From an uncultured bacterium (lineage in GTDB: Bacteria > CSSED10-310 > CALFER01): a DNA stretch of 64,000 nucleotides. The stretch spans positions 16,398 to 80,397 of the forward strand of contig CALFER010000076.1 in NCBI GenBank assembly GCA_937951895.1, written 5' to 3'. Shown piece after piece: positions 1-64,000 of the stretch. Under the pieces are notes generated by a model. The model searched no databases. It saw nothing but the letters and a program-made list of their open reading frames with translations, and was not told the DNA's origin. The position numbers and the translations under genes are program-made. Positions within the stretch are counted from its first letter, which is position 1, and every line of letters begins with the position of its first letter.

Positions 1-2
1 TG

Positions 3-2558
3 TCCTCCTATAACGACATCGGCACCGGAGGCGATCTGGCCGATGTCGACATCAGCATCGATGGCGGCGCTACATGGACCAATTTGCTGCGTTGGGATTC
101 GGATCACAGCCCGGACGGCCCCGGTGAGCCTGTCAGTCTGGATCTGACGGCCTACGCCGGTCAAACGAGCGTGATGATCCGTTTCCACTATTACGTCGCC
201 ACATACGACTGGTGGTGGGAAGTGGACCAGGTCAGGGTTCGCGGATGCTACATCGCCGGTGCGGCACCGGATATCGACGTGACTCCGCTGACCATATCCC
301 GGACCCTCTATCCCGATCAGACCGCCGATCAGGCCTTCAATATCGCCAACGTCGGCCTGATACCGCTGAACTGGACGTTGGACGAGGGATGCGGCACTCC
401 GGTCGCCTGGCTGGCTCTCGACCCGGTCGCGGGCACGCTGCCGGTCGGGAACAACGTCGATGTGTCTGCGGGATTCGACAGCACAGGATTGACCGCCGGG
501 ACCTATACAACGACAGTTTGTGTCGATTCGGACGATCCGGATGAACCGGAAATCGTCGTCGATGTGACACTGATAGTCGCCAGCCCGCCGTTGATCGATG
601 TGACGCCACTCAGCCTGTCGGTCGATCTGTGTTCCGACGCGACCACAACCGAGCAAGTCACCATTTGCAATAGCGGCGCCGAACCCCTCACCTGGCAGTT
701 GCGGGAGACGAATCCGACTGCGCCCTTATCGAGATCCGGCAAAGTGACACCGAGGTTTCCGACCGATATCGGGTACGCCCAGGACATCGGATACGTCTCG
801 GATAATTTCGTCCAGTTCACTCTGAACGACTTTTCCGGCCAGACCGTTGTCGGGACCAGCACCAACCCTTATTATGGTATGGACTTCGATCCGTCCGCGA
901 CGACTCTGTACGCGCTCAACGACACAACGGATGAACTCGGTACAATCGACCTGAATACGGCTGCATTCACCGCTATCGTGTCCTGTCCGCCCGGCGGCGG
1001 CGCAGCCAATTGGACCGGGCTGAGCATCGATCCGGTCGACGGAAGCTTCTGGGGTTGCACAGGCACGGATCTCTACGCGATCGATCCCGCCACAGGAGCC
1101 TCGACTCTCGTCGGCCCGTTCAACGCCGGCGGCACGATGATCGAGATTGCGATCAACGCAGAAGGACTGATGTATGGCCATGACATCACGACAGATTCGA
1201 TCTACACAATCGATCGGGCTACCGGTGCAGCGACTCTCGTCGGTCCCACCGGTTATGCCGCGAATTATGCTCAGGGAATGGATTTCGACAACAGCGACGG
1301 AACGCTGTACATCTTTCTCTACCTGGGCTCCGGACAGAATGTCTTCGGTACGGTGGATCTGCTGACAGGTGCCGTCACGCCGCTGACCACCAGCAGTCCG
1401 CAGGGCGAGTTCGAAGGCGCGATCAAGGTGGCGTCCGACATCACATGGCTGAGCGAATCACCGATCTCGGGCACCGTCGCACCCGGCGACTGCGTGACAG
1501 TGGACGTCACGTTCGATTCGGCCGGCCTGATTCCCGGGGCATATTCTGCTGACCTTTTGATCATCAGCAACGATCCATACAATCCGCAGGTTTCAATCCC
1601 GGTCAGCATGACCATCGTCACGCCGATCGACGACGCTGACTTCACCTGGGATCCGTTCTCGCCGGTTGTCGGTGAGACCACTGCATTTGCCGGAACGGTC
1701 ATCGGAGGTGGCATTTCGATCGATATCAGTTGGGATTGGGGGGATGGCACAACGCCTGGAAGCGGATTGAACCCGACCCATATTTACGCCGCACCGGGGA
1801 TATTTATGGTGATCATGACGGCGAGCAACGCTTGTGGATCCGTCCAGGCGCAGTATGACCTGATTGTCGATGCGCCGACTGCGACCCCGACCGGAACGAT
1901 CGCACCCACGAACACACCCACACCGACAGCGACAGCGAGCAGTACCGCCACGAGCACACCGACCCATACACCCTCGTTGCCTCCGACTGCGACCCCCACG
2001 AGGACTCCCACGGCGACTCCCACACGAACGGCGACACCGACTTCGACCCGGACCGCCACGCCGACCGGAACGCCGACCGTTTTCCCGACGTCTCCTCCCA
2101 CCATTACTCCCACAGAAACCCCGGAGCCGCCGACCCCCACCATCGCGGAGCCAACCTGGACGCCAACCGAAACCCCCGTGCCTCCGACATCGACACCGGA
2201 ATGCAGTACGCTGGGAGTGACCCTGAGTATGCCGGGTGATCTGTTCAGTCAGGGTGATGTGTGTTGGGTGCAGGCAATCATCTGCAATGACGGGTCCGAG
2301 ACGATCAGCGGGATCCCGCTGGTTGTGGTGCTGGATCTGGCTGGATCCTTCTGGTTCTGGCCATCATGGACTCCGGCGTTTGACTATGAGTTGATGTCGT
2401 TCGAACCGGGGCAGACGATCGTCGAAATCATCCCGGAATTCATCTGGCCGATCTACAGTCCCGCGTTTAGCGATGCCGTGTTCTACGGAGCGATGCTCAA
2501 TCCGGAAATGACCGCCATCCTCGGAGAGATGGATACCTGGAGTTTCAGTTGGCTCTGA
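3..2558 (+). CDS. 5'-truncated secreted multidomain protein with beta-propeller-like repeats, a PKD domain, a Pro/Thr-rich linker and the novel ~115-aa C-terminal domain
   Basis: The reading frame is open from the first base of the window (no stop upstream of the Leu at 84), so the gene is 5'-truncated. A PKD-like motif '[21 protein letters not shown]' is present. There are repeated 'LVGP...G' propeller-like segments. A PT-rich linker is encoded at ~1870-2200. The C-terminal 115 aa match the domain shared with 10 other proteins in the window. Confidence 0.7.
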
Positions 2559-2581
2559 GGTGATTTTGAACGTTCCGATTG

Positions 2582-2609
2582 GAGAGCAGGCCGGAGACGG
2601 TCTGCTCTC
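2582..2609. terminator. Possible bidirectional hairpin between convergent genes (GAGAGCAG-N12-CTGCTCTC)
   Basis: An 8-bp perfect inverted repeat lies in the 214-nt gap between the stop of the + strand gene (2558) and the stop of aspA (2773). There is no clear U-tract. Confidence 0.3.
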
Positions 2610-2772
2610 GTCTTGCCGGACATCGCCGATGAAGCGGTCGGTGGTGTCGACTCCCATTGTCCGGCACATGTCGCGCATGGCGGGATCGAGTGTCCGGAGA
2701 GGCGCGCCGCATCGATCCGATTAAAGCATGAGAAGGCGGAGTGGCGCAACGGACCCTTGCGCATGCCGGCCG

Positions 2773-4221
2773 TCAATGCCCCGTGTCCGACCGCTCCGAC
2801 GAAGGTTCTTTCGGATTCCGGTGAATGAGCCGCGGCCGGGTCATCGCTTCCGGCGACAGGGCATCATCGAGTTCTGCCTTGGTCATGACACCTCTCTCGA
2901 GAACGATGTCGTACACCGAGCGGCCGGTCCGGATCGCCTCAGCGGCGATTTCCGAGGATGTTTCATAACCGAGTAATGGATTGAGGGCGGTCACGAGTCC
3001 GATGCTGTTTTCGACCATCTTCCGGCAGACGTCCCGGTTCGCCGTGATTCCCTCGATGCAGCGCTCGGTCAGTGTCCGGCATGCCCGGCCGAGAATATCC
3101 AGCGACGTGAACAGATTGTACGCGATCACCGGCTCCATGACGTTGAGTTCAAGCTGGCCGGCCTCGGCTGCCATCGATATCGTCAGATCGTTTCCGATGA
3201 CCTCGAATGCCACCTGATTGACGACTTCGGGAATGATCGGATTGACTTTTCCCGGCATGATGGATGATCCCGGCGCCATCGGCGGCAGGTTGATTTCGTT
3301 CAGACCGGCGCGCGGTCCCGAGGAGAGGAGTCTGAGATCGTTGCAGATTTTGGACAGTTTGATCGCGACGCGTTTCAGAACGCCTGAAAGCTGAACATAC
3401 GCGCCCGTGTCCTGCGTCGCCTCAACGAGATTTTCGGCGAGAAATACCGGCAATCCTGTCAGTTCGCGGATTTTTTCCGTCACCAGTCCGGCATAATCCG
3501 GGTGTGCATTCAGGCCCGTCCCGATCGCGGTCGCTCCCATGTTGATCTCGTGTATCAACGTCTGCGAATCGCGAACACGCTCGATGTCTTCACCCACGGT
3601 GGTCGCCCAGGATCCGAATTCCTGCCCCAGCGTCATCGGAACGGCGTCCTGCAACTGTGTTCGTCCCATCTTGATTACATCCGCAAACGCAACGCTCTTC
3701 GCCACCAGCGCGTGCCGCAATCCCTCCATCTCGCGCACCAGCCCATCCATCTTGCGGCTGAGTGTCAGGCGCAGTGCGGTCGGATAGACATCGTTCGTGG
3801 ATTGAGACAGATTGACATGGTTGAGGGGATGGATGATGTCGTATCGGCCTTTTTCATATCCCATGAGTTCATTTGCCCGGTTCGCGATGACTTCGTTCGC
3901 GTTCATGTTAGTCGATGTGCCTGCGCCTCCCTGAATGACATCGACGACGAATTCGTCATGCAGTTTCCCGTCGATGATCTCGTCGCACGCGCCGGAAATG
4001 GCCGATGCGATTTCGGCACTCAGCAGCCCCAGTTCGCTGTTTGCCCGGGCCGCCGCTTTTTTGATGCAGGCGAGTGAATGCAGCAGGCGGGGATAGTGCG
4101 AGATCGGAATACCGGTGATTCTGAAGTTTTCGAGGGCGCGCAGTGTCTGAATGCCGTAATAGCGATGCGCCGGCACCTCACGCTCGCCCAGCAGATCATG
4201 CTCTTTTCTCATCGAATCCAT
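2773..4221 (-). CDS. aspA: Aspartate ammonia-lyase (aspartase)
   Basis: The protein is near full length and collinear with the aspartase/fumarase class II family. It carries the signature 'GSSIMPGKVNP'. The N-terminus 'HDLLGEREVPAHRYYGIQTLRALENF' and blocks 'DVIQGGAGTSTNMNANEV', 'MGRTQLQDAVPMTLGQEF' and 'KICNDLRLLSSGPRAGLNEINLP' match AspA rather than FumC. A GGAGGA Shine-Dalgarno lies 6 nt upstream of the ATG at 4221. Confidence 0.88.
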   Translation of the reverse strand: MDSMRKEHDLLGEREVPAHRYYGIQTLRALENFRITGIPISHYPRLLHSLACIKKAAARANSELGLLSAEIASAISGACDEIIDGKLHDEFVVDVIQGGAGTSTNMNANEVIANRANELMGYEKGRYDIIHPLNHVNLSQSTNDVYPTALRLTLSRKMDGLVREMEGLRHALVAKSVAFADVIKMGRTQLQDAVPMTLGQEFGSWATTVGEDIERVRDSQTLIHEINMGATAIGTGLNAHPDYAGLVTEKIRELTGLPVFLAENLVEATQDTGAYVQLSGVLKRVAIKLSKICNDLRLLSSGPRAGLNEINLPPMAPGSSIMPGKVNPIIPEVVNQVAFEVIGNDLTISMAAEAGQLELNVMEPVIAYNLFTSLDILGRACRTLTERCIEGITANRDVCRKMVENSIGLVTALNPLLGYETSSEIAAEAIRTGRSVYDIVLERGVMTKAELDDALSPEAMTRPRLIHRNPKEPSSERSDTGH

Positions 4222-4546
4222 CGTTCATCCTCCGATCGGAAATTGATTCCGATGCCCGTTCAACTATTTCTCGAGTTCTTCGAACATTCGGATCGAGTAT
4301 TTCAGGATATCTTTGTACGTCATGAAGGAAGCTCCTTTCTGAATCCCGGAATACGATGTTCTGATCCATGATGCGATACTAGTCGATCGGATTTCGTCCT
4401 GCAATGACCGGGGTTTTTTATCGGGTCGGACCGGAGTGTACGCCTTGTCAACGAATGCTGTGCCAAGTAAGATATCTCTCGTGTACCGGATCCACGGGAT
4501 CGCGTGGAATGCATCAGACCCCAAGTCGCCATGAAAGGAAACACCC

Positions 4547-5701
4547 ATGAAGTACCGCCCGTTCGGCAAACTGGATTTCGATGTGTCTGTTCTCGGGTTC
4601 GGCGCGATGCGCTTGCCCGTCCTGGACGGTGACCATGGGAAAATCGACGAATCCCAGGCGGAAAAACTCGTGTGCCGCGCAATTGACGGCGGAATCAATT
4701 ACATCGACACCGCTTATGTGTATCATCAGGGCAACAGTGAAACATTCCTCGGAAAGATCCTTCACGGCGAACGCAGGAACAAGGTCCGAATCGCAACGAA
4801 GCTGCCCTGCTGGCAGGTCAAGGAATACGGGGATTTCGACCGGCTTCTCAACGAGCAGCTCGGCCGGTTGCGAACCGACCACATCGATTTTTATCTGCTG
4901 CATTCCCTCATGAATCGATTCTGGTCTCGTGTCCGTGATCTGGGGATCCTGCAATGGGCCGAAAAAGCGAAACAGGACGGCCGGGTCGGGCATATCGGGT
5001 TTTCATTCCACGATAAACTCGATGTCTTCAAGAGCCTCATCGACGAGTATCCGGGATGGGAGTTCTGCCAGATTCAATACAATTACATGGACATCGAGAA
5101 TCAGGCGGGGCGGGAGGGGCTCCGGTACGCAGCCGCGAGAGGAATTCCGGTCATCGTGATGGAACCGGTTCTTGGCGGCAATCTCGTCAATCCTCCTCCC
5201 CATGTGAAACCACTGTTCGATGCCCGCCCGGATGGAAGAACCCCCGCGGATTGGGCGTTTCAGTGGATCTGGGACCAACCGGAGGTCACATTGGCGCTCA
5301 GCGGGATGAGTACCCTTGAGCAACTTGAAGAAAACCTGGCGAGCGCGGATCGATCGGGAGCGGGAACGTTATCCGATGCGGATCGGTCATTCATCGATCG
5401 TGTCCGGGACCGGTACCTGGAAAAGAAGCCGATTCCCTGCACGCAATGTGAGTATTGCATGCCGTGTCCGCACGGGGTCATGATCCCGATGAATCTGGCG
5501 ATCTACAACGATGGTCTGGTGTTCGGGAACATGGAGCAGGCGAAAGGTCTTTACAATCATTTCTACCGCAGGGAAACACTGGCCGGAGCCTGCACGCAAT
5601 GCATGGAGTGTCTGCCGAAATGTCCGCAGCAGATCGAGATTCCGGACTGGATGACACGCATTCATGCCGCGCTGGCCGAAACACCGCCGGCACAGGCTTG
5701 A
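4547..5701 (+). CDS. Aldo/keto reductase family oxidoreductase with C-terminal Cys-rich (Fe-S/ferredoxin-like) extension
   Basis: The N-terminal AKR fold is recognisable ('LGFGAMRLP', 'GINYIDTAYVYHQGNSE', 'DHIDFYLLH'). The C-terminus has two Cys clusters, 'CTQCEYCMPCP' and 'CTQCMECLPKCP'. An SD-like AAAGGAAA site precedes the ATG. Confidence 0.75.
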   Translation: MKYRPFGKLDFDVSVLGFGAMRLPVLDGDHGKIDESQAEKLVCRAIDGGINYIDTAYVYHQGNSETFLGKILHGERRNKVRIATKLPCWQVKEYGDFDRLLNEQLGRLRTDHIDFYLLHSLMNRFWSRVRDLGILQWAEKAKQDGRVGHIGFSFHDKLDVFKSLIDEYPGWEFCQIQYNYMDIENQAGREGLRYAAARGIPVIVMEPVLGGNLVNPPPHVKPLFDARPDGRTPADWAFQWIWDQPEVTLALSGMSTLEQLEENLASADRSGAGTLSDADRSFIDRVRDRYLEKKPIPCTQCEYCMPCPHGVMIPMNLAIYNDGLVFGNMEQAKGLYNHFYRRETLAGACTQCMECLPKCPQQIEIPDWMTRIHAALAETPPAQA

Positions 5702-5735
5702 TCGATTTCCCTTCAAGGTCGCGGGCGACTGCCCG

Positions 5736-6791
5736 TCAATTCAGAACCACCTGCGTCAGATTGAAATAGGGCAGGAACATGCCCAGCGCGATCAGGGCGA
5801 CCAGGATACCCATCACGAGCGTGAGAATCGGTTCCAGGACAGTTGTCAGATTGGACACCATGTCATCCACATCCCGCAGGTAAAAATCCGCCACCTTTTT
5901 CAAAACCGTGCCGACCGCACCGACTTCCTCGCCCACGCCGATCATGTCGATGACCAGAGGAGGCAGTGCGGGATGCTTCGTCAGTGCCTGCTCGATATTG
6001 CTCCCTTTGTCGATTTCTCCGCACGAACGGAGGATCGCGGCCTTGAGAACACTGTTCCCGGTGGCGGCGGCGGCAAGATTCATCGTCGGAAGTATCGAGA
6101 CACCGCTTTCGATCATCGTGGAGGTGATCGATGCGAAGCGGAACGTTGCCAGTTTGATCATCAGTGTACGGACAATCGGTGTTTTCAAACTCAGGGAGTC
6201 CATGAATGCGGTCAACCGGAGCCATCTTCCGGATTTGTGGAAGAGTAGAAAAGCGAAGACTGCCGCGAGCAGGATGATCCACCAGTACGATTGGACGAGT
6301 TGCGAGGATTTGATCAGGCTTTTCGTGATGAACGGAAGCTCGACACCTGCATCGGAGTAGACGGACGCGAAGATGGGAATGACATAGATCAGCAGGAAGA
6401 TGATGACGGCGAAGGCCATCAGGAGGGTGATCAGGGGGAACGCCAGTGCTTTCTGGATTTTGCCTCCGAGAGCGTCTTCTTTTTCGAGATAATCCGCGAG
6501 CTGGTTCATGACCTCGGAAAGCTGCCCGCTCTCTTCTCCGGCCTGGACCGAGGTCACGAAAAAATCTCCGAAAATCGTACGGAATCTGCCCAGCGCGTGC
6601 GACAGGGATTCGCCCTGTTCGACGATTTGACCGATATTCCCGACGATCGTCTTCAATCGGCGGTTCGCGGTGCGTTGGGAGATGATGTTCAGGGCTCTGA
6701 GAACGGTGACACCGAGATCGAGCATGAGAGCGAATTGTCGTGAGAACACCGCCAGGTCTCGTCGCGTGATCCGTTCGAATAGGTGCAGCAT
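5736..6791 (-). CDS. Type II secretion / type IV pilus platform protein (GspF/PilC family)
   Basis: Two T2SSF-type repeats each carry three TM helices and 'GE.SG.L' like segments ('AGEESGQLSEVMNQLADY', 'GVGEEVGAVGTVLKKVADFY'). The start is refined to the ATG at 6791, preceded by AAGGAGA, and lies 13 nt downstream of the ATPase stop. Confidence 0.8.
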   Translation of the reverse strand: MLHLFERITRRDLAVFSRQFALMLDLGVTVLRALNIISQRTANRRLKTIVGNIGQIVEQGESLSHALGRFRTIFGDFFVTSVQAGEESGQLSEVMNQLADYLEKEDALGGKIQKALAFPLITLLMAFAVIIFLLIYVIPIFASVYSDAGVELPFITKSLIKSSQLVQSYWWIILLAAVFAFLLFHKSGRWLRLTAFMDSLSLKTPIVRTLMIKLATFRFASITSTMIESGVSILPTMNLAAAATGNSVLKAAILRSCGEIDKGSNIEQALTKHPALPPLVIDMIGVGEEVGAVGTVLKKVADFYLRDVDDMVSNLTTVLEPILTLVMGILVALIALGMFLPYFNLTQVVLN

Positions 6792-6804
6792 GAAGGTCTC
6801 CTTA

Positions 6805-8976
6805 TTATGCGAGACTGATTTCCCGCAGAACTTCTTCGGGGGTGGTGACAGCATCCCTGAGTTTTCGGATGCCGTTCACGGCGAGTGTCTGCATGCCCCC
6901 CTTGACCGCAGCGGCTCGGATCTCCTCGTCGGTCGCTCCAGCCGCGATCATCCGGCTGATATCCGGGTTGATCACCATCAATTCAAAAATTCCGGTACGT
7001 CCCCGGAAACCGGTATGAAAACACGCATCGCATCCCACTGCTTTCCCGATCCTCAGGTCCGGATCGTCATCCCATCCAAGAAATCGACGGAGGGATTCGG
7101 ACGGCGGCACCAGGGTTTTGCAGGTGTCACAGAGTTTTCGCACGAGACGTTGGGCGACGACACCCACAATGGAACTCGACAGAAGAAAGCGTTCGACTCC
7201 CAGATTGCCCATCATGGCAACTGCGCTGGCGGCATCCTTCGTGTGGAGCGTGCAGAACACGAGCTGGCCGGTCAGTGCGGCCCATGTTGCCACTTTCGCA
7301 GTTTCACTGTCCCTCACTTCACCCACCATGATGATATCTGCGTCATGTCTGAGAAGCGCACGCAGCCCTGTTCGGAAATCCAGTCCGATGTCCGGGTTGA
7401 CCTGGATCTGATTGATGCCCGCCAGGCGATACTCCACGGGATCCTCGATCGTGACGATATTCCTGTTCAGGATATTGGTCTGATTCAGGGCGGCGTAAAG
7501 TGTCGTCGTCTTTCCGCTTCCGATCGGTCCCGTGACCAGGATCATGCCGTGCGGCATTTCGATCAGGGATTCCATTTTCCTGAGATCCTCCGATTCCCAT
7601 CCGAGTTGCCGCAACCCGGTCAGTACGCGGCTTTCGTCCAGAAACCGAATCGTCAGTTTTTCTCCGAGATAGGTTGGAATGGATGCCGATCGGAAATTGA
7701 AGTTGCGATTGCGCAGTTCCATTGAAAAGTTGCCGTCCTGCGGGCGCCGTTTTTCCGTAATGTCCATATTCGACAAGAGTTTGATTCTGGACAACAGGGG
7801 TAATTCGAGCGCTTTCGGAATCGTCATGACATCATACAGAAGTCCGTCGATCCGGTACCGTACCCGCATTTCGGGAATTTGCGGTTCGAGATGAATGTCG
7901 GTTGCGCGCGCGTTGATCGCTCCATCGATAATCGAACTGGCCAACTGAACCGCGGATACATCGTCTGTGGACAGAGATCCGGCTCGCGTGCCCTCGCGCA
8001 ATTTCTTCTCGAGTTCGGACCCCGTGCCGGCGATCGCCCGTGAGGCATACAGTTTCCCGACGTGTTTCTCCCAGTCGTTCGCAAGAATGAGCGTCGGAAT
8101 CAGTTCGAACCCGGTAACCAGCCGCGCTTTCTGAATCGCGATTTCGTCCAGCGGATCGACCATTCCCAGTACGAGTTTACCGTTTTTCATCTTGATCGGC
8201 AGCAGTTTGTGCATTCGGATCACATGTTCCGGTATCACGAATGCCATCTCCTCGTTCGGCGGGTTTTTATTCAGGTCGATGAATGGAATATCGAGCACTT
8301 TTTCGAGGGTTGCCGAGACTTTCTCAGGAGACACCGCCTTGTTTGAAATCAAGGCGGAAATAATGGGCATTCCATCCTCTTCATGCAGTTTCCGGGCTCT
8401 CTCGACATCGTTGGCGCTCACGAGATTCGTGTTGAGCAGAACATCGATGACCAGATCTTCCTTGGCATGTGACACACCGATTCCGACTCGGGATTTCATG
8501 AGGTCGGCAATCGTGGAGTGACTGACCATCCTGAGATTCAGCAGGACACGCCATAGTGGAAGTCCGCTGGCCGTCTCCTGAGCGCGGGCCCGCTCCAGTT
8601 GCTCGGAGGTGATGATCCCCTTGGAAACGAGGAGTTCGCCGAGTTGCTGATCGTCGTCCGACGCATCGAGCGCTTTTCTGAGTTCCTGATCGCTGATGAT
8701 CCCGGACTCGATCAGCACATTGCGAACCTCTTTCTTATCCCGGGTCCTGAAAAACGGGAGCGGTACCTCGTAGAGTAACAGAGACTTGAGACTATCGATG
8801 CTGACTTCCTGCTTCAGGATGTCCTTGATATCCTTCCCGGATTTTTCCTGCTGTTTGAGCAACTGGTCCATTTTCTCCGAGGTCACCAAACCGGCTTCCC
8901 TCAATACTTCACCGAGCTTGAATTCCATCGTCGTTTCACTCGGCTTCGATTGGGTCTGTTTCTGATCCTGATTCAT
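6805..8976 (-). CDS. Type II secretion / type IV pilus ATPase (GspE/PilB family) with N-terminal tandem MshEN-like domains
   Basis: Walker A 'TGPIGSGKTTTLYA', the GspE signature region, and a C-terminal Cys tetrad ('CDTC...CDAC') are present. The N-terminus has repeated ~70-aa modules containing 'KLGEVLREAGLVTSEKMDQLLKQQ' and 'QLGELLVSKGIITSEQLERARAQ'. A GGAGGGAA SD precedes the ATG at 8976. Confidence 0.85.
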   Translation of the reverse strand: MNQDQKQTQSKPSETTMEFKLGEVLREAGLVTSEKMDQLLKQQEKSGKDIKDILKQEVSIDSLKSLLLYEVPLPFFRTRDKKEVRNVLIESGIISDQELRKALDASDDDQQLGELLVSKGIITSEQLERARAQETASGLPLWRVLLNLRMVSHSTIADLMKSRVGIGVSHAKEDLVIDVLLNTNLVSANDVERARKLHEEDGMPIISALISNKAVSPEKVSATLEKVLDIPFIDLNKNPPNEEMAFVIPEHVIRMHKLLPIKMKNGKLVLGMVDPLDEIAIQKARLVTGFELIPTLILANDWEKHVGKLYASRAIAGTGSELEKKLREGTRAGSLSTDDVSAVQLASSIIDGAINARATDIHLEPQIPEMRVRYRIDGLLYDVMTIPKALELPLLSRIKLLSNMDITEKRRPQDGNFSMELRNRNFNFRSASIPTYLGEKLTIRFLDESRVLTGLRQLGWESEDLRKMESLIEMPHGMILVTGPIGSGKTTTLYAALNQTNILNRNIVTIEDPVEYRLAGINQIQVNPDIGLDFRTGLRALLRHDADIIMVGEVRDSETAKVATWAALTGQLVFCTLHTKDAASAVAMMGNLGVERFLLSSSIVGVVAQRLVRKLCDTCKTLVPPSESLRRFLGWDDDPDLRIGKAVGCDACFHTGFRGRTGIFELMVINPDISRMIAAGATDEEIRAAAVKGGMQTLAVNGIRKLRDAVTTPEEVLREISLA

Positions 8977-8994
8977 CTCGTTCCCTCCATTTGC

Positions 8995-9420
8995 TTAGAG
9001 TTCATCGACGTCGAGAATCCGGATGGAGTCATTCGAAAGCGCGATCCGCGCTTCCTGTCGCACCATCGTCTCGCGGGCATGTCCGGCGAATCGGCCTTCA
9101 ATGCGAACGAGCCATTCCCCGGGATTATCGAACGGCGTGCAGGTTACCCGATCCCATCGCATTGCCGGAACATCCGGAAGACCCTGCAGGATCACTCGAT
9201 CTGCATCCGGTTGCGGGATCATCGCCGGCTGGATCGCTCCGGGTAACCGCTGCCAGACTCCGGCCATCAGAATCCGGCAGGTCATCCGGTCGTTGAAGGC
9301 GTCGATCGTCCGGTAGTGCCGCTGAGCAGACCAATCGAATGCCATTGCGATGCTCATGATGAGCATCAGAAATGCAAGAGCCATCGGGAGTGCGGCGCCA
9401 CGATCCGAATGACGTCTCAT
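8995..9420 (-). CDS. Small membrane-anchored protein, possible minor pseudopilin / GspK-like component
   Basis: The start is refined to the ATG at 9420 (AAGGAGAGGG SD), which overlaps the upstream stop as ATGA, indicating translational coupling. The N-terminus is hydrophobic ('ALPMALAFLMLIMSIAMAF') but lacks a canonical G-F-T-L-E prepilin motif. The long N-terminal extension in the ORF track was rejected. Confidence 0.4.
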   Translation of the reverse strand: MRRHSDRGAALPMALAFLMLIMSIAMAFDWSAQRHYRTIDAFNDRMTCRILMAGVWQRLPGAIQPAMIPQPDADRVILQGLPDVPAMRWDRVTCTPFDNPGEWLVRIEGRFAGHARETMVRQEARIALSNDSIRILDVDEL

Positions 9421-9980
9421 ACGCCCTCTCCTTGTTGCGGTCTTGTACTGTCGTCGATTCCCGCCGGAACGTCCACCGTCAGAACGAAAGGCTGCAGGAC
9501 GACACTCCCGGACGGCTTGGGAGAAACCGTCATTCGAACGGCGGCGGGCGGTCGATCCGACTCCCATCGCTCGATCCAGTCAGATCCCCGTAGATAGGCG
9601 AATGTGATCGAACACGGAAAACTCCGCTCAACGGCCGGTTCCCGATCGTTCGGTTTACGAAGATACGAACTCGTCGAATCCGCATTGGAGTGGATGCGAA
9701 CCTCCTGCATGATCCGGCCACGTCGGACCGTGAAGGCACATTCATGTGTGCTGAATTGGATGGGGTATTCAGGCGCGAGTCGCATCAGGTCGGAAGCGGT
9801 CAGATCCAGCAATCGAACCGATGCGTCGACACCGTGCAATCGGGTGTCCCCGGTTCTGCTGATCCGTACAAATCGTGAAAGAAGTCCGAACAGCAGGGAA
9901 ACGATCATGCCCAGAATCGCGATGACGGTCAGTATTTCCAGCAGAGTGAATCCTCTGGAGGAGTTTCGATGGCTCATCAT
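9417..9980 (-). CDS. Prepilin-type N-terminal cleavage/methylation domain pseudopilin
   Basis: The N-terminus 'SRGFTLLEILTVIAILGMIVSLLF' carries a class III signal with Glu at +5. A GAGGAGGG SD is present. The start overlaps the upstream gene stop. Confidence 0.7.
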   Translation of the reverse strand: MMSHRNSSRGFTLLEILTVIAILGMIVSLLFGLLSRFVRISRTGDTRLHGVDASVRLLDLTASDLMRLAPEYPIQFSTHECAFTVRRGRIMQEVRIHSNADSTSSYLRKPNDREPAVERSFPCSITFAYLRGSDWIERWESDRPPAAVRMTVSPKPSGSVVLQPFVLTVDVPAGIDDSTRPQQGEGV

Positions 9981-10363
9981 CTCGATCCCTCCTCAACATC
10001 AAACCCGTCAAGGGCATCGCGGACGAAATAATACGTTCGTGTAAACTCGTTGCGGTATCGGAGTTTCATGGCCAGTACGTCCGGTTTTCCCGGGAGCGGG
10101 GGGCTGGAGTCATCGAAGGTTACGTGAAAGCCGCTTGACGAGTGTTTCCCTTCCGAAGCTTGGTCGACGGGCTTCCGGAGGCGGGCATCGACACGGATGG
10201 AGGACGCTTCGAGCGCGCTCCTCGCGAGCATTTCTGTCCGATGAACAGCGTTGTTCGACCGGATGAGCAGGCTGAAAACGGCCGATAATCCTATCCCGAT
10301 GACCGCAAGGGCAACCAGCGTTTCGACAATTGAGAATCCCGCGCAGGTCCAGGTGCGTTTCAT
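9977..10363 (-). CDS. Prepilin-type pseudopilin (GspI/GspH-like)
   Basis: The N-terminus 'AGFSIVETLVALAVIGIGLSAVFSLL' is a class III signal. The gene lies 12 nt downstream of the FGE-domain gene stop. Confidence 0.7.
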   Translation of the reverse strand: MKRTWTCAGFSIVETLVALAVIGIGLSAVFSLLIRSNNAVHRTEMLARSALEASSIRVDARLRKPVDQASEGKHSSSGFHVTFDDSSPPLPGKPDVLAMKLRYRNEFTRTYYFVRDALDGFDVEEGSR

Positions 10364-10375
10364 CGTTGAACCTCG

Positions 10376-11680
10376 TCAGGGTGCTGTGCGGACCAGCCGG
10401 AATCCGATCCAGAACCTTGTTGAGTTGGGTTCGAACAGCTGACGATTGGCGCATCGGCAAACTGCGGCAGAACTTCCCCATTCACCACCCCGGATGATCC
10501 GGTAATCGCCGGTCGATGGCCCCTGATAATCCGTAACGGCCCCCTCTGGATACTCGGCTTCATACCAATCCCAGACCCATTCGAACACATTTCCGAGTGT
10601 ATCCTTCAAGCCCCTCGGATTGGGTAGTTTCGATCCGATAACAGCAGCAGAGCCGCCCGCATTCGCGTGGTAGACACAATACTGCTCCAGAACCGTATGC
10701 GTGCCCTCTGTCGCCGAGTTGCAATTGCCGGCATGGTAGTTCGGCTCGTCGCAGAAAAAGGGTCCCTGTGTTCCGGCGCGGGTCATGAATTCCCATTCGC
10801 CTTCGGTCGGAAGCCGGTACCCGTTCGCAGTGAAATCACAGAAAAACGGACCGATCGAATAATTGGTCCGATCGACCGGAACCGTAAAGGAGGCATTTGT
10901 ATAGTAGCAACGGTTGTAGCCGTTCTGGAGGGACAGGAGATTGGCGAACAACACGGCATCATACCACGTGACCCGATTGATGGGATGATTCATGGTTGGA
11001 CTGTAATCGGTGTCGCTCGAATCCGACGTCAGTGTCGATTGAACTGCCTTGAGATCCGCCCACATCTGGCGGGATAATTCGGTTTCCATGACCAGGAGGT
11101 TCCGGATGAGTATATGTGTGAACGGATCTTCATCATCGCTCCGGCATGCTTCTTCATCGGGTGAGCCCTGCACGAAGGAACCGACTGTGATGGGGATCAT
11201 GTTTCCGACTGAAACGGGATGAGAAGGGTTCGGTGTGGGGGTGAATGGAGAACCGGACGTCCAGCTGAACGTGACATCAGCGAGGTTGCTGATGAGATTG
11301 CCCTGGGACACGACAGCGGCATAGAACAAGGCACCTGAAAACTCGCCTGCTCCGGATGGCCAGGCAAACTCCGGAATGATCGTCCTGACATCCTGGTAAT
11401 CAGCAGGAAAACTCGTCATCTCGAAATCGATATCCGGAGGATAGGTGACCCAACCGGGGAAAAACCAGAAATCACCGGTTCCGACAGTCAGAGCGACGAA
11501 GAGTTGTGCATCATTAATGGAAGAGCCGGTGTTGACGATGTCGAGAACCAATGAAAAGCCGACTCCGGGACTGAACGTATCTGTCGGCATCTGCAGGTCG
11601 AGTTCGATGTCTTGCGCCTGAATCGCAGTGCACACGGTCAACAAAATGAAACTCTGGAAAATACGATTTCTCGTGAACAT
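10376..11680 (-). CDS. Secreted FGE-sulfatase (formylglycine-generating enzyme family) domain protein with the novel ~115-aa domain at its N-terminus
   Basis: The start is refined to the ATG at 11680 (GGAGG SD), giving the signal peptide 'MFTRNRIFQSFILLTVCTAIQAQ'. The novel domain ('LQMPTDTFSPG...LFVALTVGTGDFWFFPGW...IIPEFAWP...FSW') follows. A short P/T linker and an FGE-type domain ('GYRLPTEGEWEFMTRAG', 'RGGEWGSSAAVCRC', 'GFRLVRTAP') complete the protein. Confidence 0.75.
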   Translation of the reverse strand: MFTRNRIFQSFILLTVCTAIQAQDIELDLQMPTDTFSPGVGFSLVLDIVNTGSSINDAQLFVALTVGTGDFWFFPGWVTYPPDIDFEMTSFPADYQDVRTIIPEFAWPSGAGEFSGALFYAAVVSQGNLISNLADVTFSWTSGSPFTPTPNPSHPVSVGNMIPITVGSFVQGSPDEEACRSDDEDPFTHILIRNLLVMETELSRQMWADLKAVQSTLTSDSSDTDYSPTMNHPINRVTWYDAVLFANLLSLQNGYNRCYYTNASFTVPVDRTNYSIGPFFCDFTANGYRLPTEGEWEFMTRAGTQGPFFCDEPNYHAGNCNSATEGTHTVLEQYCVYHANAGGSAAVIGSKLPNPRGLKDTLGNVFEWVWDWYEAEYPEGAVTDYQGPSTGDYRIIRGGEWGSSAAVCRCANRQLFEPNSTRFWIGFRLVRTAP

Positions 11681-11780
11681 CAAAACCTCCGTTGTTGATA
11701 GACCTTCGGTGGTCAATTCCCGGTTCCTGTTATCAATATGTAGAAGAGTCGTGAATTTTGCAAATGAAGTCGTCGGTGGC

Positions 11781-13988
11781 TCAGCGATCAATTCCCATCC
11801 CGGATAATACTCCCCGGGCTTCAAGGAGTGTCTCCCTGATATGGAGCGGAATATGCCTGGTTCCTCGCAACTCGATCATCCTGCACAGACGCTCCAGATC
11901 GGCTTTCTTTTCTTCATCCATCGGTTCGATTTGCGTCAGGGTGAGCAGTCTCCAGATCTTCAATCGAGCTAACTCGAGCTGGTAGCTTGAGTAACCGGAC
12001 TGGTAAACCAGTTCTTCAAGAATTCGAATGGCGATATCGTAATTTAGAATCATTTCCCGGCAGCTCATCGAGCGTTCATGTGTTCCGATGAAATTCGTGA
12101 TCAGGAAGACCTTGGTGATTCGAACATCCGGTGAATCCGCTTCGAGCGGTTCCAACATAGCAATCGCACGCTCAAATACGGCTCGGCTTGCATCCACAAG
12201 ATTCACTTTGTTGTAGCACATTGCAAGATTGTTACTGATCCTGGTGATTTTTACGGCATGGATCGGATTCGAGGGATCATAGGCATCGTAGTACCATGTT
12301 TCTGCCTGCTGGAGATAGGGTAATGCATCGGAATATCGCTTCTGTTCGTACAGCGTCAAACCTTTCCCGCCCAGTTGGTATCCGATGGCGATGGTCTGAT
12401 CATCGAACGTGCCTTCCGTGAGGAGTCTCTTTTTGATCTCAAGGCCTTCGTCCAGCAACCGCTCCGCTTCTTCTAACTGTCCCAGTGAAATGAGCACGGT
12501 TGATCTGTTGTACGTGATCTTGGTCAACAGTAAATCCAGTAAAGACCTGGGATATCTTTCTGTTGCGGAAATCTCCTCAAGAAAGCGTAATCCTTCGTCA
12601 TAGGTCTCGAGAGAACGAGTCATTTCGTTGGAACAGGATAACAGGTTTCCATGATCAACGAACAGATTGACTGCAAGCCTGATCCACTCCTCCGAACGCT
12701 CATCAGCAGGTGTAAGCCGCACATACATTTTACCGGTCGCGTAGGCGTGGTCTGCTCCTTCCGAATCCATCAGTGCTTCGAGAATCAGTCCTTTTTGATA
12801 CAAGGCTTGGGCACATTCCATTGCAGTCCGTTCCATCCCGCTCTCGAACTGCTCCTGAGCAACACGGCTGTAGGTCTGATTGATCTCCAGATCGAACAGG
12901 ATCTTCCCGTAATTCGATCTGGGTTTCTGAGTTGCGAAAACACCGGCATCCGAGGGCCCGGTGCGTTCGAGGAGTTTCATCAGATTGATCTGCGGGTCCT
13001 GCCAACGTGAACCCGAAACGAGACTTCGTCCGGCTCTTTCTTCCAGTGATGCCGCTTTGGGGATCGGTTCCACATTTGAACGAGGATAGTCGTTTCCGGT
13101 GTATTCGCTGTATGTTTCTTCCAGTACGGCAACGGCATCGCCGATTCGTTCCCAGCGATCGGCGGGATTCGGTTTGAAGCACCTCTCCAAAACAAGGATC
13201 AGCTTTGGAGGAATAGTGATTCGGGGGGTGGATCGGAGAGTCAGATTTTCCAGTACATGCGGTGCGAGAATGCCGATTTGCCAGGTGATCGCGCCTGTCA
13301 CCATATGAAGAATCGTCACGCCCCAGTTCCAGAGATCGCTCTGGAAGGTGATCTTTCGTCCGGAAGCCTGTTCAGGTGAACAATAAGCAGGGGTCATTCC
13401 TGCGGAACTGACGAGCGGCGTCATGCTCCGGAGGTCTTGATCCGGTCCGGGTGACATCGGTAACGATCGCGCCAGCCCGAAATCGGTGATTTTCACAACT
13501 CCGTCCACAGTCACCAATGCATTCGCGGGTTTGATGTCCTGATGAATGACTCCCCAGTCATGCGAAACCTGAAGACCCCTGCCCAGTTGGATCCCTGCAT
13601 CCAGAACGGCTTCCAGCGTGTTCAGCCGACCGGATTTTATGGATGCTTCCAGAGTGCCGCCGTTAACATACTCACAGCAGATTGCAATCTGGTTCTCGAT
13701 CGAACGGATAAAGCGGCATGTCGTGATATTGGGGTGGATCGGCAGGTCGATCCACGAATAGAGTTCTCGAAAGAACGAAGCTTCAGGTGAGATGTCATTC
13801 CGATGATCGCTTCGGAGTATCTTGACGGCATAATGGTGGCCTGTCAGGGCATCATGAACGAGATACACCCGGCCGAAACCGCCTTCTCCAAGCAGGCGAA
13901 CGATCGTGTAGTTTTTAAAGAGAACCTGATCGTCCTTCCATACAGGTCGGTCTTCCCGGAGACTCGGCAGGGTGGTATCTGCATTCAT
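11781..13988 (-). CDS. Ser/Thr protein kinase with C-terminal TPR-like repeat region
   Basis: Glycine loop 'LGEGGFGRVY', catalytic Lys 'YAVKIL', catalytic loop 'HQDIKPANALV' and 'DFGLAR' are present. About 450 aa of helical repeats follow. The gene lies 100 nt upstream of the FGE/T2SS-like operon on the same strand. Confidence 0.8.
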   Translation of the reverse strand: MNADTTLPSLREDRPVWKDDQVLFKNYTIVRLLGEGGFGRVYLVHDALTGHHYAVKILRSDHRNDISPEASFFRELYSWIDLPIHPNITTCRFIRSIENQIAICCEYVNGGTLEASIKSGRLNTLEAVLDAGIQLGRGLQVSHDWGVIHQDIKPANALVTVDGVVKITDFGLARSLPMSPGPDQDLRSMTPLVSSAGMTPAYCSPEQASGRKITFQSDLWNWGVTILHMVTGAITWQIGILAPHVLENLTLRSTPRITIPPKLILVLERCFKPNPADRWERIGDAVAVLEETYSEYTGNDYPRSNVEPIPKAASLEERAGRSLVSGSRWQDPQINLMKLLERTGPSDAGVFATQKPRSNYGKILFDLEINQTYSRVAQEQFESGMERTAMECAQALYQKGLILEALMDSEGADHAYATGKMYVRLTPADERSEEWIRLAVNLFVDHGNLLSCSNEMTRSLETYDEGLRFLEEISATERYPRSLLDLLLTKITYNRSTVLISLGQLEEAERLLDEGLEIKKRLLTEGTFDDQTIAIGYQLGGKGLTLYEQKRYSDALPYLQQAETWYYDAYDPSNPIHAVKITRISNNLAMCYNKVNLVDASRAVFERAIAMLEPLEADSPDVRITKVFLITNFIGTHERSMSCREMILNYDIAIRILEELVYQSGYSSYQLELARLKIWRLLTLTQIEPMDEEKKADLERLCRMIELRGTRHIPLHIRETLLEARGVLSGMGIDR

Positions 13989-14184
13989 CGTTCAACGATA
14001 CCGCATCATTGCCATCAATCACAAGGGTGGATCGATCGGATCCATGCAGATTCCGTGCGGGAAATGCGGGTGTCCGGGAAAGCGGATGCCAGTCTGTGAT
14101 TTGTTTTTCTACCTCGTCACCATTATTACCGAATAGTATTCACCCGGATCGGATTCAGATCCGGTCGAAAGAAATGGAGACGGG

Positions 14185-16119
14185 ATGAAGGTAACAGGGA
14201 AATCAGTCGGATCGATCGGATTCGGGTTGGTTCTGTGGATGATGTGGACCCCGAAACTCCATGCCATGCATAGTCCGCAATGGATTTGGGAAGACCCCAG
14301 GAGCTCACTTGGGATGAATCTCGATATGAGCGCATCGGGCAATGAGATGGTGGTGGGCACATCATCCGGGGATGACAACCGCATGGTGGTGGCGTACTTC
14401 AACCAGGAATCGTCCTTTCCCGTGGCTCGAATCGAGTATCCCGGCGCCGGGAGCATCGGCAGCGTATCGATTTCCGATGATGGATTCCGATACGCGTGTG
14501 CGTTCGGTCATGAGATTCATGTTTATCAGGCGCCCGACACGGAAATCTTCACGTTCCGGGATAACGACCTGCTCCTGTCTCAAGTCGCTCTGAACACGGA
14601 CGGCAGCAAACTGGTCGTGACCAGTCTCCACAATCAATCTCTGCCCGGACGTGTCCTGTTCTTCGACGTGGATACCCAGGCATTGCTGTGGCAGGACGAT
14701 CCGTCGGAGGAAGTATCCGTCAACGGCGCGTACGCTCCGTCACGAATCTCAGCGGACGGCACCCGTGTGCTGGTGCTGTTTGCGGGCCGTCAGATGGGGA
14801 ACCCGGCGTATGTCGTGCTGTATCAGACCGACTCGGTCGACCCCGGAGCGCCCGTATGGATCAGCCAACCACTGGAAGCCTGGGGGCGTCAGATCGAGAT
14901 GTCTGCGGACGGGAACTTCTTCATCACGATCCTGGCAAACATCATCTCGTGTTTCGATATGTCGCCGCCGATAGCCGGCGTTAAAACACCGCTCTGGGAG
15001 GCAGAGGGGAGTGGATATGATACATTGAATCACTTCGGAGGCATTTCCGACGATGGTTCGGTCGTGGCCCATTTCGGTGAAACCTCGACCGGATCCTGGG
15101 TTGAAATCTACGACGGCGCGAATGGATCGATCCATTGGATGTCCTACGTGTTTCTGGAAGAGATAAGAGGGTGTGTCTCGGGAGACGGAACCCGTGTCGC
15201 GTATTCATCCTGGGAGAATCCCGAACCGGTGAATCACTTTGTGTATGATATCGGGGAGGGATCGGTGATCTGGTCAGAACCCGGTTACGGTCTGGTTGCG
15301 ATGAACACGACAGGTGATCGGCTTTTTCTTACGGATGGCAGTGACGACGAATCACCGCCGACGCGATTGATGAGGCTGGAAGATAACCTTCCGCCGCAAT
15401 GCAGTATCGAGTCGCCCCTGCCGGGCGAGACAGTATCAGGGATGGTGCATCTCACCGGTTTAGTCGCCGATGTCGATGATCTGATCGAACGTGTCGAGGT
15501 ATTGTTGCCATCCGGTGTGACGCTCGCGAACGCACCTTCAGGAGCTTCGGGAGAATGGTCGGCGGATATCGACGTGTCTGCTTATGCGGGAAGCCTGTTG
15601 CTGATCAAAGCCCGTGCGATCGATACCCGGTACAAGCATGGTCAATGGGCGGAGGTTGGTGTCGCTGTCGTGCCCGATGGGACTCCGACTCCGGGACCCA
15701 GCGCAACATCGGCCGCCGAGTTTACTCCAACCCCCACCCCACCGTCTCCAGCCGGGCTCACACTGTCGCTGGCTCTCTCACAGAACCTGTTCATGGCCGG
15801 GGATGCCTTCTGGCTGGACGCGATGATCGACAATCCGCAGGAACCCCTCACACAAGTTCCATTGGTCGTGCTGCTCGAGATCCACGGCGCATTTTTCTGC
15901 TGGCCGTCCTGGTCGGCGCTGGAAGTTTCCGGCGAGGGATTTGATTACTCCTTGCGCAATATCCCACGCGGGACGCATCGATTCGAGATCATCCAGCCGT
16001 TCTTCTGGCCGGAAACCGGTGGTTGGGGAATCGGACTCCTTTTCTATGGGGTTTTACTCGATCCTCAATTCTCAAACCTGTTGTGCGATATCGATGTCGA
16101 GATGTGGTCGTATCGCTGA
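14185..16119 (+). CDS. Secreted beta-propeller-like repeat protein with Ig-like region, P/T linker and novel C-terminal domain
   Basis: An N-terminal hydrophobic signal is followed by repeated strand-like segments. The linker is 'PDGTPTPGPSATSAAEFTPTPTPPSP'. The C-terminal 115 aa ('PLVVLLEIHGAFFCWPSW...FFWP') match the shared domain. Confidence 0.6.
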   Translation: MKVTGKSVGSIGFGLVLWMMWTPKLHAMHSPQWIWEDPRSSLGMNLDMSASGNEMVVGTSSGDDNRMVVAYFNQESSFPVARIEYPGAGSIGSVSISDDGFRYACAFGHEIHVYQAPDTEIFTFRDNDLLLSQVALNTDGSKLVVTSLHNQSLPGRVLFFDVDTQALLWQDDPSEEVSVNGAYAPSRISADGTRVLVLFAGRQMGNPAYVVLYQTDSVDPGAPVWISQPLEAWGRQIEMSADGNFFITILANIISCFDMSPPIAGVKTPLWEAEGSGYDTLNHFGGISDDGSVVAHFGETSTGSWVEIYDGANGSIHWMSYVFLEEIRGCVSGDGTRVAYSSWENPEPVNHFVYDIGEGSVIWSEPGYGLVAMNTTGDRLFLTDGSDDESPPTRLMRLEDNLPPQCSIESPLPGETVSGMVHLTGLVADVDDLIERVEVLLPSGVTLANAPSGASGEWSADIDVSAYAGSLLLIKARAIDTRYKHGQWAEVGVAVVPDGTPTPGPSATSAAEFTPTPTPPSPAGLTLSLALSQNLFMAGDAFWLDAMIDNPQEPLTQVPLVVLLEIHGAFFCWPSWSALEVSGEGFDYSLRNIPRGTHRFEIIQPFFWPETGGWGIGLLFYGVLLDPQFSNLLCDIDVEMWSYR

Positions 16120-16344
16120 ACACCGGCATCGCTTCAAATTCTATCGTATCGGACGCTCCAGGATTTGATCGAACCGATTGATCTCGATCGATTGGTCTGA
16201 TAGATTCACAATAAACTGATCGCGAGACCCTGTTGGAAGTCGCGTCACGATCATCTCCGATTCCATTTGGAGATGGATTGGATGAGACGGGAACTGCGAT
16301 TCGGGTTGTCGCGGTATTCAGACACGATGCGAGGAGGGCGAGTC

Positions 16345-19191
16345 ATGAAGGTAGCGAGTACCATGTGTTTGATCCCGATCATGATCTTCGGAATGATCCC
16401 GATTTGTGATGCATCTTCCTACAAGGTTCGTGTTCCGCATACGATTGAATTCATGTGTGAAGAGGGAACCGGAGGTTATACCGGATATTGGGGGCTCAAG
16501 GTCGTTTGGGGACCCTATCCGGATGCTGCCGGGTATCAGGTGATTTCGCATCATGGCGCGTATGGGGGCGGTTTAGTTGCAGGCAATGTACATGAATGGA
16601 GCATCGGAGGGGGGAGCCCGGTCGCACCCGGCGGATGTCCTGCGATCGAAGCGTCGGTCAATCCCGCCTGGTATCAGAATATCTATGAAGTATGGGGAAC
16701 CTTTCCCGAAGGCGGGAATCTCGAATTGCATAAAACAGACAACATATACGGTGCTGCCCATCCCGGCGACGAAGTGCGATACTTCCTGATCTACAAGAAT
16801 ACCGGGAAGTATCCGTTGCTCGATTGTATCGTCGAAGAAACATGGCCGGACTACATGGAGTTTGTTGCCGGAGGCAGTTCAACCGGTCCGAATACCGTGA
16901 TCTGGAACTTTGGTACGCTGTATCCCGGACAATGGGTCCAGGTCGAACTCGTGTTGCGAATCAGTGAAGATCTCCCGCAATCGATCACGGAAATCTATAA
17001 TGTCGCGGTCGCACATCCCGCTCCTTCACCCTCGCCGGCACCCGGCGGCACACCCGGGTCGGGTATTTCGACCGTCAGCGGCTACGCCGTTTCGCACTGC
17101 GATGCGTTGCGATGCAACTTCGTGACGGGCGACACGGATTGGATCGATCGACCGGACTTCTCCAGTTATCAGGATCTCGTTCCCTATGACGTCGTGCGGG
17201 GGAATGATGATGTGTTGCTCAATTCCGGCTTTACCTCGTTCAACCATACTGTCGCGACAGGAACGCTTCTCCTGTATCAGGGCGGTTTCCACCTCACGAA
17301 TTGTCCGGATCTTCCGGATCAGGTGTTATCCGAGATCATTCTCGACACGCCCGCGTCCATCGAGCATGCTGTATCCGGTATCATGAGCCCAGACGATCAT
17401 GTCAGAGTGCTCGGTCAGTTCCTCACCGTGGAAATTCATGAAGGGCGATATACGCTCAGTGACGATGCGGCCAGCGAATTCGTGGAGGTTGAATCCGGAG
17501 GGATCACGGTGGTCGACCCGCTCGGCGATCGGCATGACCTGACGTCGGGTGACACGTTTACATGGCCCCCGTTGATCGGTCCGAAGAACGGCAGCAACGG
17601 CCCGACGCTGACCGGAACCTCACCGGATCCATTCGGTTCGGTCGAAGTCGGTCATATCGCGATTCAATACGAGTTCGATGAAGCGGTGTCTTCAATCGGC
17701 AATGCGAGCAGTTTTGCGATCGGAGAGACGTCCGGTGTGTGGCATGGGTCGGGCACCCTGACCGATCTCGCATCCTATGTTTCCATCTCCTGGAATGCCG
17801 AAAACACCATTATGACTCTTACAGTAAACTCGACATATCCATGGTTCGGTATGGATCTGGCGGCAGGAATGACCCTCATCACCGGATTGCATCTCGTGGA
17901 TGTCACCGGTCCTTCCGGCACGACACCCGAGATCTATCAGACGATTCCGATCTTTGTCACATCAACGACTTCGTCGCTCGGATGGGTGAGTTGCGAGTAT
18001 GAGCACTTCAGTTTTATCACTCAGGGAAATGACCTTCTATCTCCGGGCGCATCCTGGCATGTCCAGCAACTTCCGTCGCTTCCGGGAGCTGTCCCTGCCG
18101 GTATGTATCAGGCCAGTCCAGCTTTCGAGTTTCAATTCGACGGAACCGTCCTGGATCACTACTGGCTTCAACTCCGTCCCGGTACGCCATGGGGACTTCC
18201 GCAGGGTAACGCGGGCGGTGGACTCTATGTGTGGAGTGGTGCGGAATGGGTCATGCAGCGCGAAGGATTCGGGCTCGAGTGGACCTGGTCGAACCCGCTG
18301 ACGGATCCCCATCAGATCATCGTGCTGCTTTCGGTGTGCGAGCGTCCTGAAGCACCCGGAATTGTTTCGATCGTTCCGAACGCGGGGAGTGGTCCCGTAT
18401 CACCGGATAGCGCAATCGTGATTCAGGTGGCGGCCCGTTCCGGAATCCGTGAACATACAGCGGATATCCGCATCAACGGACAGCGGACGCTTTCATTCGA
18501 TCCGGCAACCGGACAGCTCCAGGGATGGATCGTTGAAGAAAACGATGGGGTGACGACGTTCACCTATACACCGGAAACAGAGTGGCAGGACGGGCAGATC
18601 GTCTTTGTCAGTTACTATCTGGCAGCTCGCTTCGGTTTGATCTCCACGGAAGGGTCGTTTGCATTCCAGGTGGTCTGTTCGGATCCGACCGATGGCGATG
18701 GGGACGGGATGCCGGACAAGTGGGAGACAGCGAATGGAACGAATCCGTCCGGCTTCGACCGGGATGCGGACCCCGACGGTGATTCGCATGCGAACATTAC
18801 AGAATATACACATTGCAGCAGCCCATCGTCTTCGATCTCGTTGCCCGCATTTCCACGGATCGATATCGTCGCGAATCAGGAAGCGTACTATGCCTCCGAT
18901 GAGATGCTCGTCAAGGCACGTGTCACCAGCGGACCTGTCTCCCTGCCGGTCGATCTGTATGTCGCACTCGAGCTGTATGGCGGGTTTTACTTCTGGCCTG
19001 CATTTTCGACCGACGTCGTTCCGATATCCTTCACTATGCCATCGGGAATCGATGTTTCATTCGATCTGTTCTCATATACCTGGGACACGATTCCTGCCGC
19101 GATGACTCTCACGTGGTATGGTGTGTTTGTCGAACCTCAATCCATGTTTCTTTACAGCCTGGATTCACTCTCGATGATTCTGGCGCTCTGA
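16345..19191 (+). CDS. Large secreted protein with DUF11-like Ig-like domain, thrombospondin-type-3-like Ca-binding Asp-rich repeats and novel C-terminal domain
   Basis: The start is refined to the ATG at 16345 (GGAGGAGGG SD), giving the signal 'MKVASTMCLIPIMIFGMIPICDA'. The protein carries 'DGDGDGMPDKWETANGTNPSGFDRDADPDGDSH'. The C-terminal domain is 'PVDLYVALELYGGFYFWPAFS...FSYTWD'. Confidence 0.6.
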   Translation: MKVASTMCLIPIMIFGMIPICDASSYKVRVPHTIEFMCEEGTGGYTGYWGLKVVWGPYPDAAGYQVISHHGAYGGGLVAGNVHEWSIGGGSPVAPGGCPAIEASVNPAWYQNIYEVWGTFPEGGNLELHKTDNIYGAAHPGDEVRYFLIYKNTGKYPLLDCIVEETWPDYMEFVAGGSSTGPNTVIWNFGTLYPGQWVQVELVLRISEDLPQSITEIYNVAVAHPAPSPSPAPGGTPGSGISTVSGYAVSHCDALRCNFVTGDTDWIDRPDFSSYQDLVPYDVVRGNDDVLLNSGFTSFNHTVATGTLLLYQGGFHLTNCPDLPDQVLSEIILDTPASIEHAVSGIMSPDDHVRVLGQFLTVEIHEGRYTLSDDAASEFVEVESGGITVVDPLGDRHDLTSGDTFTWPPLIGPKNGSNGPTLTGTSPDPFGSVEVGHIAIQYEFDEAVSSIGNASSFAIGETSGVWHGSGTLTDLASYVSISWNAENTIMTLTVNSTYPWFGMDLAAGMTLITGLHLVDVTGPSGTTPEIYQTIPIFVTSTTSSLGWVSCEYEHFSFITQGNDLLSPGASWHVQQLPSLPGAVPAGMYQASPAFEFQFDGTVLDHYWLQLRPGTPWGLPQGNAGGGLYVWSGAEWVMQREGFGLEWTWSNPLTDPHQIIVLLSVCERPEAPGIVSIVPNAGSGPVSPDSAIVIQVAARSGIREHTADIRINGQRTLSFDPATGQLQGWIVEENDGVTTFTYTPETEWQDGQIVFVSYYLAARFGLISTEGSFAFQVVCSDPTDGDGDGMPDKWETANGTNPSGFDRDADPDGDSHANITEYTHCSSPSSSISLPAFPRIDIVANQEAYYASDEMLVKARVTSGPVSLPVDLYVALELYGGFYFWPAFSTDVVPISFTMPSGIDVSFDLFSYTWDTIPAAMTLTWYGVFVEPQSMFLYSLDSLSMILAL

Positions 19192-19252
19192 AACAGCCCT
19201 GTTCACGGAATGAGTTTTCGTCCAAGATCCACCGCCATGACCGCCACGATCT

Positions 19253-20179
19253 TCATGAGCGCTTCCTTCTCTGATCGACAAGATGGCGCAACGATTCGGG
19301 GATGTCCCATCCTTCCGGATGATCGTGTACCTTCCATCGTTGATGGAACCAGAGCCATTGCCCGGGATGTTCGCGAATCCAGCCCTCGATGATGTGGTTC
19401 AATCGCTGGGTGTTGTGCCTGAGATTCTCGGTGTGATCCGAATGAGGACTTTCGAGTTCGAACGGAGCGAAGAACCTCCCGACATGCTTCCCGGTATGAC
19501 CGATGCGGTAAATATAGGCGGGGAGTATGACGGCGCCGGTTTCATAGGCGAAGCGAGCGGGCGCGTGCGAGGTTGACGCGAGAAGATCGAAGAATGTGCA
19601 GACAACGGATCGGTACTTTGCAGCATGCTGATCGACCACAAAACAAACCAGTTTGTTTTCACTGAGGAGTTGCTGGATCAGGTCCTTGGATTTTCTGGGA
19701 GGAATGAGCGTGACACCCGTGCTGGAACGGACCGCCGAGAGAAACGCGTTGAGGGATTTCGAGTGAATGTCTCGGGCGGTCACGCAGACCGGCAATCCCC
19801 GCAGAGCGAGTCCGCATCCGGCATAATCCGTATTGTCCATGTGGGATGCCATGATGATCACGCCCTTCCCTCGCGCAAGGGCCGCATCAATATGCTCCAA
19901 TCCATGATACTCGATGATCGAATCACACGTTTCGCGAGTCAGACTCGGCAGTCGGAGCAGTTCGATGCCGTACATGCCCTGCTGCGCATAACAATCCCGC
20001 GCGATCCGACGCACGTCGGAGCGTGGCAGATCTTCGCCGAACGCTCGCCGGATGTTCCGAACCACGACGGAGTATCGGATCGGCAGGCAGTAGAAGCAGA
20101 GCAATCCGAGAAAACGTCCCAGGTCGATAGCGGTCTGGAGCGGAAGTTTTGAAATCCAGTGGCTGAGCAGGAGAAGCAT
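19253..20179 (-). CDS. Lysophospholipid/lipid A acyltransferase family protein (LpxL/HtrB-like)
   Basis: An N-terminal membrane anchor is present. An HX4D acyltransferase motif ('ASHMDNTD') is present. The overall architecture resembles Kdo2-lipid IVA lauroyl/myristoyl transferases. Confidence 0.65.
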   Translation of the reverse strand: MLLLLSHWISKLPLQTAIDLGRFLGLLCFYCLPIRYSVVVRNIRRAFGEDLPRSDVRRIARDCYAQQGMYGIELLRLPSLTRETCDSIIEYHGLEHIDAALARGKGVIIMASHMDNTDYAGCGLALRGLPVCVTARDIHSKSLNAFLSAVRSSTGVTLIPPRKSKDLIQQLLSENKLVCFVVDQHAAKYRSVVCTFFDLLASTSHAPARFAYETGAVILPAYIYRIGHTGKHVGRFFAPFELESPHSDHTENLRHNTQRLNHIIEGWIREHPGQWLWFHQRWKVHDHPEGWDIPESLRHLVDQRRKRS

Positions 20180-20271
20180 GATTGGTCTCCGGAGAGGAAG
20201 AACGTCGCGTTCGTCTCATCCCATCTCAACCGACATGACGCGGATTGTCAACCTTCGTTCATTCGTCCCGG

Positions 20272-21786
20272 TTAATGCGACTCGTCCCAACTGAAATCCC
20301 AGGAATCCATCGCGCCGACCAGAAATGAGAACTCCGCATCGGTCATGCCTGCATACCAGATGAGTCCTGACACGCTACCGGCGTTGTCGGGAAAACTGAA
20401 CGGAGGAACGACCACCTGTTCCGTGATTCCGGGCATCAGGGATTCGAAGAGATAGTGATCGAATGCCGTGAATCCGGGCGCGAAGTAGTACTGGCCGAAT
20501 GCATCCAGAACGACAAAGAGGGGGACATGCTCCATGGCCTGTGGTCCGGGATTGCACACATGGACGATGCAGGAACAGGGATCACCGGGGTGAAAAAAGT
20601 GCGACGGCATCCACAGTTCGACTCCGAGACTCCCGCAGGACGCCGTCGGAGATGCTGAGGGCGTCGCGGTGGGTGTGGGCGTTGCCGTTGGAATGGCAAC
20701 TACAAGATAATGATACCCCATATCGACCATTCCAAGATCCGTAATCTGATCCGTCCGGGTGGTATATGAATCGAGACAGGATGGCGGTTCAACACCTGGA
20801 AAGCAAGTGTCCTGTGCCGGACTGTCACCCGAATCGATGCATGGGCTGTCCTGTGCCTGTCCGGCCGAGGTTGACGACAGGTAATATTCGCCAAGCGGGC
20901 CTGGCGTGAAGAGCGGTATTGCATCGATGTTCCCATCCCCTTCATAACCGCCTCCGATGTTCGAGTAACGAATGGTCGGATTCCCCCCGATGTTGGTTCC
21001 ATAATTATGAACGATCGAGTTGACAATCAAAGCTGATCCCTGAATGCCTCCGGTTCCAGAAAGGGACGCTTCTCCACTATTGTTCACGATCGAGCAGTTG
21101 CTGATATGCGCCGTATCACACCGTATTCCTCCAACTGCTCTCCCCGCCGGATTGTCCCATGCCGCCGCGTCATTATCTGAAATGATGCAATTGAAGAACG
21201 ATGGATCGCCTCCGATCGCCCAGACACCGGCCACGACTTCAGCGTCGAACAGATACCAATCTTCGCATTCGATCATGTTTTGCGTGATCCAACAGCTCAG
21301 AAAGATGGCCTGCGACGACCCGAGATAGACACCCGCCCCGGCATGCTCACCATCTCCGCACCAGGCCGAATTGTAGATGATTTTGCAGTTCGAGATGACT
21401 GGAGAGGCACTTTCGATCTGCATGCCGGTTCCGTAATCGCCATACTGAAGAAACTGCGTGATGGTAAAGCCGTTCAGACGCGATGCATTCCCTTCTTCAT
21501 GATCAAAAATGAATCCGATGTGGTTGACCGCATAGTTGCCGTTGACGATGGTGTCGTCAGGACCGGTTTCCGAGGTGACGGTGATGGCTTTTCCGAGAAA
21601 ACGAATATCTCTGTTGCCGTCTCCGGAATAGACACCCGGAGCGACCAGAACGGTATCATAATCCCCGGCGGCATCGATACCGGCCTGGATGGTCGGTTGA
21701 TCTCCCGGCACCCGGATCACCAGAGCGTGTCCGGCAACAGGAAGAAGCAGAATCAGTGACAGGATGAATAGTGTGTGTTTCATCAC
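20272..21786 (-). CDS. Secreted right-handed beta-helix (adhesin / choice-of-anchor-Q-like) protein with novel C-terminal domain
   Basis: The signal peptide is 'MMKHTLFILSLILLLPVAGHA'. 'IRVPGDQPTIQAGIDAA..DTVLVAPGVY' is the typical start of beta-helix adhesin-like proteins. Parallel beta-helix repeats are present. A post-helix module 'YYLSSTSAGQAQDSPCIDSGD...TTRTDQITDLGMVDMGYHY' follows. A PT linker and then the C-terminal domain complete the protein. Confidence 0.7.
   Translation of the reverse strand: MMKHTLFILSLILLLPVAGHALVIRVPGDQPTIQAGIDAAGDYDTVLVAPGVYSGDGNRDIRFLGKAITVTSETGPDDTIVNGNYAVNHIGFIFDHEEGNASRLNGFTITQFLQYGDYGTGMQIESASPVISNCKIIYNSAWCGDGEHAGAGVYLGSSQAIFLSCWITQNMIECEDWYLFDAEVVAGVWAIGGDPSFFNCIISDNDAAAWDNPAGRAVGGIRCDTAHISNCSIVNNSGEASLSGTGGIQGSALIVNSIVHNYGTNIGGNPTIRYSNIGGGYEGDGNIDAIPLFTPGPLGEYYLSSTSAGQAQDSPCIDSGDSPAQDTCFPGVEPPSCLDSYTTRTDQITDLGMVDMGYHYLVVAIPTATPTPTATPSASPTASCGSLGVELWMPSHFFHPGDPCSCIVHVCNPGPQAMEHVPLFVVLDAFGQYYFAPGFTAFDHYLFESLMPGITEQVVVPPFSFPDNAGSVSGLIWYAGMTDAEFSFLVGAMDSWDFSWDESH
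20280..20650. repeat. ~370-nt direct repeat (~90% nucleotide identity) with 21865..22235, covering the C-terminal domain coding regions of two tandem paralogs
   Basis: Direct comparison of the two stretches shows long identical runs, e.g. 'ggaatccatcgcgccgacca', 'gaactccgcatcggtcatgcctgcataccaga' and 'gatagtgatcgaatgccgtgaatccgggcgcgaagtagtactggccgaatgc'. Confidence 0.85.
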
Positions 21787-21854
21787 AGACCTCCTTGATC
21801 ATTCGATAGATCTCGCAGAAAAGGAGTTCTGTTTTGGTTTGTTTCGTGCAGGTC

Positions 21855-24647
21855 CTACGGATGATCTCCCCAGCCGAATTCCCAGGAATCCATCGCGCCG
21901 ACCAGGAATGAGAACTCCGCATCGGTCATGCCTGCATACCAGAAGAGTCCTTCCACGGTGCCGACATTTTCGGGGAAGCTGAACGGAGGAACGACCACCT
22001 GTTCCGTGATTCCGGGCATCAGGGACTCGAAGAGATAGTGATCGAATGCCGTGAATCCGGGCGCGAAGTAGTACTGGCCGAATGCCTCCAGAACGACGAA
22101 GAGAGGGACATGCTCCATGGCCTGCGGGCCGGGGTTGCACACCCGGACGATACAGGAACAGCTATCACCGGGGTGGAAAAAGTGTGAAGGCATCCACAGT
22201 TCCACTCCGAGAATTCCGCAGGGCGCCGTCGGAGAAGCAGTCGGCGTTATGGTGGGAGAGGGGACAGCCGACTGCGTCGACTCGGGTGTCGATGTGGCAG
22301 GCGCGGTCGGCGAAGGCGTGGCCGAGATCGTCGCCGTCGGTGACGGGCCTGCCGTGCGTGTTGGCGTCGGAGTCTCGGATACGTTCAATGGGTAGTGGTA
22401 TCCCATGTCAACCATGCCGTTATCGCAGACTCGGTCGGTTCGGGTCGTCATGGAGTCCATGCAGATTTCCTCATTGGAAATGTCGTGACACACATCGACT
22501 GCCGATGCACTGCCTGTTTCGAAGCAGGGGCTGTTCGATTCCTGCCCCGAGGCGATCTGGCTGAGGCAGAACGCGTCGATCGGCCCATTGGTGAACAGGG
22601 GATCCTGATCGATGTTGCCGGATCCCGCCCATCCGCCCTGAACATCGGAGGAGATCACGGTCACGAACTGCGTGTCTCCGCCAATCGGACTTGGTTGCCC
22701 GCCCCAGAGAATACTGTTCTCGACAGTGATCGCCGGCGAATCATGACAGAACAATGCGCTTCCTGTGGTGTCGGCCGTGTTGAAAGCCAGTGTGCAGGAG
22801 CTGATGCCGGTCGTCGTACTGCTGCTGAAGTAACACGCGCCTCCCGAGTCGGATGCATGATTCGAATCGATCAGGCAACCCCAGATGTCGGCCGAAACAT
22901 CCCAGCCGCCGAAGATCGCTCCGCCATTGGAGCCGGCTATGTTTCCAGACAGCACGGAACGGGTGATAACCGCGAGGACACATTTCGCGCCGAGATCGAT
23001 TGCGCCTCCATTCTGGCCGGCCGCGTTGTCGATGAACCGGCACTGGTCGAACGTCTGCAGACTGAACATCCGGTTGCTGTACCCTCCACCGGATCCCGTT
23101 TCAGCGCCATTTCCGATGAAACTGCATCTCAAAAACGAAGGGTTCGCTTCACCGTCGTTCTGAATCCCGCCACCGCTTTCATATGCGGAATTGCTGGAGA
23201 GAATGCAATCGGTAAAAGCGGGTGAGGAGTTCTCGATGTACACCCCGCCGCCCGATTCCATGGCCGTGTTGTTTTCGATCCGGCATCTGAGAATCGAGGT
23301 GTCGCTTCTGGTGAGATAGATCCCGCCTCCGGCTCGCGCTCTTCCGCCACGGATTGTCAGATCCTGAATCACCGCGGAGTGATCGATATGCCCGTAGAAG
23401 ATCCGCTGGATGTCTCCGGCATCGATGATGGTCGATTCGATGCCGCTCCCGGCAAGGGTCACGTGATTGACGATCGGAAGTGGAAATGATTCACCGGTCG
23501 TCATGGCGGAGAAGACACCGGGGCCGATATGAATCACGACGGGAAGATCCGGGGATCCCAGGATTCGTTCGAGTGCGTGCCGGAGGGTGAGGAAGGACGA
23601 TTCCCATGAGAGCCCGCTGTTGAGGTCGTTTCCGGTGCAGGACACATAGACATCCTGGGTGATCGCGTCGGTCTGACTCGTGCAACCGGTCCGATCGAAC
23701 GCGTCCGGTGGCGAAACATAATAGTCGGAATCGTGCAGACCGCTGAATCCATTGTATTGAGCATTGAACGGCTCCTGAGGATCGAAAACCATCGAGGCCA
23801 GATCGGCACCGCCTCCCGCCTGGTTATCGCTGAAGGAATTGCCATCCGATGGACTGCCTCCGATGATCGGAGTCGCTCCGTAGTTGCAGAACAATGCGCC
23901 ACCCAGATGATCGGCGACATTGAGTTGAAACTCGCAATTCCGTATCTGTCCCGAAGCCCAGGAATCGAAAAAGAGGGCACCCCCGTACAGGGTCGCCGTG
24001 TTGGAAATGAAAAATGAAGAAAAAATCGTCGGATTGGAATCGTACGTCATGGAAGCGCCTGCGCCGAGTTCGGCGGTGTTGTTCCGGATGATGCAGCACG
24101 TGACAGAAGCGCCGGATTGCGAGAAATTGAAACCACCGCCGTCCCGGGAGGCGAAATTCTGTTCAATGTAACAATCCACAATCTGGGGTGCGGCATTGCG
24201 CAGACACGCCACTCCCGCTCCATACGTGGCGGTGTTGAGGATAATTCTGCAATTGACGATGCCGGGTGACGAGGCGTAATCGCAGAGAATCCCTCCGCCA
24301 CGTCCATCGATCCAGCCGTTTCGGATCGTGAACCCTTCCAGAGTGGCTTGAGAGGTTTCTCCACTCGTGAAGATAAACCCGCGGTGAGGGTCATCGATCG
24401 ATCCCTGACAGTCGATCGTGCAGGATGTGTAACCCCATTCCGAAACAACCCGGATATTCTTGCCCTGGAAGCTGATGTCACGGTTTCCCGGGCCGGTGTA
24501 ACAGCCTGACATCACCTGAACCGTGTCTCCCGGTTGCGCAACGTCGATACCGGCCTGTATGGTCGGTTGATCGGCGGGAACATGGATTGTAACGGCTTGT
24601 ACAAGCGGACCTATCAACAGGGCGGCAAGGATGGCCAGACGATTCAT
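21855..24647 (-). CDS. Large secreted right-handed beta-helix protein (two beta-helix blocks) with novel C-terminal domain
   Basis: The start is refined to the ATG at 24647 (perfect AAGGAGG SD), giving the signal 'MNRLAILAALLIGPLVQA'. 'IHVPADQPTIQAGIDVAQPGDTVQV' follows. Many 'GGGIY/GGAIF' beta-helix repeats are present. The C-terminal 120 aa are ~90% identical to those of the neighbouring paralog. Confidence 0.7.
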   Translation of the reverse strand: MNRLAILAALLIGPLVQAVTIHVPADQPTIQAGIDVAQPGDTVQVMSGCYTGPGNRDISFQGKNIRVVSEWGYTSCTIDCQGSIDDPHRGFIFTSGETSQATLEGFTIRNGWIDGRGGGILCDYASSPGIVNCRIILNTATYGAGVACLRNAAPQIVDCYIEQNFASRDGGGFNFSQSGASVTCCIIRNNTAELGAGASMTYDSNPTIFSSFFISNTATLYGGALFFDSWASGQIRNCEFQLNVADHLGGALFCNYGATPIIGGSPSDGNSFSDNQAGGGADLASMVFDPQEPFNAQYNGFSGLHDSDYYVSPPDAFDRTGCTSQTDAITQDVYVSCTGNDLNSGLSWESSFLTLRHALERILGSPDLPVVIHIGPGVFSAMTTGESFPLPIVNHVTLAGSGIESTIIDAGDIQRIFYGHIDHSAVIQDLTIRGGRARAGGGIYLTRSDTSILRCRIENNTAMESGGGVYIENSSPAFTDCILSSNSAYESGGGIQNDGEANPSFLRCSFIGNGAETGSGGGYSNRMFSLQTFDQCRFIDNAAGQNGGAIDLGAKCVLAVITRSVLSGNIAGSNGGAIFGGWDVSADIWGCLIDSNHASDSGGACYFSSSTTTGISSCTLAFNTADTTGSALFCHDSPAITVENSILWGGQPSPIGGDTQFVTVISSDVQGGWAGSGNIDQDPLFTNGPIDAFCLSQIASGQESNSPCFETGSASAVDVCHDISNEEICMDSMTTRTDRVCDNGMVDMGYHYPLNVSETPTPTRTAGPSPTATISATPSPTAPATSTPESTQSAVPSPTITPTASPTAPCGILGVELWMPSHFFHPGDSCSCIVRVCNPGPQAMEHVPLFVVLEAFGQYYFAPGFTAFDHYLFESLMPGITEQVVVPPFSFPENVGTVEGLFWYAGMTDAEFSFLVGAMDSWEFGWGDHP

Positions 24648-24817
24648 GGTAACCTCCTTATGTTCTGTGAAAACAAATTTGCAAAAAATATGCCATGTAT
24701 TCAATTCACCAACCGGGAAAAATAATCGGAAACGTGTTATAAAATGGATATGGCGTGAGCCGGATCGTGATTTCATTATCGGAGCAGTCAGTTTCCGGAA
24801 TTTTGCAAGGAGGAAAC

Positions 24818-27469
24818 ATGCGTGATGCCACAGTGCGGCTCATCACCCTCTGCCTGATTATAGGCATCGGGATCCCCAAAAGTTACTCTGCCGAACTCCA
24901 TGTCCCTGCTCAGTTCGCGACCATCCAGGCTGCCGTCGATGCGGCAATCCCGGGTGACACCGTCTTGGTTGCAGATGGCACCTGGAGCGGTGTCGGAAAC
25001 GTGACCATTCATCCGGATGGCAAAGCCATCACGATCCGGTCAGCATCAGGGGATCCCGAGGCTTGTACCATCGACGGTTCGGGAATCGATCAGGGATTTG
25101 TCTGCGCGTCGGCTGAAACGCGTGACACGGTCATCATGGGATTCACCTTGTATCGATGCGGACGCGATCCGAACCTTGGACCCGTCGACGGTGCCGGTAT
25201 TTCGTGCGTGAACGCGTCGCCGACGATTCGGCATTGCCGGTTTGTGGACGGGTATGCATCGTGGAGTTATCCGGGACCGGGAAGTGGCATGTATGGTTCC
25301 GGAGGAGCCATCGCCTGCTCCGACGGCGCGGCTCCCGAGATTGCCGACTGCGTATTTATCACCTGCATAGCCGGCGAATCCGGCGGCGCGATTCATGCCC
25401 GGGACGCGGCCCCCGTGATCCTGGATTGCGCCTTCACGGACAACCGGTCGTATGGCCGCGGAGGCGCAATCAATCTGAAGGACTCGCCTGCGGTAATAAA
25501 CGGTTGCGTCTTCACGGACAACCGCGCTGTGAACGGAGACGGAGGTGCACTCTGTCTGGATGCATCGTCAGCCGAGATCACATTGAATGAATTCACGCTG
25601 AACCGATCCTTGAGAGGCGGAGCAGTCGCATGCCTCGGCGCAACCCCGATCATCGGCGGGGCAAGTGATCTTGGGAATCGTTTCGACCGTAACTATAGTG
25701 GCTCCGGAGCCGACCTGTTCGCCCAGGTGCCTGCTTCCACCATCGATGCCCGATTCAATACGTTCACCGGGCTCATGATGTCGGATTACTGTGTTTCACC
25801 TCAGGAAACCTTCGATCTGTCCGGCTCTCAGACCACCGCGACTCCGATACAATCCGACGTCTTCGTGGCTCAGGATGGCAGTGACGAAAACAGCGGCCTG
25901 TCAATCGATGCACCGTTCCGCACGATCCAGTTCGCGCTCAGTCGGGTGCTGCCGACCGAAGCCTCTCCGATCACCATCCATATCGCCTCCGGCGAATACT
26001 CGGCTTTCACGACGGGTGAGGCGTTCCCTCTGCCTCTGTTGAGCCACCTCTCGTTGTCCGGTGCGGATCAGTGCCGCACCCATCTGAACCCCTCATATCA
26101 ATCGGTGTGCCTGTTCGGTCATCATGATACGGATGTCCGCATCGACGGGATCGATATCCGGGGAGGCAGCGGTGAATCCGGGGGCGGGCTGCATGCCAGT
26201 GACTGTCAGGTGGAACTCACGAATCTGACGGTCCGTGAGTCGGTTGCAGAAAAGGGCGCCGCCATGTATCTGTCCGGAACGGATGCCTCGATGAGATCCG
26301 TTCTCATCATGGACAACTACAGCCGTTACATGGGAAGTTCCGCCGGCGTGGTCGCCATCGGAGGGCATCTCCGGATACTCGACAGCGTCATCACCCGCAA
26401 TGCTTCCGACGGTCCCGGCGGCGGTGTGTATGTTCAGGGAGCCGCTCTGATCGCCTCCTGCAGGATCACCGAAAACGAAGCGCGTCGTGCCAGTGGCGGC
26501 GGTGTTTTCTGTGCGGACGGCCCTCTGGAAATGGTGAATTGCGAACTGATCCGGAACCGGGCGATTCTCGGAGGCGGGGTCTTCGTGACCGGCCAATACG
26601 ACCTGCTCAATTGCCTGATCGCGGAAAACACCGCGGTACTGTCCGGTGCCAGTTTCCAGTCATTCGATGCCTCGGGTCTCATCCGGCACTCGACCATCGC
26701 GGCCAATACAACCAGCGGATCGGTCGTTTCGAGCGTTTTCTTCGAACAAAGCGATTCTACCGTGAGTGACTCGATTGTCTGGAACGAATCGGGAGCCGAG
26801 ATCCAGGTCGAAGACGCACAACTCTCGGTGACGAATTGTGATGTGAGGGGAGGTTTCGAGGGAGCCGGGAATATCGACAGCGATCCGCAATTCACAGCGA
26901 TGCCGATGTCGAACTATTATCTGAATACCGGCGAGTCAGGTGATCCGATCAGCCCCTGTATTGATGCCGGTGGCAAAATGGCCGCTGAGTGCACCTATTC
27001 CGGATTGTGGGGGGAGATCGACCTGGAGAGGTGGACCGCCGGCTCCGATTGGTTGCGGGATTCCGGAGTTGTCGATATCGGCGTTCACTGGGATCATGCT
27101 CTTTTCAGCGGAGTCAGACTGGATCTGACGACCCGCATGCTCCATCCGGGAGATCGGCTGCGGCTGGATGCGGTTGTGCTCAACCACAGCGGCGTTGATT
27201 GGAGCGACAGTCGCCTTTTCGTCATTCTGGATGTCTACGGCAGTTACTGGTTCGCACCGTCATGGGCGTACATGGACGATGGTTTCGACTGGTATTCGAT
27301 GGATCTGGCCCCCGGTGCAAGGAACATCGTCAGCGTGATTCCCGATACCGTCTGGCCCGAAGGTGTCGGCAGCGCGGACAATCTGGCGTTCTGGGGTGGC
27401 CTCACGGATGGCGCTTTCCTCAATCTCCGCGGGGATTTCGACAGGGTCATCTTCGGGTATCGGGACTGA
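24818..27469 (+). CDS. Large secreted right-handed beta-helix protein with novel C-terminal domain
   Basis: The start is refined to the ATG at 24818 (AGGAGG SD), giving the signal 'MRDATVRLITLCLIIGIGIPKSYSA'. 'LHVPAQFATIQAAVDAAIPGDTVLVADGTW' follows. Beta-helix repeats are present. The C-terminal domain is 'LFVILDVYGSYWFAPSW...VWPEG'. Confidence 0.7.
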   Translation: MRDATVRLITLCLIIGIGIPKSYSAELHVPAQFATIQAAVDAAIPGDTVLVADGTWSGVGNVTIHPDGKAITIRSASGDPEACTIDGSGIDQGFVCASAETRDTVIMGFTLYRCGRDPNLGPVDGAGISCVNASPTIRHCRFVDGYASWSYPGPGSGMYGSGGAIACSDGAAPEIADCVFITCIAGESGGAIHARDAAPVILDCAFTDNRSYGRGGAINLKDSPAVINGCVFTDNRAVNGDGGALCLDASSAEITLNEFTLNRSLRGGAVACLGATPIIGGASDLGNRFDRNYSGSGADLFAQVPASTIDARFNTFTGLMMSDYCVSPQETFDLSGSQTTATPIQSDVFVAQDGSDENSGLSIDAPFRTIQFALSRVLPTEASPITIHIASGEYSAFTTGEAFPLPLLSHLSLSGADQCRTHLNPSYQSVCLFGHHDTDVRIDGIDIRGGSGESGGGLHASDCQVELTNLTVRESVAEKGAAMYLSGTDASMRSVLIMDNYSRYMGSSAGVVAIGGHLRILDSVITRNASDGPGGGVYVQGAALIASCRITENEARRASGGGVFCADGPLEMVNCELIRNRAILGGGVFVTGQYDLLNCLIAENTAVLSGASFQSFDASGLIRHSTIAANTTSGSVVSSVFFEQSDSTVSDSIVWNESGAEIQVEDAQLSVTNCDVRGGFEGAGNIDSDPQFTAMPMSNYYLNTGESGDPISPCIDAGGKMAAECTYSGLWGEIDLERWTAGSDWLRDSGVVDIGVHWDHALFSGVRLDLTTRMLHPGDRLRLDAVVLNHSGVDWSDSRLFVILDVYGSYWFAPSWAYMDDGFDWYSMDLAPGARNIVSVIPDTVWPEGVGSADNLAFWGGLTDGAFLNLRGDFDRVIFGYRD

Positions 27470-27487
27470 TGCGTCGCACTCGGGGGA

Positions 27488-28096
27488 TCAGGAACCCTGA
27501 CGATTGGCGACGAGTTGGTCGAAAGCGGTGAGTTCCTTCAGCATGCCGCGGATCACGGCCGTCGTTCCCGGGGTCGATTCGCCGATGTACCTCGATTCAA
27601 TCGATTTGCCGTCTCCGGATTTCACGCCGCGGAACAGCTCCAGGAACTCCTTCTGTTTAAAGCGCTGATCGCGTTCCCGGGACCGTTGGATGTACAGATC
27701 GACGATGGTGTTCGATCGATCCATGCCGAAGACGAACTCCACAGCGCCATACTCGCCTTTCTGCGAACCCGCGATGATCGTTCCGATCACCTCACCCGCC
27801 GGGCCGGTCATCTCGAAATACTGAAACTGATCCCGCTGGCCCGGCAGCAATTCATGCCCGATCGCTTTTTCGATTGCCGCGCGTTTCGCATCGTCCAGAT
27901 CCACCGTGACGGTCCGATAGTCCTTCGCATCCGGAAAGATCCGGGTCATCGTGCGCTCGGGATTGCGCCAGACGCACAGATAGACTTCCTGAGCCGTCGA
28001 TCGGGGCGGTCCGATCGGCAGAACGCTAAAAAGGAACAGACAGCATGCGATAGATCTGAAGCGAAACGATGTGTTCGTCTGTTTCCGAATGAGCAT
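27488..28096 (-). CDS. Secreted protein with FMN-binding-domain-like segment (last gene of ABC exporter cluster)
   Basis: The start is refined to the ATG at 28096 (GGAGG SD). The signal peptide is 'MLIRKQTNTSFRFRSIACCLFLFSVLPIG'. The segment 'IIAGSQKGEYGAVEFVFGMDRSNTIVDLYIQ' resembles FMN_bind domains. This assignment is tentative. Confidence 0.4.
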   Translation of the reverse strand: MLIRKQTNTSFRFRSIACCLFLFSVLPIGPPRSTAQEVYLCVWRNPERTMTRIFPDAKDYRTVTVDLDDAKRAAIEKAIGHELLPGQRDQFQYFEMTGPAGEVIGTIIAGSQKGEYGAVEFVFGMDRSNTIVDLYIQRSRERDQRFKQKEFLELFRGVKSGDGKSIESRYIGESTPGTTAVIRGMLKELTAFDQLVANRQGS

Positions 28097-28988
28097 AGGT
28101 GTAGCCTCCTCGAATCGTGAACCAGGGCAGGCGGTATCCCAGACCGAAATACCCGTAGCCCTCGGTGGATTGGTGATACCGGACGAGTCTTCCGGCAATG
28201 GTCAGATCCAGATCCGGCAACACGGCCAGATCGGTCATGGCGAACGCACCCCGCGCCGACCGTCCGTCGATTTCACCACCCTGAATCTCGACGCGGGCCG
28301 TCCACCATCCGGGTTGAATGGTCATGTCCGCCGATACGATCCTTCGGTCGATCCAATGGTTGCGGTGATGTTCCGATTGGATTTTGCCGTCGAGCGCCGA
28401 CAGGCCGAGCCTCACATCACCCGAATCGCCGAGTGTCATGCCGACCCGTCCCGAATATACCTCCGGGCCCTCGAACTCGGGCGTCATGTGACCCCCATAG
28501 CCCTGTGTCGCCGCCAGACCATACTCGAAATCCCCCAGCACCCCCGACACCATCAGACCGCTGTCCACATCCATTCCAATCATGTGAGGTGTCAGCGATT
28601 CGAACAGGAGTCGTGACGTCGTGAAATCGGTCAGCAATCCGAACGGAAGCCCGAAGCGACCAAGCGTCAGATTCCATTTTCCCATTGGCCCTTTGTAGCG
28701 ACCGTAGACTTCATGCAGCATCCGCTCGGAAAAATCGTCATGTTCTTCGAACAGCGCAAACAGGATGAGTCGGTCGCCGCCCTCATCCGCAATCGTATTC
28801 CTGAGCGACAATCCCAGTATGTTGATTTCGCCGCGGGCTTCCTCCCGGTCGCTGTCAGTCAGGCGGGCGTCGAGATCAGCGGAGAAATTCCAGGATGCCT
28901 GTGCGCCCGGAACCATGAGCATGAGCAGGACCGGCAGGATGGCCAGACAACGGGAGAATGCATCAGTTCCGAATGCTGCCGTCTTCAA
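28026..28988 (-). CDS. Outer-membrane beta-barrel protein (porin-like)
   Basis: A signal peptide, alternating amphipathic strands and a C-terminal aromatic residue ('...SVPF') are present. The gene sits inside the ABC exporter cluster. Confidence 0.5.
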   Translation of the reverse strand: MKTAAFGTDAFSRCLAILPVLLMLMVPGAQASWNFSADLDARLTDSDREEARGEINILGLSLRNTIADEGGDRLILFALFEEHDDFSERMLHEVYGRYKGPMGKWNLTLGRFGLPFGLLTDFTTSRLLFESLTPHMIGMDVDSGLMVSGVLGDFEYGLAATQGYGGHMTPEFEGPEVYSGRVGMTLGDSGDVRLGLSALDGKIQSEHHRNHWIDRRIVSADMTIQPGWWTARVEIQGGEIDGRSARGAFAMTDLAVLPDLDLTIAGRLVRYHQSTEGYGYFGLGYRLPWFTIRGGYTYAHSETDEHIVSLQIYRMLSVPF

Positions 28989-29631
28989 TGTGCACCGTCC
29001 GTGAGCACCGCTTCACGATATCGGCATTGTGCGTCACCATGACGATCGTCAAGCCGGTGCGGTTGAGGTGTTCGAACATCGACATGATGGTATCGGCGTT
29101 ATGCGAATCGAGATTCCCGGTGGGTTCATCCGCCAGCAGGATCTGCGGGGCGTTGATCAGGCTACGGGCAATCGCCACACGCTGCATCTCACCTCCGGAT
29201 AACTGATCCGGCAGATGATTCATCCGCTGGCTCAGTCCAACCTTCTCGAGAAGCTCAAAGGCTCGCGATCGCGTGGTGTTTCCCGCAAACAGTCCGGGTA
29301 GCATCACGTTCTGCAGAACTGTCAGCGTGGGAATGAGAAAGAACTGCTGGAACACGAATCCGATCGTCCCCTTCCGGATCTGTGTGAGTTTTTTTTCGGG
29401 ATAGTTCTGGATCTCCCGACCGGCAATACGCACCATTCCTTCCGAGGGGCGGTCGAGGCATCCCATGATGTTCAAGAGCGTGGTCTTGCCGGAACCGGAA
29501 TGTCCCACGATCGCCACGAATTCGCCCGGCGATATACTCAGAGAGGCCCTGCGAAGCGCCAGGATGGTTTCGGAGCCCCGGTGGAACTTTTTTGAAACCG
29601 ATTCGAGATGAATGATGTGGCCGTTATTCAT
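28963..29631 (-). CDS. ABC transporter ATP-binding protein (MacB/LolD-type)
   Basis: Walker A 'GHSGSGKTTLLN', the signature 'LSGGEMQRVAIARSL', Walker B 'LLADEPTGNLD' and the H-loop are present. Confidence 0.9.
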   Translation of the reverse strand: MNNGHIIHLESVSKKFHRGSETILALRRASLSISPGEFVAIVGHSGSGKTTLLNIMGCLDRPSEGMVRIAGREIQNYPEKKLTQIRKGTIGFVFQQFFLIPTLTVLQNVMLPGLFAGNTTRSRAFELLEKVGLSQRMNHLPDQLSGGEMQRVAIARSLINAPQILLADEPTGNLDSHNADTIMSMFEHLNRTGLTIVMVTHNADIVKRCSRTVHIEDGSIRN

Positions 29632-30811
29632 TGCGCAGTACCTCCATCGGAACGATGCGGGAAGCCCTCAGGGCAGGATAAAGTGAACACGTCACCCCGA
29701 TCAGCGTGCAAGCGGAGAAGGCGAACAAGGCAATGGGAATACTTGGAGTGATAACGGGACTGGAGGGGATGAAGGCGACCAGAAGCGAGCGCATGAAGTG
29801 ACCGAAAGCCGGGCTGAGCACGAGACCCGCAGAAGCGCCGATCATGCTCCCTGAGAGGCAGATCGCCAGAGTTTCAAAGGTGATCAGCTTCAGAATGTCG
29901 ATCCTGCCGGCCCCGACGCATTTCAGATAGGCAATCTCGCGACGCCGCTCCAGCACCGCCATCAGCATGGTGTTGATGATTCCGAAGACCGAGATGACAA
30001 ACGCGACCCCGACCATCACGAACATGATCACCCGGGTCGATTTGAAAAATTGCAGGATCCCTTCGCTGAGTTCCCGTGAGCCCAGCACGAAATAGTCCGC
30101 CGGCAACATGGCCCGAATCTCGTTCCGGCTCTGATCCAGCTTCCCGATATCTTTCAGCTTGACGGCGATCGCCGTTAATTTGCCCTCACGATCGACCAGT
30201 TTCTGAGCCGTCTTGAGGGGGATGAACATCGTTCCATCGTCCTGACTGTAGTTTCGCTCCAGAATGCCGGAAACCGTAAACTCGCGATCAAACTGCTCCG
30301 AGTATGTCCGGTCGCCCACCGCGAGGCTTTCGATGCGGGCGAGTTCCGCTCCCAGGATGATGGACGATTCAGATTCGAACCAGCCTCCGGATTTGAACGC
30401 CCAGTCGGGCCGGATCTTCTGAATCGTGTCCGTGATACCCATGAATATGTCCGTTCGCGAACCGTCCTCGGTCGTCACCGTAAAGAGCTGAAACGGCATG
30501 ATCACATCGACGTTCGGGTGCCTGAGCAGTCGCTCGGTCAGATCCTCGGTGACATACAGAGGACTCAGGCCCCCCTGGGCAATCACCGACGCGGCTTCGA
30601 TCGGGCACCCTTGTTTCGTGATGTACATGTGAACCCCGGTCTTGTTCACCAGTTCGTCGGTGACCGCGGAGGAATAACCCTTGTCGAGTCCGAGAACGAC
30701 GGTCAGCGTGATGGCGGATATCGCGAGACTCAACCCGGTGAGCAGACTCCGGATCGGGTTGCGGCGCAGATTGCTCCAGGAAACCGTCATGAAGTTCATA
30801 GGCCACCTCAA
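29624..30811 (-). CDS. ABC transporter permease, FtsX/MacB family
   Basis: An N-terminal TM helix, a large periplasmic domain and a C-terminal FtsX-like 3-TM bundle are present. An ATGA overlap with the upstream lipoprotein gene indicates translational coupling. Confidence 0.8.
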   Translation of the reverse strand: MRWPMNFMTVSWSNLRRNPIRSLLTGLSLAISAITLTVVLGLDKGYSSAVTDELVNKTGVHMYITKQGCPIEAASVIAQGGLSPLYVTEDLTERLLRHPNVDVIMPFQLFTVTTEDGSRTDIFMGITDTIQKIRPDWAFKSGGWFESESSIILGAELARIESLAVGDRTYSEQFDREFTVSGILERNYSQDDGTMFIPLKTAQKLVDREGKLTAIAVKLKDIGKLDQSRNEIRAMLPADYFVLGSRELSEGILQFFKSTRVIMFVMVGVAFVISVFGIINTMLMAVLERRREIAYLKCVGAGRIDILKLITFETLAICLSGSMIGASAGLVLSPAFGHFMRSLLVAFIPSSPVITPSIPIALFAFSACTLIGVTCSLYPALRASRIVPMEVLRNE

Positions 30812-31224
30812 TCGATCTTGAGTCCGAGCGCGGACAGTACGACCTGCTCATCTCCGACGGTCGCCTGAACGTAAACGGTCACCGGCTTTCCGACAGGCAG
30901 TTTCGGGAATTTGAATCCCTGCGGGTAAATGGTGGCCTTGTAGACTCCGTCCTTGAGAACGAATTCGCAATACGATGCGCATTGCGAGGAGATCACGCCC
31001 TTCATGACGAACGTTTTTCCATTGAAACTGGAAGGAGACGCCAGCACGCTCGAAAGCGTCACGATCTGCGCGTCGGAGGGGATGGATACGCCGAGATCCA
31101 TGGTTCGGGCGCTGGAACATCCCGAGAGTATCAGCACGAACCCGAGGATGGCAATCGGACCGGAACGGAAGAGTGAGCCGTTCCCGATCCGGTGAATGAC
31201 CTTGGATTTTTGAATCGATTTCAT
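30808..31224 (-). CDS. Small lipoprotein (lipobox LSGC) with CxxxC motif, unknown function
   Basis: The start is refined to the ATG at 31224. The signal is 'MKSIQKSKVIHRIGNGSLFRSGPIAILGFVLILSGC'. The mature protein is ~110 aa and contains 'CASYC'. Confidence 0.5.
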   Translation of the reverse strand: MKSIQKSKVIHRIGNGSLFRSGPIAILGFVLILSGCSSARTMDLGVSIPSDAQIVTLSSVLASPSSFNGKTFVMKGVISSQCASYCEFVLKDGVYKATIYPQGFKFPKLPVGKPVTVYVQATVGDEQVVLSALGLKID

Positions 31225-31347
31225 ACATTGACCCTTTCCCTGCACACCGTCATGCGTTCGTTACTGATCCGAACGAATCGACAATCGGCATGCCAGTATG
31301 CGACGATATTTTTACGTTGCTACCGTGTTGAGACGGACAGGAAAGGT

Positions 31348-31743
31348 CTAGATGCGCAGAACGACCGATCGGGCCGTGGCGCAGAAGAGGTCACAATCTC
31401 CCGTATCGGGCGGAGGCGCTCCCGAATGCAGAATCAATGGCGTGAACGTGGACAGAGAGAGAATGAGCATGTCCGGTCGCGAATCGAAGGTGCGCACGAG
31501 GTTCAGGTTCAGGGATGGCGGCGGAGGCGGAAACGGGGCAGGATCGGAGTTGCAGATGAAGCAATTGCAGGTATCGTGCGATGGTTCGGTGGTCGACTGT
31601 GAATCACAACAGCAGTTCGATTCACTGACACGCATCCGTTCGGTGGCGCGGCAGGTGCAGATCGACGCGAGGAACAGAAAAACCGGAATACACACCGCGA
31701 TCGTCAGAATGAACGCTGTGGATGTGGATATCCGATTCGCCAT
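31348..31743 (-). CDS. Hypothetical small Cys-rich membrane protein
   Basis: One TM helix is followed by a Cys cluster 'CCCDSQSTTEPSHDTCNCFIC' and a poly-Pro tract. A GGGAG SD-like site is present. The gene could equally be non-coding. Confidence 0.3.
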   Translation of the reverse strand: MANRISTSTAFILTIAVCIPVFLFLASICTCRATERMRVSESNCCCDSQSTTEPSHDTCNCFICNSDPAPFPPPPPSLNLNLVRTFDSRPDMLILSLSTFTPLILHSGAPPPDTGDCDLFCATARSVVLRI

Positions 31744-31921
31744 GAATCACTCCCGGCCTCTCGGGCCTCATGCTATCATGCTAAGAATCTTGAGAAAAAA
31801 AGTCAACCGACCCTGAGGATACACCGGAGAAAACTCGATAGATACCTGTGGGTGCGGCACCTGTCTCCGGACTCGAACCCCCGGATCAGTCGATCGGATC
31901 GTCGATTTCAGATGAACGCAT

Positions 31922-33529
31922 TCATCGACGCGGACAATCGATGCGCACGACGTCTCTGAACACCGCCCGAAATGCCTCGACAACATCGGGATCGAACTGG
32001 GATCCCGCGCATCGGATCACCTCGGTCAGGGCCTGTTCGCGAGACATGCTGTGGCCGTAGGGACGCTGCCACGTCATCGCCTCGAACGAATCCGCAACCG
32101 CCAGGATGCGTGCACCGAGCGGGATGGCCTCTCCTTTCAACCTGCTCGGATAACCGCTCCCGTCCCAGCGTTCGTGATGATGGCGGACGAAGGCCGTCAC
32201 ATTCCCGAAAAACTCGATCGGCGTCAGAATCCGCGCTCCGATCTCACTATGTCGCTTCACTTTTTCATACTCGTCCGTCGTCAACCGGTCGGCCTTCAGC
32301 AGAATCGCTTCCGGAATGCCGATCTTGCCGATATCATGCAGATGCGCCGCCACCCGGATCTGCTCGATGGTTTCATCATCCAGCCCCATCTGTCCCGCGA
32401 TCCGAACGGCATACTCCGATACACGGAAACAGTGCCCGATCGTCTCCGGATCCTTCGCCTCGACGGTCTCACATAACGATTTGATCACCTCGAGATACAA
32501 CTCCTGAACGGTGTGAAACAGATGGGCTTTTTCCAGAAAAACGGACATCTGCTGAACGATCGTTTTGAACAGGAGCAGATCCTCCATCGACAGGTCACGC
32601 ACGGCCGGATCGCGCACCTCGATCACCCCGAGCAGTTTGTTGGGAAGAAACAGCGGCGCGGCGATGGCGGTGTTGAACCCGTCGTAATCCGCCGGAGGCA
32701 GCGATCGATAGACATCGAGATCTTCATTGGAAACCATGGTGGTCCGCCGCGTTTCCGCCACATACGATATCAATCCCTCCCGGAACGGTATCCGAAGCTT
32801 CCCCGTGAGGGGTTCACGCATGCCGATCGCGGCGGCGAGTTCGAAGCAGCGGTCGAGACTGTCGTAGAGAAAGATCGAGCAATCCCCGAAATCGAACAGT
32901 TTGTGAGTCTCACGGGTGATGATCCGGAGGATGTCCCGCGTCTCGAGATTGGTGCCCATCACCTGTGTGATCGAATGCAGTGCTTCCAGTTCGTATGCCC
33001 GGCGCTGCACGTCCGCATGAGCCTTCGCGTTCGAAATGGCGATGGCGGCCTGCGATGCGAGCAAAGAGAGCATGCGGGCATCATCATCATTGAAATCGTT
33101 GCCCGGTACTTTATTGGCTGCATCGAGCACTCCGATGGATTTGCCGTCCAGGATCATGGGGACATCCATCAACGATACAATTCGATCCACTACTGCACCT
33201 TTCCGGACGAATTTGGTGTATTTTTTCAGATCATTGGTGATGATCGGTTTCTGTTCCGAATATGCGGACCCGATCGTCCCTTCGCCCGGCGCAAAGGCGT
33301 GTGTTCCGACCTCCTCCCAGGTAAATCCATGGATGTTCGTTGGATGAAGCAGACCCGTATCTTTGTTGAGGAGCCACAGGATGCAACCCTGACTGGGAAG
33401 CATTTCCGTCACAGCTTTGACAATGCGCTGGAGCAGTTCCTCCAGCTCCAACGTCGATGTCATCGCCTTGGTCACGTCCAGCAACGTCAACACGCGTGGG
33501 TCGATTCCGTGCGGTTGCATAGATGCCAC
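31922..33529 (-). CDS. GAF-GAF-HD-GYP domain cyclic-di-GMP phosphodiesterase
   Basis: Two N-terminal GAF-like domains are present. The HD-GYP domain carries the 'HLHDIGKIGIP' HD motif and 'HHHERWDGSGYP'. A GTG start is possible at 33529, with the next ATG at 33520. Confidence 0.85.
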   Translation of the reverse strand: MASMQPHGIDPRVLTLLDVTKAMTSTLELEELLQRIVKAVTEMLPSQGCILWLLNKDTGLLHPTNIHGFTWEEVGTHAFAPGEGTIGSAYSEQKPIITNDLKKYTKFVRKGAVVDRIVSLMDVPMILDGKSIGVLDAANKVPGNDFNDDDARMLSLLASQAAIAISNAKAHADVQRRAYELEALHSITQVMGTNLETRDILRIITRETHKLFDFGDCSIFLYDSLDRCFELAAAIGMREPLTGKLRIPFREGLISYVAETRRTTMVSNEDLDVYRSLPPADYDGFNTAIAAPLFLPNKLLGVIEVRDPAVRDLSMEDLLLFKTIVQQMSVFLEKAHLFHTVQELYLEVIKSLCETVEAKDPETIGHCFRVSEYAVRIAGQMGLDDETIEQIRVAAHLHDIGKIGIPEAILLKADRLTTDEYEKVKRHSEIGARILTPIEFFGNVTAFVRHHHERWDGSGYPSRLKGEAIPLGARILAVADSFEAMTWQRPYGHSMSREQALTEVIRCAGSQFDPDVVEAFRAVFRDVVRIDCPRR

Positions 33530-33577
33530 CCCCCATTCCTATTGTAAACAAAAGGAGACGATTCGTCGAATCGACGG

Positions 33578-34930
33578 TCAGGGGAGGGTCCGGACGAGTC
33601 TGAATCCGAGAATATTACAGCGATAATCCGGCGTGTCCGAGTATCGCACAGAGGATCGGCAACTGTACGCCCGATCGGACCACCCGCCGCCTCTCCAGAT
33701 CCGCTTTGTTCCGGAGTCCGGTCCCCGATAGTCGATCCGATGCGATGCGGGATACGCGCCATACCAATCCCAACAGGATTCCCACAGGTTGCCGTGCATG
33801 TCATACAGGCCCCAGGGGTTGGGAAGCCGGGAAGCCACTGTCTCGGTTATCCCCGGTTGATTGGCGCAAAAAATACAGTGTTGTTCGAGAGTGGGAAGAA
33901 TGCCCGGCTGGCAGAGAGTATAGAGGCAATCCTGAGTGAAATAGAGCGGTTCGTCGCATGAGAATGGTCCGGAGGTGCCCGCTCGCGCCGCATATTCCCA
34001 TTCGCCTTCGGTCGGAAGACGATATCCGGCTGCGCTGAAATCACAGAAGATCGGGTCGGATTCGAAGTTTGAGGCATCCACCGGGATCGAAAAGGAAGCA
34101 TCCTTGAAGTAACAGGGGTTCAGGCCGTTTTGATCGGATAACAGGTTCGCAAACAAAATGGCCTCATACCAGGAGTTGTTCTGAACCGGGTGCTGCATCG
34201 TCGGACTGAGAAACAGAACACTGGGATCGTCCGGAAGCGAGGGCTGAAGACTCTTCAAATCCGCCCACATCTGCCGTGTGATCTCGGTTTCCATCACTCC
34301 GAGCGCGTGACTCAGCGCATGCGTAAACTGAGACTCATCCGGACCGCGACACGGTTCGTCCGGAGGTGAACCCTGAAGCCAACTGCCTTGCGGAACACAC
34401 CTCAGTTCCCCGATGATCCCGTCGGTCGCGATCAGTCCCCCTCCCGTGCAGTCCGGAATCGGAGTCGGTGTCGTGACCTGATCCAGCGTGATGTCCTCCA
34501 GTTCATACTCTCCATCCCCGATCTCGATCCCGATCCTCATGCCGGTATGATATCCCGGTGATGCCGCCAGGAGGTCGTACGTTCCCGGAGTGACATCGTT
34601 GAACCAGTAATATCCGTTCAGATCGGTCGAGCCGGTATACATGAGCGCCGCTCGGGCCAGCATGCAGACGGCAAGGAGACACAGAGAGCCGCCCGAAACA
34701 CGACTCTTCATCCGGAGCAGACAGCATCCGAATCCGATAAGAAGCAGCGCGGCGGTATAAGTCCCCATGGCGGGGAGCGCCTGGTGGGGGGCGAGTTCCA
34801 CCGATATTCCGGAGTGATCCGTCTGACCCTCCAGAAAGGCATGCCCCGTGACCATGGAAGCATGTGCGATCGGCTGGTAAAGAAGAAACATGATCACAAT
34901 CGACGATGCCGGAATTCTGATGGGACTCAT
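33578..34930 (-). CDS. Membrane-anchored FGE-sulfatase domain protein with carboxypeptidase-regulatory-like beta-sandwich domain
   Basis: The N-terminal region has 2-3 hydrophobic helices. 'GSTDLNGYYWFNDVTPGTYDLLAASPGY' resembles a CarbopepD_reg-like domain. The FGE-type domain is 'GYRLPTEGEWEYAARAG...RGGGWSDRAYSCRS...GFRLVRTLP'. The start is uncertain. Confidence 0.7.
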   Translation of the reverse strand: MSPIRIPASSIVIMFLLYQPIAHASMVTGHAFLEGQTDHSGISVELAPHQALPAMGTYTAALLLIGFGCCLLRMKSRVSGGSLCLLAVCMLARAALMYTGSTDLNGYYWFNDVTPGTYDLLAASPGYHTGMRIGIEIGDGEYELEDITLDQVTTPTPIPDCTGGGLIATDGIIGELRCVPQGSWLQGSPPDEPCRGPDESQFTHALSHALGVMETEITRQMWADLKSLQPSLPDDPSVLFLSPTMQHPVQNNSWYEAILFANLLSDQNGLNPCYFKDASFSIPVDASNFESDPIFCDFSAAGYRLPTEGEWEYAARAGTSGPFSCDEPLYFTQDCLYTLCQPGILPTLEQHCIFCANQPGITETVASRLPNPWGLYDMHGNLWESCWDWYGAYPASHRIDYRGPDSGTKRIWRGGGWSDRAYSCRSSVRYSDTPDYRCNILGFRLVRTLP

Positions 34931-35226
34931 ATCAATGCTCCATTTGTTTTCCACATTGATTATCCGCTGTACGTCCTGAATGTAGCAGAAATCAGTTCCC
35001 GATGGAACGGCATTTATACACGGCACCATAATACCTCGCGAACCCTTATGCAATTGCACCACCGTGTGCCTGACTCGGCGACGGACGTGTAGAATGATCC
35101 ATGCGCAAAGATAAATGTCGCCGATTGCAATTCATTTTACATGTAAACTGATCGGGACTATTGTAGGTTAATGCGCTGCTCGTGCGTGTAGGATGATTTT
35201 TTTTTGATCGATGAGCGAGGTTTATC

Positions 35227-37956
35227 TTGATGTGCTGGCCGAGACTCAAATGGATTTCCTTTGTGGCTCTGCGATTGTACGCCCTGCCGGTTTTCGTTCT
35301 TGGGTGGATCGTTCTGGGTTCAGGTTGCACTATGCCCGATGGGATCCCCTCTGAGAACGACTCCGGGGATCATTCGATCCGGATCCTGGTTCTGTCGGGC
35401 AGTCCGGCGTTTTCACATGAAACCGGCAGTCATTTTCGCCAGAGCTGGAATCTGGGGGCTGAGACATCCGTTCACAGTGAGATTCCCGATGCAGCGGAAG
35501 CGGCGGCCTGGGACCTGATCGATCTGTCGTCCGAATTCGCGCGGAGCAGGGACGCATCGATCCGTGATCTCCAAATTTTCTGCCGGAAAGCCGCTGACTC
35601 CGGCGCGCTGATCTTTCTGGAAGCGGATGCCCCCCTCCACAACATGCAGAACCTTGCCGGTCTGACCGATGTCAGTCCGAACGAGCCGACTCTCGTGCTT
35701 CCGATCTTTTCCCCCTTCCCGCCTCTGTTGAAGCATCTGGAAACCATTCTCCGTGTCGCGTCCATCGAGTCGCCGACCGGCAACCGAACGAAGTATGAAC
35801 AGACCCATCTCCCGTCGTTCGTCGACACCACGGAACAGGAGTGTCGATGGATCCGCGGCTTCACGGCACGCGCGGATTCCGCCCGGACACTCGTCGCGGA
35901 TGCACAGGGAAATCCGCTGATGACCTTCCGCCGGATCGGACGCGGCGCCGTCATCTGGGCCGCCGATTTCAGCCGCAGATCGATCCCGTTTCACGGTGTC
36001 GAGACAATCCGGGATTTCCGGCTGGGATTTCCGGATCCCGAGGCGGCCAACTTTCACTTCGGTGCGGCCGGCCTGGAGTATCTCTTCCGCGATCGCCTTG
36101 TCGATGTGGCGGCCAAACTGAAGTATGGATTCTCCATCAGACGGGTTCCCGGGCCGAACGGGGCACCGGGTTGCGCCTTCCAGAACCATCTCGACGCAAC
36201 CGACAACTGGTCGGCGCGCTACGCGATCCGCTGGAGCCGGATCCTGCTCGAACGCGGACTGATCCCCTCCTTCACGGTCCGATCGGATCTGACGCAGTTC
36301 GATCGCCCGGAAATGGCGGGGTCCTCGAACCATGCGCGCGATGCAGCGGATTATTGCAGGCAGCGCGGGATTCCCCTCAACCTGCATCTGACGTTCGAAC
36401 CGACCGACTCACGCGAAACCGAGCTGAACAAGATTGACCGGGACATCGCGAATCTCGAGGCGATCGGTATTGTGCGCACTGAAATCACGGGCGGCGATCA
36501 TCATGTGTTTTACACGCATGCCAGACCGGTCTGGCAATCGTATCATTCTCTGCTGGAGCGGCATCTGTTTCATGATTTCGGCGGTGAAACGCTCTCATGC
36601 TTCGATCTCTTTCCGTATTCCTTCTGCACCAGTTCGGCGTACGCGCCATACGCCCCCCCGTTCATGCTCGAAGACGCCGCCGGACGCCTCCTGCCGATTG
36701 TCGTCGGTTCGCCGCTTCCCGCTCACCCGCTTTTCGGCGCTTTCGTGAACCGAACCGAACTTCCCGCCGCTCTCGGAATGCCGGTCATGCAGTACTTCCA
36801 CCCCGAATTCATTCATGAGGCGGACCGTTTCGATCAGCTCGCCCCCGAATTCCAGACCATGATCCAGTCTCTCGAGTGGCTCCGCGACGTGAGGGGATAT
36901 GTTCCGCTGACCGAGCCGCAGGTCGCGCGATCGATCATTGCCGCCCGGACGGCGGCCATCCGCGCGTATTCTCAGGATGAGGGGCTCATCCGGTTCCATG
37001 TCGATTCCTCGGTCGCGATGTCCGAGGCGGGTTCCTTCCGCAGCGCCCCGGGTGTTCGGATCGAGGTGTCACCGGAACGTGCGGGAGGCGTTCACTGGAC
37101 GACCGATGCACGAGTGCATCGGCTGGATCCCCTTGACGGCGCATTCGAGATCGGCCTTCGCCCGGACGGCGACACGACGGTCCGCATGAACGGCGGGCAA
37201 AAGGACGGATTCCATATCGAACGGATCAATCTTCCGTTTGAATGGGTCGATCACGAAGACGGCGCCGAGATCATCGTGAGTGAACCGGGACTGCGGTGGA
37301 TCCGATTGCCGTTCGATCCTGACGAAACAAGCGGGTGGCTTCCCGAGACATTTTCCGGCACCGTCGTCCGGCGCGCCCGGGCAATCGATTTCTACCAGGC
37401 CGGAAGGGATCCCCTCCGGATCCGATTCCGGAGATGCAACGGTATTGAATTCAACCGCGCATTGCGCAGACTGATTGATACGATGCCGGAAGTCGAACCG
37501 GTGATGGAACTGGACTTCGGTATGCCGGAGGTGCGGCCGATGCTGGGTGAGGGGTGGTGCATCATCGATGAAATCAGCGAAGGGAGATCCGTCACATGGT
37601 CCTCGGGAGGGCTGCACAGCGAGATCATGATTCCTCTGGACAACGCGCATTCCCTCCGAGCCGAATTGGATGTGAATCCGTATTCGATCGGCAAGCGGAC
37701 GCCTCAGACGCTGACCGTCCGGATCAATGAATGGCCCGTTCCGGAAACCATCACGCTGAAACCGGGATGGCAGCGTGTGGCGTTTGACATGCCGTCCCAC
37801 GCGCTGATACATGGTTTGAATCGGATTGAATTTGTGTATGGATACACCGGTTGTCCCGGCCTGGATCTGCCGGAAACCAATGATTTCAGGTTGCTGGCGG
37901 TCATGCTCGATCGTCTCCGATTTTCTCTGACGGGAACGAAAGGAACCGCTCCATGA
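35227..37956 (+). CDS. Large lipoprotein (lipobox LGSGC) of unknown function
   Basis: The ATG start is preceded by an SD. The signal/lipobox is 'LPVFVLGWIVLGSGC'. No domain could be assigned confidently. The stop overlaps the downstream sulfatase-like gene start. Confidence 0.5.
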   Translation: MMCWPRLKWISFVALRLYALPVFVLGWIVLGSGCTMPDGIPSENDSGDHSIRILVLSGSPAFSHETGSHFRQSWNLGAETSVHSEIPDAAEAAAWDLIDLSSEFARSRDASIRDLQIFCRKAADSGALIFLEADAPLHNMQNLAGLTDVSPNEPTLVLPIFSPFPPLLKHLETILRVASIESPTGNRTKYEQTHLPSFVDTTEQECRWIRGFTARADSARTLVADAQGNPLMTFRRIGRGAVIWAADFSRRSIPFHGVETIRDFRLGFPDPEAANFHFGAAGLEYLFRDRLVDVAAKLKYGFSIRRVPGPNGAPGCAFQNHLDATDNWSARYAIRWSRILLERGLIPSFTVRSDLTQFDRPEMAGSSNHARDAADYCRQRGIPLNLHLTFEPTDSRETELNKIDRDIANLEAIGIVRTEITGGDHHVFYTHARPVWQSYHSLLERHLFHDFGGETLSCFDLFPYSFCTSSAYAPYAPPFMLEDAAGRLLPIVVGSPLPAHPLFGAFVNRTELPAALGMPVMQYFHPEFIHEADRFDQLAPEFQTMIQSLEWLRDVRGYVPLTEPQVARSIIAARTAAIRAYSQDEGLIRFHVDSSVAMSEAGSFRSAPGVRIEVSPERAGGVHWTTDARVHRLDPLDGAFEIGLRPDGDTTVRMNGGQKDGFHIERINLPFEWVDHEDGAEIIVSEPGLRWIRLPFDPDETSGWLPETFSGTVVRRARAIDFYQAGRDPLRIRFRRCNGIEFNRALRRLIDTMPEVEPVMELDFGMPEVRPMLGEGWCIIDEISEGRSVTWSSGGLHSEIMIPLDNAHSLRAELDVNPYSIGKRTPQTLTVRINEWPVPETITLKPGWQRVAFDMPSHALIHGLNRIEFVYGYTGCPGLDLPETNDFRLLAVMLDRLRFSLTGTKGTAP

Positions 37957-40160
37957 AGCGCATCATGCAACTCATGCTGATAATCTCGATTTTTCTTCAT
38001 GTCGAGGCGTGCACGGACACGATTCCGAATCGACTGCCGGAATCGAGCCTCACCATGCTCGACGGAAAAACGCCGATGACGATTGCCGAGCGAGCGACTG
38101 ATTACGACATGGGTGACGCGAAGGGGCGCGCGATTCTGAAGGAAGGCCAAATCGACGATGGGGACGCGGTGCGTACCGATGCAGGAAAACTCGTCATCGA
38201 GCTGCCGTTCGCCACCGTCCGGGATCGATTGCTGCGGTTTCGGTTGAAATCCCCGGAACCGGTTCAGATCTCGGCGCGTCTCGACGGTCAGGCTCTCCCT
38301 GCACTCGCGCCGGTCGTCGACAGCGATTCCATCACGGTGGATCTCGCATGCCCCGCTTCGATGACCCGGCCCGGCATAAATCGGATCGAGGTCGAATTCA
38401 CACCTCACACGGCGTGTCGCATCGAACGCATTTCGGCGCTCGATGGAGGCGCCCGGCTGGGGTGGGCCGCCGTCTGGGAAGATATCCGGCACGCAGTGAT
38501 CGGGTATCCGTTCGTGACGGTTTCGTTTCGCTCGACGTTCGGAAAGGAACGGAATGTTCTCGCGTTCTCGACGGGGTTGGACGATTACGCTCAGGTGCAG
38601 AAATCGGACGGCGGCCGCGTGCGCATGATTGTGCGTGCGGGAACGCTGGAGCAGGTCGGCGACTGGATCCCGGTGCGGCCGGGTGAGAAATGGGCCGAGC
38701 ATGGAGTCGAGATTGACCGGGGTTTCGCGGGGAAGGAGTGCGAGATTGCGTTTGAGTTCGATGCGGGAGAGAAGGGCGATCCGACCGGCGATCTGCTCGC
38801 ACTGGCGGATGTTCGGGTGGTCGGTGAGGATGTTCCGAAAGGTCCGCCCGGCAGGCCGAGCATCATTCTCATCACGATGGACTCCTGCCGGATCGACAGG
38901 CTGGGTTTTGGCGGCGATGACATCATCCTCTGCCCGGCGCTCGATCATCTGGCGCGGCGTGGCAATGTGTTTTCGGATTGCATCTGCCAGATCAACAACA
39001 CGCCCCCGTCGCACTACACGATACTGACTTCCAAGCGTCCGCATACGCATGGAGTCTATGATATGGTGACGCCGTTGAGCGATCGTCATCCCACCGTCGC
39101 TCGATTGCTGGCTCCCGAGGGGTACCGGTGCGCAGCGGCGACGAGTGCCGCCTGGTTGTCCGCGCGAACACACGGTCTCGGGCCGGGATTCGAGCGATTC
39201 TACGCTCCGGGAGAGGCGCAGCGGCGTGCTCCGGTCACCTATCGGACGATTGCAGGCTGGCTGCGCGAACGCGCTCAGGCAAGCGCCTCGCAGCCGTTCT
39301 TTACCTGGCTCCACTTTTTCGATCCGCATACGCCGTTCGACCCGCCGAAACCGTACGATGCGATGTATTATGCGGGCAACCCCCGCGATCCCGCCAATCA
39401 TTCGATGGACACGGTCGGCTTTTCACCCGAACAGGTCGAATACATGAAAAGCTGGATCGGGGACATCACGGATATCGACTATATCAAGGCGCAGTATCGC
39501 TCCGAGATCACCTATATGGATGCGACGATCGAAAAACTGATGCGGATGCTGGCTGAAACCGGTGCGGACCGGAATACCTGGCTCGTGATCACTGCCGATC
39601 ACGGCATCAGTCTGGACGAGCACAATCTGTATTTCATCATGGCCGGGATGTATGAGCAGCAGATGCATATCCCCCTGCTGGTCGTTCCGCCCGGAGAACA
39701 GAAAGCGGGGCGTGTGTTCGGGCAGACCGTTCAGTCGCTCGATATCGCTCCGACGATCATGAGCATAGCAGGGGAGGCGATCCCGTCCGATTTCGAGGGC
39801 CGGAACCTGCTGCCGCTGCTGTCCGGAGAGTCGATTCCCGCGATTCCGCATGTCATATCCGAACATGCGAACAATCAGGCCGTGATGCTGCGGGAGCCGG
39901 AGTATAAATACGTTCATTACTTCGGGCAGCCCTACTACATGGAGCCGGAGGTCGGCCTGTACCATCTCCCGGGCGATCCGATGGAAATGATGAATCTGAT
40001 TGGGACGCAGCCGGAAAAAGAAGCCGACATGAGCAACCGTGTCGGGGAGTTCTATGCGAAACCGATCGGAGAGGCGGACACCGGAGCGGCCCACAGCGAT
40101 GCTCTGCAGAAGAAGCTCGAAGCGCTGGGTTATATCGAACCGGGCGGGCACGAAAAATGA
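37953..40160 (+). CDS. Sulfatase-family (alkaline-phosphatase superfamily) protein with N-terminal extra domain; Thr-Pro-Pro-Ser-His in place of the Cys/Ser-x-Pro-x-Arg formylglycine motif
   Basis: A lipoprotein-like N-terminus is followed by a ~300-aa unknown domain. The sulfatase core is 'PSIILITMDSCRIDRLGFGG', 'FSDCICQINNTPPSHYTILTSKRPHTHGV' (position-for-position with 'F.D...C.PSRA.LLTGRYPH..GV') and 'WLVITADHGISLDEHN'. Confidence 0.7.
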   Translation: MKRIMQLMLIISIFLHVEACTDTIPNRLPESSLTMLDGKTPMTIAERATDYDMGDAKGRAILKEGQIDDGDAVRTDAGKLVIELPFATVRDRLLRFRLKSPEPVQISARLDGQALPALAPVVDSDSITVDLACPASMTRPGINRIEVEFTPHTACRIERISALDGGARLGWAAVWEDIRHAVIGYPFVTVSFRSTFGKERNVLAFSTGLDDYAQVQKSDGGRVRMIVRAGTLEQVGDWIPVRPGEKWAEHGVEIDRGFAGKECEIAFEFDAGEKGDPTGDLLALADVRVVGEDVPKGPPGRPSIILITMDSCRIDRLGFGGDDIILCPALDHLARRGNVFSDCICQINNTPPSHYTILTSKRPHTHGVYDMVTPLSDRHPTVARLLAPEGYRCAAATSAAWLSARTHGLGPGFERFYAPGEAQRRAPVTYRTIAGWLRERAQASASQPFFTWLHFFDPHTPFDPPKPYDAMYYAGNPRDPANHSMDTVGFSPEQVEYMKSWIGDITDIDYIKAQYRSEITYMDATIEKLMRMLAETGADRNTWLVITADHGISLDEHNLYFIMAGMYEQQMHIPLLVVPPGEQKAGRVFGQTVQSLDIAPTIMSIAGEAIPSDFEGRNLLPLLSGESIPAIPHVISEHANNQAVMLREPEYKYVHYFGQPYYMEPEVGLYHLPGDPMEMMNLIGTQPEKEADMSNRVGEFYAKPIGEADTGAAHSDALQKKLEALGYIEPGGHEK

Positions 40161-40233
40161 GATGAGTCGACTCCTTTTCTTCAGTGGTGTGCGCGAAGCG
40201 GTCTGATCGGGACCGGATCGGAAGGAGAAGACC

Positions 40234-41967
40234 ATGAAAGCGTTTTTACTCGCGGCAAGCATCATGATCGTCATCGGATCGCCGGTATCGGCCGCCGTCA
40301 TCCGAGTGCCCTCGGATCAACCGACCATCCAGACGGGACTGGATGCAGCCCTGTCCGGCGATATCGTTCTGGTCGCTCCCGGAGTGTATACCGAGTCGCT
40401 CGAATGGCCCGGTCTCGCAGTATTGACCCTTCGAGGCGAGTTTCCCGAAAACCGTCCGGTTGTCTCGGCACCCGCAGATAAGCGGTGTCTCCACTACACA
40501 CCGGGAGTCTCGGGTACGGAGATGCGGCTCGAGCATGTCGTGTTTGAAAACGGTGCTCCTGTCAATCAATCCGGAGGAGCCTTGTACGTGACCGGTTGTC
40601 GGGTGCAGATTGACGATTGCGTGTTCCGGAACAATGACGCGGGGCAGGACGGTGGCGGCGTCTATTTCTCGACATGTGAGGTCTCGATCGCAAACTCGAC
40701 GATCTCGGACAACCATTCCATCGATCATGGGGGAGGCGGGTACTTCGCCGATTGCGGCATCGCGCTCCTCGACTGCACCGTCGAGCGAAACGATACGGGA
40801 GTTGCCGAGCATGTGTACAGCGATGGTCTCGGGCTGTATCTGAACGATTGCCACGGGTCGGTCTCGCATTGCGCGATTCGGGATCATGGCAATGCTTACA
40901 TCGATGGCTCCGGGATCTATGCACGGGGTGATATCGATTTTGTCGGCAATACATTCGAGCGCAACGAACAGCAGGGCAGTGACTATTACGGCGGTGCGCT
41001 GAATGTCTGGGGATCCTGCCTGGTCCGGAACAATCTTTTTACGGACAACGTCGGGATCGGATCGGCGATCGTCGCGGGAGGTGGTGTGGACATCGAGAAT
41101 TGTCTGTTTCTGGGAAATGCGAGTTCATTCCCGGGAACCGGGGCGATTCTCGCGCTGGATCAGACCGATGTCTCTTTCTGCACTTTTGTCAGCAATACGT
41201 CTGCCGGTGTGCAGGTGCTCAACAGCATGGATCCGGTGCCGATCCGGCACTGTATCTTCTCCGGCAATCAGGTCGGTATCGCGAATTACAACGGCAATTC
41301 ATCGGTTCATTCCGGATACAACGCCTTCTGGAACAACGGGATGGACTATAGTGCCGTGAACCCCGGAGCCGGTGATCTGCGAGGATCGGATCCACTGTTT
41401 GTCACGGGGTCTCAAGGCGCGCATTATTTGAGTCAAACAGCTTCGGGGCAGAGTCAGACGAGTCCGTGTGTGGATGCGGGGGATCCCGAGACCGGGGCTT
41501 CGCCCGGTGGGACGACCCGTACCGACGAGGTGCCGGATGAAGGCAGAGTCGATCTCGGGTATCATTTTTCTGCTCCGGATTCACCTCCCGTTCCCGCGCC
41601 CACTGTGACACCGGCCACGTGGACAGGTGTTCGACTGACGCTTCCCGACACGGATCTTCAGGCGGGGGATCGGTTCGTTCTGACCGCGACCTGCCGGGCG
41701 CCGGCCGGGCATGCAGCCGCGGATCTGTATGTCGTTCTGGATGTCTTCGGCGAGTATTTTTTCTATCCGTCCTGGTCGAATACTCCGGGATCCGAAAGCA
41801 TCGTGCTGGCACCGGATGCGGCGGTCGAGCGGAGAATTCTGGATTTCGTCTGGCCTGCGGGTGATGTCGGAGTTGTGACCGACCTGCAATTCCGGGGAGC
41901 CATTCTGGAACCCGGGACAACGTCCGTGATCGGGGAGATCGATTCCGTTTCGTTCGGGTATCGGTAG
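40234..41967 (+). CDS. Secreted right-handed beta-helix protein with novel C-terminal domain
   Basis: A GGAAGGAG SD is present. The signal is 'MKAFLLAASIMIVIGSPVSA'. 'VIRVPSDQPTIQTGLDAALSGDIVLVAPGVY' follows. Beta-helix repeats are present. A post-helix module 'HYLSQTASGQSQTSPCVDAGDPE...TTRTDEVPDEGRVDLGYHF' follows. The C-terminal domain is 'LYVVLDVFGEYFFYPSW...FVWP'. Confidence 0.7.
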   Translation: MKAFLLAASIMIVIGSPVSAAVIRVPSDQPTIQTGLDAALSGDIVLVAPGVYTESLEWPGLAVLTLRGEFPENRPVVSAPADKRCLHYTPGVSGTEMRLEHVVFENGAPVNQSGGALYVTGCRVQIDDCVFRNNDAGQDGGGVYFSTCEVSIANSTISDNHSIDHGGGGYFADCGIALLDCTVERNDTGVAEHVYSDGLGLYLNDCHGSVSHCAIRDHGNAYIDGSGIYARGDIDFVGNTFERNEQQGSDYYGGALNVWGSCLVRNNLFTDNVGIGSAIVAGGGVDIENCLFLGNASSFPGTGAILALDQTDVSFCTFVSNTSAGVQVLNSMDPVPIRHCIFSGNQVGIANYNGNSSVHSGYNAFWNNGMDYSAVNPGAGDLRGSDPLFVTGSQGAHYLSQTASGQSQTSPCVDAGDPETGASPGGTTRTDEVPDEGRVDLGYHFSAPDSPPVPAPTVTPATWTGVRLTLPDTDLQAGDRFVLTATCRAPAGHAAADLYVVLDVFGEYFFYPSWSNTPGSESIVLAPDAAVERRILDFVWPAGDVGVVTDLQFRGAILEPGTTSVIGEIDSVSFGYR

Positions 41968-42064
41968 ACGGTTCGGGATTCAATCTGCGGACATTATACA
42001 ATCAGCACCTGTTCGACTATAGTATATCCTCCGGGCATTTCGCTTGTGGAGGAGGCCTTCCGGA

Positions 42065-43513
42065 ATGAAAGCTCTCGGTGTCATCATTGCTTTTGCTCTC
42101 GTTACGGGTTGTTCACACCTGAACACGCACCCGAGATCCCTGTTTCACCGGTTCTCATCGGACGCCCTGACCACCGATTTTTCGCTGATCCGATCTGCAC
42201 TCGAGGAGGCTCATCCCGGGTTGTATGACTTCCGTTCGAGGGCTGAAATGGATGCGTTGTTTGATCGGCTCCAGTCGGAATTGAGCCGGGACATGACCGA
42301 ACTGGAATTTCTGCAGCGGATCGCGGTTTTGAACGGAGCCATCGGCTGTGGTCATACCGCAATCGTTCCGTCGCTCGGCACCCGCAATCAACTCATGAGC
42401 ACCGCCGGATTGTTCCCCGGTGATATCCGGATTGTGGACGCGCGGATGTTTCTCCTCCGATGCTATGCACCCGGCTCCGAAGCGCTCGATGGGAGTGAAA
42501 TCCTGGCTGTCAACGGTTCACCGGCCGGAATGCTGCTCGAGCGGTTTCTCGATGTGCTTCCGTCGGACGGCGTGAATGTCACGCACAGGTATCGGATGCT
42601 GGATGAGCGGATGCGGTATTATTACGCGGCGTTCGTCGGAACTCCGGAGACGTTTGAAATCCGGTTGAGGAGACCGGATGGCGCTGAACAGACAGTGACC
42701 GTTCCGGCGATGGCCGAACATGCCATGCGGACGCATGCGCGATACATGGATCCCGACCGTGAGGATCCTGAACCGTATGCGCTGGAGATATCCGAGGACA
42801 CGTCCACTGCCGTGCTGACCATCCGCACGTTCGGCATGACCGATCGCTACGAGTCTTTTCTGGCCGACGCCTTCGGAAAACTCCGGGACCATGCGATCCG
42901 CAACCTGATCATCGATCTCAGGGGGAACGGCGGCGGAGAAGACGAATACGGGGCGAAACTGGTGTCGTATCTGATCGATCAGCCGTTTCGATATTACCGG
43001 TCATTGGAGACCCGTACGGATCGGATTCATTTTCAGGAATACACGGACATTACACCGGAGGAAGTGCGTGAATACCAATCGATTCTGGAACCCGGAACGG
43101 ACGGGGGTTTTCAGGTCGCTATCGGGCAGCATCCCTGCCTGTCGGAAATCCCTCCGACCGAACCGGTTTTTCGCGGTCGTGTTCTGGTGTTGATCGACGG
43201 AGGCAGTTTTTCGGCGACATCGGAGGTGTCCGCTGTGCTGGATCATCTGGGCCGGGCGGAGTTTGCCGGTGAGGAGACCGGGGGCCGTTACGACGGGAAC
43301 AACAGCGGGTACATGCCGACGCTGACATTGCCTGCGACCGGCATTCGTGTGTTCATCCCGCTGATGAAGTATGTTGTCGCTGTGGATGATCCGCCGATAC
43401 GGGGGCGGGGAGTGATGCCGGATTACACGATCGAACCGAGCCTTTCTGACGAGATGACCGGGATGGATCGGGTCATGAACGAGGCACGGGCGATCGTTGC
43501 GCGAACTGAGTGA
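42065..43513 (+). CDS. S41 family peptidase (C-terminal processing / tail-specific protease-like), lipoprotein
   Basis: The lipobox is 'ALVTGCS'. The S41 catalytic region 'RVLVLIDGGSFSATSEVSAVLDHLGRAEFAGEETGG' is present. The ATG at 42065 is preceded by GGAGGAGG. Confidence 0.75.
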   Translation: MKALGVIIAFALVTGCSHLNTHPRSLFHRFSSDALTTDFSLIRSALEEAHPGLYDFRSRAEMDALFDRLQSELSRDMTELEFLQRIAVLNGAIGCGHTAIVPSLGTRNQLMSTAGLFPGDIRIVDARMFLLRCYAPGSEALDGSEILAVNGSPAGMLLERFLDVLPSDGVNVTHRYRMLDERMRYYYAAFVGTPETFEIRLRRPDGAEQTVTVPAMAEHAMRTHARYMDPDREDPEPYALEISEDTSTAVLTIRTFGMTDRYESFLADAFGKLRDHAIRNLIIDLRGNGGGEDEYGAKLVSYLIDQPFRYYRSLETRTDRIHFQEYTDITPEEVREYQSILEPGTDGGFQVAIGQHPCLSEIPPTEPVFRGRVLVLIDGGSFSATSEVSAVLDHLGRAEFAGEETGGRYDGNNSGYMPTLTLPATGIRVFIPLMKYVVAVDDPPIRGRGVMPDYTIEPSLSDEMTGMDRVMNEARAIVARTE

Positions 43514-43532
43514 TTATCGGTTGGAGCGATGC

Positions 43533-44912
43533 ATGAGCACGAGCAGGAAAAAGCGATCGGTGAAGCCGGAAGCCACGCAGGCGATCCTCGAAAGCATCTC
43601 GGACGGAGTGTTTACCGTTGATTCCGACTGGCTGGTGACATCGTTCAATCGTGCTGCCGAGATGATTACCGGTGTGCCGAGACGAGAGGCGATCGGACGT
43701 CGATGTTCGGATGTGTTTCGTTCCAACATGTGCGGATCCGCCTGTGCACTCGCCCGGACGCTTAAAACCGGTAAACCGATCATCGGGAAAGCCGGCTTCA
43801 TCATCAATTCGGAGGGGCGACGGATCCCGATCAGCATTTCGACGGCCGTGCTCAGAGACGAACAGGGGCGGGTGATCGGAGGAGCCGAAACGTTTCGGGA
43901 TTTATCCGAGATCGAGGCCCTGCGGCAGGAACTGGAAAGCCGGACGCGTGTCGGTGATCTGAGCAGCCGCAGTCCTGTCATGCATCGGATACTGGAGGTT
44001 CTTCCGGCGATTGCGGCGAGTCCGAGTACGGTGCTGATCTGCGGTGAAACCGGGACGGGCAAAGAGCTTGTTGCTCGAACAATTCACTCGCTCAGCCCGC
44101 ATCAGAAAGGCCCGTTCATTGCCGTGAATTGCGGTGCGATACCGGATGCGCTGCTGGAATCGGAGTTGTTCGGATATAAAAGTGGCGCCTTCACCGGAGC
44201 GCTGCGCGACAAACCCGGCCGTTTTGCCCTCGCGCGTGGAGGAACCCTGTTTCTCGATGAAATCGGTGAGATCAGTGCGGCGTTGCAGGTGCGCCTCCTC
44301 AGAGTGCTTCAGGAACATACATTCGATCCACTGGGGGCGACGCACTCCGAGTCGACCGATGCCCGGGTGATCGTTGCGACACACCGTGATCTTCTGGAGT
44401 GCATGAGAGCCGGAACGTTCCGGGAAGATCTCTATTATCGGATCAATGTGGTGCGGATCGAGTTGCCGCCGCTTCGACGCCGCAGGGAAGACATTCCTCT
44501 CCTCATCGACCAGTTCATCGCACGGTTCAACCGGCTTCAGCAGAAATCCATCCGGGGAATCTCCACCGATGCACTCTCGCTGTGTATGACCCACGACTGG
44601 CCGGGCAATATCCGGGAACTCGAAAACGCTATCGAACACGCGTTCGTTCTGCGGTCCGAGGGCACGATCGAGATTGCGGATCTTCCGGGCGAGTTCACCG
44701 CTCGGTTCGGATTTACGTGCCGGGATATCCCCATCCGATCCTCCCGCGATGTGCTCGATGCTCACGCCATCCGAGCGGCTCTCGAACGTAATCACAACAA
44801 CCGTCTGGCTGCCGCCCGGGATCTCGGGATCCATAAAACTACGCTGTTCCGCAAGATCAAAAAACTCGGGATCCGCCTCGCGAAGCAGGACGGACGGCAC
44901 AGAACACGTTGA
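43533..44912 (+). CDS. Sigma-54-dependent transcriptional activator (PAS - AAA+ - HTH, NtrC family, no receiver domain)
   Basis: An N-terminal PAS domain is present. The AAA+ module has 'GETGTGKELVA' and the GAFTGA motif ('GYKSGAFTGAL'). 'ESELFGY' and the R-finger region are present. The C-terminal Fis-type HTH is 'RLAAARDLGIHKTTLFRKIKKLGI'. Confidence 0.85.
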   Translation: MSTSRKKRSVKPEATQAILESISDGVFTVDSDWLVTSFNRAAEMITGVPRREAIGRRCSDVFRSNMCGSACALARTLKTGKPIIGKAGFIINSEGRRIPISISTAVLRDEQGRVIGGAETFRDLSEIEALRQELESRTRVGDLSSRSPVMHRILEVLPAIAASPSTVLICGETGTGKELVARTIHSLSPHQKGPFIAVNCGAIPDALLESELFGYKSGAFTGALRDKPGRFALARGGTLFLDEIGEISAALQVRLLRVLQEHTFDPLGATHSESTDARVIVATHRDLLECMRAGTFREDLYYRINVVRIELPPLRRRREDIPLLIDQFIARFNRLQQKSIRGISTDALSLCMTHDWPGNIRELENAIEHAFVLRSEGTIEIADLPGEFTARFGFTCRDIPIRSSRDVLDAHAIRAALERNHNNRLAAARDLGIHKTTLFRKIKKLGIRLAKQDGRHRTR

Positions 44913-45053
44913 TAGAGTAGCGATATAGAGACTGTAGCGAATCGACAAGGTAGTGTTTGCGCTACTCATTTGTGGTGTCTTCTCCACGGAGAATCTCATT
45001 CGAATCATTTCATATCAATACGTTAGAGCGTATTATCCGTTGAGCGACCCGGT

Positions 45054-45069
45054 TGGCATCAGCTTTGCT
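45054..45069 (+). promoter_or_regulatory. Sigma-54 (-24/-12) promoter TGGCAT-N5-TTTGCT upstream of the Fe-S operon
   Basis: GG lies at 45055-45056 and GC at 45067-45068, so the spacing is exactly the canonical 10 nt between them (consensus TGGCAC-N5-TTGCW). The element lies ~30 nt upstream of the AAGGAGGG SD and the ATG at 45100. It lies immediately downstream of the sigma-54 activator gene. Confidence 0.6.
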
Positions 45070-45099
45070 CTTATCACTTTCCGGAAAGGAGGGCGCATC

Positions 45100-45603
45100 A
45101 TGATCGCTTTCGCCTGTTGGGACAATCGCATCGCACCGGTTTTCGATACCGCCGAAACCCTTGTCCTGCTCGAAACGCGATCCGATTCCGCTCATCGTCG
45201 GCAGGAATCCCTGCCGTCCGGGAGTTCGATGCAACAGATTCGGATGCGCCTGACTGAATGTGCTGTCGACACGCTGATCTGCGGGGCGATTTCGCGCCCG
45301 CTCTTCGATCATCTCACGTTCAGCGGAATGCGGGTCATTCCGTTCGTTTCGGGTGATCTGGACGAAGTAATCGAGGCTTTTTGCCGGAATCGGCTCGATT
45401 CCGACCGGTTTTCGATGCCGGGATGTTGCGGCCGCGGACGCAGGGCGGCGCACGGGCGTGGAAGCCATATACGCGGGAATGCCGGACCCGGCGGAGAATG
45501 CGGATGTCCGGCTTGTGGCTATCGGGAACCTCACGAGAGTGGGATTCCCTGTGTGGAACGTGTGTGTCCGAACTGCCGTACCGCGTTGGTGCGGCTGTCA
45601 TGA
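45100..45603 (+). CDS. NifX/NifB-C-terminal-like (dinitrogenase FeMo-cofactor family, Nitro_FeMo-Co) domain protein with Cys-rich tail
   Basis: The start is refined to the ATG at 45100. 'MIAFACWDNRIAPVFDTAETLVLLE' fits the NifX-like fold. The C-terminal Cys cluster is 'CGCPACGY...CPNC'. Confidence 0.65.
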   Translation: MIAFACWDNRIAPVFDTAETLVLLETRSDSAHRRQESLPSGSSMQQIRMRLTECAVDTLICGAISRPLFDHLTFSGMRVIPFVSGDLDEVIEAFCRNRLDSDRFSMPGCCGRGRRAAHGRGSHIRGNAGPGGECGCPACGYREPHESGIPCVERVCPNCRTALVRLS

Positions 45604-45617
45604 AAGGAGATTTGAAC

Positions 45618-45932
45618 ATGCCAAGAGGAGATGGAACAGGACCGAGAGGAATGGGACCGATGAGCGGTCGTAGAGCGGGATTCTGTGCGGGTTTCGGTAT
45701 GGCGGGCTATGCCAATCCGATTCAGGGTCGTGGAATGGGGATGGGTTTTGGGCGTGGGATGGGTCGCTGGCGCGGGTTCGCGGCCTATCCGCCGCAACCG
45801 ATGGCCGTTGAACCGGAAATGGAAGCCGACACGCTGCGAAACCAGCTTGATGCCCTGAAAACGACGCTCGACACGATCCAGAAGCGACTCGATCAGATCG
45901 AAAAGAGCGCGCCAAAGGAGGCGACCACGTGA
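45618..45932 (+). CDS. DUF5320-like Gly/Met-rich protein with C-terminal coiled coil
   Basis: The N-terminus is 'MPRGDGTGPRGMGPMSGRRAGFCAGFGMAGY'. Proteins with this N-terminus recur beside NifX-like/MinD-ferredoxin genes in anaerobes. The C-terminus is helical ('LRNQLDALKTTLDTIQKRLDQIEK'). An AAAGGAGA SD is present. Confidence 0.6.
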   Translation: MPRGDGTGPRGMGPMSGRRAGFCAGFGMAGYANPIQGRGMGMGFGRGMGRWRGFAAYPPQPMAVEPEMEADTLRNQLDALKTTLDTIQKRLDQIEKSAPKEATT

Positions 45933-46291
45933 AAGTCGCTCTGACCACAACCGGCTCCAATCTGTCAGATCCTCTCGAACCGCGATTCGGTCGCGCCCCC
46001 AAATTCCTCGTCTACGATCTCGATTCGGATACCTTCATGGTCCTCGACAACAACAAGAATCTCAATGCGGTTCAAGGCGCCGGCATCCAGTCCGCCGATA
46101 CCATCGCCCGGATCGGCGCTTCGGCACTCATCACCGGGCATTGCGGGCCCAAAGCCTTCCGCGTTCTCAGTGCGGCCGGTGTCAAGGTGTACGCGTCGTC
46201 CGCTCGAACGGTCGAGGAAGCGATCGATTTGTTCCGGCAGGGTAAGCTCAACGAGACCCAATCTGCGGATGTCGAGGGACATTGGGTGTGA
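45929..46291 (+). CDS. NifX/NifB-like (Nitro_FeMo-Co) domain protein
   Basis: 'MKVALTTTGSNLSDPLEPRFGRAPKFLVYDLDSD' is the classic start of the family. The gene has a GTG start with an AAGGAGG SD. Confidence 0.75.
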   Translation: MKVALTTTGSNLSDPLEPRFGRAPKFLVYDLDSDTFMVLDNNKNLNAVQGAGIQSADTIARIGASALITGHCGPKAFRVLSAAGVKVYASSARTVEEAIDLFRQGKLNETQSADVEGHWV

Positions 46292-47130
46292 TCATCGCGA
46301 TCGCATCGGGGAAAGGTGGAACCGGAAAAACAACTCTCTCTGTCAATCTCGCACTCGCCGCACATGAACCCATCCAGTTGCTGGATTGTGACGTCGAAGC
46401 ACCCAACGCGCATCTGTTTCTGAACCCTTTCGTCATCGAGTCGACTGTCGTGCACGTGCCGATCCCGGTGGTCGACGAATCGGCCTGCGATGGGTGCGGT
46501 GAGTGCGGAAGGATGTGCGAGTATCACGCGATCGTCTCGTTCGGCAGCGTCCCGCTCGTGTTCCCGGAGATGTGCCACGGATGCGGAGGCTGCATGCGGG
46601 TGTGTCCCCGGCATGCAATATCGGAAAAAGGACATCGGATTGGAGAAGTCCATGTTTCGACGGTTGGGCATATCACGCTGATCGAAGGCAAAATCGATGT
46701 CGGAATCGCCATGGCGCCGCCTCTGATCCGGGCGGTCAAATCGCGACTGTCAGCCTCCGTCCCTGTCCTGCTCGATGCCCCCCCGGGGACATCCTGCCCC
46801 GTCATTGCATCGATTCGCGATGCTGATTTCGTCATTCTGGTGACCGAACCAACCGCCTTCGGTCTCCATGACCTGAGTCTTGCGGTCGACATGACGCGCG
46901 CCCTGCATCGTCCTTTTGCCGTTGTTGTCAATCGGATGGGGATCGGCGATGATCGCGTGCATCGATTCTGCCGGGAGGAGGGGATCCGGATTCTGGCGGA
47001 AATTCCCGATGACAGGCGGATCGCCGAGGCGTATTCGGAGGGCAGATCGATTGTCGATGCGATTCCTGCGTATCGCGGCCTTTTTCATTCCATCCTGAAT
47101 CAAATCGGTATCGTGTCCCTCTCACTTTAA
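46282..47130 (+). CDS. MinD/ParA-superfamily P-loop ATPase with 2x[4Fe-4S] ferredoxin insert (COG1149-type)
   Basis: The P-loop is 'ASGKGGTGKTT'. Two ferredoxin motifs are present: 'CDGCGECGRMCEYHAI' and 'CHGCGGCMRVCPRHAI'. Confidence 0.8.
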   Translation: MGVIIAIASGKGGTGKTTLSVNLALAAHEPIQLLDCDVEAPNAHLFLNPFVIESTVVHVPIPVVDESACDGCGECGRMCEYHAIVSFGSVPLVFPEMCHGCGGCMRVCPRHAISEKGHRIGEVHVSTVGHITLIEGKIDVGIAMAPPLIRAVKSRLSASVPVLLDAPPGTSCPVIASIRDADFVILVTEPTAFGLHDLSLAVDMTRALHRPFAVVVNRMGIGDDRVHRFCREEGIRILAEIPDDRRIAEAYSEGRSIVDAIPAYRGLFHSILNQIGIVSLSL

Positions 47131-47141
47131 GGAGATCAGTC

Positions 47142-47402
47142 ATGCCGACATACGAATACGTTTGCGGGAAGTGCGGGTCACGTTTCGAACGGAGGCAATC
47201 GATATCCGATCCCCCGCTGGTCGAATGCGATTCCTGCCATGGCCCGTTGAAACGGGTGATCAGCGGCGGTGCGGGGTTCATCATGAAAGGCGGCGCTCAG
47301 CATCATTCGTCTCGGACCGGATGTTCGCTTGAGACACACGGCAGAACCTGCTGCGGGCGCTCGGAACGGTGCGGAAAACCCTCCTGCGATGATCCTGCAT
47401 GA
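47142..47402 (+). CDS. FmdB-family zinc ribbon protein
   Basis: 'MPTYEYVCGKCGSRFE...CDSCHG' matches the FmdB-family zinc ribbon. Confidence 0.7.
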   Translation: MPTYEYVCGKCGSRFERRQSISDPPLVECDSCHGPLKRVISGGAGFIMKGGAQHHSSRTGCSLETHGRTCCGRSERCGKPSCDDPA

Positions 47403-47409
47403 ATCCCCA

Positions 47410-48417
47410 ATGAATCAACACGATCACAGATTCGCTTTCGGGGTCGTCCCCTCACGGCGACTCGGAAACAGTCTCGGGATTAACTCGATTCCTTATAAAA
47501 CCTGCAGCTACGACTGTTCGTACTGCCAGGTCGGTCCGACTGTGGGTCGGACGATTGACCGGCGGCGTTTCTTTCCGGTCGAAACGATCATCCGGGCCGC
47601 ATCAGGATGCATGGCACCTGAGCATGCTCCTCCTCCCTGCATCGACTTCATCACGATAGTCCCGGATGGTGAACCGACACTCGACGCCGAACTCGGTTCC
47701 CTCATCGAGCAGCTTCATACGCTCAGTCACCGCGTCGCCGTGATCACAAACGGATCGTTGCTCTGGCGGGAGGATGTCAGGGAAGACCTCATGGCAGCTG
47801 ACTGGATCAGTGTCAAGATCGATACGATCGATCCGGATATCTGGCGACGGATCAACCGCCCTCACGAGTCGCTTGATCTCACACGGATTCTCGAAGGGAT
47901 AAGTCGCTTTGCACAAGCATTTACCGGAACACTGGTTACTGAAACCATGCTGGTCGATGGATTCAATCACTCCGACACATCGATCGAAAATCTCGCAGGA
48001 TTCATCCGATCGCTTCACCCTTCCAAAGCCTATCTCAGCATTCCGATTCGGCCGCCTGTTCGGAGCGGCGTGCGTCCACCCGACGCAAGCAGGTTGACCA
48101 GAGTGATTTCGATCATGGCTGAACACGGTGTTCCGGTTGTCGACCTGTTCGAGCATGAATCCGATCCCTTCCAGATATCATCGGATCTCGAAAACCAGTT
48201 GCTCGGCATCACCGCCGTTCATCCGATCCGGGAAGAGGCATTGCTGGATATCGTGACCCGTTCTGGAATGGATTGGGAGGTGATCCGAAACATGATCGAA
48301 AACGGTCTGTTGATTCGAACCGTTCACAACGGGCACGTTTTTTATCGGAAGGCACACAGGCAAAAGGATATCTCGGGAACAGAACCAATCGGGGGTAAGG
48401 AGATGGTCGATGCATGA
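47410..48417 (+). CDS. Radical SAM domain protein
   Basis: The start is refined to the ATG at 47410. The CxxxCxxC motif is 'CSYDCSYC'. The Gly-rich SAM region is 'IVPDGEPTL'. Confidence 0.7.
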   Translation: MNQHDHRFAFGVVPSRRLGNSLGINSIPYKTCSYDCSYCQVGPTVGRTIDRRRFFPVETIIRAASGCMAPEHAPPPCIDFITIVPDGEPTLDAELGSLIEQLHTLSHRVAVITNGSLLWREDVREDLMAADWISVKIDTIDPDIWRRINRPHESLDLTRILEGISRFAQAFTGTLVTETMLVDGFNHSDTSIENLAGFIRSLHPSKAYLSIPIRPPVRSGVRPPDASRLTRVISIMAEHGVPVVDLFEHESDPFQISSDLENQLLGITAVHPIREEALLDIVTRSGMDWEVIRNMIENGLLIRTVHNGHVFYRKAHRQKDISGTEPIGGKEMVDA

Positions 48418-49288
48418 GTATGTCATTATCAGCGGAAAGGGTGGGACGGGTAAAACGAGTATGACCGCGTCGTTTGCGTATCTTGCGGGGCAATCCGTCA
48501 TCGTGGACTGCGACGTCGATGCCGCCGACCTGCATCTCGTTCTGTCCCCCCGGATCGTCACGCAGCATGAGTTTTTCAGCGGACATGAAGCGCGTATCCG
48601 CGAGGATCTCTGTACCGGATGCGGGGTATGTCACGAGGTGTGTCGCTTTGAAGCGGTTCATGACATTTCGAAACCCGATGGAACAACAGGGTACCGCATC
48701 GATCCGATCGCCTGTGAAGGCTGCGGGGTCTGTGTGCGATTCTGTCCGGCGAAGGCGATTGACTTTCCGGAAAAGCGCTGCGGGACGTGGATGATTTCCG
48801 AAACCCGCTGCGGTCCGATGGTGCATGCCCGGTTGGGGGTTGCCGCCGAGAATTCCGGGAAACTGGTGTCGACGGTCCGCCGGGAAGCGCGTCGGCTGGC
48901 TGAAACGCAGCATCGGTCGCTGATCCTGGTCGATGGTCCGCCCGGGATCGGCTGCCCCGTTATCGCATCCCTGACCGGCGCCACAAAAGTGCTCGTGGTC
49001 ACCGAACCGACCGTATCGGGTGAGCACGATCTGAAGCGGGTGCTCGCCTTGACCCGCCATTTCAGAATCCCGACTGCGATCTGCGTCAACAAATGGGATC
49101 TCAATCCACACCTGACGGACCGGATCGAAGCCGTCGCTCTCGAATCGGGCGCACGCGTTGCCGGCAGGGTGCGATATGATTCCGGAGTAACCGCCGCGCA
49201 GCTTCAGCAGCGATCAGTAGTTGAAACTTCCGCGCCGAGCGCGCGCGATATCGTAACGACCTGGCATCAAATTCAGGAGGCATCGTAG
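48410..49288 (+). CDS. MinD/ParA-superfamily P-loop ATPase with 2x[4Fe-4S] ferredoxin insert (second copy)
   Basis: The P-loop is 'ISGKGGTGKTS'. The ferredoxin motifs are 'CTGCGVCHEVCRFEAV' and 'CEGCGVCVRFCPAKAI'. Confidence 0.8.
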   Translation: MHEYVIISGKGGTGKTSMTASFAYLAGQSVIVDCDVDAADLHLVLSPRIVTQHEFFSGHEARIREDLCTGCGVCHEVCRFEAVHDISKPDGTTGYRIDPIACEGCGVCVRFCPAKAIDFPEKRCGTWMISETRCGPMVHARLGVAAENSGKLVSTVRREARRLAETQHRSLILVDGPPGIGCPVIASLTGATKVLVVTEPTVSGEHDLKRVLALTRHFRIPTAICVNKWDLNPHLTDRIEAVALESGARVAGRVRYDSGVTAAQLQQRSVVETSAPSARDIVTTWHQIQEAS

Positions 49289-49289
49289 T

Positions 49290-50588
49290 ATGAATTCGAA
49301 TCCGATCACCGGTATGTCAGCTCTGGCAACCGAACTTGCCGTGCATCCAAAAAACGCGAACCCTCTCCCGGATTTCAGTTCCCATGGAACGATCAAAGGT
49401 CCCTGCGGAGACACCATGGCGATCTGGCTGGCATTCCGAGGGGATCGTGTGGCTGGCGCCTCGTTCGTGACCGACGGGTGCGGATCATCACGGGCCTGTG
49501 CCAGCATGGCCACGATCCTGGCTGAAGGCAAAACACTCGATGAAGTTGAAGCAATCCGCCAGGAGGACATATTGACCGCATTGGGAGGTATTCCGGCGGA
49601 GTATCAGCATTGTGCATTGCTGGCAACGGATACGCTGAAAAAAGCGTGCAAAAGCTACCGTCAGAACCGAATCGTTTTCAAATCGGCCGCTCCCCATGCC
49701 GCATCGTCCTGCTCCTCATGTAAAAATGCGGATTGCAGCGCGGCATCCAGACTGAAAGATGAGACTGACGAAGACTATGCAGATCGCCGGCAATTGCAGG
49801 CCAGATTGTGCCGGATCGAGCGGAAAATCGTCGTGCTGTCCGGAAAAGGCGGCGTCGGGAAAAGCACTGTCGCGGTCAATCTCGCCTGTGCACTCATGCT
49901 CTCGGGTAAAAAAGTCGGATTGCTCGATGTGGATATTCACGGTCCGAGCATTCCCACCATGTTGAATCTCTCCGAAGCGCGACTCCAGGGAAACCGCGAC
50001 GGTTTCCTGCCGATCGAAATCGGTGATCTCAAGGTCATGTCTCTGGGATTTCTTCTCAGGAACCAAGACGATGCCGTGATCTGGCGCGGGCCGATGAAAA
50101 TGGGTGTGATCAAACAGTTTCTGAAGGATGTTCAGTGGGGCGATCTGGACTATCTCATCATCGATTCTCCGCCGGGAACCGGTGACGAGCCGCTCTCGGT
50201 ATGCCAGCTCATCGGCTCCCTCGATGGCGCCGTCATCGTCACGACACCTCAGAAGGTCGCTTCGGTCGATGTGCGCAAATCGGTTTCCTTCTGCAGGCAA
50301 CTGCGCGTGCCGGTGATTGGTGTCGTCGAGAACATGAGCGGATTTGTGTGCCCGAAGTGCGGGGAGATCACCCAGATTCTGCCGGCTGGCGGTGGACGGG
50401 CGATTGCTCAAGACATGAATGTGCCGTTCCTGGGTGCTATTCCACTGGATCCTTCGATCGCCGAGGCGGGTGACGAAGGCAAGGCATTCATTCATCACTG
50501 GATGGATACCGCGACCGCGCAGATCATGAACCGTATCATATCGAACATCGCATCGATCGATCCCGGCACACCCTCGCAGGGATCATGA
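49290..50588 (+). CDS. NifU/IscU-like scaffold domain fused to Mrp/NBP35/ApbC-type Fe-S cluster carrier ATPase
   Basis: The N-terminus carries the three Cys positions of U-type scaffolds: 'GPCGDTMAIWL', 'DGCGSSRAC' and 'HCALLATD'. The C-terminal Mrp-like domain has the P-loop 'SGKGGVGKST', 'DIHGPSIP' and the 'CPKCGE' CxxC motif. Confidence 0.8.
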   Translation: MNSNPITGMSALATELAVHPKNANPLPDFSSHGTIKGPCGDTMAIWLAFRGDRVAGASFVTDGCGSSRACASMATILAEGKTLDEVEAIRQEDILTALGGIPAEYQHCALLATDTLKKACKSYRQNRIVFKSAAPHAASSCSSCKNADCSAASRLKDETDEDYADRRQLQARLCRIERKIVVLSGKGGVGKSTVAVNLACALMLSGKKVGLLDVDIHGPSIPTMLNLSEARLQGNRDGFLPIEIGDLKVMSLGFLLRNQDDAVIWRGPMKMGVIKQFLKDVQWGDLDYLIIDSPPGTGDEPLSVCQLIGSLDGAVIVTTPQKVASVDVRKSVSFCRQLRVPVIGVVENMSGFVCPKCGEITQILPAGGGRAIAQDMNVPFLGAIPLDPSIAEAGDEGKAFIHHWMDTATAQIMNRIISNIASIDPGTPSQGS

Positions 50589-50604
50589 ACGAAGGAGAAT
50601 CAGG

Positions 50605-50943
50605 ATGAAGATCGCTATTCCATTGGCTCAAGGAAAATTGTCGCTGCATTTCGGTCATTGCGAGCAGTTCGCGATGATCGATGTTGACGCCGGTACGAAG
50701 ACAATCGTTCACAGAGAGGATATCGTCGCCCCGCCGCATGAACCCGGCCTGTTGCCGAGATGGCTTGCCGAGCGTGGAGCCGACATGATCATTGCAGGCG
50801 GCATGGGGCAGCGCGCGCAGAGTCTTTTCGAGCAGAATCGGATCGAGGTGTTGATCGGCGCTCCTTCCGACACGCCGGAGCGACTGGTGGAGGCATACCT
50901 CGGTGGAACACTCCAGTCCGGGGACAATGTGTGCGACCATTAA
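50605..50943 (+). CDS. NifX/NifB-like (Nitro_FeMo-Co) domain protein (third copy)
   Basis: 'MKIAIPLAQGKLSLHFGHCEQFAMIDVD' matches the family. A GAAGGAGAA SD is present. Confidence 0.75.
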   Translation: MKIAIPLAQGKLSLHFGHCEQFAMIDVDAGTKTIVHREDIVAPPHEPGLLPRWLAERGADMIIAGGMGQRAQSLFEQNRIEVLIGAPSDTPERLVEAYLGGTLQSGDNVCDH

Positions 50944-51081
50944 AATAATCAGCCATCGGGGCGAATACTGAGACGATACTGAGACGATCGTTCCGTACGT
51001 TCATCACAGGGATGCCTGCTTGGATCAATGTGTCCGGCATGCCAGGGAACATATGGATGATTCCGAAGGAGGAACGATCGC

Positions 51082-53319
51082 ATGAAACAAATGGAGTTCG
51101 TCTGCGCGCGACCGATGGGATGGATTGAGTCGACAGATCATGAGCGGGAAGCAGGATGTCGGTTCGCGACACTGATCATCCTGAGTATCCTGGCTCTCTG
51201 TATTGCCTGTGGACCCATGCAGGCGATGGTTGCTCAGGATAATCCGGACGTCCGGGTCCTGATGCTCATTCCTCATCATTGGGGAGCGAACACGATTCTC
51301 AATCTCAACAACTTCAAAAGCATGGGTTGGAATCTGACTGCGGCGGGTCTGACTCAGGATGTCGAGCCGTGTGCATGGTTCAAAAACAGCACCGGCGTCT
51401 CCTCTTTCCATACGGACGTTCTGATCTCGGACATCGACGATGTCAGCCGGTATGATGTCCTCGCGATCATGTCATCGAGCAGTCGGTATGGACAGAATCC
51501 CTACGGCGATCTTCTCGGGAGTCCCGAAACACTGACTCTGGTGCAGTCTGCGGTTCAGAACGGATTGGTTGTCTGGGCGACCTGTGCCGGTGTGCGGGTT
51601 CTGGCTGCGGCGGATGTGATCGAGGGTCGCAACGTGGTGGGATCGGCTCGATTTGCCGCCGAGTATGCCGCTGCCGGCGCAACCTTTCTCGGCGACGACC
51701 ACGCCCCGGTCATCGATGGCCCGATCGTGACGGCTGTTCGTGGTAACTACTATAACTATCACATCGCCGAGGCGATCGCCGTGGCTCTCGAACAACAGCC
51801 TGCCCGGTATCGACCCCTCGGAAAAGAAACGATCGAGTTGAATCAGCGGGATCTGCAGTGGTCGAACATCGACTGGGGAAAGGCGTTCGGGACGGACGCA
51901 TCGATCTGCGTGCGCGGTGTTTGTGCCGGCGAGGATGGCGGGTACGCCCTGGTTGGAATGATATCGACAATCGGGGGTTCAGATCTGATTCTGATCCTTG
52001 TCGATGCGTCCGGGAATCTGATCCGGTCGAAACAATTCGGCGGGGAACGCACGGATGACGGACACGCGATCTGCTCAGCCGCGGACGGGGGATATGTTCT
52101 TGCTGGTGTCAGCAACTCGTTTTCGTCGGATGGAAACCGTGATTTTTATGTTGTCCGGACAACGGCCCGGGGGGATCTCGTGTGGCAGAAGACCTTTGGC
52201 GGTTCCGCACTCGACTCGGCAAGCTCGGTTTGCCGGATCGAAAACGGCGGATATGTCATCTGCGGACGGACGGAAACCAAAGGTGCGGGTGAAGACGATG
52301 CCTGGATCATCCGAATAGACGATACGGGCGGGATGGTCTGGGAGGCGATTTTCGGCGGAACCCGCACGGATTCAGCAACGTATGTGACGGAATCCCGCGA
52401 TGGCAATGTTCTCGTGAGCATCGCCTGCGGATCTCCGGAATACAGCTCGAAAAACATGGATGATGCCATCCTTGCACTCGATTCATCCGGCCGTCCGCTC
52501 TGGTGGCATACATACAACAACGAATCCGGAGAAGGGTACGATTATCCGATGTCCCTCATCGAGACGGCTGATCGCGGGATCGTGATCACCGGATCGAGTG
52601 ACACGACTGTTCCGGTGGATTGCACGATCATCAAAACCGGACCGGATGGTACCCCGGAATGGACTCGGACCGAGGAAGGATCCTTTCATGAATTCGGAAT
52701 ACACACGATCGAATTGAATGATGGAACCATAAGCCTCGCGAACATCGATCAACCGGATCAATGGAATACCGACGCATGGCTGATCCGCCACGAGCGCACC
52801 GGCTCGGTTCGATGGGATCGGATCGCAGGAGGTGTTGAACATGATTGGGCGACCGCCATGTGCCGATCGACTGATTCCAGTATCATTGTCGTCGGTCACA
52901 CACAGTCGGTTTCATTGGATTGCCATGAGGCATTCATTGCGAAAATCCCCGCGGATTTCCTGTCTGTTCCTTCGGTCGAACTCGTGATGCCATCTGATTC
53001 GTTCGGCCCCGGTGATCTGTTTTCGATGGATGTCAGGATCTGGAACCCTGGCCTTGAAACGGTTCACTCGATTCCGCTATTCGTGATCCTGGACGTTTAC
53101 GGTGCGTTCTTTTTCTTCCCCGGATGGACTCGAGAGGCGGATTGGGAGAAAATCGATGTCCGGCCGGGAGCGGATCAGCACAGCGTGATCGGTCAATTCG
53201 AATGGCCCGGAGATGCTGGTTCAGCCGAGGGAATCGGAGTCTACGCCGCTATGACCGATTCTGCTGTGACCGAACTCTGGGGTGAATACGATCATCTCAC
53301 GTTCGGCTGGCATCCATGA
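51082..53319 (+). CDS. Secreted DJ-1/PfpI-like (class I glutamine amidotransferase-like) domain - SBBP beta-propeller repeats - novel C-terminal domain protein
   Basis: An AAGGAGG SD is present. The N-terminal domain has the nucleophile-elbow-like 'VVWATCAGVRVLAAADVI'. About 6 SBBP-type repeats are present ('DGGYVLAGVSNSFSSDGNRDFYVVRTTARGDLVWQKTFGG'). The C-terminal domain is 'LFVILDVYGAFFFFPGW...FEWPGD...FGWHP'. Confidence 0.65.
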   Translation: MKQMEFVCARPMGWIESTDHEREAGCRFATLIILSILALCIACGPMQAMVAQDNPDVRVLMLIPHHWGANTILNLNNFKSMGWNLTAAGLTQDVEPCAWFKNSTGVSSFHTDVLISDIDDVSRYDVLAIMSSSSRYGQNPYGDLLGSPETLTLVQSAVQNGLVVWATCAGVRVLAAADVIEGRNVVGSARFAAEYAAAGATFLGDDHAPVIDGPIVTAVRGNYYNYHIAEAIAVALEQQPARYRPLGKETIELNQRDLQWSNIDWGKAFGTDASICVRGVCAGEDGGYALVGMISTIGGSDLILILVDASGNLIRSKQFGGERTDDGHAICSAADGGYVLAGVSNSFSSDGNRDFYVVRTTARGDLVWQKTFGGSALDSASSVCRIENGGYVICGRTETKGAGEDDAWIIRIDDTGGMVWEAIFGGTRTDSATYVTESRDGNVLVSIACGSPEYSSKNMDDAILALDSSGRPLWWHTYNNESGEGYDYPMSLIETADRGIVITGSSDTTVPVDCTIIKTGPDGTPEWTRTEEGSFHEFGIHTIELNDGTISLANIDQPDQWNTDAWLIRHERTGSVRWDRIAGGVEHDWATAMCRSTDSSIIVVGHTQSVSLDCHEAFIAKIPADFLSVPSVELVMPSDSFGPGDLFSMDVRIWNPGLETVHSIPLFVILDVYGAFFFFPGWTREADWEKIDVRPGADQHSVIGQFEWPGDAGSAEGIGVYAAMTDSAVTELWGEYDHLTFGWHP

Positions 53320-55981
53320 TGATCTCGCTGAGCCGGGATAATCTGACACTGATTTCTTTGATACCGAGCGGATTGACGATCTCCCGGGCCAACGTGAGTG
53401 CCTCTTCATACAACGTTTGAGCCAGGGATAGCTCTCCGCTGCGCATCGCCACTCTTCCCAGACCTTGCAGACAATTGATCATGCCTCCGAAATCGGCGTC
53501 GATTCCGCGGCGCAGGTCGAGACTGTCGCGGTAGTACCGGTCTGCCCGTTCATCATCCGATGCATCCTCGAAAAACCGGCCAAGCATCTCGAGAGACATC
53601 GCGATTCCCCATTCATCTCCGATTCTGCGCCGGATCGACAGGCTCTCCTCGATTGCGGCATGCGCTGCCGACCAGTCTCCCAATTCGTAGAGGTGTGCGC
53701 CGACGGCTTCGAGATTCATCGCGACACCCCAATCATCTCGCCGACTGCGAAAGATCGTATCGACCCGGCGAAGTCGATCGAGATGATCCGGTATCGGTTC
53801 GGTTGATCCAATGAATGAACACAGATCAAACACGACCGCCCACTCGGCAGGATCCAGCTCCGGAGAGAGTTGCTGCAGTGCCTGATTCAGCAGTGTCTGC
53901 GCATTCTCTTTGCTGGCGAATCGCTGAAACCATCCATCGAAAGCCCGGCACATGGCGCTGATTCGCCTGCGTTCATCGGAGGTGGGATTCGATTGCCATC
54001 CCGGTCCGAATAAAGCGCACGCGTCCATGTTTCGGCTTCCGAGATCGAAAAAAATGAACAGAGGAAGAAGACATGCATCGATGGCGCGCAGTGCGTCGTG
54101 CTCGATCGCCCATCGCCATGCGAGCCTGATGTTGTCGATCTCTGCAACCAATGCACGCAATGCGTCCTTCTGGCGTGTTCCCTTCAGGTCGTCACTCAGC
54201 GATTGAACCAATCCCAGAAAATACTCCGCGTGAATTCGTTCCGCACGATCCCATTCGACCGGATCCGATTTCAATCGATCCCAGGCGAACTGGCGAATGA
54301 TCTCATGAATTTCAAACCGACTGTCTGCGGCTTTCCGGACCAATGATTTATCGATCAGGCGCGCGAGATCCTGCAGGTCGATCCCGGTAACTGCGCGCGC
54401 CGAATCCAGCGTGCATCCGCCACGCATGACGGCCAATCGGTTCAGGGTGGTCCGGTCTCCGGGGTCGAGTAAATTCCAGGAGTGATCGAAAACCGCCCTG
54501 AGCGACCGGTGACGTTCCGGACTGTCCTGATGCCTGCTGATCAAAAACCCCAGACTGCGCTCAATTTCACTCGCAATCTCATCACATGACAGCACATTGA
54601 TCCAAGAGGCCGCGAGCTCGATCGCCAACGGATTGCCCCCGACGAGCGAGCAGATTCGGTCGACTGCATCCGGATTGAACCGAGTCGATTCGGACTGACT
54701 GGAATTGCGGTGTGCGACGAGAATAAAAAACGGGATTGCGTCGCACTGCATGCCGGCAAGCTCATACACATGTTCCGCATCGAGATTGAGTCGCTCGCGT
54801 GAGGTGACCAGCACGCGGATGTCCGGTGCCGAGAGGAGTAACTCAGGCAGAAACGCCAGCCCCTCCACGAGATGATCCGCATTGTCGATGATCATGAGAA
54901 GATGCTTCGGTCTCAGTGCGTCGCGGATCCGCGGAGTATGCAGATCCAGTGCATCCTCGATTGCAGAGAGAATGAATTCCGGTGAGGTGACCGGCGCCAG
55001 ATTGATCCAGATTGCGCCATCCGAATACTGCTGTTCGATCCGATGGCCGGATTCCAGAGCCAATCGTGTCTTGCCGCTGCCGCCCGGTCCGGTCAGGGTC
55101 AGGAGCCGGATGGCTGGATTCGACAGCATCGCGATGAGATGGTCGAGTTCCTGCTGTCGACCGAAAAACGGCGTCATCGATTCGGGCAACGTGAAACGAC
55201 GGTTGAATTCTCGCCGTTGAGGTGCCGTATGTGACTGAATACGGTTCAGAAGCACCGAGGTTTCTCTGGACGGTGAAGCGCCTGTTTCATCCCGCAAAGC
55301 ATCGCGGCATATCTCAAATTGCCGGATCGCATCGGCGGTCCGGCCGGTCTGCCACAGTATCGACATGACGGTGCGATGCGCCTTTTCATCCGCCTGGTCC
55401 AGAGCGAGCAGACTCCGCGCATGCCGGATCGCTCGATCGAAGTGGCCGCGATTGTAATAGTCATCGATCAGCAGATTCAGCAAGTGTGTCTGTTCCGTCT
55501 GGAACCGGGCGACCTGCCCGGAGACCCAATGCTCGAACTCAACACTATCCCTCAGTGAATATCCGTTCATGAACGGTGCAAAATGGAGCGCGATGGCAGC
55601 CTCGATTTGGTCCCGATTGGAAGCGCTCAAGGGTCCCGCGGATGGAGGATTCGATGAAAAGAGTGAGTAACAGGTCCGGAATTCCAGCGCATCGATACGG
55701 ATTGAGCGGGTATTCAGTTGCACGTTCTGTCTGCCGGCCGTGAAAATGCCGGCAATGGGAGACCGATTCATTTCGTACAACGTATTGCGGAGTTGTTTGC
55801 GTGCCTGCTCCGGATTCGCTTCCGGCCATAGCAACGCCAGAAGTGTTTCTCGCGGGCAGGGATTCCGCTCGAGCGCCAGAAAGGCGAGAAGCGCGAAAGC
55901 GGCACGGCGTTCCAGAGCCAGGGCAGTGCCTGCGACCTGGAGGCGCGGAGGACCGAAAAGAGCGAGAAGCGGAACATCCAT
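53297..55981 (-). CDS. AfsR/SARP-family transcriptional regulator (winged-helix DNA-binding + BTAD + NB-ARC/AAA ATPase + TPR)
   Basis: The N-terminus 'ALFGPPRLQVAGTALALERRAAFALLAFLALE...LLALLWPE' is an OmpR/SARP-type winged-helix domain. A BTAD helical region follows. The P-loop is 'GPGGSGKTRLALE'. A C-terminal TPR-like region is present. Confidence 0.7.
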   Translation of the reverse strand: MDVPLLALFGPPRLQVAGTALALERRAAFALLAFLALERNPCPRETLLALLWPEANPEQARKQLRNTLYEMNRSPIAGIFTAGRQNVQLNTRSIRIDALEFRTCYSLFSSNPPSAGPLSASNRDQIEAAIALHFAPFMNGYSLRDSVEFEHWVSGQVARFQTEQTHLLNLLIDDYYNRGHFDRAIRHARSLLALDQADEKAHRTVMSILWQTGRTADAIRQFEICRDALRDETGASPSRETSVLLNRIQSHTAPQRREFNRRFTLPESMTPFFGRQQELDHLIAMLSNPAIRLLTLTGPGGSGKTRLALESGHRIEQQYSDGAIWINLAPVTSPEFILSAIEDALDLHTPRIRDALRPKHLLMIIDNADHLVEGLAFLPELLLSAPDIRVLVTSRERLNLDAEHVYELAGMQCDAIPFFILVAHRNSSQSESTRFNPDAVDRICSLVGGNPLAIELAASWINVLSCDEIASEIERSLGFLISRHQDSPERHRSLRAVFDHSWNLLDPGDRTTLNRLAVMRGGCTLDSARAVTGIDLQDLARLIDKSLVRKAADSRFEIHEIIRQFAWDRLKSDPVEWDRAERIHAEYFLGLVQSLSDDLKGTRQKDALRALVAEIDNIRLAWRWAIEHDALRAIDACLLPLFIFFDLGSRNMDACALFGPGWQSNPTSDERRRISAMCRAFDGWFQRFASKENAQTLLNQALQQLSPELDPAEWAVVFDLCSFIGSTEPIPDHLDRLRRVDTIFRSRRDDWGVAMNLEAVGAHLYELGDWSAAHAAIEESLSIRRRIGDEWGIAMSLEMLGRFFEDASDDERADRYYRDSLDLRRGIDADFGGMINCLQGLGRVAMRSGELSLAQTLYEEALTLAREIVNPLGIKEISVRLSRLSEIIMDASRT

Positions 55982-56122
55982 ACCGGAATTCTAGCCGTTC
56001 TTCAGTCGCCAGTCCATTGTCCCGCTCCACGAGTACCGCTTTCCGCCGTTTGACTTGGGGAGCAAATTCAGATCTAATTCAGCTATCCAAATGGATTCGA
56101 ACAGGGCGGTCGGGAGGAGGTC

Positions 56123-58051
56123 ATGATGAATCACCGGTACTTGCCTGTCGTGCTGGTCGTGTTACTCACGTCACTGGCACAGGGTGCCACGATAACTGTC
56201 GGGCATACTGCTGGCTACGATTTCAAATCGATCACGCATGCCATGGCGGCTGCCGTCGCGGGGGATCAGATCCGCGTGGCGATGGGGACGTACAGTGCGG
56301 ATCATCCGGAGTATCCGGAAACATTTCCGATTGCCCTGAAGCCGGGCGTTACATTGATTCGTGCGACCGAGGACATCCTGCCCATCATCGATGCCAATCA
56401 GACCGCTCAGGTGCTGATCTGTGAAGATGCTCCCGCATCGAGTCATACGCGCATCGAAGGCTTTGGAATCACCGGTGGCCATCTCGTTTCGACTCCCGAG
56501 GTTTCCGGCGCCGGAGTGTTCGTGATCAATTCATCGCTCGTGATCGATTCCTGCGAGATTTCAGGGAACGTGTCCGAAACCGCGGGTGGCGCTATCGGGA
56601 TCGCACCTTATAGCCACCTGGAACTGCTGGATTGCAGGATCAGCAGCAATTCGTCCAGTTCTTTCGGGGGTGCAATATTCGAGTCGACTGCAACCCTGGA
56701 CATCGAAAACTGCACCTTCGATGGCAATCACGCGCCGACATCGGGAGGCGCCATTCACAGTCGGTATGCATCCCTGAACGTTTACAAGTGCCAGTTCAAT
56801 TCAAATTCGACAGACGGTTCCGGGGGGGCCATCTATTGCGGTTATCCACACGCGGATGATTCGGTTGCCGTCGAACGAAGCACGTTTTCCGGGAACTCCG
56901 CCGGCGAAGATGGTGCAGCGATTTTTCTCTCACATGCCACCGAGACGACACCCATGGTCGTGTCATGCACGTTCATATCGAACACCGCCGTCACGTCCGG
57001 GGGAGGCCTGTATTCGAACATCGCCAACTTTGTCATGGCCTTCAGCAGATTCTCGAACAACAACGCCGGATTCGGGGGCGCCGGGGTCTACTGCTACTCG
57101 GCGACGGCAGCGTCCATATGCTGCAAATTCACGGCAAATCAGGCAACGACCGGGGCCGGGTGCTACATCGATACCAGTAATATGCAGTGGTTGAATTGCC
57201 TCTTCGATTTGAATGATGCGGACGAGTTCGGTGGCGGCATGTACTGTCTGAACTCAGAGGCGTCCGTAACCAACGCAACATTTACTCACAATCATGCGAG
57301 TGACGACGGAGGGGCGATCGCGCTGAATACCACGGATCTGACCATGCGCAATTCGATTCTCTGGCAGAATGAAATTTCCGAGATTCATGCTCCGGGGCTG
57401 ACTCCCGATATCCGGTACTGCGACATCCAGGGCGGATTCGCCGGAACCGGGAACATCAACACGGAACCCTCGTTTTGTTCGGGAGTGAACGGGCAACACT
57501 ATCTGTCTCAAATCGCATCGGGCGAAGCGATCGACAGCCCGTGCGTCAACACCGGAAACCTCCCTGTCGACCAGATTTCATACTCTCATTCCGGAAATAC
57601 ATTCCGATTGATCGAATCCAGCACCCGAACGGATCGGGCGGATGATGCAGGTATCGCGGATATGGGATTCCATTACTATTATGACCGGACCGAATGCTGT
57701 GATACGGGATGCGTCGTGTTCATGCCATCCGATACGTATGGCCCGGGCGATCTGTGCTATGTCGATGTCCAGGTCTGCAGTGTTGAAGATGACACATTCC
57801 CGGACGTTCCGGTTTTTGTACTCCTTGATATTGCCGGTTATTTCTTCTTTGCACCGGAATTCGACGACTTCGCATTTTATCGGATGAGTGTTCATCCCGG
57901 TATACAATACATTCATGTGATCCCGCGATTCACGTGGCCTGCCGGAGTCGGATCCTACTCGGGAGCCGTATGGTATGCCGCGATGACGAACAGTGACATT
58001 ACAGCGCTGTTCGGCAGTTTCGGCCAGTTCGATTTCGGGTGGCATCCCTGA
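56123..58051 (+). CDS. Secreted right-handed beta-helix protein with novel C-terminal domain
   Basis: A GGGAGGAGG SD is present. The signal is 'MMNHRYLPVVLVVLLTSLAQGA'. Beta-helix repeats are present ('SGGAIHS', 'GGAIYC', 'DGAAIFL'). A post-helix module 'HYLSQIASGEAIDSPCVNTGN...STRTDRADDAGIADMGFHYY' follows. The C-terminal domain is 'VFVLLDIAGYFFFAPEF...FTWPAG...FGWHP'. Confidence 0.7.
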   Translation: MMNHRYLPVVLVVLLTSLAQGATITVGHTAGYDFKSITHAMAAAVAGDQIRVAMGTYSADHPEYPETFPIALKPGVTLIRATEDILPIIDANQTAQVLICEDAPASSHTRIEGFGITGGHLVSTPEVSGAGVFVINSSLVIDSCEISGNVSETAGGAIGIAPYSHLELLDCRISSNSSSSFGGAIFESTATLDIENCTFDGNHAPTSGGAIHSRYASLNVYKCQFNSNSTDGSGGAIYCGYPHADDSVAVERSTFSGNSAGEDGAAIFLSHATETTPMVVSCTFISNTAVTSGGGLYSNIANFVMAFSRFSNNNAGFGGAGVYCYSATAASICCKFTANQATTGAGCYIDTSNMQWLNCLFDLNDADEFGGGMYCLNSEASVTNATFTHNHASDDGGAIALNTTDLTMRNSILWQNEISEIHAPGLTPDIRYCDIQGGFAGTGNINTEPSFCSGVNGQHYLSQIASGEAIDSPCVNTGNLPVDQISYSHSGNTFRLIESSTRTDRADDAGIADMGFHYYYDRTECCDTGCVVFMPSDTYGPGDLCYVDVQVCSVEDDTFPDVPVFVLLDIAGYFFFAPEFDDFAFYRMSVHPGIQYIHVIPRFTWPAGVGSYSGAVWYAAMTNSDITALFGSFGQFDFGWHP

Positions 58052-58172
58052 TCGAACGGACCATCGGCGGAACATTGCGGCAGGCTTCGGAACCGAATCC
58101 TGAACATTCATGAAACGCTCACGTATCCGGAATTGATCAGTCCTGTATGACTGGATCGAGGAGGATACCATC

Positions 58173-60353
58173 ATGTCCATCAGATGTACGTTTGTGCTGT
58201 TATTCGTTCTTCCGTGCTGTTCGATTCCGTCTCTGGCCGTCGATGCCGGGAACATTCAATCGCTAATCGAGAGTGGCTCGGTCGATGCCCTTCGAAGCGC
58301 CATTGCGGCAGACAGTCCCCTTCTCGAGGAGAGACTTCCATCCGGAATGACCCCGCTCAATTATGCCGCGATGCTCGGGAAAACCGACATCATTGCCTAT
58401 CTGCACTCGATCGGAGCACGTCTCGATTCTGGAGACAACGAGGGCAGCCAGGCCATGCACAATGCAGCCGCCGGCGGTCATCTCGACACGATCCGTTTTC
58501 TGCTCGCCAACGGAGCCGTTCTCGATGCACGTGATAATAACGGCATGACACCCCTCAACTTCGCCTGTCAGAGAAACCGGTTTGATGTTGCCCGGTATCT
58601 GATGGAGCAACATGCCGATGTGAATGTGAAATCGATCACCGGGATGACTCCGTTCATGAGTGCGATTCTGGCGGGTAATCCTGAGATGGCCGAGTATCTG
58701 CTGGCGCATGGAGTCAAATGGAACAGTGCGACATCGGAAGGGCTCAATTCTCTGCATCTCGCGGCACAACGAGGGCTTACAAAGGTGGTCGACACACTGC
58801 TGGGTCTCGGCATGAAGCCGGATCTCGCGACTCCCGACGGCGTCACACCGCTTTTCTGGGCCGTCGGACCCCGGTCACTCGATGCGGCGAAACGATTGAT
58901 CGAAGCAGGTGCCGATGTCCGACATGTCGATCACAGGAAGAGGACCGCACTGCATTTTGCAGCCAATCGCGGATCTGTCGAAATCATGTTGATGTTGCTC
59001 GAAAAGGGAGCGGATATCGATGCAGCGGATGAAGACGGTTTCACCCCATTGTCGCTCGCGGTGAGCGGACAACTGAATGCCGCGCGATGTCTGATCCTGC
59101 ATGGCGCATCGCTCAATCCGCACCGGTGCGCATCGTCCGATCCGAAATGCCGCTGCGGGAACGGAATGACTCCGCTTCACTTCGCGAGCCGGCACGCGGA
59201 TCTCGAGATGGTTCGATTGCTCGTCGAGAACGGTGCGCTGATCAATGTGCGGGATCACGCCGGGCGAACACCGCTGTACTGCGCAGTCCAGACCGGTCAT
59301 TCGGATGTTGTCAGGTATCTGCTCGACCATGGCGCGATTCCCGGCGCTCAGGATACCGAATTGGAACGCAGCGACCTGCATGTGGCGGCATCGACAGGGC
59401 GACAGGAGATCGCCGATGCGCTTCTGGACCGCGGCGCCGATCCGGATCAGCCGGATCGACAGGGCCTGACCCCTCTCGACCAGGCGTTTTCCCATAAATT
59501 CAAAAAGCTTGCTTACGATCTCATCGCCAGTGGTGCAGATGATGCACGGCTGCCGGAGCAGCTCACCGCGTTTCGCTCGAAACAGACCGAACCGTCCGAA
59601 GGACAGGCGAATGTGTGGTATCTGGGCCACAGTGCATGGGCGATCAGGACCCGGAACCATCTGCTGGTGTTCGATTATGCGCCGGATCTCCGGTCCCCTG
59701 TGCCGGATGAAGCCTCTTTGTTCAGCGGGTTCATCGTTCCGGAACAACTGAGGGATCTGGATGTCGTTGTGTTTGTCACGCATCGCCATATCGATCATTA
59801 CTCAGCCGCCTGTTTCGATTGGGCGGAGACCATCCCGCACATCCGCTTCGTTCTCGGATTCGATCCCCAACGACCGCATGATGCATACACCGTCATGGGC
59901 CCGGGCAATGTCGAATCGATGGGTGATATCGAGATCACCACGATCCGGTCCACGGATGAGGGCGTGGCGTATCTCGTCTCGACCGACGGCGTGACGGTGT
60001 TTCATGCCGGAGATCATGCGTGCGGGCGGGAGGAGACGAAGCGCTTGTATCGAGAGGAGATCGATCGATTAAAAGGAAAGCCCATCGATATGGCATTCTT
60101 TCCGGTAACGGGATGCGGCATTGGTGAGAAGGAGATGATCCGGGAGGGGATCGCGTATGCCGTCGGTGTATTGAATCCCGCGCTGATCGCCCCGATGCAT
60201 GCGGGTGACCAGTATGGCGAGTATGTCGATTTCGGACGATTCGCTGAAGAGAAATCCTGGACGTGCCGGGTGGAATGCCCGTTGAGTCGAGGGGATCATT
60301 TCGAATACGAGCGACCGAAGAAAACAGCCAGTGGGATCAATCCGTCCATGTGA
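58173..60353 (+). CDS. Secreted ankyrin-repeat protein (~13 repeats) fused to C-terminal MBL-fold metallo-hydrolase-like domain
   Basis: The signal peptide is 'MSIRCTFVLLFVLPCCSIPSLA'. Repeated ANK motifs are present ('GMTPLNYAAMLGKTDIIAYLHSIGA', 'G.TPLH.A...GH.D.V..LL..GA'). The C-terminal region 'YLGHSAWAIRTRNHLLVFDY...VVFVTHRHIDH...FHAGDH' is MBL-like. Confidence 0.7.
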   Translation: MSIRCTFVLLFVLPCCSIPSLAVDAGNIQSLIESGSVDALRSAIAADSPLLEERLPSGMTPLNYAAMLGKTDIIAYLHSIGARLDSGDNEGSQAMHNAAAGGHLDTIRFLLANGAVLDARDNNGMTPLNFACQRNRFDVARYLMEQHADVNVKSITGMTPFMSAILAGNPEMAEYLLAHGVKWNSATSEGLNSLHLAAQRGLTKVVDTLLGLGMKPDLATPDGVTPLFWAVGPRSLDAAKRLIEAGADVRHVDHRKRTALHFAANRGSVEIMLMLLEKGADIDAADEDGFTPLSLAVSGQLNAARCLILHGASLNPHRCASSDPKCRCGNGMTPLHFASRHADLEMVRLLVENGALINVRDHAGRTPLYCAVQTGHSDVVRYLLDHGAIPGAQDTELERSDLHVAASTGRQEIADALLDRGADPDQPDRQGLTPLDQAFSHKFKKLAYDLIASGADDARLPEQLTAFRSKQTEPSEGQANVWYLGHSAWAIRTRNHLLVFDYAPDLRSPVPDEASLFSGFIVPEQLRDLDVVVFVTHRHIDHYSAACFDWAETIPHIRFVLGFDPQRPHDAYTVMGPGNVESMGDIEITTIRSTDEGVAYLVSTDGVTVFHAGDHACGREETKRLYREEIDRLKGKPIDMAFFPVTGCGIGEKEMIREGIAYAVGVLNPALIAPMHAGDQYGEYVDFGRFAEEKSWTCRVECPLSRGDHFEYERPKKTASGINPSM

Positions 60354-63300
60354 ACGGGAATGAGTCCATCTGGCCGAAGATGGCGGTCATGTCCGGAGTG
60401 GTCAATGCGGAGTGCCAGGTGGCTGATCCGGTCGATCCTCCGGTGTCCGGCCAGATAAAAGCCGGAACGATCTCGATGTCCGTCTCTCCGGGAAGAAAAG
60501 CGGGATACAGGGACAGATAATGGTCGAAACTGTCGAATGACGGCGCGAAGTAAAACAGCCCGTTGAATTCAAGAAGGACGAACAGCGGATAACCGGTCAT
60601 CGGTTCATTTTCCGTGACACATACCGTCACTCGGCACTCGACGGTATCTCCGGGAGCGATGACAGAAGCCGGCATCCAGAGGGTTGTGCCCGGTGTCTCG
60701 CAATCGTCATCGTTCGGTGTTTGCGTCGGTGACGGCTGGGCCGGTGGAGTGATCGGAGACGGCCCAGTCGGTGTCGGTGTGTTCGATGGTATTGGAGGTG
60801 TTGACGTGAAGCTGGGGGCTTGTGTGGGCGTGAAGCTGGGGAGTTGTGTAGGCGTGTATGAAGGATCAGGCGTTTCTGTCGGTGAAGGAGTCATCGATCC
60901 GGTCGGAGTCGATGTCGGTTGAGGCGTATATGTCGGAGGCCAGGGTGTCCATGTAGGTGGCAATGTTGGTGTACGGGTTGGCAGAGAGGGGGTGGGAGAT
61001 TGATCCGGGATGATTCCGCAGATTGGTGTGATCGCGTATGTATGGAGCAACATCCCGCCTGATTCCGGCAGATTTGAACCAACGGTGCCTCGGTACAAAG
61101 AGGGTGATTCCAACGTTCCACTGATTGCGGTGATAATCGGATCGAAGGAAGAAACGGTGTTGCAGCTATCGAATCGCCCAGTCTCGTCGGTTTTCAGCAG
61201 GTAGACGCTGGTTGAACCTGCATGAGCGGCGAAGACGTAGTCATTTGTTCGGGTTTTTGCGGAAACTACTTCCGATAACTCTGTGACTGAATCTGTCTCC
61301 ATTCGATAGGCCCAGTCCAGATTCCCATTGATATCCCAGCGCATGACATACAAATCCGAGTCATGGCAGCAGATCAGAAAGTGTGTATCATCGATAAAAC
61401 GTATGCAATCGGTTCCAGGTTTCAGCGCATCGATTTTCCGTATCCACTCGACCTGATCGAGTGCCGAATTTACTTTGATCAATTGCGTGGCAGAAGGACT
61501 CGAGAATTGTCTGGCGAGGATATAGTACGATCCATCCGGACCGACGGTGATCGAGTTCCCCTGAAGAGACAATCCGCCGTCAACACTCGTAACGAAATAG
61601 TCATCAGGATTGCTGTAGATCATCAGAAGGGCATTCGATCCGCACACGCCTGTAATGACTGCATCGCCATCTTGGTTTGTCGTCGCCGATGTCGCTATCA
61701 TCAAAGATGTATCCGTTGCGGAGAAATATGCACCGGTATCGGATGCACTATTCAGATCGAATGAATCGATTACGATTGACGCTTTTGCGTTGATTCTATA
61801 ATTCGTGATCGAAGCGAAATGATTGGGTTGTGTCTCCACCAGACACGCCCTCGCTGCGGGATGGTTGCCTGACAATGTGATGTTTCGAACCCTGCTCCAT
61901 GCGATCGATCCGGAGGGGCGGATTACAGATGTGTAAGACGCCTGATAACTGGTATCGCGATTCTCATCGAGGAAAAAATGGGGTGGGCCAGAAGGGATAT
62001 CCTGCTGTGTGAATGATCCATTCACGATTCGCGTGTTGTCATCCAATGCGATCATCGATCCGACATGAAATCCCGTCAGGTCGAAATCATGATCAAAGAA
62101 CATGAATCTCTGATTTGCGACCCAGCCGTTGCCGCATATGTTCAGGAAGTCGAATCCGGTCGAAGATGCGATCCCGATGTGAAACCCCGCATCGAGATCC
62201 GGTTCCAGGAAGAGACTGGTAACGGCTTTGGGTTGCTGAGTCTCGTTCAGAACGCTCAAGGAGTAGTAAAATGAAGGTGGTTCAGGACTTGGTGTCGGCG
62301 TCGGAGTGGCTGTCTCAGGGGCACAGACGACCGTCGGATTCACTGTCATCGAACCCCAGCGAAGCCAAGCACCACCCTGGCATAGCGGCTCGAAGATTTC
62401 AGAACTCATGACGTTCGTCGAGACGACACCGAACAGAGTCGTAATCTGGGGTAAGTATGGGGAAACAGCCGGGCATTCAGGATACTGCCCGGCGGGATCG
62501 GTCTGAAGAATACTCAGACTCGTGCCGGGAGTAATTCCGACGACTGCAATCCTTCCCGCGGTCGTTCTGCAGGATGTCACACGCGCGATCGGCGATCCGC
62601 CGGAAACCTGATACGACCATTCGAGTTCTCCGGATATCGACCACTTCATGACAACCATGGCCTGATCTGCACCACAGAGTACGAAATGACTGTCGTCCAG
62701 AAACGGAATCCCGTTTTCAGGCGGTGTCACTCCCCAGATCTTTCGGATCCAATGGATCTGCTGGAGTTGGGGATCCAGGCGCATCAGAATGGTTCCCCTT
62801 CCTGAGTCCGGACGAGCCGCGACGATGAGGGATCCATCCGCGCATTCCGCGATCGCCGCTCCGGTCAGTGGCTCGATTGCGGACAGATTGACGGAGCATG
62901 CCAGATGTTGATCCGGACTGCTGATGGAGGCGATCAGAAGATTGAAACCGATTTTTCCTGCGATCAGGATTCTGTCACCTGATCCTATATGCAATCCCCT
63001 GCCCAACAGGGTTTGATTCTCAATAGTATAGAGATTTGATGCCTCGAGATTGCCATTCACGTCGAACTTGGCGAGCACGAGACCCCCTTCTCCATTGATC
63101 AGCGAGATGAGACCTCCCGTTCCGAGCATGGCGAGTCGGTGATCCACAAATGTGTACCCTGTAGGAACATCAAGAGGGCGATCCACCTGCCAGTCGATGG
63201 ACGCATTCGGTAAACCTGAGACGAGAGAGCTTCTGATATGCCATGATCGCGGTCCGATGGCGTGAGGCGGCCCCCCCTGGCTGAATACGAGTGAACCACC

Positions 63301-63702
63301 CAACACCAATGTGTCAGTCGAGTCCAATGTTACGAGTGATCCCAATTCGAAATATTCGGTGTTGTAATAACTTCCGTCAAAATATAAATTCCGGAATTGC
63401 CCAATCCCGGCGGCACTGCCGTCATCCAGAATCTGAATCCATTTCATGATGGAGGATTGCTCATTTGAATAAGCGATGTAAATACCATCACTCCTCGACG
63501 GACAGATCGCGAAATCTGTTGCATTGATCGTAGGCCCGATCGAGAACGTGTAAAAGTAAGGGGATGGTGCGGTCATCGCTCTGTCACCATTCGAGTCACC
63601 CATCACTGTAATCTCGGGAGTTGCGCAGATCCCCCGACAAAATCCCAGCACGCTTGCACACACCATCAACGAGACAAGGATACTTGAATGAGCGTGATTC
63701 AT
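60337..63702 (-). CDS. Very large secreted repeat protein (beta-propeller/SBBP-like repeats) with long P/T/S linker and novel C-terminal domain
   Basis: An AAAGGAGGA SD is present. The signal is 'MNHAHSSILVSLMVCASVLGFCRGICA'. About 90 aa of linker is encoded at ~60700-61010 ('PTPSLPTRTPTLPPTWTPWPPTYTPQPTSTPTGS...'). The C-terminal domain is 'LWMPASVIAPGD...PLFVLLEFNGLFYFAPSF...FIWPD...FTWTD'. Confidence 0.65.
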   Translation of the reverse strand: MNHAHSSILVSLMVCASVLGFCRGICATPEITVMGDSNGDRAMTAPSPYFYTFSIGPTINATDFAICPSRSDGIYIAYSNEQSSIMKWIQILDDGSAAGIGQFRNLYFDGSYYNTEYFELGSLVTLDSTDTLVLGGSLVFSQGGPPHAIGPRSWHIRSSLVSGLPNASIDWQVDRPLDVPTGYTFVDHRLAMLGTGGLISLINGEGGLVLAKFDVNGNLEASNLYTIENQTLLGRGLHIGSGDRILIAGKIGFNLLIASISSPDQHLACSVNLSAIEPLTGAAIAECADGSLIVAARPDSGRGTILMRLDPQLQQIHWIRKIWGVTPPENGIPFLDDSHFVLCGADQAMVVMKWSISGELEWSYQVSGGSPIARVTSCRTTAGRIAVVGITPGTSLSILQTDPAGQYPECPAVSPYLPQITTLFGVVSTNVMSSEIFEPLCQGGAWLRWGSMTVNPTVVCAPETATPTPTPSPEPPSFYYSLSVLNETQQPKAVTSLFLEPDLDAGFHIGIASSTGFDFLNICGNGWVANQRFMFFDHDFDLTGFHVGSMIALDDNTRIVNGSFTQQDIPSGPPHFFLDENRDTSYQASYTSVIRPSGSIAWSRVRNITLSGNHPAARACLVETQPNHFASITNYRINAKASIVIDSFDLNSASDTGAYFSATDTSLMIATSATTNQDGDAVITGVCGSNALLMIYSNPDDYFVTSVDGGLSLQGNSITVGPDGSYYILARQFSSPSATQLIKVNSALDQVEWIRKIDALKPGTDCIRFIDDTHFLICCHDSDLYVMRWDINGNLDWAYRMETDSVTELSEVVSAKTRTNDYVFAAHAGSTSVYLLKTDETGRFDSCNTVSSFDPIITAISGTLESPSLYRGTVGSNLPESGGMLLHTYAITPICGIIPDQSPTPSLPTRTPTLPPTWTPWPPTYTPQPTSTPTGSMTPSPTETPDPSYTPTQLPSFTPTQAPSFTSTPPIPSNTPTPTGPSPITPPAQPSPTQTPNDDDCETPGTTLWMPASVIAPGDTVECRVTVCVTENEPMTGYPLFVLLEFNGLFYFAPSFDSFDHYLSLYPAFLPGETDIEIVPAFIWPDTGGSTGSATWHSALTTPDMTAIFGQMDSFPFTWTD

Positions 63703-64000
63703 GTGTCCTCCTTTTACCCACTCGATCAGTGACTAGATTCAGTATATGGAAAGGATTTTCTTGATGCAAGTCAAGTTTGATGGTGGCAACTATTCTCTTT
63801 TGTGTTCAGGTCCGGTATCACCGAGTTTGGAACTCGCTTGAGATACCAATCAACTTAAAAACCCAGGTTCGATGTCCTGAGAAATCAGCAGATCAATGTC
63901 CCTGAGATTCTTCAGTTTCTCGGAAATGCAAACGAAATCGCGATGCCGGATGCACATTGGGGGCGAATCAGCAAAATGGCGTAATCGGTGGATGCAGCGA

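What the first reader, a model, noticed from the sequence alone, without database searches (positions are those of the whole stretch)
5736..13988. Tight operon coupling an FGE-domain protein carrying the novel domain to a minimal T2SS/T4P-like set (two pseudopilins, small membrane protein, PilB/GspE, PilC/GspF) behind a Ser/Thr kinase-TPR gene
On the minus strand the genes run as follows: STK-TPR (13988-11781), a 100-nt gap, the FGE/novel-domain protein (11680-10376), a 12-nt gap, pseudopilin (10363-9977), an overlap, pseudopilin (9980-9417), an ATGA overlap, a small membrane protein (9420-8995), 18 nt, the GspE-like ATPase (8976-6805), 13 nt, and the GspF-like platform (6791-5736). Overlapping or near-touching stops and starts indicate co-translation. 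No major pilin, secretin, prepilin peptidase or GspC/L/M is present. This is therefore either a fragment of a split T2SS/T4P or a reduced pseudopilus machine. Because a member of the novel-domain family is the first gene of this operon, the machine is a candidate for exporting or surface-assembling the domain family. That link is inference only.
Basis: partly seen in the sequence, partly recalled or inferred. Interest (0 to 1): 0.7.

Follow-up and report, generated by a model that had tools for sequence, protein, structure and literature searches.

The report
Pilus-type assembly module beside unrelated neighbour
The genes are real, but the conserved unit is an ordinary five-gene pilus/secretion assembly module of an uncultured bacterial phylum, and the enzyme-like gene next to it sits there only in this one species group, so there is no evidence that the machine exports that protein family.

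Summary
The organism belongs to candidate phylum CSSED10-310.

The conserved unit is five genes: a GspI/PilV-like prepilin, a GspJ-like prepilin, a short GspK-position protein, a 723-aa PilB/GspE-type ATPase with MshE-type c-di-GMP motifs, and a GspF/PilC platform. This module recurs in seven lineages, at 45-96% ATPase identity to the window.

The FGE-like gene lies upstream in only one of those seven lineages, the window's own species group. The kinase-TPR gene lies upstream in two. Homologues of the FGE-like protein elsewhere have no pilus or secretion neighbours. In one 4.29-Mb relative contig they lie 165 and 465 kb from the module.

The "novel domain" is a CARDB/FnIII-like beta-sandwich. 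It occurs 11 times in this window, so adjacency is expected by chance. The FGE-like protein lacks one of the two catalytic cysteines.

Best reading: this is a sub-operon for the minor-pilin tip, motor and platform of a dispersed type IV filament system. The proposed export link is not supported. It is a new member of a known kind, of low interest.

The parts
9977..10363 (-). Prepilin-type minor (pseudo)pilin, 128 aa, in the GspI/PilV position. First gene of the conserved module.
   Evidence: N-terminus ...CAG|FSIVETLVAL has G-1, F+1 and E+5. Pfam N_methyl E=6e-5. Weak NCBIfam hits to PilV (1e-5), XpsI and GspI, all below cut-off. Present at this position in 7 lineages. The subtype assignment is tentative.
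9417..9980 (-). Prepilin-type minor pseudopilin, 187 aa, GspJ/PilW-like.
   Evidence: N-terminus ...SRG|FTLLEILTVI. Pfam N_methyl E=1.4e-6. A profile of 8 orthologues matches the C-terminal globular region of EpsJ (2ret_B E=2.5e-4; 3cfi_B 5.5e-4) and GspJ (3ci0_J 4e-3), independently of the N-terminal helix.
8995..9420 (-). Short (141 aa) single-pass membrane protein in the GspK/PilX position. Pseudopilin-like, without Glu5.
   Evidence: One N-terminal hydrophobic helix, residues 10-28. Conserved at this position in 7 lineages, and 304 aa long in L012. A profile of the 7 short orthologues matches the N-terminus of a bona fide T2SSK protein that sits directly upstream of a related ATPase (L026:62-973; PF03934 57 bits; NF037980 72 bits, below cut-off) at E=6e-6. 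The AF2 model has low confidence (pLDDT 59) but shows a long N-terminal helix plus a 4-stranded sheet. Foldseek gave no significant match. Assignment is inferred, not shown.
6805..8976 (-). PilB/PilF/GspE-family assembly ATPase, 723 aa, with a long N-terminal region carrying MshE-type c-di-GMP-binding motifs.
   Evidence: Pfam T2SSE 4.6e-116 and MshEN 2e-14. Walker A GPIGSGKT, Asp box EDPVE, His box TLHTK and two CxxC motifs. NCBIfam PilB 524.6 bits (cut-off 675.65) and GspE 488.2 (cut-off 630.25). c-di-GMP motif model NF053729 86.7 bits (cut-off 38), 2 stretches. Best solved relatives are Thermus PilF, then Myxococcus and Geobacter PilB, then Vibrio EpsE.
5736..6791 (-). GspF/PilC platform protein, 351 aa. 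Last gene of the module.
   Evidence: Pfam T2SSF 2.2e-50, two stretches. Three strong TM segments. NCBIfam GspF 291.5 bits (cut-off 424) and PilC models 261-272 (cut-off 700). Best solved relative is Myxococcus PilC, 3.9e-65. The convergent gene 4547-5701(+) ends the string.
10376..11680 (-). Neighbour, not part of the conserved module. Secreted FGE-sulfatase-fold protein (434 aa) with an N-terminal CARDB/FnIII-like beta-sandwich (the 'novel domain', 11252-11614).
   Evidence: PF03781 1.4e-37. Best solved relative is Treponema denticola variable protein 1, 1e-26. The first catalytic Cys of true FGEs is Ser here. Domain model pLDDT 92; best PDB matches are RbmA and CARDB. The gene is upstream of the module only in the window group and L006/L017.
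11781..13988 (-). Neighbour. Cytoplasmic Ser/Thr kinase with a TPR region, 735 aa.
   Evidence: Pkinase 1e-39 plus TPR. No TM segment. A co-linear homologue (30% identity over 660 aa) lies directly upstream of the module in L008. It is absent from that position in L005, L007, L009, L010 and L012.

Best explanation
The conserved functional unit is a five-gene sub-operon of a type IV filament machine (the T2SS / type IV pilus superfamily) in candidate phylum CSSED10-310. It encodes three minor (pseudo)pilin-type proteins in GspI-GspJ-GspK order, followed by the assembly ATPase and its inner-membrane platform.

Inferred mechanism, by analogy with GspIJK/XcpVWX and PilVWX:
- The three small proteins form the tip or priming complex on the platform.
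- The hexameric ATPase then drives polymerisation of a major (pseudo)pilin. Its N-terminal MshE-type motifs are predicted to bind c-di-GMP.
- That major subunit, the prepilin peptidase and any outer-membrane channel are encoded elsewhere in the genome.

The FGE-like gene and the kinase-TPR gene are lineage-specific neighbours. In this species the FGE-like gene has come to lie 12 nt upstream of the module and is probably co-transcribed with it. It is one of many paralogous secreted FGE-fold proteins and is not a dedicated partner or substrate of the machine.

Shown: gene content, conservation of the module, non-conservation of the FGE link, motifs. Inferred: tip-complex role, c-di-GMP control, location of the missing parts.
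For: Gene and domain content.

Module synteny: the same module, in the same order and with overlapping or near-touching genes, occurs in L005 (70% ATPase identity), L009 (63%), L007 (62%), L008 (60%), L010 (53%) and L012 (45%), as well as in the near-identical L006/L017. In L009 and L010 the upstream gene is divergent, so the first prepilin gene heads the operon there.

Identity of the small proteins: GspJ-type similarity of the second prepilin outside the N-terminal helix. Similarity of the third protein's N-terminus to a Pfam-confirmed GspK at the same position in a more distant locus.

ATPase: intact motor motifs and tetracysteine. c-di-GMP motif model above its cut-off. The consensus motif and the multi-GSPII precedent in Thermus PilF are described in PMC11731258.

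Signalling genes next to the module in relatives:
- GGDEF and Hpt in L005
- histidine kinases and response regulators in L008
- a response regulator in L009

Missing parts elsewhere: CSSED10-310 MAGs, including the two that gave L005 and L007, are reported to encode most type IV pilus genes (PMC8248873). L009 and L010 carry a second PilB/GspE-like ATPase and a PilT within 8 kb.

No FGE link.
Against: - Only a 64-kb window and flanks of 10 kb or less in relatives could be read. The major pilin, prepilin peptidase and secretin of this organism were never located, so 'dispersed system' rests on a published summary statement and on analogy.
- The GspI and GspK assignments are weak. All sub-family model scores fall below curated cut-offs. 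The structure model of the third protein is of low confidence, with no significant fold match.
- The 12-nt FGE-prepilin spacing does suggest co-transcription in this species, so co-expression with the FGE-like protein cannot be excluded.
- No expression or binding data exist.
Confidence: 0.72

Rival explanations
1. First reader's reading. The module is a dedicated export or surface-assembly machine for the novel-domain protein family, with the FGE/novel-domain protein as its first, co-translated component or substrate.
For: There is a 12-nt gap and shared strand between the FGE-like gene and the first prepilin gene. The arrangement is kept in the sister species L006/L017, at 83% FGE identity. 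The domain sits on many secreted-type proteins: 10 C-terminal copies in the window, and copies on a peptidase C1 and an Exo_endo_phos protein in relatives. The flanking gene 14185-16119 also carries it.
Against: - The FGE gene is absent from the upstream position in six of seven lineages that keep the module.
- Three full-length homologues of the FGE/novel-domain protein have no T2SS/T4P neighbours. One is from the same sample as the window.
- In a 4.29-Mb relative contig the FGE paralogues lie 165 and 465 kb away.
- About 27% of genes in the window carry the domain, so a carrier on at least one flank is expected roughly half the time.
- The domain is N-terminal in some proteins and C-terminal in others. 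It has a generic CARDB/FnIII fold, unlike a positional sorting signal.
Confidence: 0.06
2. The five genes are a self-sufficient, reduced pseudopilus machine. The three small proteins alone form a short piston or tip structure with no separate major subunit, and the system works without a canonical secretin.
For: The module travels as a compact unit with its own ATPase and its own platform in seven lineages. No major pilin gene was found within 10 kb in any of them. Relatives hold another PilB/GspE-like ATPase and a PilT elsewhere, so this one could serve a separate, smaller system.
Against: - The two prepilins have canonical cleavage motifs, which need a prepilin peptidase that the module does not encode.
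- No known type IV filament system works without a major subunit (established knowledge).
- The window encodes a lipid A acyltransferase and the phylum is predicted Gram-negative, so an outer-membrane conduit would be required for export.
- Absence from 10-kb flanks is weak evidence in genomes where such genes are commonly scattered.
Confidence: 0.12
3. The kinase-TPR protein and the secreted FGE-fold protein form a signalling pair that regulates the module, as in the common Pkinase-FGE-sulfatase fusions. On this reading the whole seven-gene string is one regulatory unit.
For: A co-linear kinase-TPR homologue sits directly upstream of the module in a second lineage (L008). FGE-sulfatase domains fused to Ser/Thr kinases have solved structures: 5nxl 'non-specific serine/threonine protein kinase' and 7spq 'Ser/Thr kinase ToxD' are among the hits. 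Another FGE/novel-domain paralogue lies about 2 kb from large kinase genes in L015.
Against: - The kinase has no membrane segment, and the FGE-like protein has a signal peptide, so they are in different compartments.
- Kinase adjacency holds in only 2 of 7 lineages, and the FGE gene is absent in the second of them.
- Ser/Thr kinase-TPR genes are numerous in these genomes.
Confidence: 0.1

Closest known systems
Type II secretion system pseudopilus tip plus motor (GspI-GspJ-GspK, GspE, GspF; e.g. ETEC GspIJK 3CI0, Pseudomonas XcpVWX)
   Same: - Gene order I-J-K.
- The second prepilin matches the EpsJ/GspJ globular region.
- The third protein lacks Glu5 and resembles the GspK N-terminus.
- GspE-type ATPase with tetracysteine, and a GspF-type platform.
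   Different: - No GspC, D, G, H, L, M or O in the window.
- The ATPase and platform score below the GspE and GspF equivalog cut-offs.
- The third protein is 141 aa and lacks the T2SSK alpha-domain.
- The minor pseudopilin genes precede E-F instead of following G-H.
Type IVa pilus assembly ATPases with N-terminal GSPII/MshEN domains (Thermus thermophilus PilF, Myxococcus/Geobacter PilB, Vibrio MshE)
   Same: Best solved sequence relatives are PilF (3.5e-118) and PilB. The NCBIfam MshE-related c-di-GMP motif model is passed, with two stretches. An extended N-terminus carries several copies of the 24-residue motif described in PMC11731258.
   Different: - The PilB equivalog score is not reached (524.6 vs 675.65).
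- The core ATPase region scores the same against EpsE as against PilF (about 322-326 bits).
- No PilT, PilM-Q or PilA is adjacent in the window.
- c-di-GMP binding is untested.
Core minor pilins FimU-PilV-PilW-PilX of type IVa pili
   Same: A set of small prepilin-type proteins encoded together. The first prepilin's best NCBIfam hit is PilV. Their presumed role is priming of filament assembly (established knowledge; review PMC7248040 listed).
   Different: There are only three genes, with no PilY1 or PilE. They are fused into one operon with the motor and platform, which is not the usual T4aP layout.
FGE-sulfatase-fold proteins that are not formylglycine-generating enzymes (Treponema denticola variable protein 1, PvdO, PorK/GldK)
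   Same: The neighbouring 434-aa protein has the FGE-sulfatase fold. Its best solved relative is T. denticola variable protein 1 (1e-26). Like such proteins, it lacks the full catalytic Cys pair.
   Different: It carries an N-terminal CARDB/FnIII-like beta-sandwich not seen in those proteins. It scores far below the PorK/GldK model (48 vs 350 bits), so it is not a T9SS ring component.

Membership tests
Type IV filament superfamily (T2SS/T4P) core | PilB/GspE-family assembly ATPase with Walker A, Asp box, His box and a zinc tetracysteine | tested here: met
   PF00437 4.6e-116. GPIGSGKT, EDPVE, TLHTK, CDTC and CDAC.
Type IV filament superfamily (T2SS/T4P) core | Polytopic GspF/PilC platform protein with two T2SSF domains | tested here: met
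   PF00482 2.2e-50, two stretches. Myxococcus PilC 3.9e-65.
Type IV filament superfamily (T2SS/T4P) core | Subunits with a class III (prepilin) signal: G-1, hydrophobic +1, E+5 | tested here: met
   Two proteins carry it: AG|FSIVE and RG|FTLLE. PF07963 is above cut-off for both.
Type IV filament superfamily (T2SS/T4P) core | Prepilin peptidase and a major (pseudo)pilin | tested here: not met
   Neither is in the 64-kb window, nor within 10 kb of the module in relatives. A published summary says most T4P genes are present in the phylum.
Type II secretion system (Gsp) | Outer-membrane secretin GspD and the assembly platform proteins GspC/L/M | tested here: not met
   No Pfam secretin or GspC/L/M hit on any large ORF of the window. 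The rest of the genome is untestable.
Type II secretion system (Gsp) | GspE and GspF at equivalog level | tested here: not met
   TIGR02533 488.2 bits against a cut-off of 630.25. TIGR02120 291.5 against 424.
Type II secretion system (Gsp) | Minor pseudopilin GspJ | tested here: met
   The profile of 8 orthologues matches the EpsJ/GspJ C-terminal region at E 2.5e-4 to 4e-3. The single sequence is below the TIGR01711 cut-off, so this is family-level homology only. PilW is homologous to GspJ, so the match does not separate T2SS from T4aP.
Type II secretion system (Gsp) | Minor pseudopilins GspI and GspK | tested here: inconclusive
   GspI/PilV hits are 1e-5 to 4e-4, below cut-offs. The third protein has no Pfam or NCBIfam hit. 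Its profile matches the N-terminus of a true T2SSK protein at E 6e-6. The AF2 model has low confidence and Foldseek found nothing significant.
Type IVa pilus (Pil) | PilB at equivalog level, with PilT retraction ATPase and PilMNOPQ | tested here: not met
   TIGR02538 524.6 bits against a cut-off of 675.65. No PilT or PilM-Q in the window. PilT-family genes do lie near related ATPases in L009, L013, L018, L020, L021 and L023.
MshE-type c-di-GMP receptor ATPases | [quoted passage not shown] | tested here: met
   NF053729 86.7 bits against a cut-off of 38, two stretches, best at 111-160. Motifs read at 20-43, 83-106, 111-134 and 140-163 (consensus from PMC11731258). Actual nucleotide binding is not testable here.
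Formylglycine-generating enzyme (true FGE/SUMF1) | FGE-sulfatase fold | tested here: met
   PF03781 1.4e-37, residues 159-431.
Formylglycine-generating enzyme (true FGE/SUMF1) | Pair of copper-binding catalytic cysteines (human Cys336/Cys341; the LCHxSYC motif) | tested here: not met
   In the alignment to Streptomyces FGE (6muj/2q17), the window reads GGEWGSSAAVC against GGSYLCHDSYC. The first Cys is Ser and the second is kept. The identity of the catalytic residues is from established knowledge.
T9SS PorK/GldK ring lipoprotein | Equivalog-level match to TIGR03525 | tested here: not met
   48 bits against a cut-off of 350. PorK structures match only at 3.5e-7, over the C-terminal 150 aa.

The most novel reading that the evidence does not exclude
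The five-gene module is a stand-alone, reduced pseudopilus machine peculiar to CSSED10-310 and its neighbours. It would have a truncated GspK-like cap, no separate major subunit and a multi-MshEN, c-di-GMP-gated motor. In this lineage it would have been recruited to deliver the very abundant CARDB-like-domain proteins, including the FGE-fold protein encoded at its head, to the cell surface.
Probability: 0.05. Interest if true: 0.7.

Novelty: new member of a known kind. Interest (0 to 1): 0.25.

Why it matters
The evidence points elsewhere. The result is a modest annotation gain for a barely studied candidate phylum.
- It defines a conserved 'tip complex + motor + platform' sub-operon.
- Its ATPase carries an unusually motif-rich N-terminus predicted to bind c-di-GMP.
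- The adjacent FGE-fold protein should not be annotated as a formylglycine-generating enzyme or as a secretion component.

It also shows that in genomes where a quarter of local genes carry one domain, adjacency to that domain is not evidence of a functional link.

Tried and rejected
1. A profile search of the 5.8-billion-protein collection with the alignment of third-gene products returned only 4 proteins, all already known. It gave too little depth for a good structure model.
2. The AF2 model of the third protein from a 4-row alignment had pLDDT 59. Foldseek against the PDB gave no match below E=0.04, only NTF2-like generic hits. I therefore make no structural claim.
3. Profile and single-sequence searches of the PDB with the third protein and with its 304-aa L012 homologue found nothing.
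4. The first-prepilin profile hit only N-terminal helices of assorted pilins, so GspI versus PilV versus a major pilin could not be settled.
5. The promoter and terminator scan of 5400-14400 found no more sites than in shuffled sequence. It was not used.
6. GC and GC3 by gene show no sign that the FGE gene is a recent foreign insertion.
7. I considered the FGE-like protein as a PorK-like structural ring component of a secretion system and rejected it on score.
8. I considered the novel domain as a T9SS-type C-terminal sorting signal and rejected it. No Por_Secre_tail hit was found. The domain is N-terminal in many proteins. Its best fold matches are RbmA and CARDB.
9. The genome-collection scan with the ATPase gave only three loci. 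The metagenome scan with the N-terminal alignment gave 11, mostly distant.


Full report
**Observation**

The junctions are as described:
- a 100-nt gap between the kinase and FGE genes
- a 12-nt gap between FGE and the first prepilin
- two 4-nt ATGA overlaps
- 18-nt and 13-nt gaps around the ATPase

GGAG-type ribosome-binding sites precede five of the genes. Independent gene calls on four public contigs of the same organism reproduce the same boundaries.

Pfam confirms the domain content:
- Pkinase plus TPR
- FGE-sulfatase with an unannotated N-terminal region of about 120 aa
- two N_methyl prepilin motifs
- T2SSE plus MshEN
- two T2SSF domains

Pfam scans of all other large ORFs found no secretin, prepilin peptidase, GspC/L/M, PilM-Q or further prepilin in the 64 kb. 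A six-frame scan for the prepilin motif found none either.

**Source**

The closest genome records are MAGs of candidate division CSSED10-310, at 70% and 62% ATPase identity. An unnamed MAG matches at 96%. A lipid A acyltransferase gene in the window and the published description of the phylum as Gram-negative (PMC8248873) point to a diderm envelope.

**What is conserved**

I anchored on the ATPase and read the surroundings of graded homologues. The same five genes, in the same order and tightly packed, occur in:
- L005 (70%)
- L009 (63%)
- L007 (62%)
- L008 (60%, on a 4.29-Mb contig)
- L010 (53%)
- L012 (45%)
- the near-identical L006/L017

The five genes are a prepilin of about 125-145 aa, a prepilin of about 181-204 aa, a small membrane protein of about 141-150 aa, an ATPase of about 720-730 aa, and the platform.

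What lies upstream differs between lineages:

| Locus | Upstream of the module |
|---|---|
| L005 | PAS histidine kinase/response-regulator hybrid |
| L007 | RNA methyltransferase-like gene |
| L008 | kinase-TPR gene |
| L009, L010 | divergently transcribed genes |
| L012 | 727-aa membrane protein |

In L009 and L010 the first prepilin gene therefore heads the operon.

The FGE-like gene is upstream only in the window's own species group. That is 1 of 7 lineages. The kinase-TPR gene is upstream in 2 of 7. The L008 kinase is co-linear with the window's at 30% identity over 660 residues. More distant relatives keep only the ATPase-platform pair, often followed by PilT-like ATPases.

**The reverse test**

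Full-length homologues of the FGE/novel-domain protein are numerous and paralogous, with several per contig. I read three contexts: P0285 at 53% identity, P0302 at 47% (from the same sample as the window organism), and P0311 at 47%. None holds a type IV filament gene.

In the 4.29-Mb contig that carries the L008 module at about 1.99 Mb, two FGE-fold homologues lie at about 1.525 and 1.825 Mb. They are 465 and 165 kb away, again without pilus-type neighbours.

The 'novel domain' is found 11 times in the window: ten C-terminal copies on large secreted-type proteins, plus the N-terminal copy on the FGE-like protein. That is roughly a quarter of the genes in the window. A carrier on at least one flank of any operon is therefore expected about half the time.

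The domain family has 721 cluster representatives in the 1.84-billion-protein library, at either end of many different proteins. Its AF2 model is confident (pLDDT 92). It is a beta-sandwich closest to Vibrio RbmA FnIII domains, CARDB and a carbohydrate-binding module. That is an adhesion or matrix-type fold, not a recognisable sorting signal.

**The parts of the module**

- **Prepilins.** Both have canonical cleavage motifs.
- **Second prepilin.** A profile of its eight orthologues matches the globular C-terminal region of EpsJ and GspJ (E 2.5e-4 to 4e-3). This is independent of the shared N-terminal helix, so it belongs to the GspJ/PilW family.
- **First prepilin.** It gives only weak PilV/GspI hits and generic pilin helices. 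The GspI/PilV label rests mainly on size and position.
- **Third protein.** It has one N-terminal hydrophobic helix and no Glu5. In L012 its positional counterpart is 304 aa, with sub-threshold HHH/T2SSK hits. In L026 the gene directly upstream of a related ATPase is a Pfam-confirmed T2SSK protein (57 bits). A profile built only from the seven short proteins matches the N-terminal 50 residues of that protein at E=6e-6. NCBIfam's GspK model recognises the same region. I read the third protein as a GspK-position pseudopilin that lacks the alpha-domain. Structural confirmation failed, so this remains an inference.
- **ATPase.** It has a Walker A motif, an Asp box, a His box and a tetracysteine. 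It scores below both the PilB and GspE equivalog cut-offs. Its core is equidistant from PilF and EpsE. Its N-terminal 330 residues hold a canonical MshEN domain preceded by several copies of the 24-residue c-di-GMP-binding motif. The NCBIfam model for that motif is passed at 86.7 bits against a cut-off of 38. The motif and the multi-domain precedent in Thermus PilF are described in PMC11731258.
- **Signalling genes beside the module in relatives.** These include a GGDEF cyclase and an Hpt protein in L005, histidine kinases and response regulators in L008, and a response regulator in L009. This fits second-messenger control but does not prove it.

**The FGE-like neighbour**

It has a signal peptide and the FGE-sulfatase fold. 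Its best solved relative is Treponema denticola variable protein 1. Aligned to Streptomyces FGE, the first of the two catalytic cysteines is serine. The second FGE-fold protein in the window has the same defect. It falls far below the PorK/GldK model. It should be regarded as one of many secreted FGE-fold proteins of unknown role.

**Mechanism (inferred)**

By analogy with GspIJK/XcpVWX and PilVWX, the three small proteins would form the priming or tip complex on the platform. The ATPase, gated by c-di-GMP, would polymerise a major subunit encoded elsewhere. A prepilin peptidase encoded elsewhere must process the two prepilins.

Two things support the view that such genes exist elsewhere. CSSED10-310 MAGs are reported to hold most type IV pilus genes. 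Relatives also carry a second assembly ATPase and a PilT within 8 kb of the module. Whether the module belongs to a T2SS-like or a pilus-like system cannot be decided from the evidence gathered.

**Verdict**

The 'split system' option is favoured. The proposed link to the novel-domain family is not supported. This is a new member of a known kind, in a poorly studied phylum, and of low interest. The residual novel reading is a self-contained reduced machine serving the domain family. I put it at about 5%.

Noticed in passing
window 84-2558(+), 14185-16119(+), 16267-19191(+), 20272-21786(-), 21855-24776(-), 24755-27469(+), 40234-41967(+), 51082-53319(+), 56123-58051(+), 60337-63702(-), 11252-11614(-): A beta-sandwich domain of about 115 aa occurs 11 times in 64 kb. 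Ten copies end exactly at the C-terminus of large beta-helix/PKD/PMP-repeat proteins, and one is N-terminal on the FGE-like protein. The AF2 model has pLDDT 92 and best matches RbmA FnIII and CARDB. The family has 721 cluster representatives in the 1.84-billion library and no Pfam model hit.
   Followed up: partly
window 6805-8976(-), residues 1-330: The ATPase N-terminus carries about four copies of the MshEN 24-residue c-di-GMP motif (20-43, 83-106, 111-134, 140-163) ahead of a canonical MshEN domain. The stretch GLPLWRVLL is invariant across the family. A 2024 paper states that assembly ATPases with several GSPII domains had only been reported in Deinococcus-Thermus.
   Followed up: partly
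L005 7048-10326: In the 70%-identity relative, the module is followed by a PAS-GGDEF diguanylate cyclase, an Hpt protein and a second GspE/PilB-like ATPase.
   Followed up: partly
L009 187-8263; L010 2787-4490: Relatives carry a second PilB/GspE-like ATPase (562-567 aa), a PilT-family ATPase (447 bits, above cut-off) and a stand-alone 517-aa MshEN-domain protein within 8 kb of the module.
   Followed up: partly
window 33578-35062(-) and 37953-40160(+): A second FGE-fold protein (CarboxypepD_reg plus FGE-sulfatase) also lacks the first catalytic Cys. It lies 3 kb from a 735-aa 'Sulfatase'-domain protein that has no C/S-x-P-x-R motif. This is therefore not a classical FGE-sulfatase pair.
   Followed up: partly
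window 44953-50588(+): A run of Fe-S-related genes: a Nitro_FeMo-Co domain protein, two CbiA/ParA-Fer4 proteins, a radical SAM protein and a NifU_N-ParA (NUBPL-like) fusion. It lies downstream of a PAS sigma-54 activator.
   Followed up: no
window 58173-60353(+): A 726-aa protein combines many ankyrin repeats with a metallo-beta-lactamase-fold domain.
   Followed up: no
window 5736-6854(-): The platform protein is about 40 residues shorter at its N-terminus (351 aa) than in all relatives (389-411 aa). It begins at profile position 58 of the GspF model.
   Followed up: no

Follow-up and report, generated by a model that had tools for sequence, protein, structure and literature searches.

The eleven proteins of the 64-kb window (the whole stretch of DNA analysed here) that share a terminal domain of ~115 residues were confirmed to belong to one homologous family, which is unnamed in the databases and which, as far as named genomes show, is confined to the candidate phylum CSSED10-310. 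We rate the family as new, although its kind is already known. Based on the architecture of the carriers, our preferred reading, to which we assign a probability of roughly 0.4, is that the domain is a docking or anchoring module, tethered by a stalk, for one common partner in the cell envelope.

A six-frame scan of the window with an HMM built from the ten C-terminal copies identified exactly eleven copies and no others, essentially where an earlier note on this DNA had placed them, and the translations of the eleven ORFs showed the common terminal sequence. All eleven were re-detected, with E-values from 7e-7 to 8e-47, by a second HMM built from 156 database proteins that were almost wholly from outside the window (one of the 156, P0004, is from this organism). 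Their fit to this external profile, which bears the motifs MPS..F.PGD.C, PLFV.LDV.G.YFFAP.F, WP..G, WYAAMT and FGW at the protein terminus, defines them as family members, and the consensus that had been read from the window copies agrees with that of the family. Ten of the copies are C-terminal and end 0–5 residues before the stop codon, and the other (copy B) directly follows a signal peptide and precedes an FGE-sulfatase domain.

Copy A (2211-2555, plus strand, E 4.6e-41 with the 156-protein HMM) is at the C-terminus of ORF 3-2558, whose passenger matched Kelch, PKD, BACON and Ig-like models in Pfam; this protein is cut by the window edge and has a full length of 2,082 aa on the source contig DAIMJD010000016.1. 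Copy B (11258-11608, minus strand, E 7e-24) is the only N-terminal copy in the window. Its carrier ORF spans 10376-11824, and the likely true start, judged from the matching gene call P0004, which begins MFTRN, is the ATG at 11680. The protein consists of a signal peptide (MFTRNRIFQSFILLTVCTAIQA), the domain, a short PT linker and an FGE-sulfatase domain (PF03781, residues 207-479). Copy C (15757-16116, plus strand, E 9e-23), at the C-terminus of the carrier at 14185-16119, is a Cys-less variant whose passenger had no annotation except a weak Big_7 match. Copy D (18856-19176, plus strand), which ends a DUF11/TSP3 carrier at 16267-19191, is the most divergent, with an E-value of 6.8e-7 against the external profile, the weakest of the eleven, and of 1.6e-35 against the window profile.

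The next two copies end adjacent paralogues. Copy E (20284-20628, minus strand, E 8e-47) is at the C-terminus of the carrier at 20272-21786, a 504-aa beta-helix-type protein that received no annotation from Pfam or NCBIfam and is identical in sequence to database protein P0006, and copy F (21867-22211, minus strand, E 7e-46) is at the C-terminus of a NosD/Chlam_PMP/DUF1565 beta-helix protein (21855-24776). Beta-helix passengers were also found with copy G (27107-27463, plus strand, E 3e-29; carrier 24755-27469, Beta_helix/DUF1565) and copy H (41623-41964, plus strand, E 6e-21; carrier 40234-41967, Beta_helix/NosD), both C-terminal. Copy I (52969-53313, plus strand, E 7e-41) ends a carrier at 51082-53319 with a DJ-1/PfpI region and a weak SBBP-like propeller, copy J (57704-58045, plus strand, E 7e-44) ends one at 56123-58051 with Chlam_PMP/POMP repeats and DUF1565, and copy K (60343-60693, minus strand, E 6e-36) ends the carrier at 60337-63702, whose 1,121-aa passenger is essentially without annotation.

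The earlier note had described the domain as specific to this window, which proved to be wrong. When 1.84 billion cluster representatives were scanned in full with HMMER, 2,568 carriers were identified elsewhere, and the domain is found lineage-wide in CSSED10-310. All of the taxon-named matches among the best 150 of these 2,568 carriers were from this candidate division, and scanning the species genomes of GTDB for the motif located 55 loci in 8 MAGs; the restriction to one lineage is drawn from this motif scan, which was a strict one, together with a few named proteins. At least 48 distinct copies were present in one MAG and at least 23 in Zod_Metabat.419, and 122 copies were found across 907 kb of related loci. 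The terminal position seen in the window is nearly always retained elsewhere: 115 of the 122 copies in the related DNA and 148 of 156 in the representative proteins are C-terminal, so that ~94% are at the extreme C-terminus, where they stop 0–5 residues past the FGW motif.

Neither a match to a known family nor a mostly internal position in cytoplasmic proteins, the two outcomes that had been named beforehand as contrary to a novel sorting or anchoring domain, was found. An hmmscan of ten copies gave no Pfam or NCBIfam match even at E≤10, including to the models for T9SS CTD, FlgD-Ig, cohesin/dockerin, CARDB, PPC and SLH that these libraries contain, in line with the earlier note, in which the domain could not be placed in a named family and its motif did not fit the T9SS CTD pattern. 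In addition, a profile search of the PDB returned only noise (E>0.6). The AlphaFold (AF2) model of copy E was confident (pLDDT 96.6) and all-beta, an Ig-like beta-sandwich in which eight strands are three or more residues long and one further strand has two residues. The closest folds were CARDB (PF07705; PDB 3idu/2kl6), GH2 Ig-like, macroglobulin MG and DUF11 (E-set Ig-like) domains, and the likeness to each is generic. The Pfam CARDB model had no match at E≤10, the family has its own motifs (MPS..F.PGD, PLFVILDVYG.YFFAP.F, WP.GAGSA, WYAAMTDP and FGW), and CARDB and DUF11 are usually tandem internal repeats, whereas the CSSED10-310 domain is single and terminal.

Three Cys positions are each at least 90% conserved across the family. 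Among the window copies, only those with Cys at both 20/22 and 27, namely A, E, F, J and K, also have the Cys immediately ahead of strand 1; copy H retains a single Cys, whereas B, C, D, G and I lack all three. This pattern suggests that many copies probably have a disulfide staple that would be formed outside the cytoplasm.

The conservation of the domain was independent of what it is attached to. Mean identity between domains was ~44% over 25,183 pairs whose passengers could not be aligned, and in 93% of the pairs with passengers 25–40% identical the domain was the more similar part. In the adjacent paralogues E and F the domain DNA is 91% identical over 300 nt, compared with only 41–45% for the rest of the protein. 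These data show that a common constraint acts on the domain, whatever the passenger. The positions that are at least 80% conserved (31 in total) are evenly spread, at 20 of 76 strand positions and 11 of 44 loop positions, with no evident ligand-binding patch, and a conserved patch of ligand-binding loops was rejected on this basis.

The carriers had been described as secreted proteins, a description that is supported by their N-termini and passengers. A signal-like hydrophobic N-terminal segment was identified in 92% of complete carriers, compared with 39% of neighbouring non-carriers, and the passengers are extracellular in type. They include Beta_helix/Chlam_PMP/NosD, Peptidase_S8/C1/C25, FG-GAP, BNR and Kelch as well as metallophosphoesterase, transglutaminase, PETase-like hydrolase, DJ-1 and FGE, and their weak NCBIfam matches were to surface proteins. 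Most of the passenger types listed in the earlier note (beta-helix, PKD, DJ-1 and FGE) were recovered, but its SBBP propeller amounted to only a weak NCBIfam match in the DJ-1 protein. "Choice-of-anchor" families, which were sought as a pointer to an anchor slot, were not matched among the passengers.

The Pro/Thr-rich linker noted previously was also substantiated, as a P/T/S-rich segment (a 20-residue window with at least 60% P/T/S) was present just upstream of the domain in 63–73% of carriers and 0.5% of controls. This arrangement is that of a stalk bearing an anchor at its end. Some carriers have no cargo: P0054 consists of a signal peptide, a PT linker of ~100 residues and the domain, and P0047 of a lipobox, a Gly-rich region and the domain. 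A lipobox-like signal was found in only 8 of 96 carriers, and lipoprotein anchoring was rejected as an alternative tether for this reason. In four proteins (window protein B, P0108, P0152 and P0160) the domain is upstream of an FGE-sulfatase domain; it is N-terminal in protein B and lies between the passenger and the FGE domain in P0152 and P0160. The CxPxR formylglycine motif, expected if the domain were an FGE substrate, was absent from the domain sequences on inspection.

The main rival to docking is that the domain is a translocation and sorting signal for the outer membrane resembling the T9SS CTD, read in the periplasm by a candidate translocon dedicated to CSSED10-310. Such a signal may be cleaved, with the cargo either released or covalently fixed to the surface. 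The resemblance to T9SS cargo is considerable. Proteins of both kinds carry a Sec signal peptide and, at the C-terminus, an Ig-like sandwich behind passengers of many sorts; both are restricted to a lineage, with tens of carriers in each genome, and the passengers found here (Peptidase_C25, S8 and Pmp-like beta-helices) include typical T9SS substrates. Genes for a lipid A acyltransferase and LolCE-like proteins are present, and the organism appears from its gene content to be diderm; some route across the outer membrane would therefore be needed, which counts for a translocation signal, as does the extreme C-terminal position of ~94% of the copies.

However, neither the type A (TIGR04183/PF18962) nor the type B (TIGR04131/PF13585) T9SS CTD models matched the domain at E≤10, and the domain appears to be larger than the T9SS CTDs and is less divergent. 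In PMC11285876, T9SS CTDs are given as about 67–108 residues overall, those that are cleaved as 67–88 aa with a 3+4, seven-strand Ig-like sandwich, and those within one species as 7–27% identical, in contrast to ~115 aa, eight to nine strands and ~44% identity for the CSSED10-310 paralogues. A binding module can accommodate the recurrent N-terminal and internal copies ahead of FGE domains; for a signal dependent on a free C-terminus they should be out of place. The cargo-free carriers also speak against a translocation signal, and a long PT stalk beside a cleaved signal would have no obvious purpose. T9SS is described, in the abstracts surveyed, only in Bacteroidota and their relatives, whereas CSSED10-310 is placed beside Acidobacteriota (PMC8248873). 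A T9SS is not known from this phylum, and no T9SS core gene was seen in the window or the carrier neighbourhoods. The FGE-sulfatase proteins of the window scored 47–57 bits on GldK/PorK, where the cut-off is 350 bits. Identification of the recurrent FGE-sulfatase proteins as GldK/PorK was consequently rejected, and PvdO and EgtB matched them equally well. Based on these comparisons, we consider a signal of this kind possible but somewhat unlikely.

The domain is also distinct from the short tripartite sorting signals of the LPXTG, PEP-CTERM, GlyGly-CTERM and MYXO-CTERM type. No C-terminal hydrophobic helix was found in the copies, the C-terminal ones finishing in a beta-strand (the F.W motif) and 0–5 polar residues, and the NCBIfam sorting-signal models did not match them. 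Conserved terminal domains on unrelated secreted proteins have repeatedly led to sorting machineries, including sortases, exosortases, rhombosortase and T9SS. A further and rather doubtful interpretation is that the domain would be the recognition element of an undescribed, phylum-specific sorting system, with a route across or onto the outer membrane other than T9SS and perhaps with attachment of the exoproteome.

The search beside the carriers yielded no partner resembling a sortase, an exosortase, a T9SS component or a secretin. When the neighbourhoods of 115 carriers were clustered all against all, with 573 non-carrier ORFs taken from 58 loci, no recurrent receptor, transporter or processing enzyme emerged, the only recurrent neighbours being Ser/Thr kinase-TPR, radical-SAM-like, sulfatase, FGE-sulfatase and ECF sigma proteins. 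The S41 peptidase at 42044-43513, which adjoins carrier H, was not recurrent at other carriers, and a search for DGR-type variable repeats near the FGE genes gave only the paralogue similarity of the two FGE genes.

The lack of partner machinery near the carriers is what would be expected if the domain were an ordinary accessory Ig-like domain with no role in sorting, spread by shuffling within one lineage, and the occurrence of N-terminal, internal and C-terminal positions is in line with this also. It might then aid folding or stability, act as a spacer or a PPC-like extension, or bind carbohydrates or metals as a module directed at environmental substrates. Spacer Ig domains are usually tandem and internal, whereas this domain is single and terminal in ~94% of carriers, and an identity floor of ~44% with so many highly conserved positions is unusual for a spacer. 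The breadth of the passengers, from proteases, propellers and phosphoesterase to FGE and DJ-1, is much greater than would be expected of a CBM directed at one substrate. PPC domains (PF04151) and protease P-domains are likewise C-terminal beta-sandwich extensions on secreted hydrolases, but their models did not match, nor did that of CARDB, and the CSSED10-310 domain is larger, is found in one lineage and has cargo far beyond peptidases. We regard a purely accessory role as improbable.

A role as a common folded tag by which the T2SS of this lineage selects its substrates is very improbable. The T2SS exports folded, disulfide-bonded periplasmic proteins, and the window encodes, at 5736-8976, a GspE/PilB-type ATPase whose N-terminus is of the c-di-GMP-binding MshEN type, together with a GspF/PilC-type platform protein. 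This pair, however, matched the type IV pilus proteins PilB/PilC at least as well and had no secretin or pseudopilin genes beside it, and T2SS genes were not enriched near carriers. To our knowledge, the T2SS substrates known so far have no common linear or modular tag.

We return to docking at the envelope as our favoured, if tentative, explanation. In this model the carriers would be exported by Sec via their N-terminal signal peptides, and a flexible Pro/Thr-rich stalk would join the passenger, whether an adhesin-like beta-helix, protease, propeller or other enzyme, to the module. The module would fold outside the cytoplasm and dock non-covalently to one common envelope partner, which might be a surface glycan, for example LPS or exopolysaccharide, or else a protein, either of the outer membrane or a scaffold. 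Docking of this kind would keep an extensive and diverse exoproteome on the cell surface, such that the module would act like a dockerin, SLH or other wall-binding module and unlike a cleaved signal. Dockerin-cohesin and SLH systems are functional analogues only. They share a single, mostly terminal module with occasionally flexible position on unrelated extracellular enzymes with PT-rich linkers, and the high similarity of the paralogues is consistent with one common receptor. In contrast to the all-beta CSSED10-310 domain, dockerin and SLH are both helical, dockerin being a Ca-binding duplicated segment; Pfam gave no match to dockerin (PF00404), cohesin (PF00963) or SLH (PF00395), and no scaffoldin-like partner was found.

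Several observations sit less easily with docking. The extreme C-terminal placement would also be expected of a C-terminal translocation signal, and the cargo with C25 peptidase and Pmp-like beta-helices closely resembles that of T9SS. Docking on its own gives no account of the route by which large folded proteins would pass the outer membrane of an apparent diderm, and there is neither a recurrent candidate receptor around the 115 carriers nor a ligand patch in the conservation.

CSSED10-310 is a phylum without a cultured member, in which this domain is highly expanded, with thousands of metagenomic proteins, and its carriers are at present labelled "hypothetical protein" by NCBI. Defining the domain would annotate much of the exoproteome predicted for the phylum and would provide a handle for phylogenetic profiling toward the partner. 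It would also allow the surface display of proteases, adhesin-like beta-helices and enzymes by an uncultured diderm lineage to be tested. Should a translocon or attachment enzyme not previously described prove to be the partner, the domain would mark a new secretion or sorting system; with a glycan or scaffold as the partner, it would represent a Gram-negative counterpart to surface display of the dockerin or SLH type.

Translation of the eleven open reading frames bore out the claim of an earlier note on this DNA that eleven proteins of the window share a terminal sequence of approximately 115 residues. An HMM built from the ten C-terminal copies and run against the six-frame translation of the window identified exactly eleven copies and no others, with E-values of 1e-35 to 1e-53 for those ten and 3.5e-21 for copy B, which follows the signal peptide of an FGE-sulfatase protein. 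A profile of 156 database proteins, only one of which (P0004) is from the window's organism, provided an almost independent check. Across the whole window it recovered all 11 copies at essentially the locations originally proposed, with E-values from 8e-47 to 7e-7, the weakest being copy D (7e-7). The consensus read earlier also agrees with that of the family, GVtL.MPs..F.PGD.C.C.V.vCNp......PLFVILDVYG.YfFAPsF...FDyY.....PG.....VlPeF.WP.gaGsAsGI.WYAAmTdP.iT.LfG.md.f.FGW.

The matches to this external profile lie on diverse passengers: PKD/BACON/Ig for copy A (2211-2555, +), FGE-sulfatase for the N-terminal copy B (11258-11608, -), and DUF11/TSP3 for D (18856-19176, +). Copies F (21867-22211, -), G (27107-27463, +), H (41623-41964, +) and J (57704-58045, +) have passengers of the beta-helix/NosD/Chlam_PMP/DUF1565 group, as does E (20284-20628, -) in being beta-helix by similarity to F. 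Copy I (52969-53313, +) is attached to a DJ-1/PfpI region and a weak SBBP-like propeller, and the passengers of C (15757-16116, +) and K (60343-60693, -) are largely unannotated. The beta-helix, PKD, DJ-1 and FGE passengers named earlier were thus confirmed, but the SBBP propeller was only weakly so, on carrier I. Pfam annotation of 79 full-length homologues added Peptidase_S8, C1, C25, FG-GAP, BNR, Kelch and sortilin-type propellers, as well as metallophosphoesterase, transglutaminase and PETase-like hydrolase passengers. This repertoire is extracellular and of surface type.

Inspection of the sequences found a plausible Sec signal peptide at the start of every complete carrier (a protein having the domain) in the window. 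At related loci, 92% of 96 complete carriers had an N-terminal hydrophobic segment versus 39% of neighbouring non-carriers, and only 8 of the 96 were lipoprotein-like. In 63-73% of carriers, versus 0.5% of control positions, a P/T/S-rich stretch (20 residues, at least 60% P/T/S) closely preceded the domain. In the beta-helix carriers E, F, H and J a second motif, T[RK]TD...D[MLI]G[YFV]H[YFW] (e.g., residues 342-359 of E), directly precedes the PT linker; it was found in 11 of 115 carriers versus 1 of 573 non-carriers at related loci and probably caps this passenger family at its C-terminal end.

Searches of ten copies against Pfam-A and NCBIfam at E<=10 gave no match beyond noise (MG4 0.29, GalB 0.04), with the models for the T9SS CTD, FlgD-Ig, CARDB, PPC, cohesin, dockerin, SLH and short C-terminal sorting signals all silent, and no relative turned up when the PDB sequences were all searched with a profile. 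The earlier reader could not place the domain in a named family and saw no fit to the T9SS CTD pattern, and the searches agree: it is a novel, unannotated family, of an already known type, the terminal beta-sandwich module on secreted proteins.

The domain is not, as had been claimed, window-specific. An index-free HMMER scan of 1.84 billion cluster representatives at 50% identity identified 2,568 homologues at E<=1e-3 (2,161 at E<=1e-10 and 359 at E<=1e-30), whereas a word-indexed search recovered almost none. In 148 of 156 homologues examined the domain ended within 15 residues of the C-terminus, and in 907 kb of related DNA 115 of 122 copies were C-terminal. The NCBI label of carriers is "hypothetical protein". 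Scanning GTDB, one genome per species, with the strict pattern LD[VA][YF]Gx[YF][FY]FA gave 55 confirmed loci across 8 MAGs, and all five that are taxon-titled (Zod_Metabat.419,.252,.479,.1246 and CSSed10_310) belong to candidate division CSSED10-310. Judged by the named genomes with this motif and the named proteins among the best 150 of the 2,568 homologues, the domain appears confined to that uncultured, apparently Gram-negative phylum, sited beside Acidobacteriota (PMC8248873), although divergent members may occur in other phyla. At least 48 distinct copies were present in one MAG and at least 23 in Zod_Metabat.419. The presence in the window of LolCE-like genes and a gene for a lipid A acyltransferase is consistent with a diderm envelope. 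The window's sequence also occurs in GCA_036722415.1 (DAIMJD010000016.1) and ENA ERZ724081-83. A contig of the same organism, ERZ724083 NODE_13476 (locus L001), ends at 5123-5168 in Illumina adapter sequence (AGATCGGAAGAGC...), from which the artificial tail EIGRASCRERV of database protein P0004 arises.

Over 25,183 pairs with unalignable passengers the domain kept an identity floor of approximately 44%, and it was more conserved than the passenger in 93% of pairs whose passengers were 25-40% identical. The adjacent E and F domains (20286-20585 and 21869-22168) share 91% DNA identity over 300 nt, while outside the domain the proteins are only ~41-45% identical; this suggests gene conversion, a recent domain swap between neighbouring paralogues, or strong purifying selection. 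The floor, the E/F similarity and 31 positions conserved at 80% or more together point to a module interacting with one common partner. An ordinary accessory domain (Ig, CBM or PPC-like) that plays no part in sorting would be compatible with the generic fold, but is improbable given that the domain sits singly at a terminus, is attached to such varied passengers and keeps this identity floor. Three cysteine positions (directly before strand 1, 20/22, and 27) are each at least 90% conserved across the family. Within the window, the first of them is a cysteine only in copies that also have the other two (A, E, F, J and K); the Cys-less variants lack all three, and H retains one. We infer that this pattern could reflect an extracytoplasmic disulfide that is dispensable.

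Among 573 non-carrier ORFs neighbouring carriers, clustering revealed no recurrent machinery. The most recurrent neighbour, a Ser/Thr protein kinase with TPRs (11781-13988, -), was found at six loci in five genomes (the others L004, L010, L031, L051 and L055), and may merely reflect a large paralogous kinase family, as identities are 28-33%. FGE-sulfatase proteins recurred near carriers at four loci. The two in the window (10376-11824, -, with the N-terminal domain copy; 33578-35062, -, with a CarboxypepD_reg domain) are 23,205 nt apart and have stretches 73-80% identical in DNA. A 909-residue ORF without Pfam or NCBIfam match (35227-37956, +) shares its last 4 nt with the beginning of a sulfatase gene (37953-40160, +), a sign of likely translational coupling; both are kept in Zod_Metabat.1246 (L053 5342-8194 and 3133-5340; 44% and 51% protein identity), again with a carrier nearby. 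At 58173-60353 (+), a 726-residue protein has numerous ankyrin repeats as well as a domain of metallo-beta-lactamase fold (Lactamase_B_3), a combination unusual in bacteria; the stop of its gene overlaps the 3' end of carrier K, which is encoded on the other strand. A regulator with BTAD, STAND NTPase (NB-ARC/AAA_16) and TPR parts (53297-55981, -) separates carriers I and J, and its 3' end and that of carrier I have 23 nt in common. An operon-like run (44953-50588, +) encoding a Nitro_FeMo-Co (NifX/NifB-C-like) protein, a radical SAM protein, a NifU-N/Mrp(ParA) fusion and two CbiA/MinD-type ATPases that contain 4Fe-4S ferredoxin inserts looks, from its gene content, like a metallocluster assembly module of an anaerobe.

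Recognition of the domain as a T2SS tag is very improbable: a GspE/PilB-type ATPase with an MshEN c-di-GMP-binding N-terminal domain does adjoin a GspF/PilC-type platform protein (5736-8976, -), but the pair is equally PilB/C-like, has no adjacent secretin or pilin genes, and nothing ties it to the carriers. A translocation signal resembling the T9SS CTD is a possible but doubtful reading. The general layout is the same, the cargo spectrum is very similar, and the organism needs some way to move carriers over the outer membrane. However, T9SS CTDs are 67-88 residues long, have a 3+4 sandwich and share 7-27% identity (PMC11285876), whereas this domain is larger, has extra strands and shows far higher paralogue identity. 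The host phylum, the lack of a CTD model match and the existence of non-terminal copies also count against it, and the local FGE-sulfatase proteins, which score 47-57 bits where the cut-off is 350, were rejected as GldK/PorK.

The best explanation, to which we give a probability of roughly 0.4, is that the domain serves as a tethered module for docking or anchoring, which would hold a large exoproteome on a shared envelope component (glycan or protein). Several features favor such binding over a signal dependent on a free C-terminus. The domain repeatedly lies upstream of an FGE-sulfatase domain: N-terminally in B, behind a passenger in P0152 and P0160, and also in the N-terminally incomplete fragment P0108. 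Cargo-less proteins such as P0054 and P0047 have only a signal peptide and a stalk (PT-rich in P0054, Gly-rich in P0047) before the domain. Long PT stalks are expected between a displayed enzyme and its anchor, and the cysteine pattern points the same way. The sorting or anchoring module proposed earlier is thus partly supported, as an unannotated family whose architecture fits that role, a function that we infer, but not as one specific to the window. The domain is a good handle for finding the surface-display or secretion machinery of CSSED10-310.

What the first reader, a model, noticed from the sequence alone, without database searches (positions are those of the whole stretch)
21855..24647. 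Beta-helix passengers carry a conserved post-helix module resembling the 'choice-of-anchor' end-cap of adhesin-like proteins, directly ahead of the novel domain
Five paralogs share a block after the parallel beta-helix repeats, of the form DP.F..GP....YYLS...SGQ..SPC.D.G........TTRTD...D.G.VDMGYHY. It is found at roughly 20680-20950, 22400-22640, 26870-27110, 41380-41580 and 57440-57680. The N-terminal 'I.VP.DQPTIQAGIDAA..GDTV.VA.GVY' start resembles beta-helix proteins that in other lineages end in interchangeable sorting signals (PEP-CTERM, LPXTG, T9SS CTD). Here the position where such a signal would sit is always occupied by the novel domain, which strengthens its interpretation as this lineage's sorting/anchor signal.
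Basis: inference. Interest (0 to 1): 0.55.

Follow-up and report, generated by a model that had tools for sequence, protein, structure and literature searches.

The report
Divergent end cap of beta-helix domains
The conserved block is the ordinary piece that finishes off a beta-helix domain, a divergent cousin of the catalogued 'choice-of-anchor Q' module, and its presence says little about whether the domain after it is a sorting signal.

Summary
Five secreted beta-helix proteins in the window carry the ~77-aa block at the stated coordinates, 3-56 aa ahead of a ~115-aa C-terminal beta-sandwich.

The block is a widespread C-terminal end module of right-handed beta-helix domains, with 16,241 representative proteins at E<=1e-3. 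It is homologous to NCBIfam NF041518 'choice-of-anchor Q': hhalign gives 99.4% against caps that pass that model. The window copies themselves do not score on the model. They belong to a divergent branch (SGQ..SPC, Cys loop, TTRTD, VDMGYHY) found in several phyla.

In homologs, 65% of caps are internal, lying between tandem helix units. After the last cap come dockerins, T9SS CTDs, hydrophobic-helix anchors, other small domains, or nothing. A CSSED10-310 relative has the same cap followed by a dockerin. So the cap does not mark a sorting-signal slot.

The beta-sandwich has no Pfam or NCBIfam hit and a CARDB-like fold. It is terminal in 10 of 11 window copies. It sits at the N-terminus of one FGE-sulfatase protein in the window and of 60 of 120 of that protein's homologs, where dockerins can replace it. 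It looks like a position-independent docking tag rather than a processed C-terminal signal.

This is an ordinary, mostly known module of modest interest.

The parts
21855..24647 (-). Gene 1 (the finding). It comprises a signal peptide (MNRLAILAALLIGPLVQA), beta-helix unit 1, beta-helix unit 2, the end cap, a PT-rich linker and a C-terminal beta-sandwich.
   Evidence: Translation. Pfam NosD, Chlam_PMP and DUF1565. NCBIfam LIC10774, NosD and POMP.
24492..24593 (-). N-terminal start of helix unit 1 in gene 1 ('VTIHVPADQPTIQAGIDVAQPGDTVQVMSGCYTG')
   Evidence: Translation. The equivalent stretch in paralogs is matched by DUF1565 or by the NosD N-terminus.
22389..22619 (-). End cap of gene 1 (GNIDQDPLF...SPCFETG...Cys loop...TTRTDRVCDNGMVDMGYHY)
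   Evidence: iE 1.4e-40. (hhalign 99.4% to NF041518-positive caps).
21867..22220 (-). C-terminal beta-sandwich ('novel') domain of gene 1
   Evidence: AF2 pLDDT 96.8. CARDB/RhoGDI-like fold.
20272..21786 (-). Gene 2: a one-unit beta-helix protein with end cap, 22-aa PT linker and beta-sandwich
   Evidence: Translation. No Pfam or NCBIfam hit for the whole protein. AF2 model pLDDT 68.8.
20704..20934 (-). End cap of gene 2
   Evidence: iE 2e-39
20284..20637 (-). C-terminal beta-sandwich of gene 2
24755..27469 (+). Gene 3: a two-unit beta-helix protein (probable start MRDATV at 24818), divergent from gene 1
   Evidence: Translation. Pfam Beta_helix 1.7e-21 and DUF1565.
26867..27097 (+). End cap of gene 3 (the most divergent copy: ...WTAGSDWLRDSGVVDIGVHW)
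   Evidence: iE 2.9e-36
27107..27466 (+). C-terminal beta-sandwich of gene 3
40234..41967 (+). Gene 4: a one-unit beta-helix protein
   Evidence: Translation. Pfam Beta_helix 1.3e-18 and NosD.
41371..41571 (+). End cap of gene 4 (short version without the Cys loop)
   Evidence: iE 2.5e-25
41620..41964 (+). C-terminal beta-sandwich of gene 4
56123..58051 (+). Gene 5: a PMP-repeat beta-helix protein
   Evidence: Translation. Chlam_PMP 5e-19. POMP_repeat 4e-18.
57449..57682 (+). End cap of gene 5
   Evidence: iE 2.5e-37
57695..58048 (+). C-terminal beta-sandwich of gene 5
2202..2552 (+). Same beta-sandwich at the C-terminus of a BACON/PKD/Ig protein that has no beta-helix and no cap
15766..16113 (+). 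Same beta-sandwich at the C-terminus of the 14185-16119 protein (no cap)
18874..19155 (+). Divergent copy of the beta-sandwich at the C-terminus of the 16267-19191 protein (DUF11/TSP3)
   Evidence: iE 2.5e-7
52972..53316 (+). Same beta-sandwich at the C-terminus of a DJ-1/PfpI-domain protein
60343..60693 (-). Same beta-sandwich at the C-terminus of a 1121-aa protein (PT-rich linker, beta-propeller-like repeats)
10376..11680 (-). FGE-sulfatase-domain protein (434 aa) in which the same beta-sandwich is N-terminal (nt 11261-11599), right after the signal peptide
   Evidence: The public gene call is identical. 60 of 120 homologs share the architecture.

Best explanation
The block is the C-terminal end module ('cap') of a right-handed parallel beta-helix domain. 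After the last rung ('N.I.W.N ... v.YS.v.GG..G.GNI') the chain runs through DP.F, a short hairpin (YYLS...SGQ), the nearly invariant SPC.D.G turn, a variable loop (a Cys-x8-9-Cys loop in genes 1 and 2), and TTRTD...D.G.VDMGYHY. By inference it covers the open end of the solenoid, so that the helix terminates cleanly and the next module can be attached by a linker.

It is a divergent branch of the module NCBI catalogues as choice-of-anchor Q (NF041518), too far from that model to score on it. It is a structural junction, not a sorting element. It recurs between tandem helix units, can be the last thing in a protein, and is followed by whatever terminal module a lineage uses.

In this organism (relatives are candidate division CSSED10-310 MAGs) the module used most often is a ~115-aa CARDB-like beta-sandwich. 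That domain is shared by at least 11 secreted proteins in the window with unrelated passengers. The sandwich most likely acts as a folded, position-independent docking or address tag that tethers exported proteins to a common partner on the cell envelope. In this it would be functionally comparable to a dockerin, with which it is interchangeable at both positions.

Shown: homology of the cap, its distribution, what follows it, and the fold and positions of the sandwich. Inferred: the capping role and the docking role.
For: Cap:
- It sits at the end of regions matched by Beta_helix, NosD and Chlam_PMP.
- The profile finds 16,241 representatives.
- There are 338 complete caps in 118 top proteins, and 220 of them are followed by another helix unit plus cap.
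- NF041518 hits 42 of 147 homologs, on the cap itself at profile positions 15-58.
- hhalign of the window caps against NF041518-positive caps gives 99.4%, E=5e-21.
- S-P-C and flanking G/D columns are >=90% conserved across 147 homologs.
- Beta-solenoid ends are prone to fraying and are stabilised by capping motifs (PMC13288671, abstract).

What follows the cap:
- T9SS CTD in 4 homologs, Dockerin_1 in 5 and CHU_C in 2 by HMM.
- A regex tabulation of the representatives gives 40 dockerin-like, 11 hydrophobic helix plus basic tail, 10 window-type sandwich and 8 nothing.
- In the same phylum, L002 has a cap followed by Dockerin_1 at 28.6 bits.

Sandwich:
- AF2 pLDDT 96.8, 8 strands.
- Foldseek matches CARDB 3idu/2kl6 with TM 0.58-0.70, plus RhoGDI and Spo0M.
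- No Pfam or NCBIfam hit for any copy.
- It is at the extreme C-terminus in 10 window ORFs, 26 ORFs in related loci and 10 representatives.
- It is N-terminal in the FGE-sulfatase protein and in 60 of 120 of its homologs, using a profile built only from C-terminal copies, up to 70 bits.
- Dockerin_1 occupies that same N-terminal slot in FGE homologs P0280, P0318, P0320 and P0330.
Against: - No confident 3D view of the cap. Foldseek matched only its C-terminal sandwich, so stacking on the last rung is inferred from position and conservation.
- No solved structure matches the cap by sequence. The best hit is Rhombotarget A 9cdu, E 0.05-0.56.
- The window caps fail the curated NF041518 cut-off.
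- For the sandwich, no partner is identified. The docking role rests only on architecture and on the parallel with dockerin.
- Its strong bias to the very C-terminus is also what a secretion CTD would show.
Confidence: 0.7

Rival explanations
1. The cap marks the slot where a lineage-specific C-terminal sorting signal sits. The beta-sandwich is that signal: a T9SS-CTD-like secretion or attachment domain recognised, and perhaps cleaved, by dedicated machinery.
For: The domain ends within 0-11 aa of the stop codon in 10 of 11 window ORFs and in all 26 ORFs found in related loci. Passengers are unrelated: beta-helix, PKD/BACON, DJ-1, Kelch and beta-propeller. All have N-terminal signal peptides, and many have PT linkers. 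Homologous caps elsewhere precede T9SS CTDs. T9SS CTDs are also Ig-like sandwiches (own knowledge).
Against: The domain is N-terminal in the FGE-sulfatase family (60 of 120 homologs), which a C-terminal signal cannot be. There is no similarity to T9SS CTDs: no TIGR04183 or PF18962 hit, and hhalign gives 0.14%. No T9SS, sortase or exosortase gene is found in the 64-kb window. The cap itself is mostly internal, or terminal with nothing after it.
Confidence: 0.2
2. The beta-sandwich is a ligand-binding module (carbohydrate, mineral or other substrate), comparable to a CBM, that brings different enzymes and adhesins to a common substrate. It would not be an anchor to the cell.
For: It has an E-set/CARDB-like fold, and the top 50 Foldseek hits include the accessory sandwich of GH3 glucosidases and the Wzt glycan-binding domain. 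It is position-independent. The window is rich in sulfatase, FGE and beta-helix (polysaccharide-lyase-like) proteins.
Against: No CBM family is hit. It is interchangeable with dockerin, a protein-protein docking module. Passengers include non-enzymatic repeats.
Confidence: 0.2
3. The cap has a function of its own beyond closing the helix, for example Ca2+ or ligand binding, or autoprocessing at the conserved D-P, that matters for export.
For: The DP.F, SPC.D.G and D.G.VDMG motifs are very highly conserved across phyla. The acidic residues are reminiscent of metal sites (inference only).
Against: Nothing tested here points to it. The same motifs are conserved in internal caps between helix units, where processing would fragment the protein.
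Confidence: 0.05

Closest known systems
NCBIfam NF041518, choice-of-anchor Q domain (58-position domain model)
   Same: Same place (end of a PMP/Beta_helix-type right-handed beta-helix) and same core motifs (GNI..DP.F..L...SPCID.G, D.GxxE/HY). Profile-profile probability is 99.4%. Homologs carry alternative C-terminal anchors.
   Different: The window copies and their nearest relatives do not score on the model. They have an SGQ.. insertion before SPC, a 10-30 aa loop (a Cys pair in genes 1 and 2), TTRTD in place of D.DG.PR, and VDMGYHY in place of DMGAYEY.
Right-handed parallel beta-helix families: Pfam Beta_helix PF13229, NosD PF05048, DUF1565 PF07602, Chlam_PMP PF02415
   Same: The passenger regions of four of the five proteins score above gathering thresholds. 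The N-terminal 'I.VP...TIQ.AIDAA..GDTV.V..G.Y' start is the usual beginning of DUF1565/NosD-type helices.
   Different: These models stop before the cap. Gene 2 (20272-21786) scores on none of them.
T9SS type A C-terminal domain (TIGR04183 / PF18962)
   Same: It is a beta-sandwich at the extreme C-terminus of many secreted proteins with unrelated passengers. It follows the same kind of cap in Cloacimonadota-type homologs.
   Different: No sequence or profile similarity to the window's sandwich. The window's domain is larger (about 115 aa, 8 strands) and also occurs N-terminally.
Dockerin type I (PF00404)
   Same: It occupies the same two slots as the window's sandwich: after the cap in a CSSED10-310 relative, and at the N-terminus of FGE-sulfatase homologs. 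This suggests an equivalent 'tag' role.
   Different: It has an unrelated fold (a Ca2+-binding helix pair). No cohesin-like partner for the sandwich is known.
CARDB domain (PDB 3idu, 2kl6) and other E-set sandwiches (RhoGDI, Spo0M/arrestin-like)
   Same: Best structural matches for the sandwich: TM 0.58-0.70, rmsd 3.0-4.6 A.
   Different: No Pfam CARDB hit, and 15-20% identity. The fold class is very common and says little about function.

Membership tests
NCBIfam NF041518 choice-of-anchor Q | Scores at or above the curated cut-off (25 bits) on the 58-position model | tested here: not met
   No choice-of-anchor hit for the five whole proteins at E<=0.1. None is listed for the isolated caps with max_evalue 10 (HMMER's filters drop most matches above about 0.1). 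Close relatives P0001, P0003, P0005, P0011 and P0261 also give none at E<=1.
NCBIfam NF041518 choice-of-anchor Q | Homologous to sequences that do pass the model | tested here: met
   The window profile A1 retrieves P0075, P0097, P0100, P0110 and P0115 at E 1e-7 to 1e-5 in 5.8 billion sequences. hhalign of A1 against A7 gives 99.4%, E=5e-21 over 64 columns. That local alignment covers the first half (last rung to SPC.D.G). The second half is similar by eye only.
NCBIfam NF041518 choice-of-anchor Q | Lies at the C-terminal end of a beta-helix / PMP-repeat passenger | tested here: met
   the cap begins right after the last Beta_helix, NosD or Chlam_PMP match.
NCBIfam NF041518 choice-of-anchor Q | Name-giving property: relatives end in different anchors or sorting signals in different lineages (meaning of 'choice-of-anchor' as explained for family A in 10.1101/2023.03.06.531300) | tested here: met
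   T9SS CTD in 4, Dockerin_1 in 5 and CHU_C in 2 by HMM. Hydrophobic helix plus basic tail in 11 of 118. But also nothing after the cap (8 of 118 and 18 of 52), and 220 of 338 caps are internal.
Right-handed parallel beta-helix (PF13229 / PF05048 / PF07602 / PF02415) | Passenger scores above the Pfam gathering threshold | tested here: met
   Met for genes 1, 3, 4 and 5. Gene 2 has no hit, but it aligns with its paralogs, and its AF2 model shows the short-strand triplets of a solenoid.
T9SS C-terminal sorting domain (for the domain after the cap) | Match to TIGR04183 / PF18962 or profile similarity to such CTDs | tested here: not met
   No hit. hhalign of A2 against four PF18962-positive CTDs gives probability 0.14%.
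T9SS C-terminal sorting domain (for the domain after the cap) | Found only at the extreme C-terminus of cargo | tested here: not met
   C-terminal in 10 of 11 window copies and in 26 of 26 non-FGE ORFs in the related loci. N-terminal in window 10376-11680 and in 60 of 120 FGE homologs.
T9SS C-terminal sorting domain (for the domain after the cap) | Genome encodes T9SS machinery (PorV, PorU, Sov, GldK-N) | not testable with these tools
   Only the 64-kb window and short loci could be read. None of these genes is in the window. The whole genomes were not available.
Helix-type sorting signals (PEP-CTERM, LPXTG, GlyGly-CTERM and similar) | C-terminal motif plus hydrophobic helix plus basic tail | tested here: not met
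   All five proteins end in the last beta-strand of the sandwich (...FGW/FGY plus 0-5 aa).
CARDB / E-set beta-sandwich (for the domain after the cap) | Sequence match to Pfam CARDB, and fold match | tested here: inconclusive
   No Pfam hit for any of the 11 copies. The fold does match: TM 0.58-0.70 to 3idu/2kl6.

The most novel reading that the evidence does not exclude
The ~115-aa beta-sandwich that follows the cap is the shared address tag of an undescribed envelope-targeting or surface-assembly system in CSSED10-310 and related uncultured bacteria. It would be a folded tag, usable at either end of a protein and functionally parallel to dockerin-cohesin or to the T9SS CTD. It would mark dozens of exported proteins per genome for a common receptor. 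The divergent cap would then simply be the standard junction between beta-helix cargo and tag.
Probability: 0.3. Interest if true: 0.6.

Novelty: new variant of a known kind. Interest (0 to 1): 0.3.

Why it matters
For the finding itself, little changes. It shows that a very common beta-helix end module has a large branch that the curated choice-of-anchor Q model misses. There are hundreds to thousands of representative proteins in Planctomycetota, Acidimicrobiia, CSSED10-310 and others. Many 'hypothetical' giant beta-helix proteins could therefore be delimited into units by a broader model.

It also corrects an attractive but weak line of reasoning, namely that the position after a cap implies a sorting signal.

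The side result is more useful. The uncatalogued beta-sandwich is a two-position tag, C-terminal on diverse cargo and N-terminal on FGE-like enzymes, that swaps with dockerin. This gives a concrete, testable idea of how a rare, uncultured phylum organises its surface proteins.

Tried and rejected
1. Direct hmmscan of whole proteins and isolated caps against NCBIfam and Pfam gave no choice-of-anchor hit. The link appeared only through homologs.

2. The search for homologous proteins with short queries returned only proteins of 195 aa or less, mostly fragments. With the sandwich profile it found only P0121, a truncated copy of the window's own FGE protein.

Single-sequence and A5 scans found only 4 and 6 loci, so the lineage is rare.

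4. T9SS-CTD homology of the sandwich was rejected: hhalign gave 0.14%.

5. I tested whether the T2SS/T4P-like operon next to the FGE gene is the dedicated export route. The synteny is not conserved for three FGE homologs, so it is not supported.

6. I tested whether the tails of P0048 and P0200 are distant cousins of the sandwich. hhalign gave 22% and 5%, which is inconclusive.

7. The full-length structure of gene 2, meant to show the cap on the helix, had pLDDT 68.8. Foldseek matched only the sandwich.

8. PDB sequence searches with cap and sandwich profiles found nothing significant.

9. The first BLAST clustering of tails was inflated by PT-rich linkers. It was replaced by motif- and HMM-based classes, which are still approximate, with 45 of 118 tails unclassified.
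Full report
**What is there.** The finding's coordinates (21855-24647, minus strand) are one gene for a secreted protein. It comprises a signal peptide, two right-handed beta-helix units, the conserved block, a 56-aa Pro/Thr-rich linker and a ~115-aa C-terminal domain.

Four more genes have the same tail: 20272-21786(-), 24755-27469(+), 40234-41967(+) and 56123-58051(+). A profile of the five blocks places them at 22389-22619, 20704-20934, 26867-27097, 41371-41571 and 57449-57682. No other ORF in the window scores (next best E=0.11). Over 111 aa the copies are 34-46% identical to the first, with 18 invariant columns.

The gap to the following domain is 56, 22, 3, 16 and 4 aa.

**What the passengers are.** Four of the five proteins score above Pfam thresholds on Beta_helix, NosD, Chlam_PMP and DUF1565. 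NCBIfam gives only sub-threshold NosD and LIC10774 matches, except POMP_repeat, which is above its cut-off in genes 1 and 5. It gives no choice-of-anchor hit. The isolated caps and the isolated C-terminal domains hit nothing meaningful in either library.

**How common the block is.** The five-sequence profile, searched against 1.84 billion representative proteins, finds 16,241 at E<=1e-3, 4,598 at <=1e-10 and 432 at <=1e-30. In the top 150, 118 carry complete window-type caps, 338 caps in all. Of these, 220 (65%) are followed by another helix unit and another cap, in proteins of up to about 5,600 aa among those 118. An Anaerohalosphaeraceae locus (L004) is one open reading frame of more than 2,720 aa with internal caps. 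The block is therefore the end piece of a helix unit, wherever that unit sits in a protein.

**Relation to choice-of-anchor.** I scanned 147 homologs one by one, and NF041518 'choice_anch_Q' matched 42 of them (best E 2e-16). Per-protein tables show that this is a 58-position domain model whose positions 15-58 lie on the cap itself ('..L...SPCIDAG....D.DG.PR....DMGAYEY'), with 27.6-40.9 bits against a cut-off of 25.

The five window-type relatives tested (P0001, P0003, P0005, P0011, P0261) gave no hit. A profile-profile comparison of the window caps with nine canonical-type caps (five confirmed NF041518-positive) gives probability 99.4%, E=5e-21 over 64 columns.

The window copies belong to a divergent branch that fails the curated model. 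That branch has an SGQ.. insertion, a longer loop with a Cys pair in genes 1 and 2, TTRTD, and VDMGYHY. It is not lineage-specific: complete window-type caps occur in proteins labelled Phycisphaerae (P0041), Acidimicrobiia (P0039), Anaerohalosphaeraceae (L004) and CSSED10-310 (L002, L003).

**What follows the cap elsewhere.**
- By HMM, among the 147 homologs: Por_Secre_tail/TIGR04183 in 4, Dockerin_1 in 5, CHU_C in 2.
- By an approximate motif classification of what follows the last cap in the 118 representatives: dockerin-like 40, hydrophobic helix plus basic tail behind a PT linker 11, the window's sandwich 10, nothing (0-5 aa) 8, a ~68-aa 'W..W..FYRV' domain 3, unclassified 46.
- Among the 52 fragments with a complete cap, 18 end 0-5 aa after it, typically '...GYHY-x-P-stop'.

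Random truncation cannot explain this (P=1.8e-5 for 8 of 118). Two cases were checked on DNA. P0103 is a gene inside a 46.6-kb contig, with a stop 2 aa after the cap and the next gene (TrkA) about 300 nt downstream; the arrangement is conserved in a second sample. P0041 is similar.

**The lineage, and whether the slot is 'always' the novel domain.** The closest genomic relatives are an uncultured MAG contig syntenic with the window (L001, 83% identity) and two candidate division CSSED10-310 MAGs from Zodletone Spring (L002, L003). This is a rare phylum, predicted to be Gram-negative (PMC8248873).

On L002, one gene has cap plus sandwich, while its convergent neighbour has the same window-type cap followed by a Dockerin_1 module (28.6 bits, above the gathering score). 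On L011, 245 aa separate cap and sandwich. 'Always' therefore holds only within this window.

**The domain after the cap.** A profile made from four C-terminal copies finds it in 11 window ORFs. Besides the five helix proteins, it ends a BACON/PKD protein, a DJ-1/PfpI protein, a DUF11/TSP3 protein and two repeat proteins.

AF2 predicts an 8-strand sandwich with pLDDT 96.8. Foldseek finds E-set folds. The best by TM are the CARDB structures 3idu and 2kl6 (TM 0.58-0.70), followed by RhoGDI and Spo0M. No Pfam, NCBIfam or PDB sequence relative exists for any copy, and it shows no profile similarity to T9SS CTDs (0.14%).

In related loci it is at the extreme C-terminus in all 26 non-FGE ORFs that carry it.

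The eleventh window copy is N-terminal. In the FGE-sulfatase protein 10376-11680(-) it starts right after the signal peptide, and the public gene call is identical. This is a conserved architecture: 60 of the 120 best homologs of that protein carry the domain at residues ~23-141, scored with the profile built only from C-terminal copies (up to 70 bits). In four other FGE homologs the same N-terminal slot holds a Dockerin_1 module very like the one that follows the cap on L002. Contigs L019 and L020 carry N-terminal-type and C-terminal-type proteins side by side.

**Mechanism.**
- The cap (confidence about 0.85 that it is a structural end module homologous to choice-of-anchor Q). It closes the C-terminal end of the solenoid, an end that is otherwise prone to fraying (PMC13288671), and provides a defined junction for the next unit or tag. 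The homology and the distribution are shown.
- The sandwich (confidence about 0.45). It is a folded tag that works at either end of a protein and is exchangeable with dockerin, so it most likely docks exported proteins onto a common partner on the envelope.
- A processed, T9SS-like C-terminal signal is less likely (about 0.2) because of the N-terminal copies and the lack of any similarity or nearby machinery. A substrate-binding module remains possible (about 0.2).

**Surroundings.** The window contains no sortase, exosortase or T9SS gene. The FGE gene heads a run of three small proteins (at least two prepilin-like), a GspE-like ATPase and a GspF-like protein. That linkage is not conserved for three FGE homologs, so I do not build on it.

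**Verdict.** The block is a new, uncurated variant of a known, very common beta-helix end module. It does not by itself argue that the next domain is a sorting signal. The next domain is an uncatalogued CARDB-like tag that deserves its own study.

Noticed in passing
window 5736-11680 (-): The FGE-sulfatase protein with the N-terminal beta-sandwich heads a same-strand run. It is followed by three small proteins, at least two of them prepilin-like (9977-10363 'GFSIVE', 9417-9980 'GFTLLE' with a weak N_methyl hit, and about 8995-9420). Then come a GspE-like ATPase with an MshEN domain (6805-8976) and a T2SS-F protein (5736-6854). The run is embedded among genes for sandwich-tagged proteins. The linkage is not conserved for three FGE homologs.
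   Followed up: partly
L002 3703-6348 (-); P0130, P0167, P0181; P0280, P0318, P0320, P0330: A distinctive Cys-framed dockerin variant ('C.HHGDVNLDG.IT..DAQ.AF...LG...PT.EE.CAADC.GDG.VT..DAQ.IF...LG.G.C.DP') occurs after beta-helix caps and at the N-terminus of FGE-sulfatase proteins. These are the same two slots that the window's beta-sandwich uses.
   Followed up: partly
window 42044-43513 (+): An S41 (C-terminal processing type) peptidase gene lies 77 nt downstream of beta-helix gene 4 (40234-41967). This could be coincidental, or it could be relevant to C-terminal processing.
   Followed up: no
window 33578-40160: A second FGE-sulfatase protein has a CarboxypepD_reg sandwich instead of the window's domain (33578-35062, -). 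Nearby are a 909-aa ORF with no Pfam hit (35227-37956, +) and a sulfatase (37953-40160, +).
   Followed up: no
window about 23650-23800 (-) and about 25790-25900 (+): junction between helix units 1 and 2 of genes 1 and 3: The first helix unit ends in '...FDPQEPF...DSDYYVSPPDAFD' (gene 1) or '...DYCVSPQETFD' (gene 3). This looks like a degenerate half-cap, and the cap profile does not detect it.
   Followed up: no
P0006, P0010, P0017, P0023, P0026, P0031, P0071, P0192, P0202, P0204: A ~68-aa C-terminal domain ('...I.WN...G..Y.V.WS.D...W..V.VGE...WTD.......FYRV.E') follows window-type caps in other metagenomic proteins. The one example scanned (P0006) has no Pfam hit.
   Followed up: partly
P0052, P0065, P0073, P0085, P0086, P0112: Canonical (DMGA.E-type) caps are followed by a very short tail ending '..MPW.PLLLLDD' or similar. 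This may be an uncatalogued short C-terminal signal.
   Followed up: no
P0048, P0200, P0201 tails: Another ~120-aa tail after window-type caps ('...GD.....NPG...VDVYFAFVMPDG...') aligns end to end with the window's sandwich, but only at hhalign probability 22% and 5% (tested for P0048 and P0200; P0201 is BLAST-linked to P0200). It may be a distant cousin.
   Followed up: partly
PDB 9cdu/9cdv (Rhombotarget A): This is the only PDB sequence touched by the cap profiles, and the hits are not significant (E 0.05-0.56). It has '...YDELCDLGAIEY' near its C-end.
   Followed up: no
window 44953-50588 (+): A run of Fe-S cluster-related genes: a dinitrogenase FeMo-cofactor-binding-like protein, two CbiA/ParA-type NTPases with 4Fe-4S domains, a radical SAM protein, and a NifU-N plus ParA/Mrp fusion. 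It is unrelated to the finding.
   Followed up: no
window 58173-60353 (+): A 726-aa protein combines many ankyrin repeats with a metallo-beta-lactamase-fold domain. It lies between two sandwich-tagged genes.
   Followed up: no
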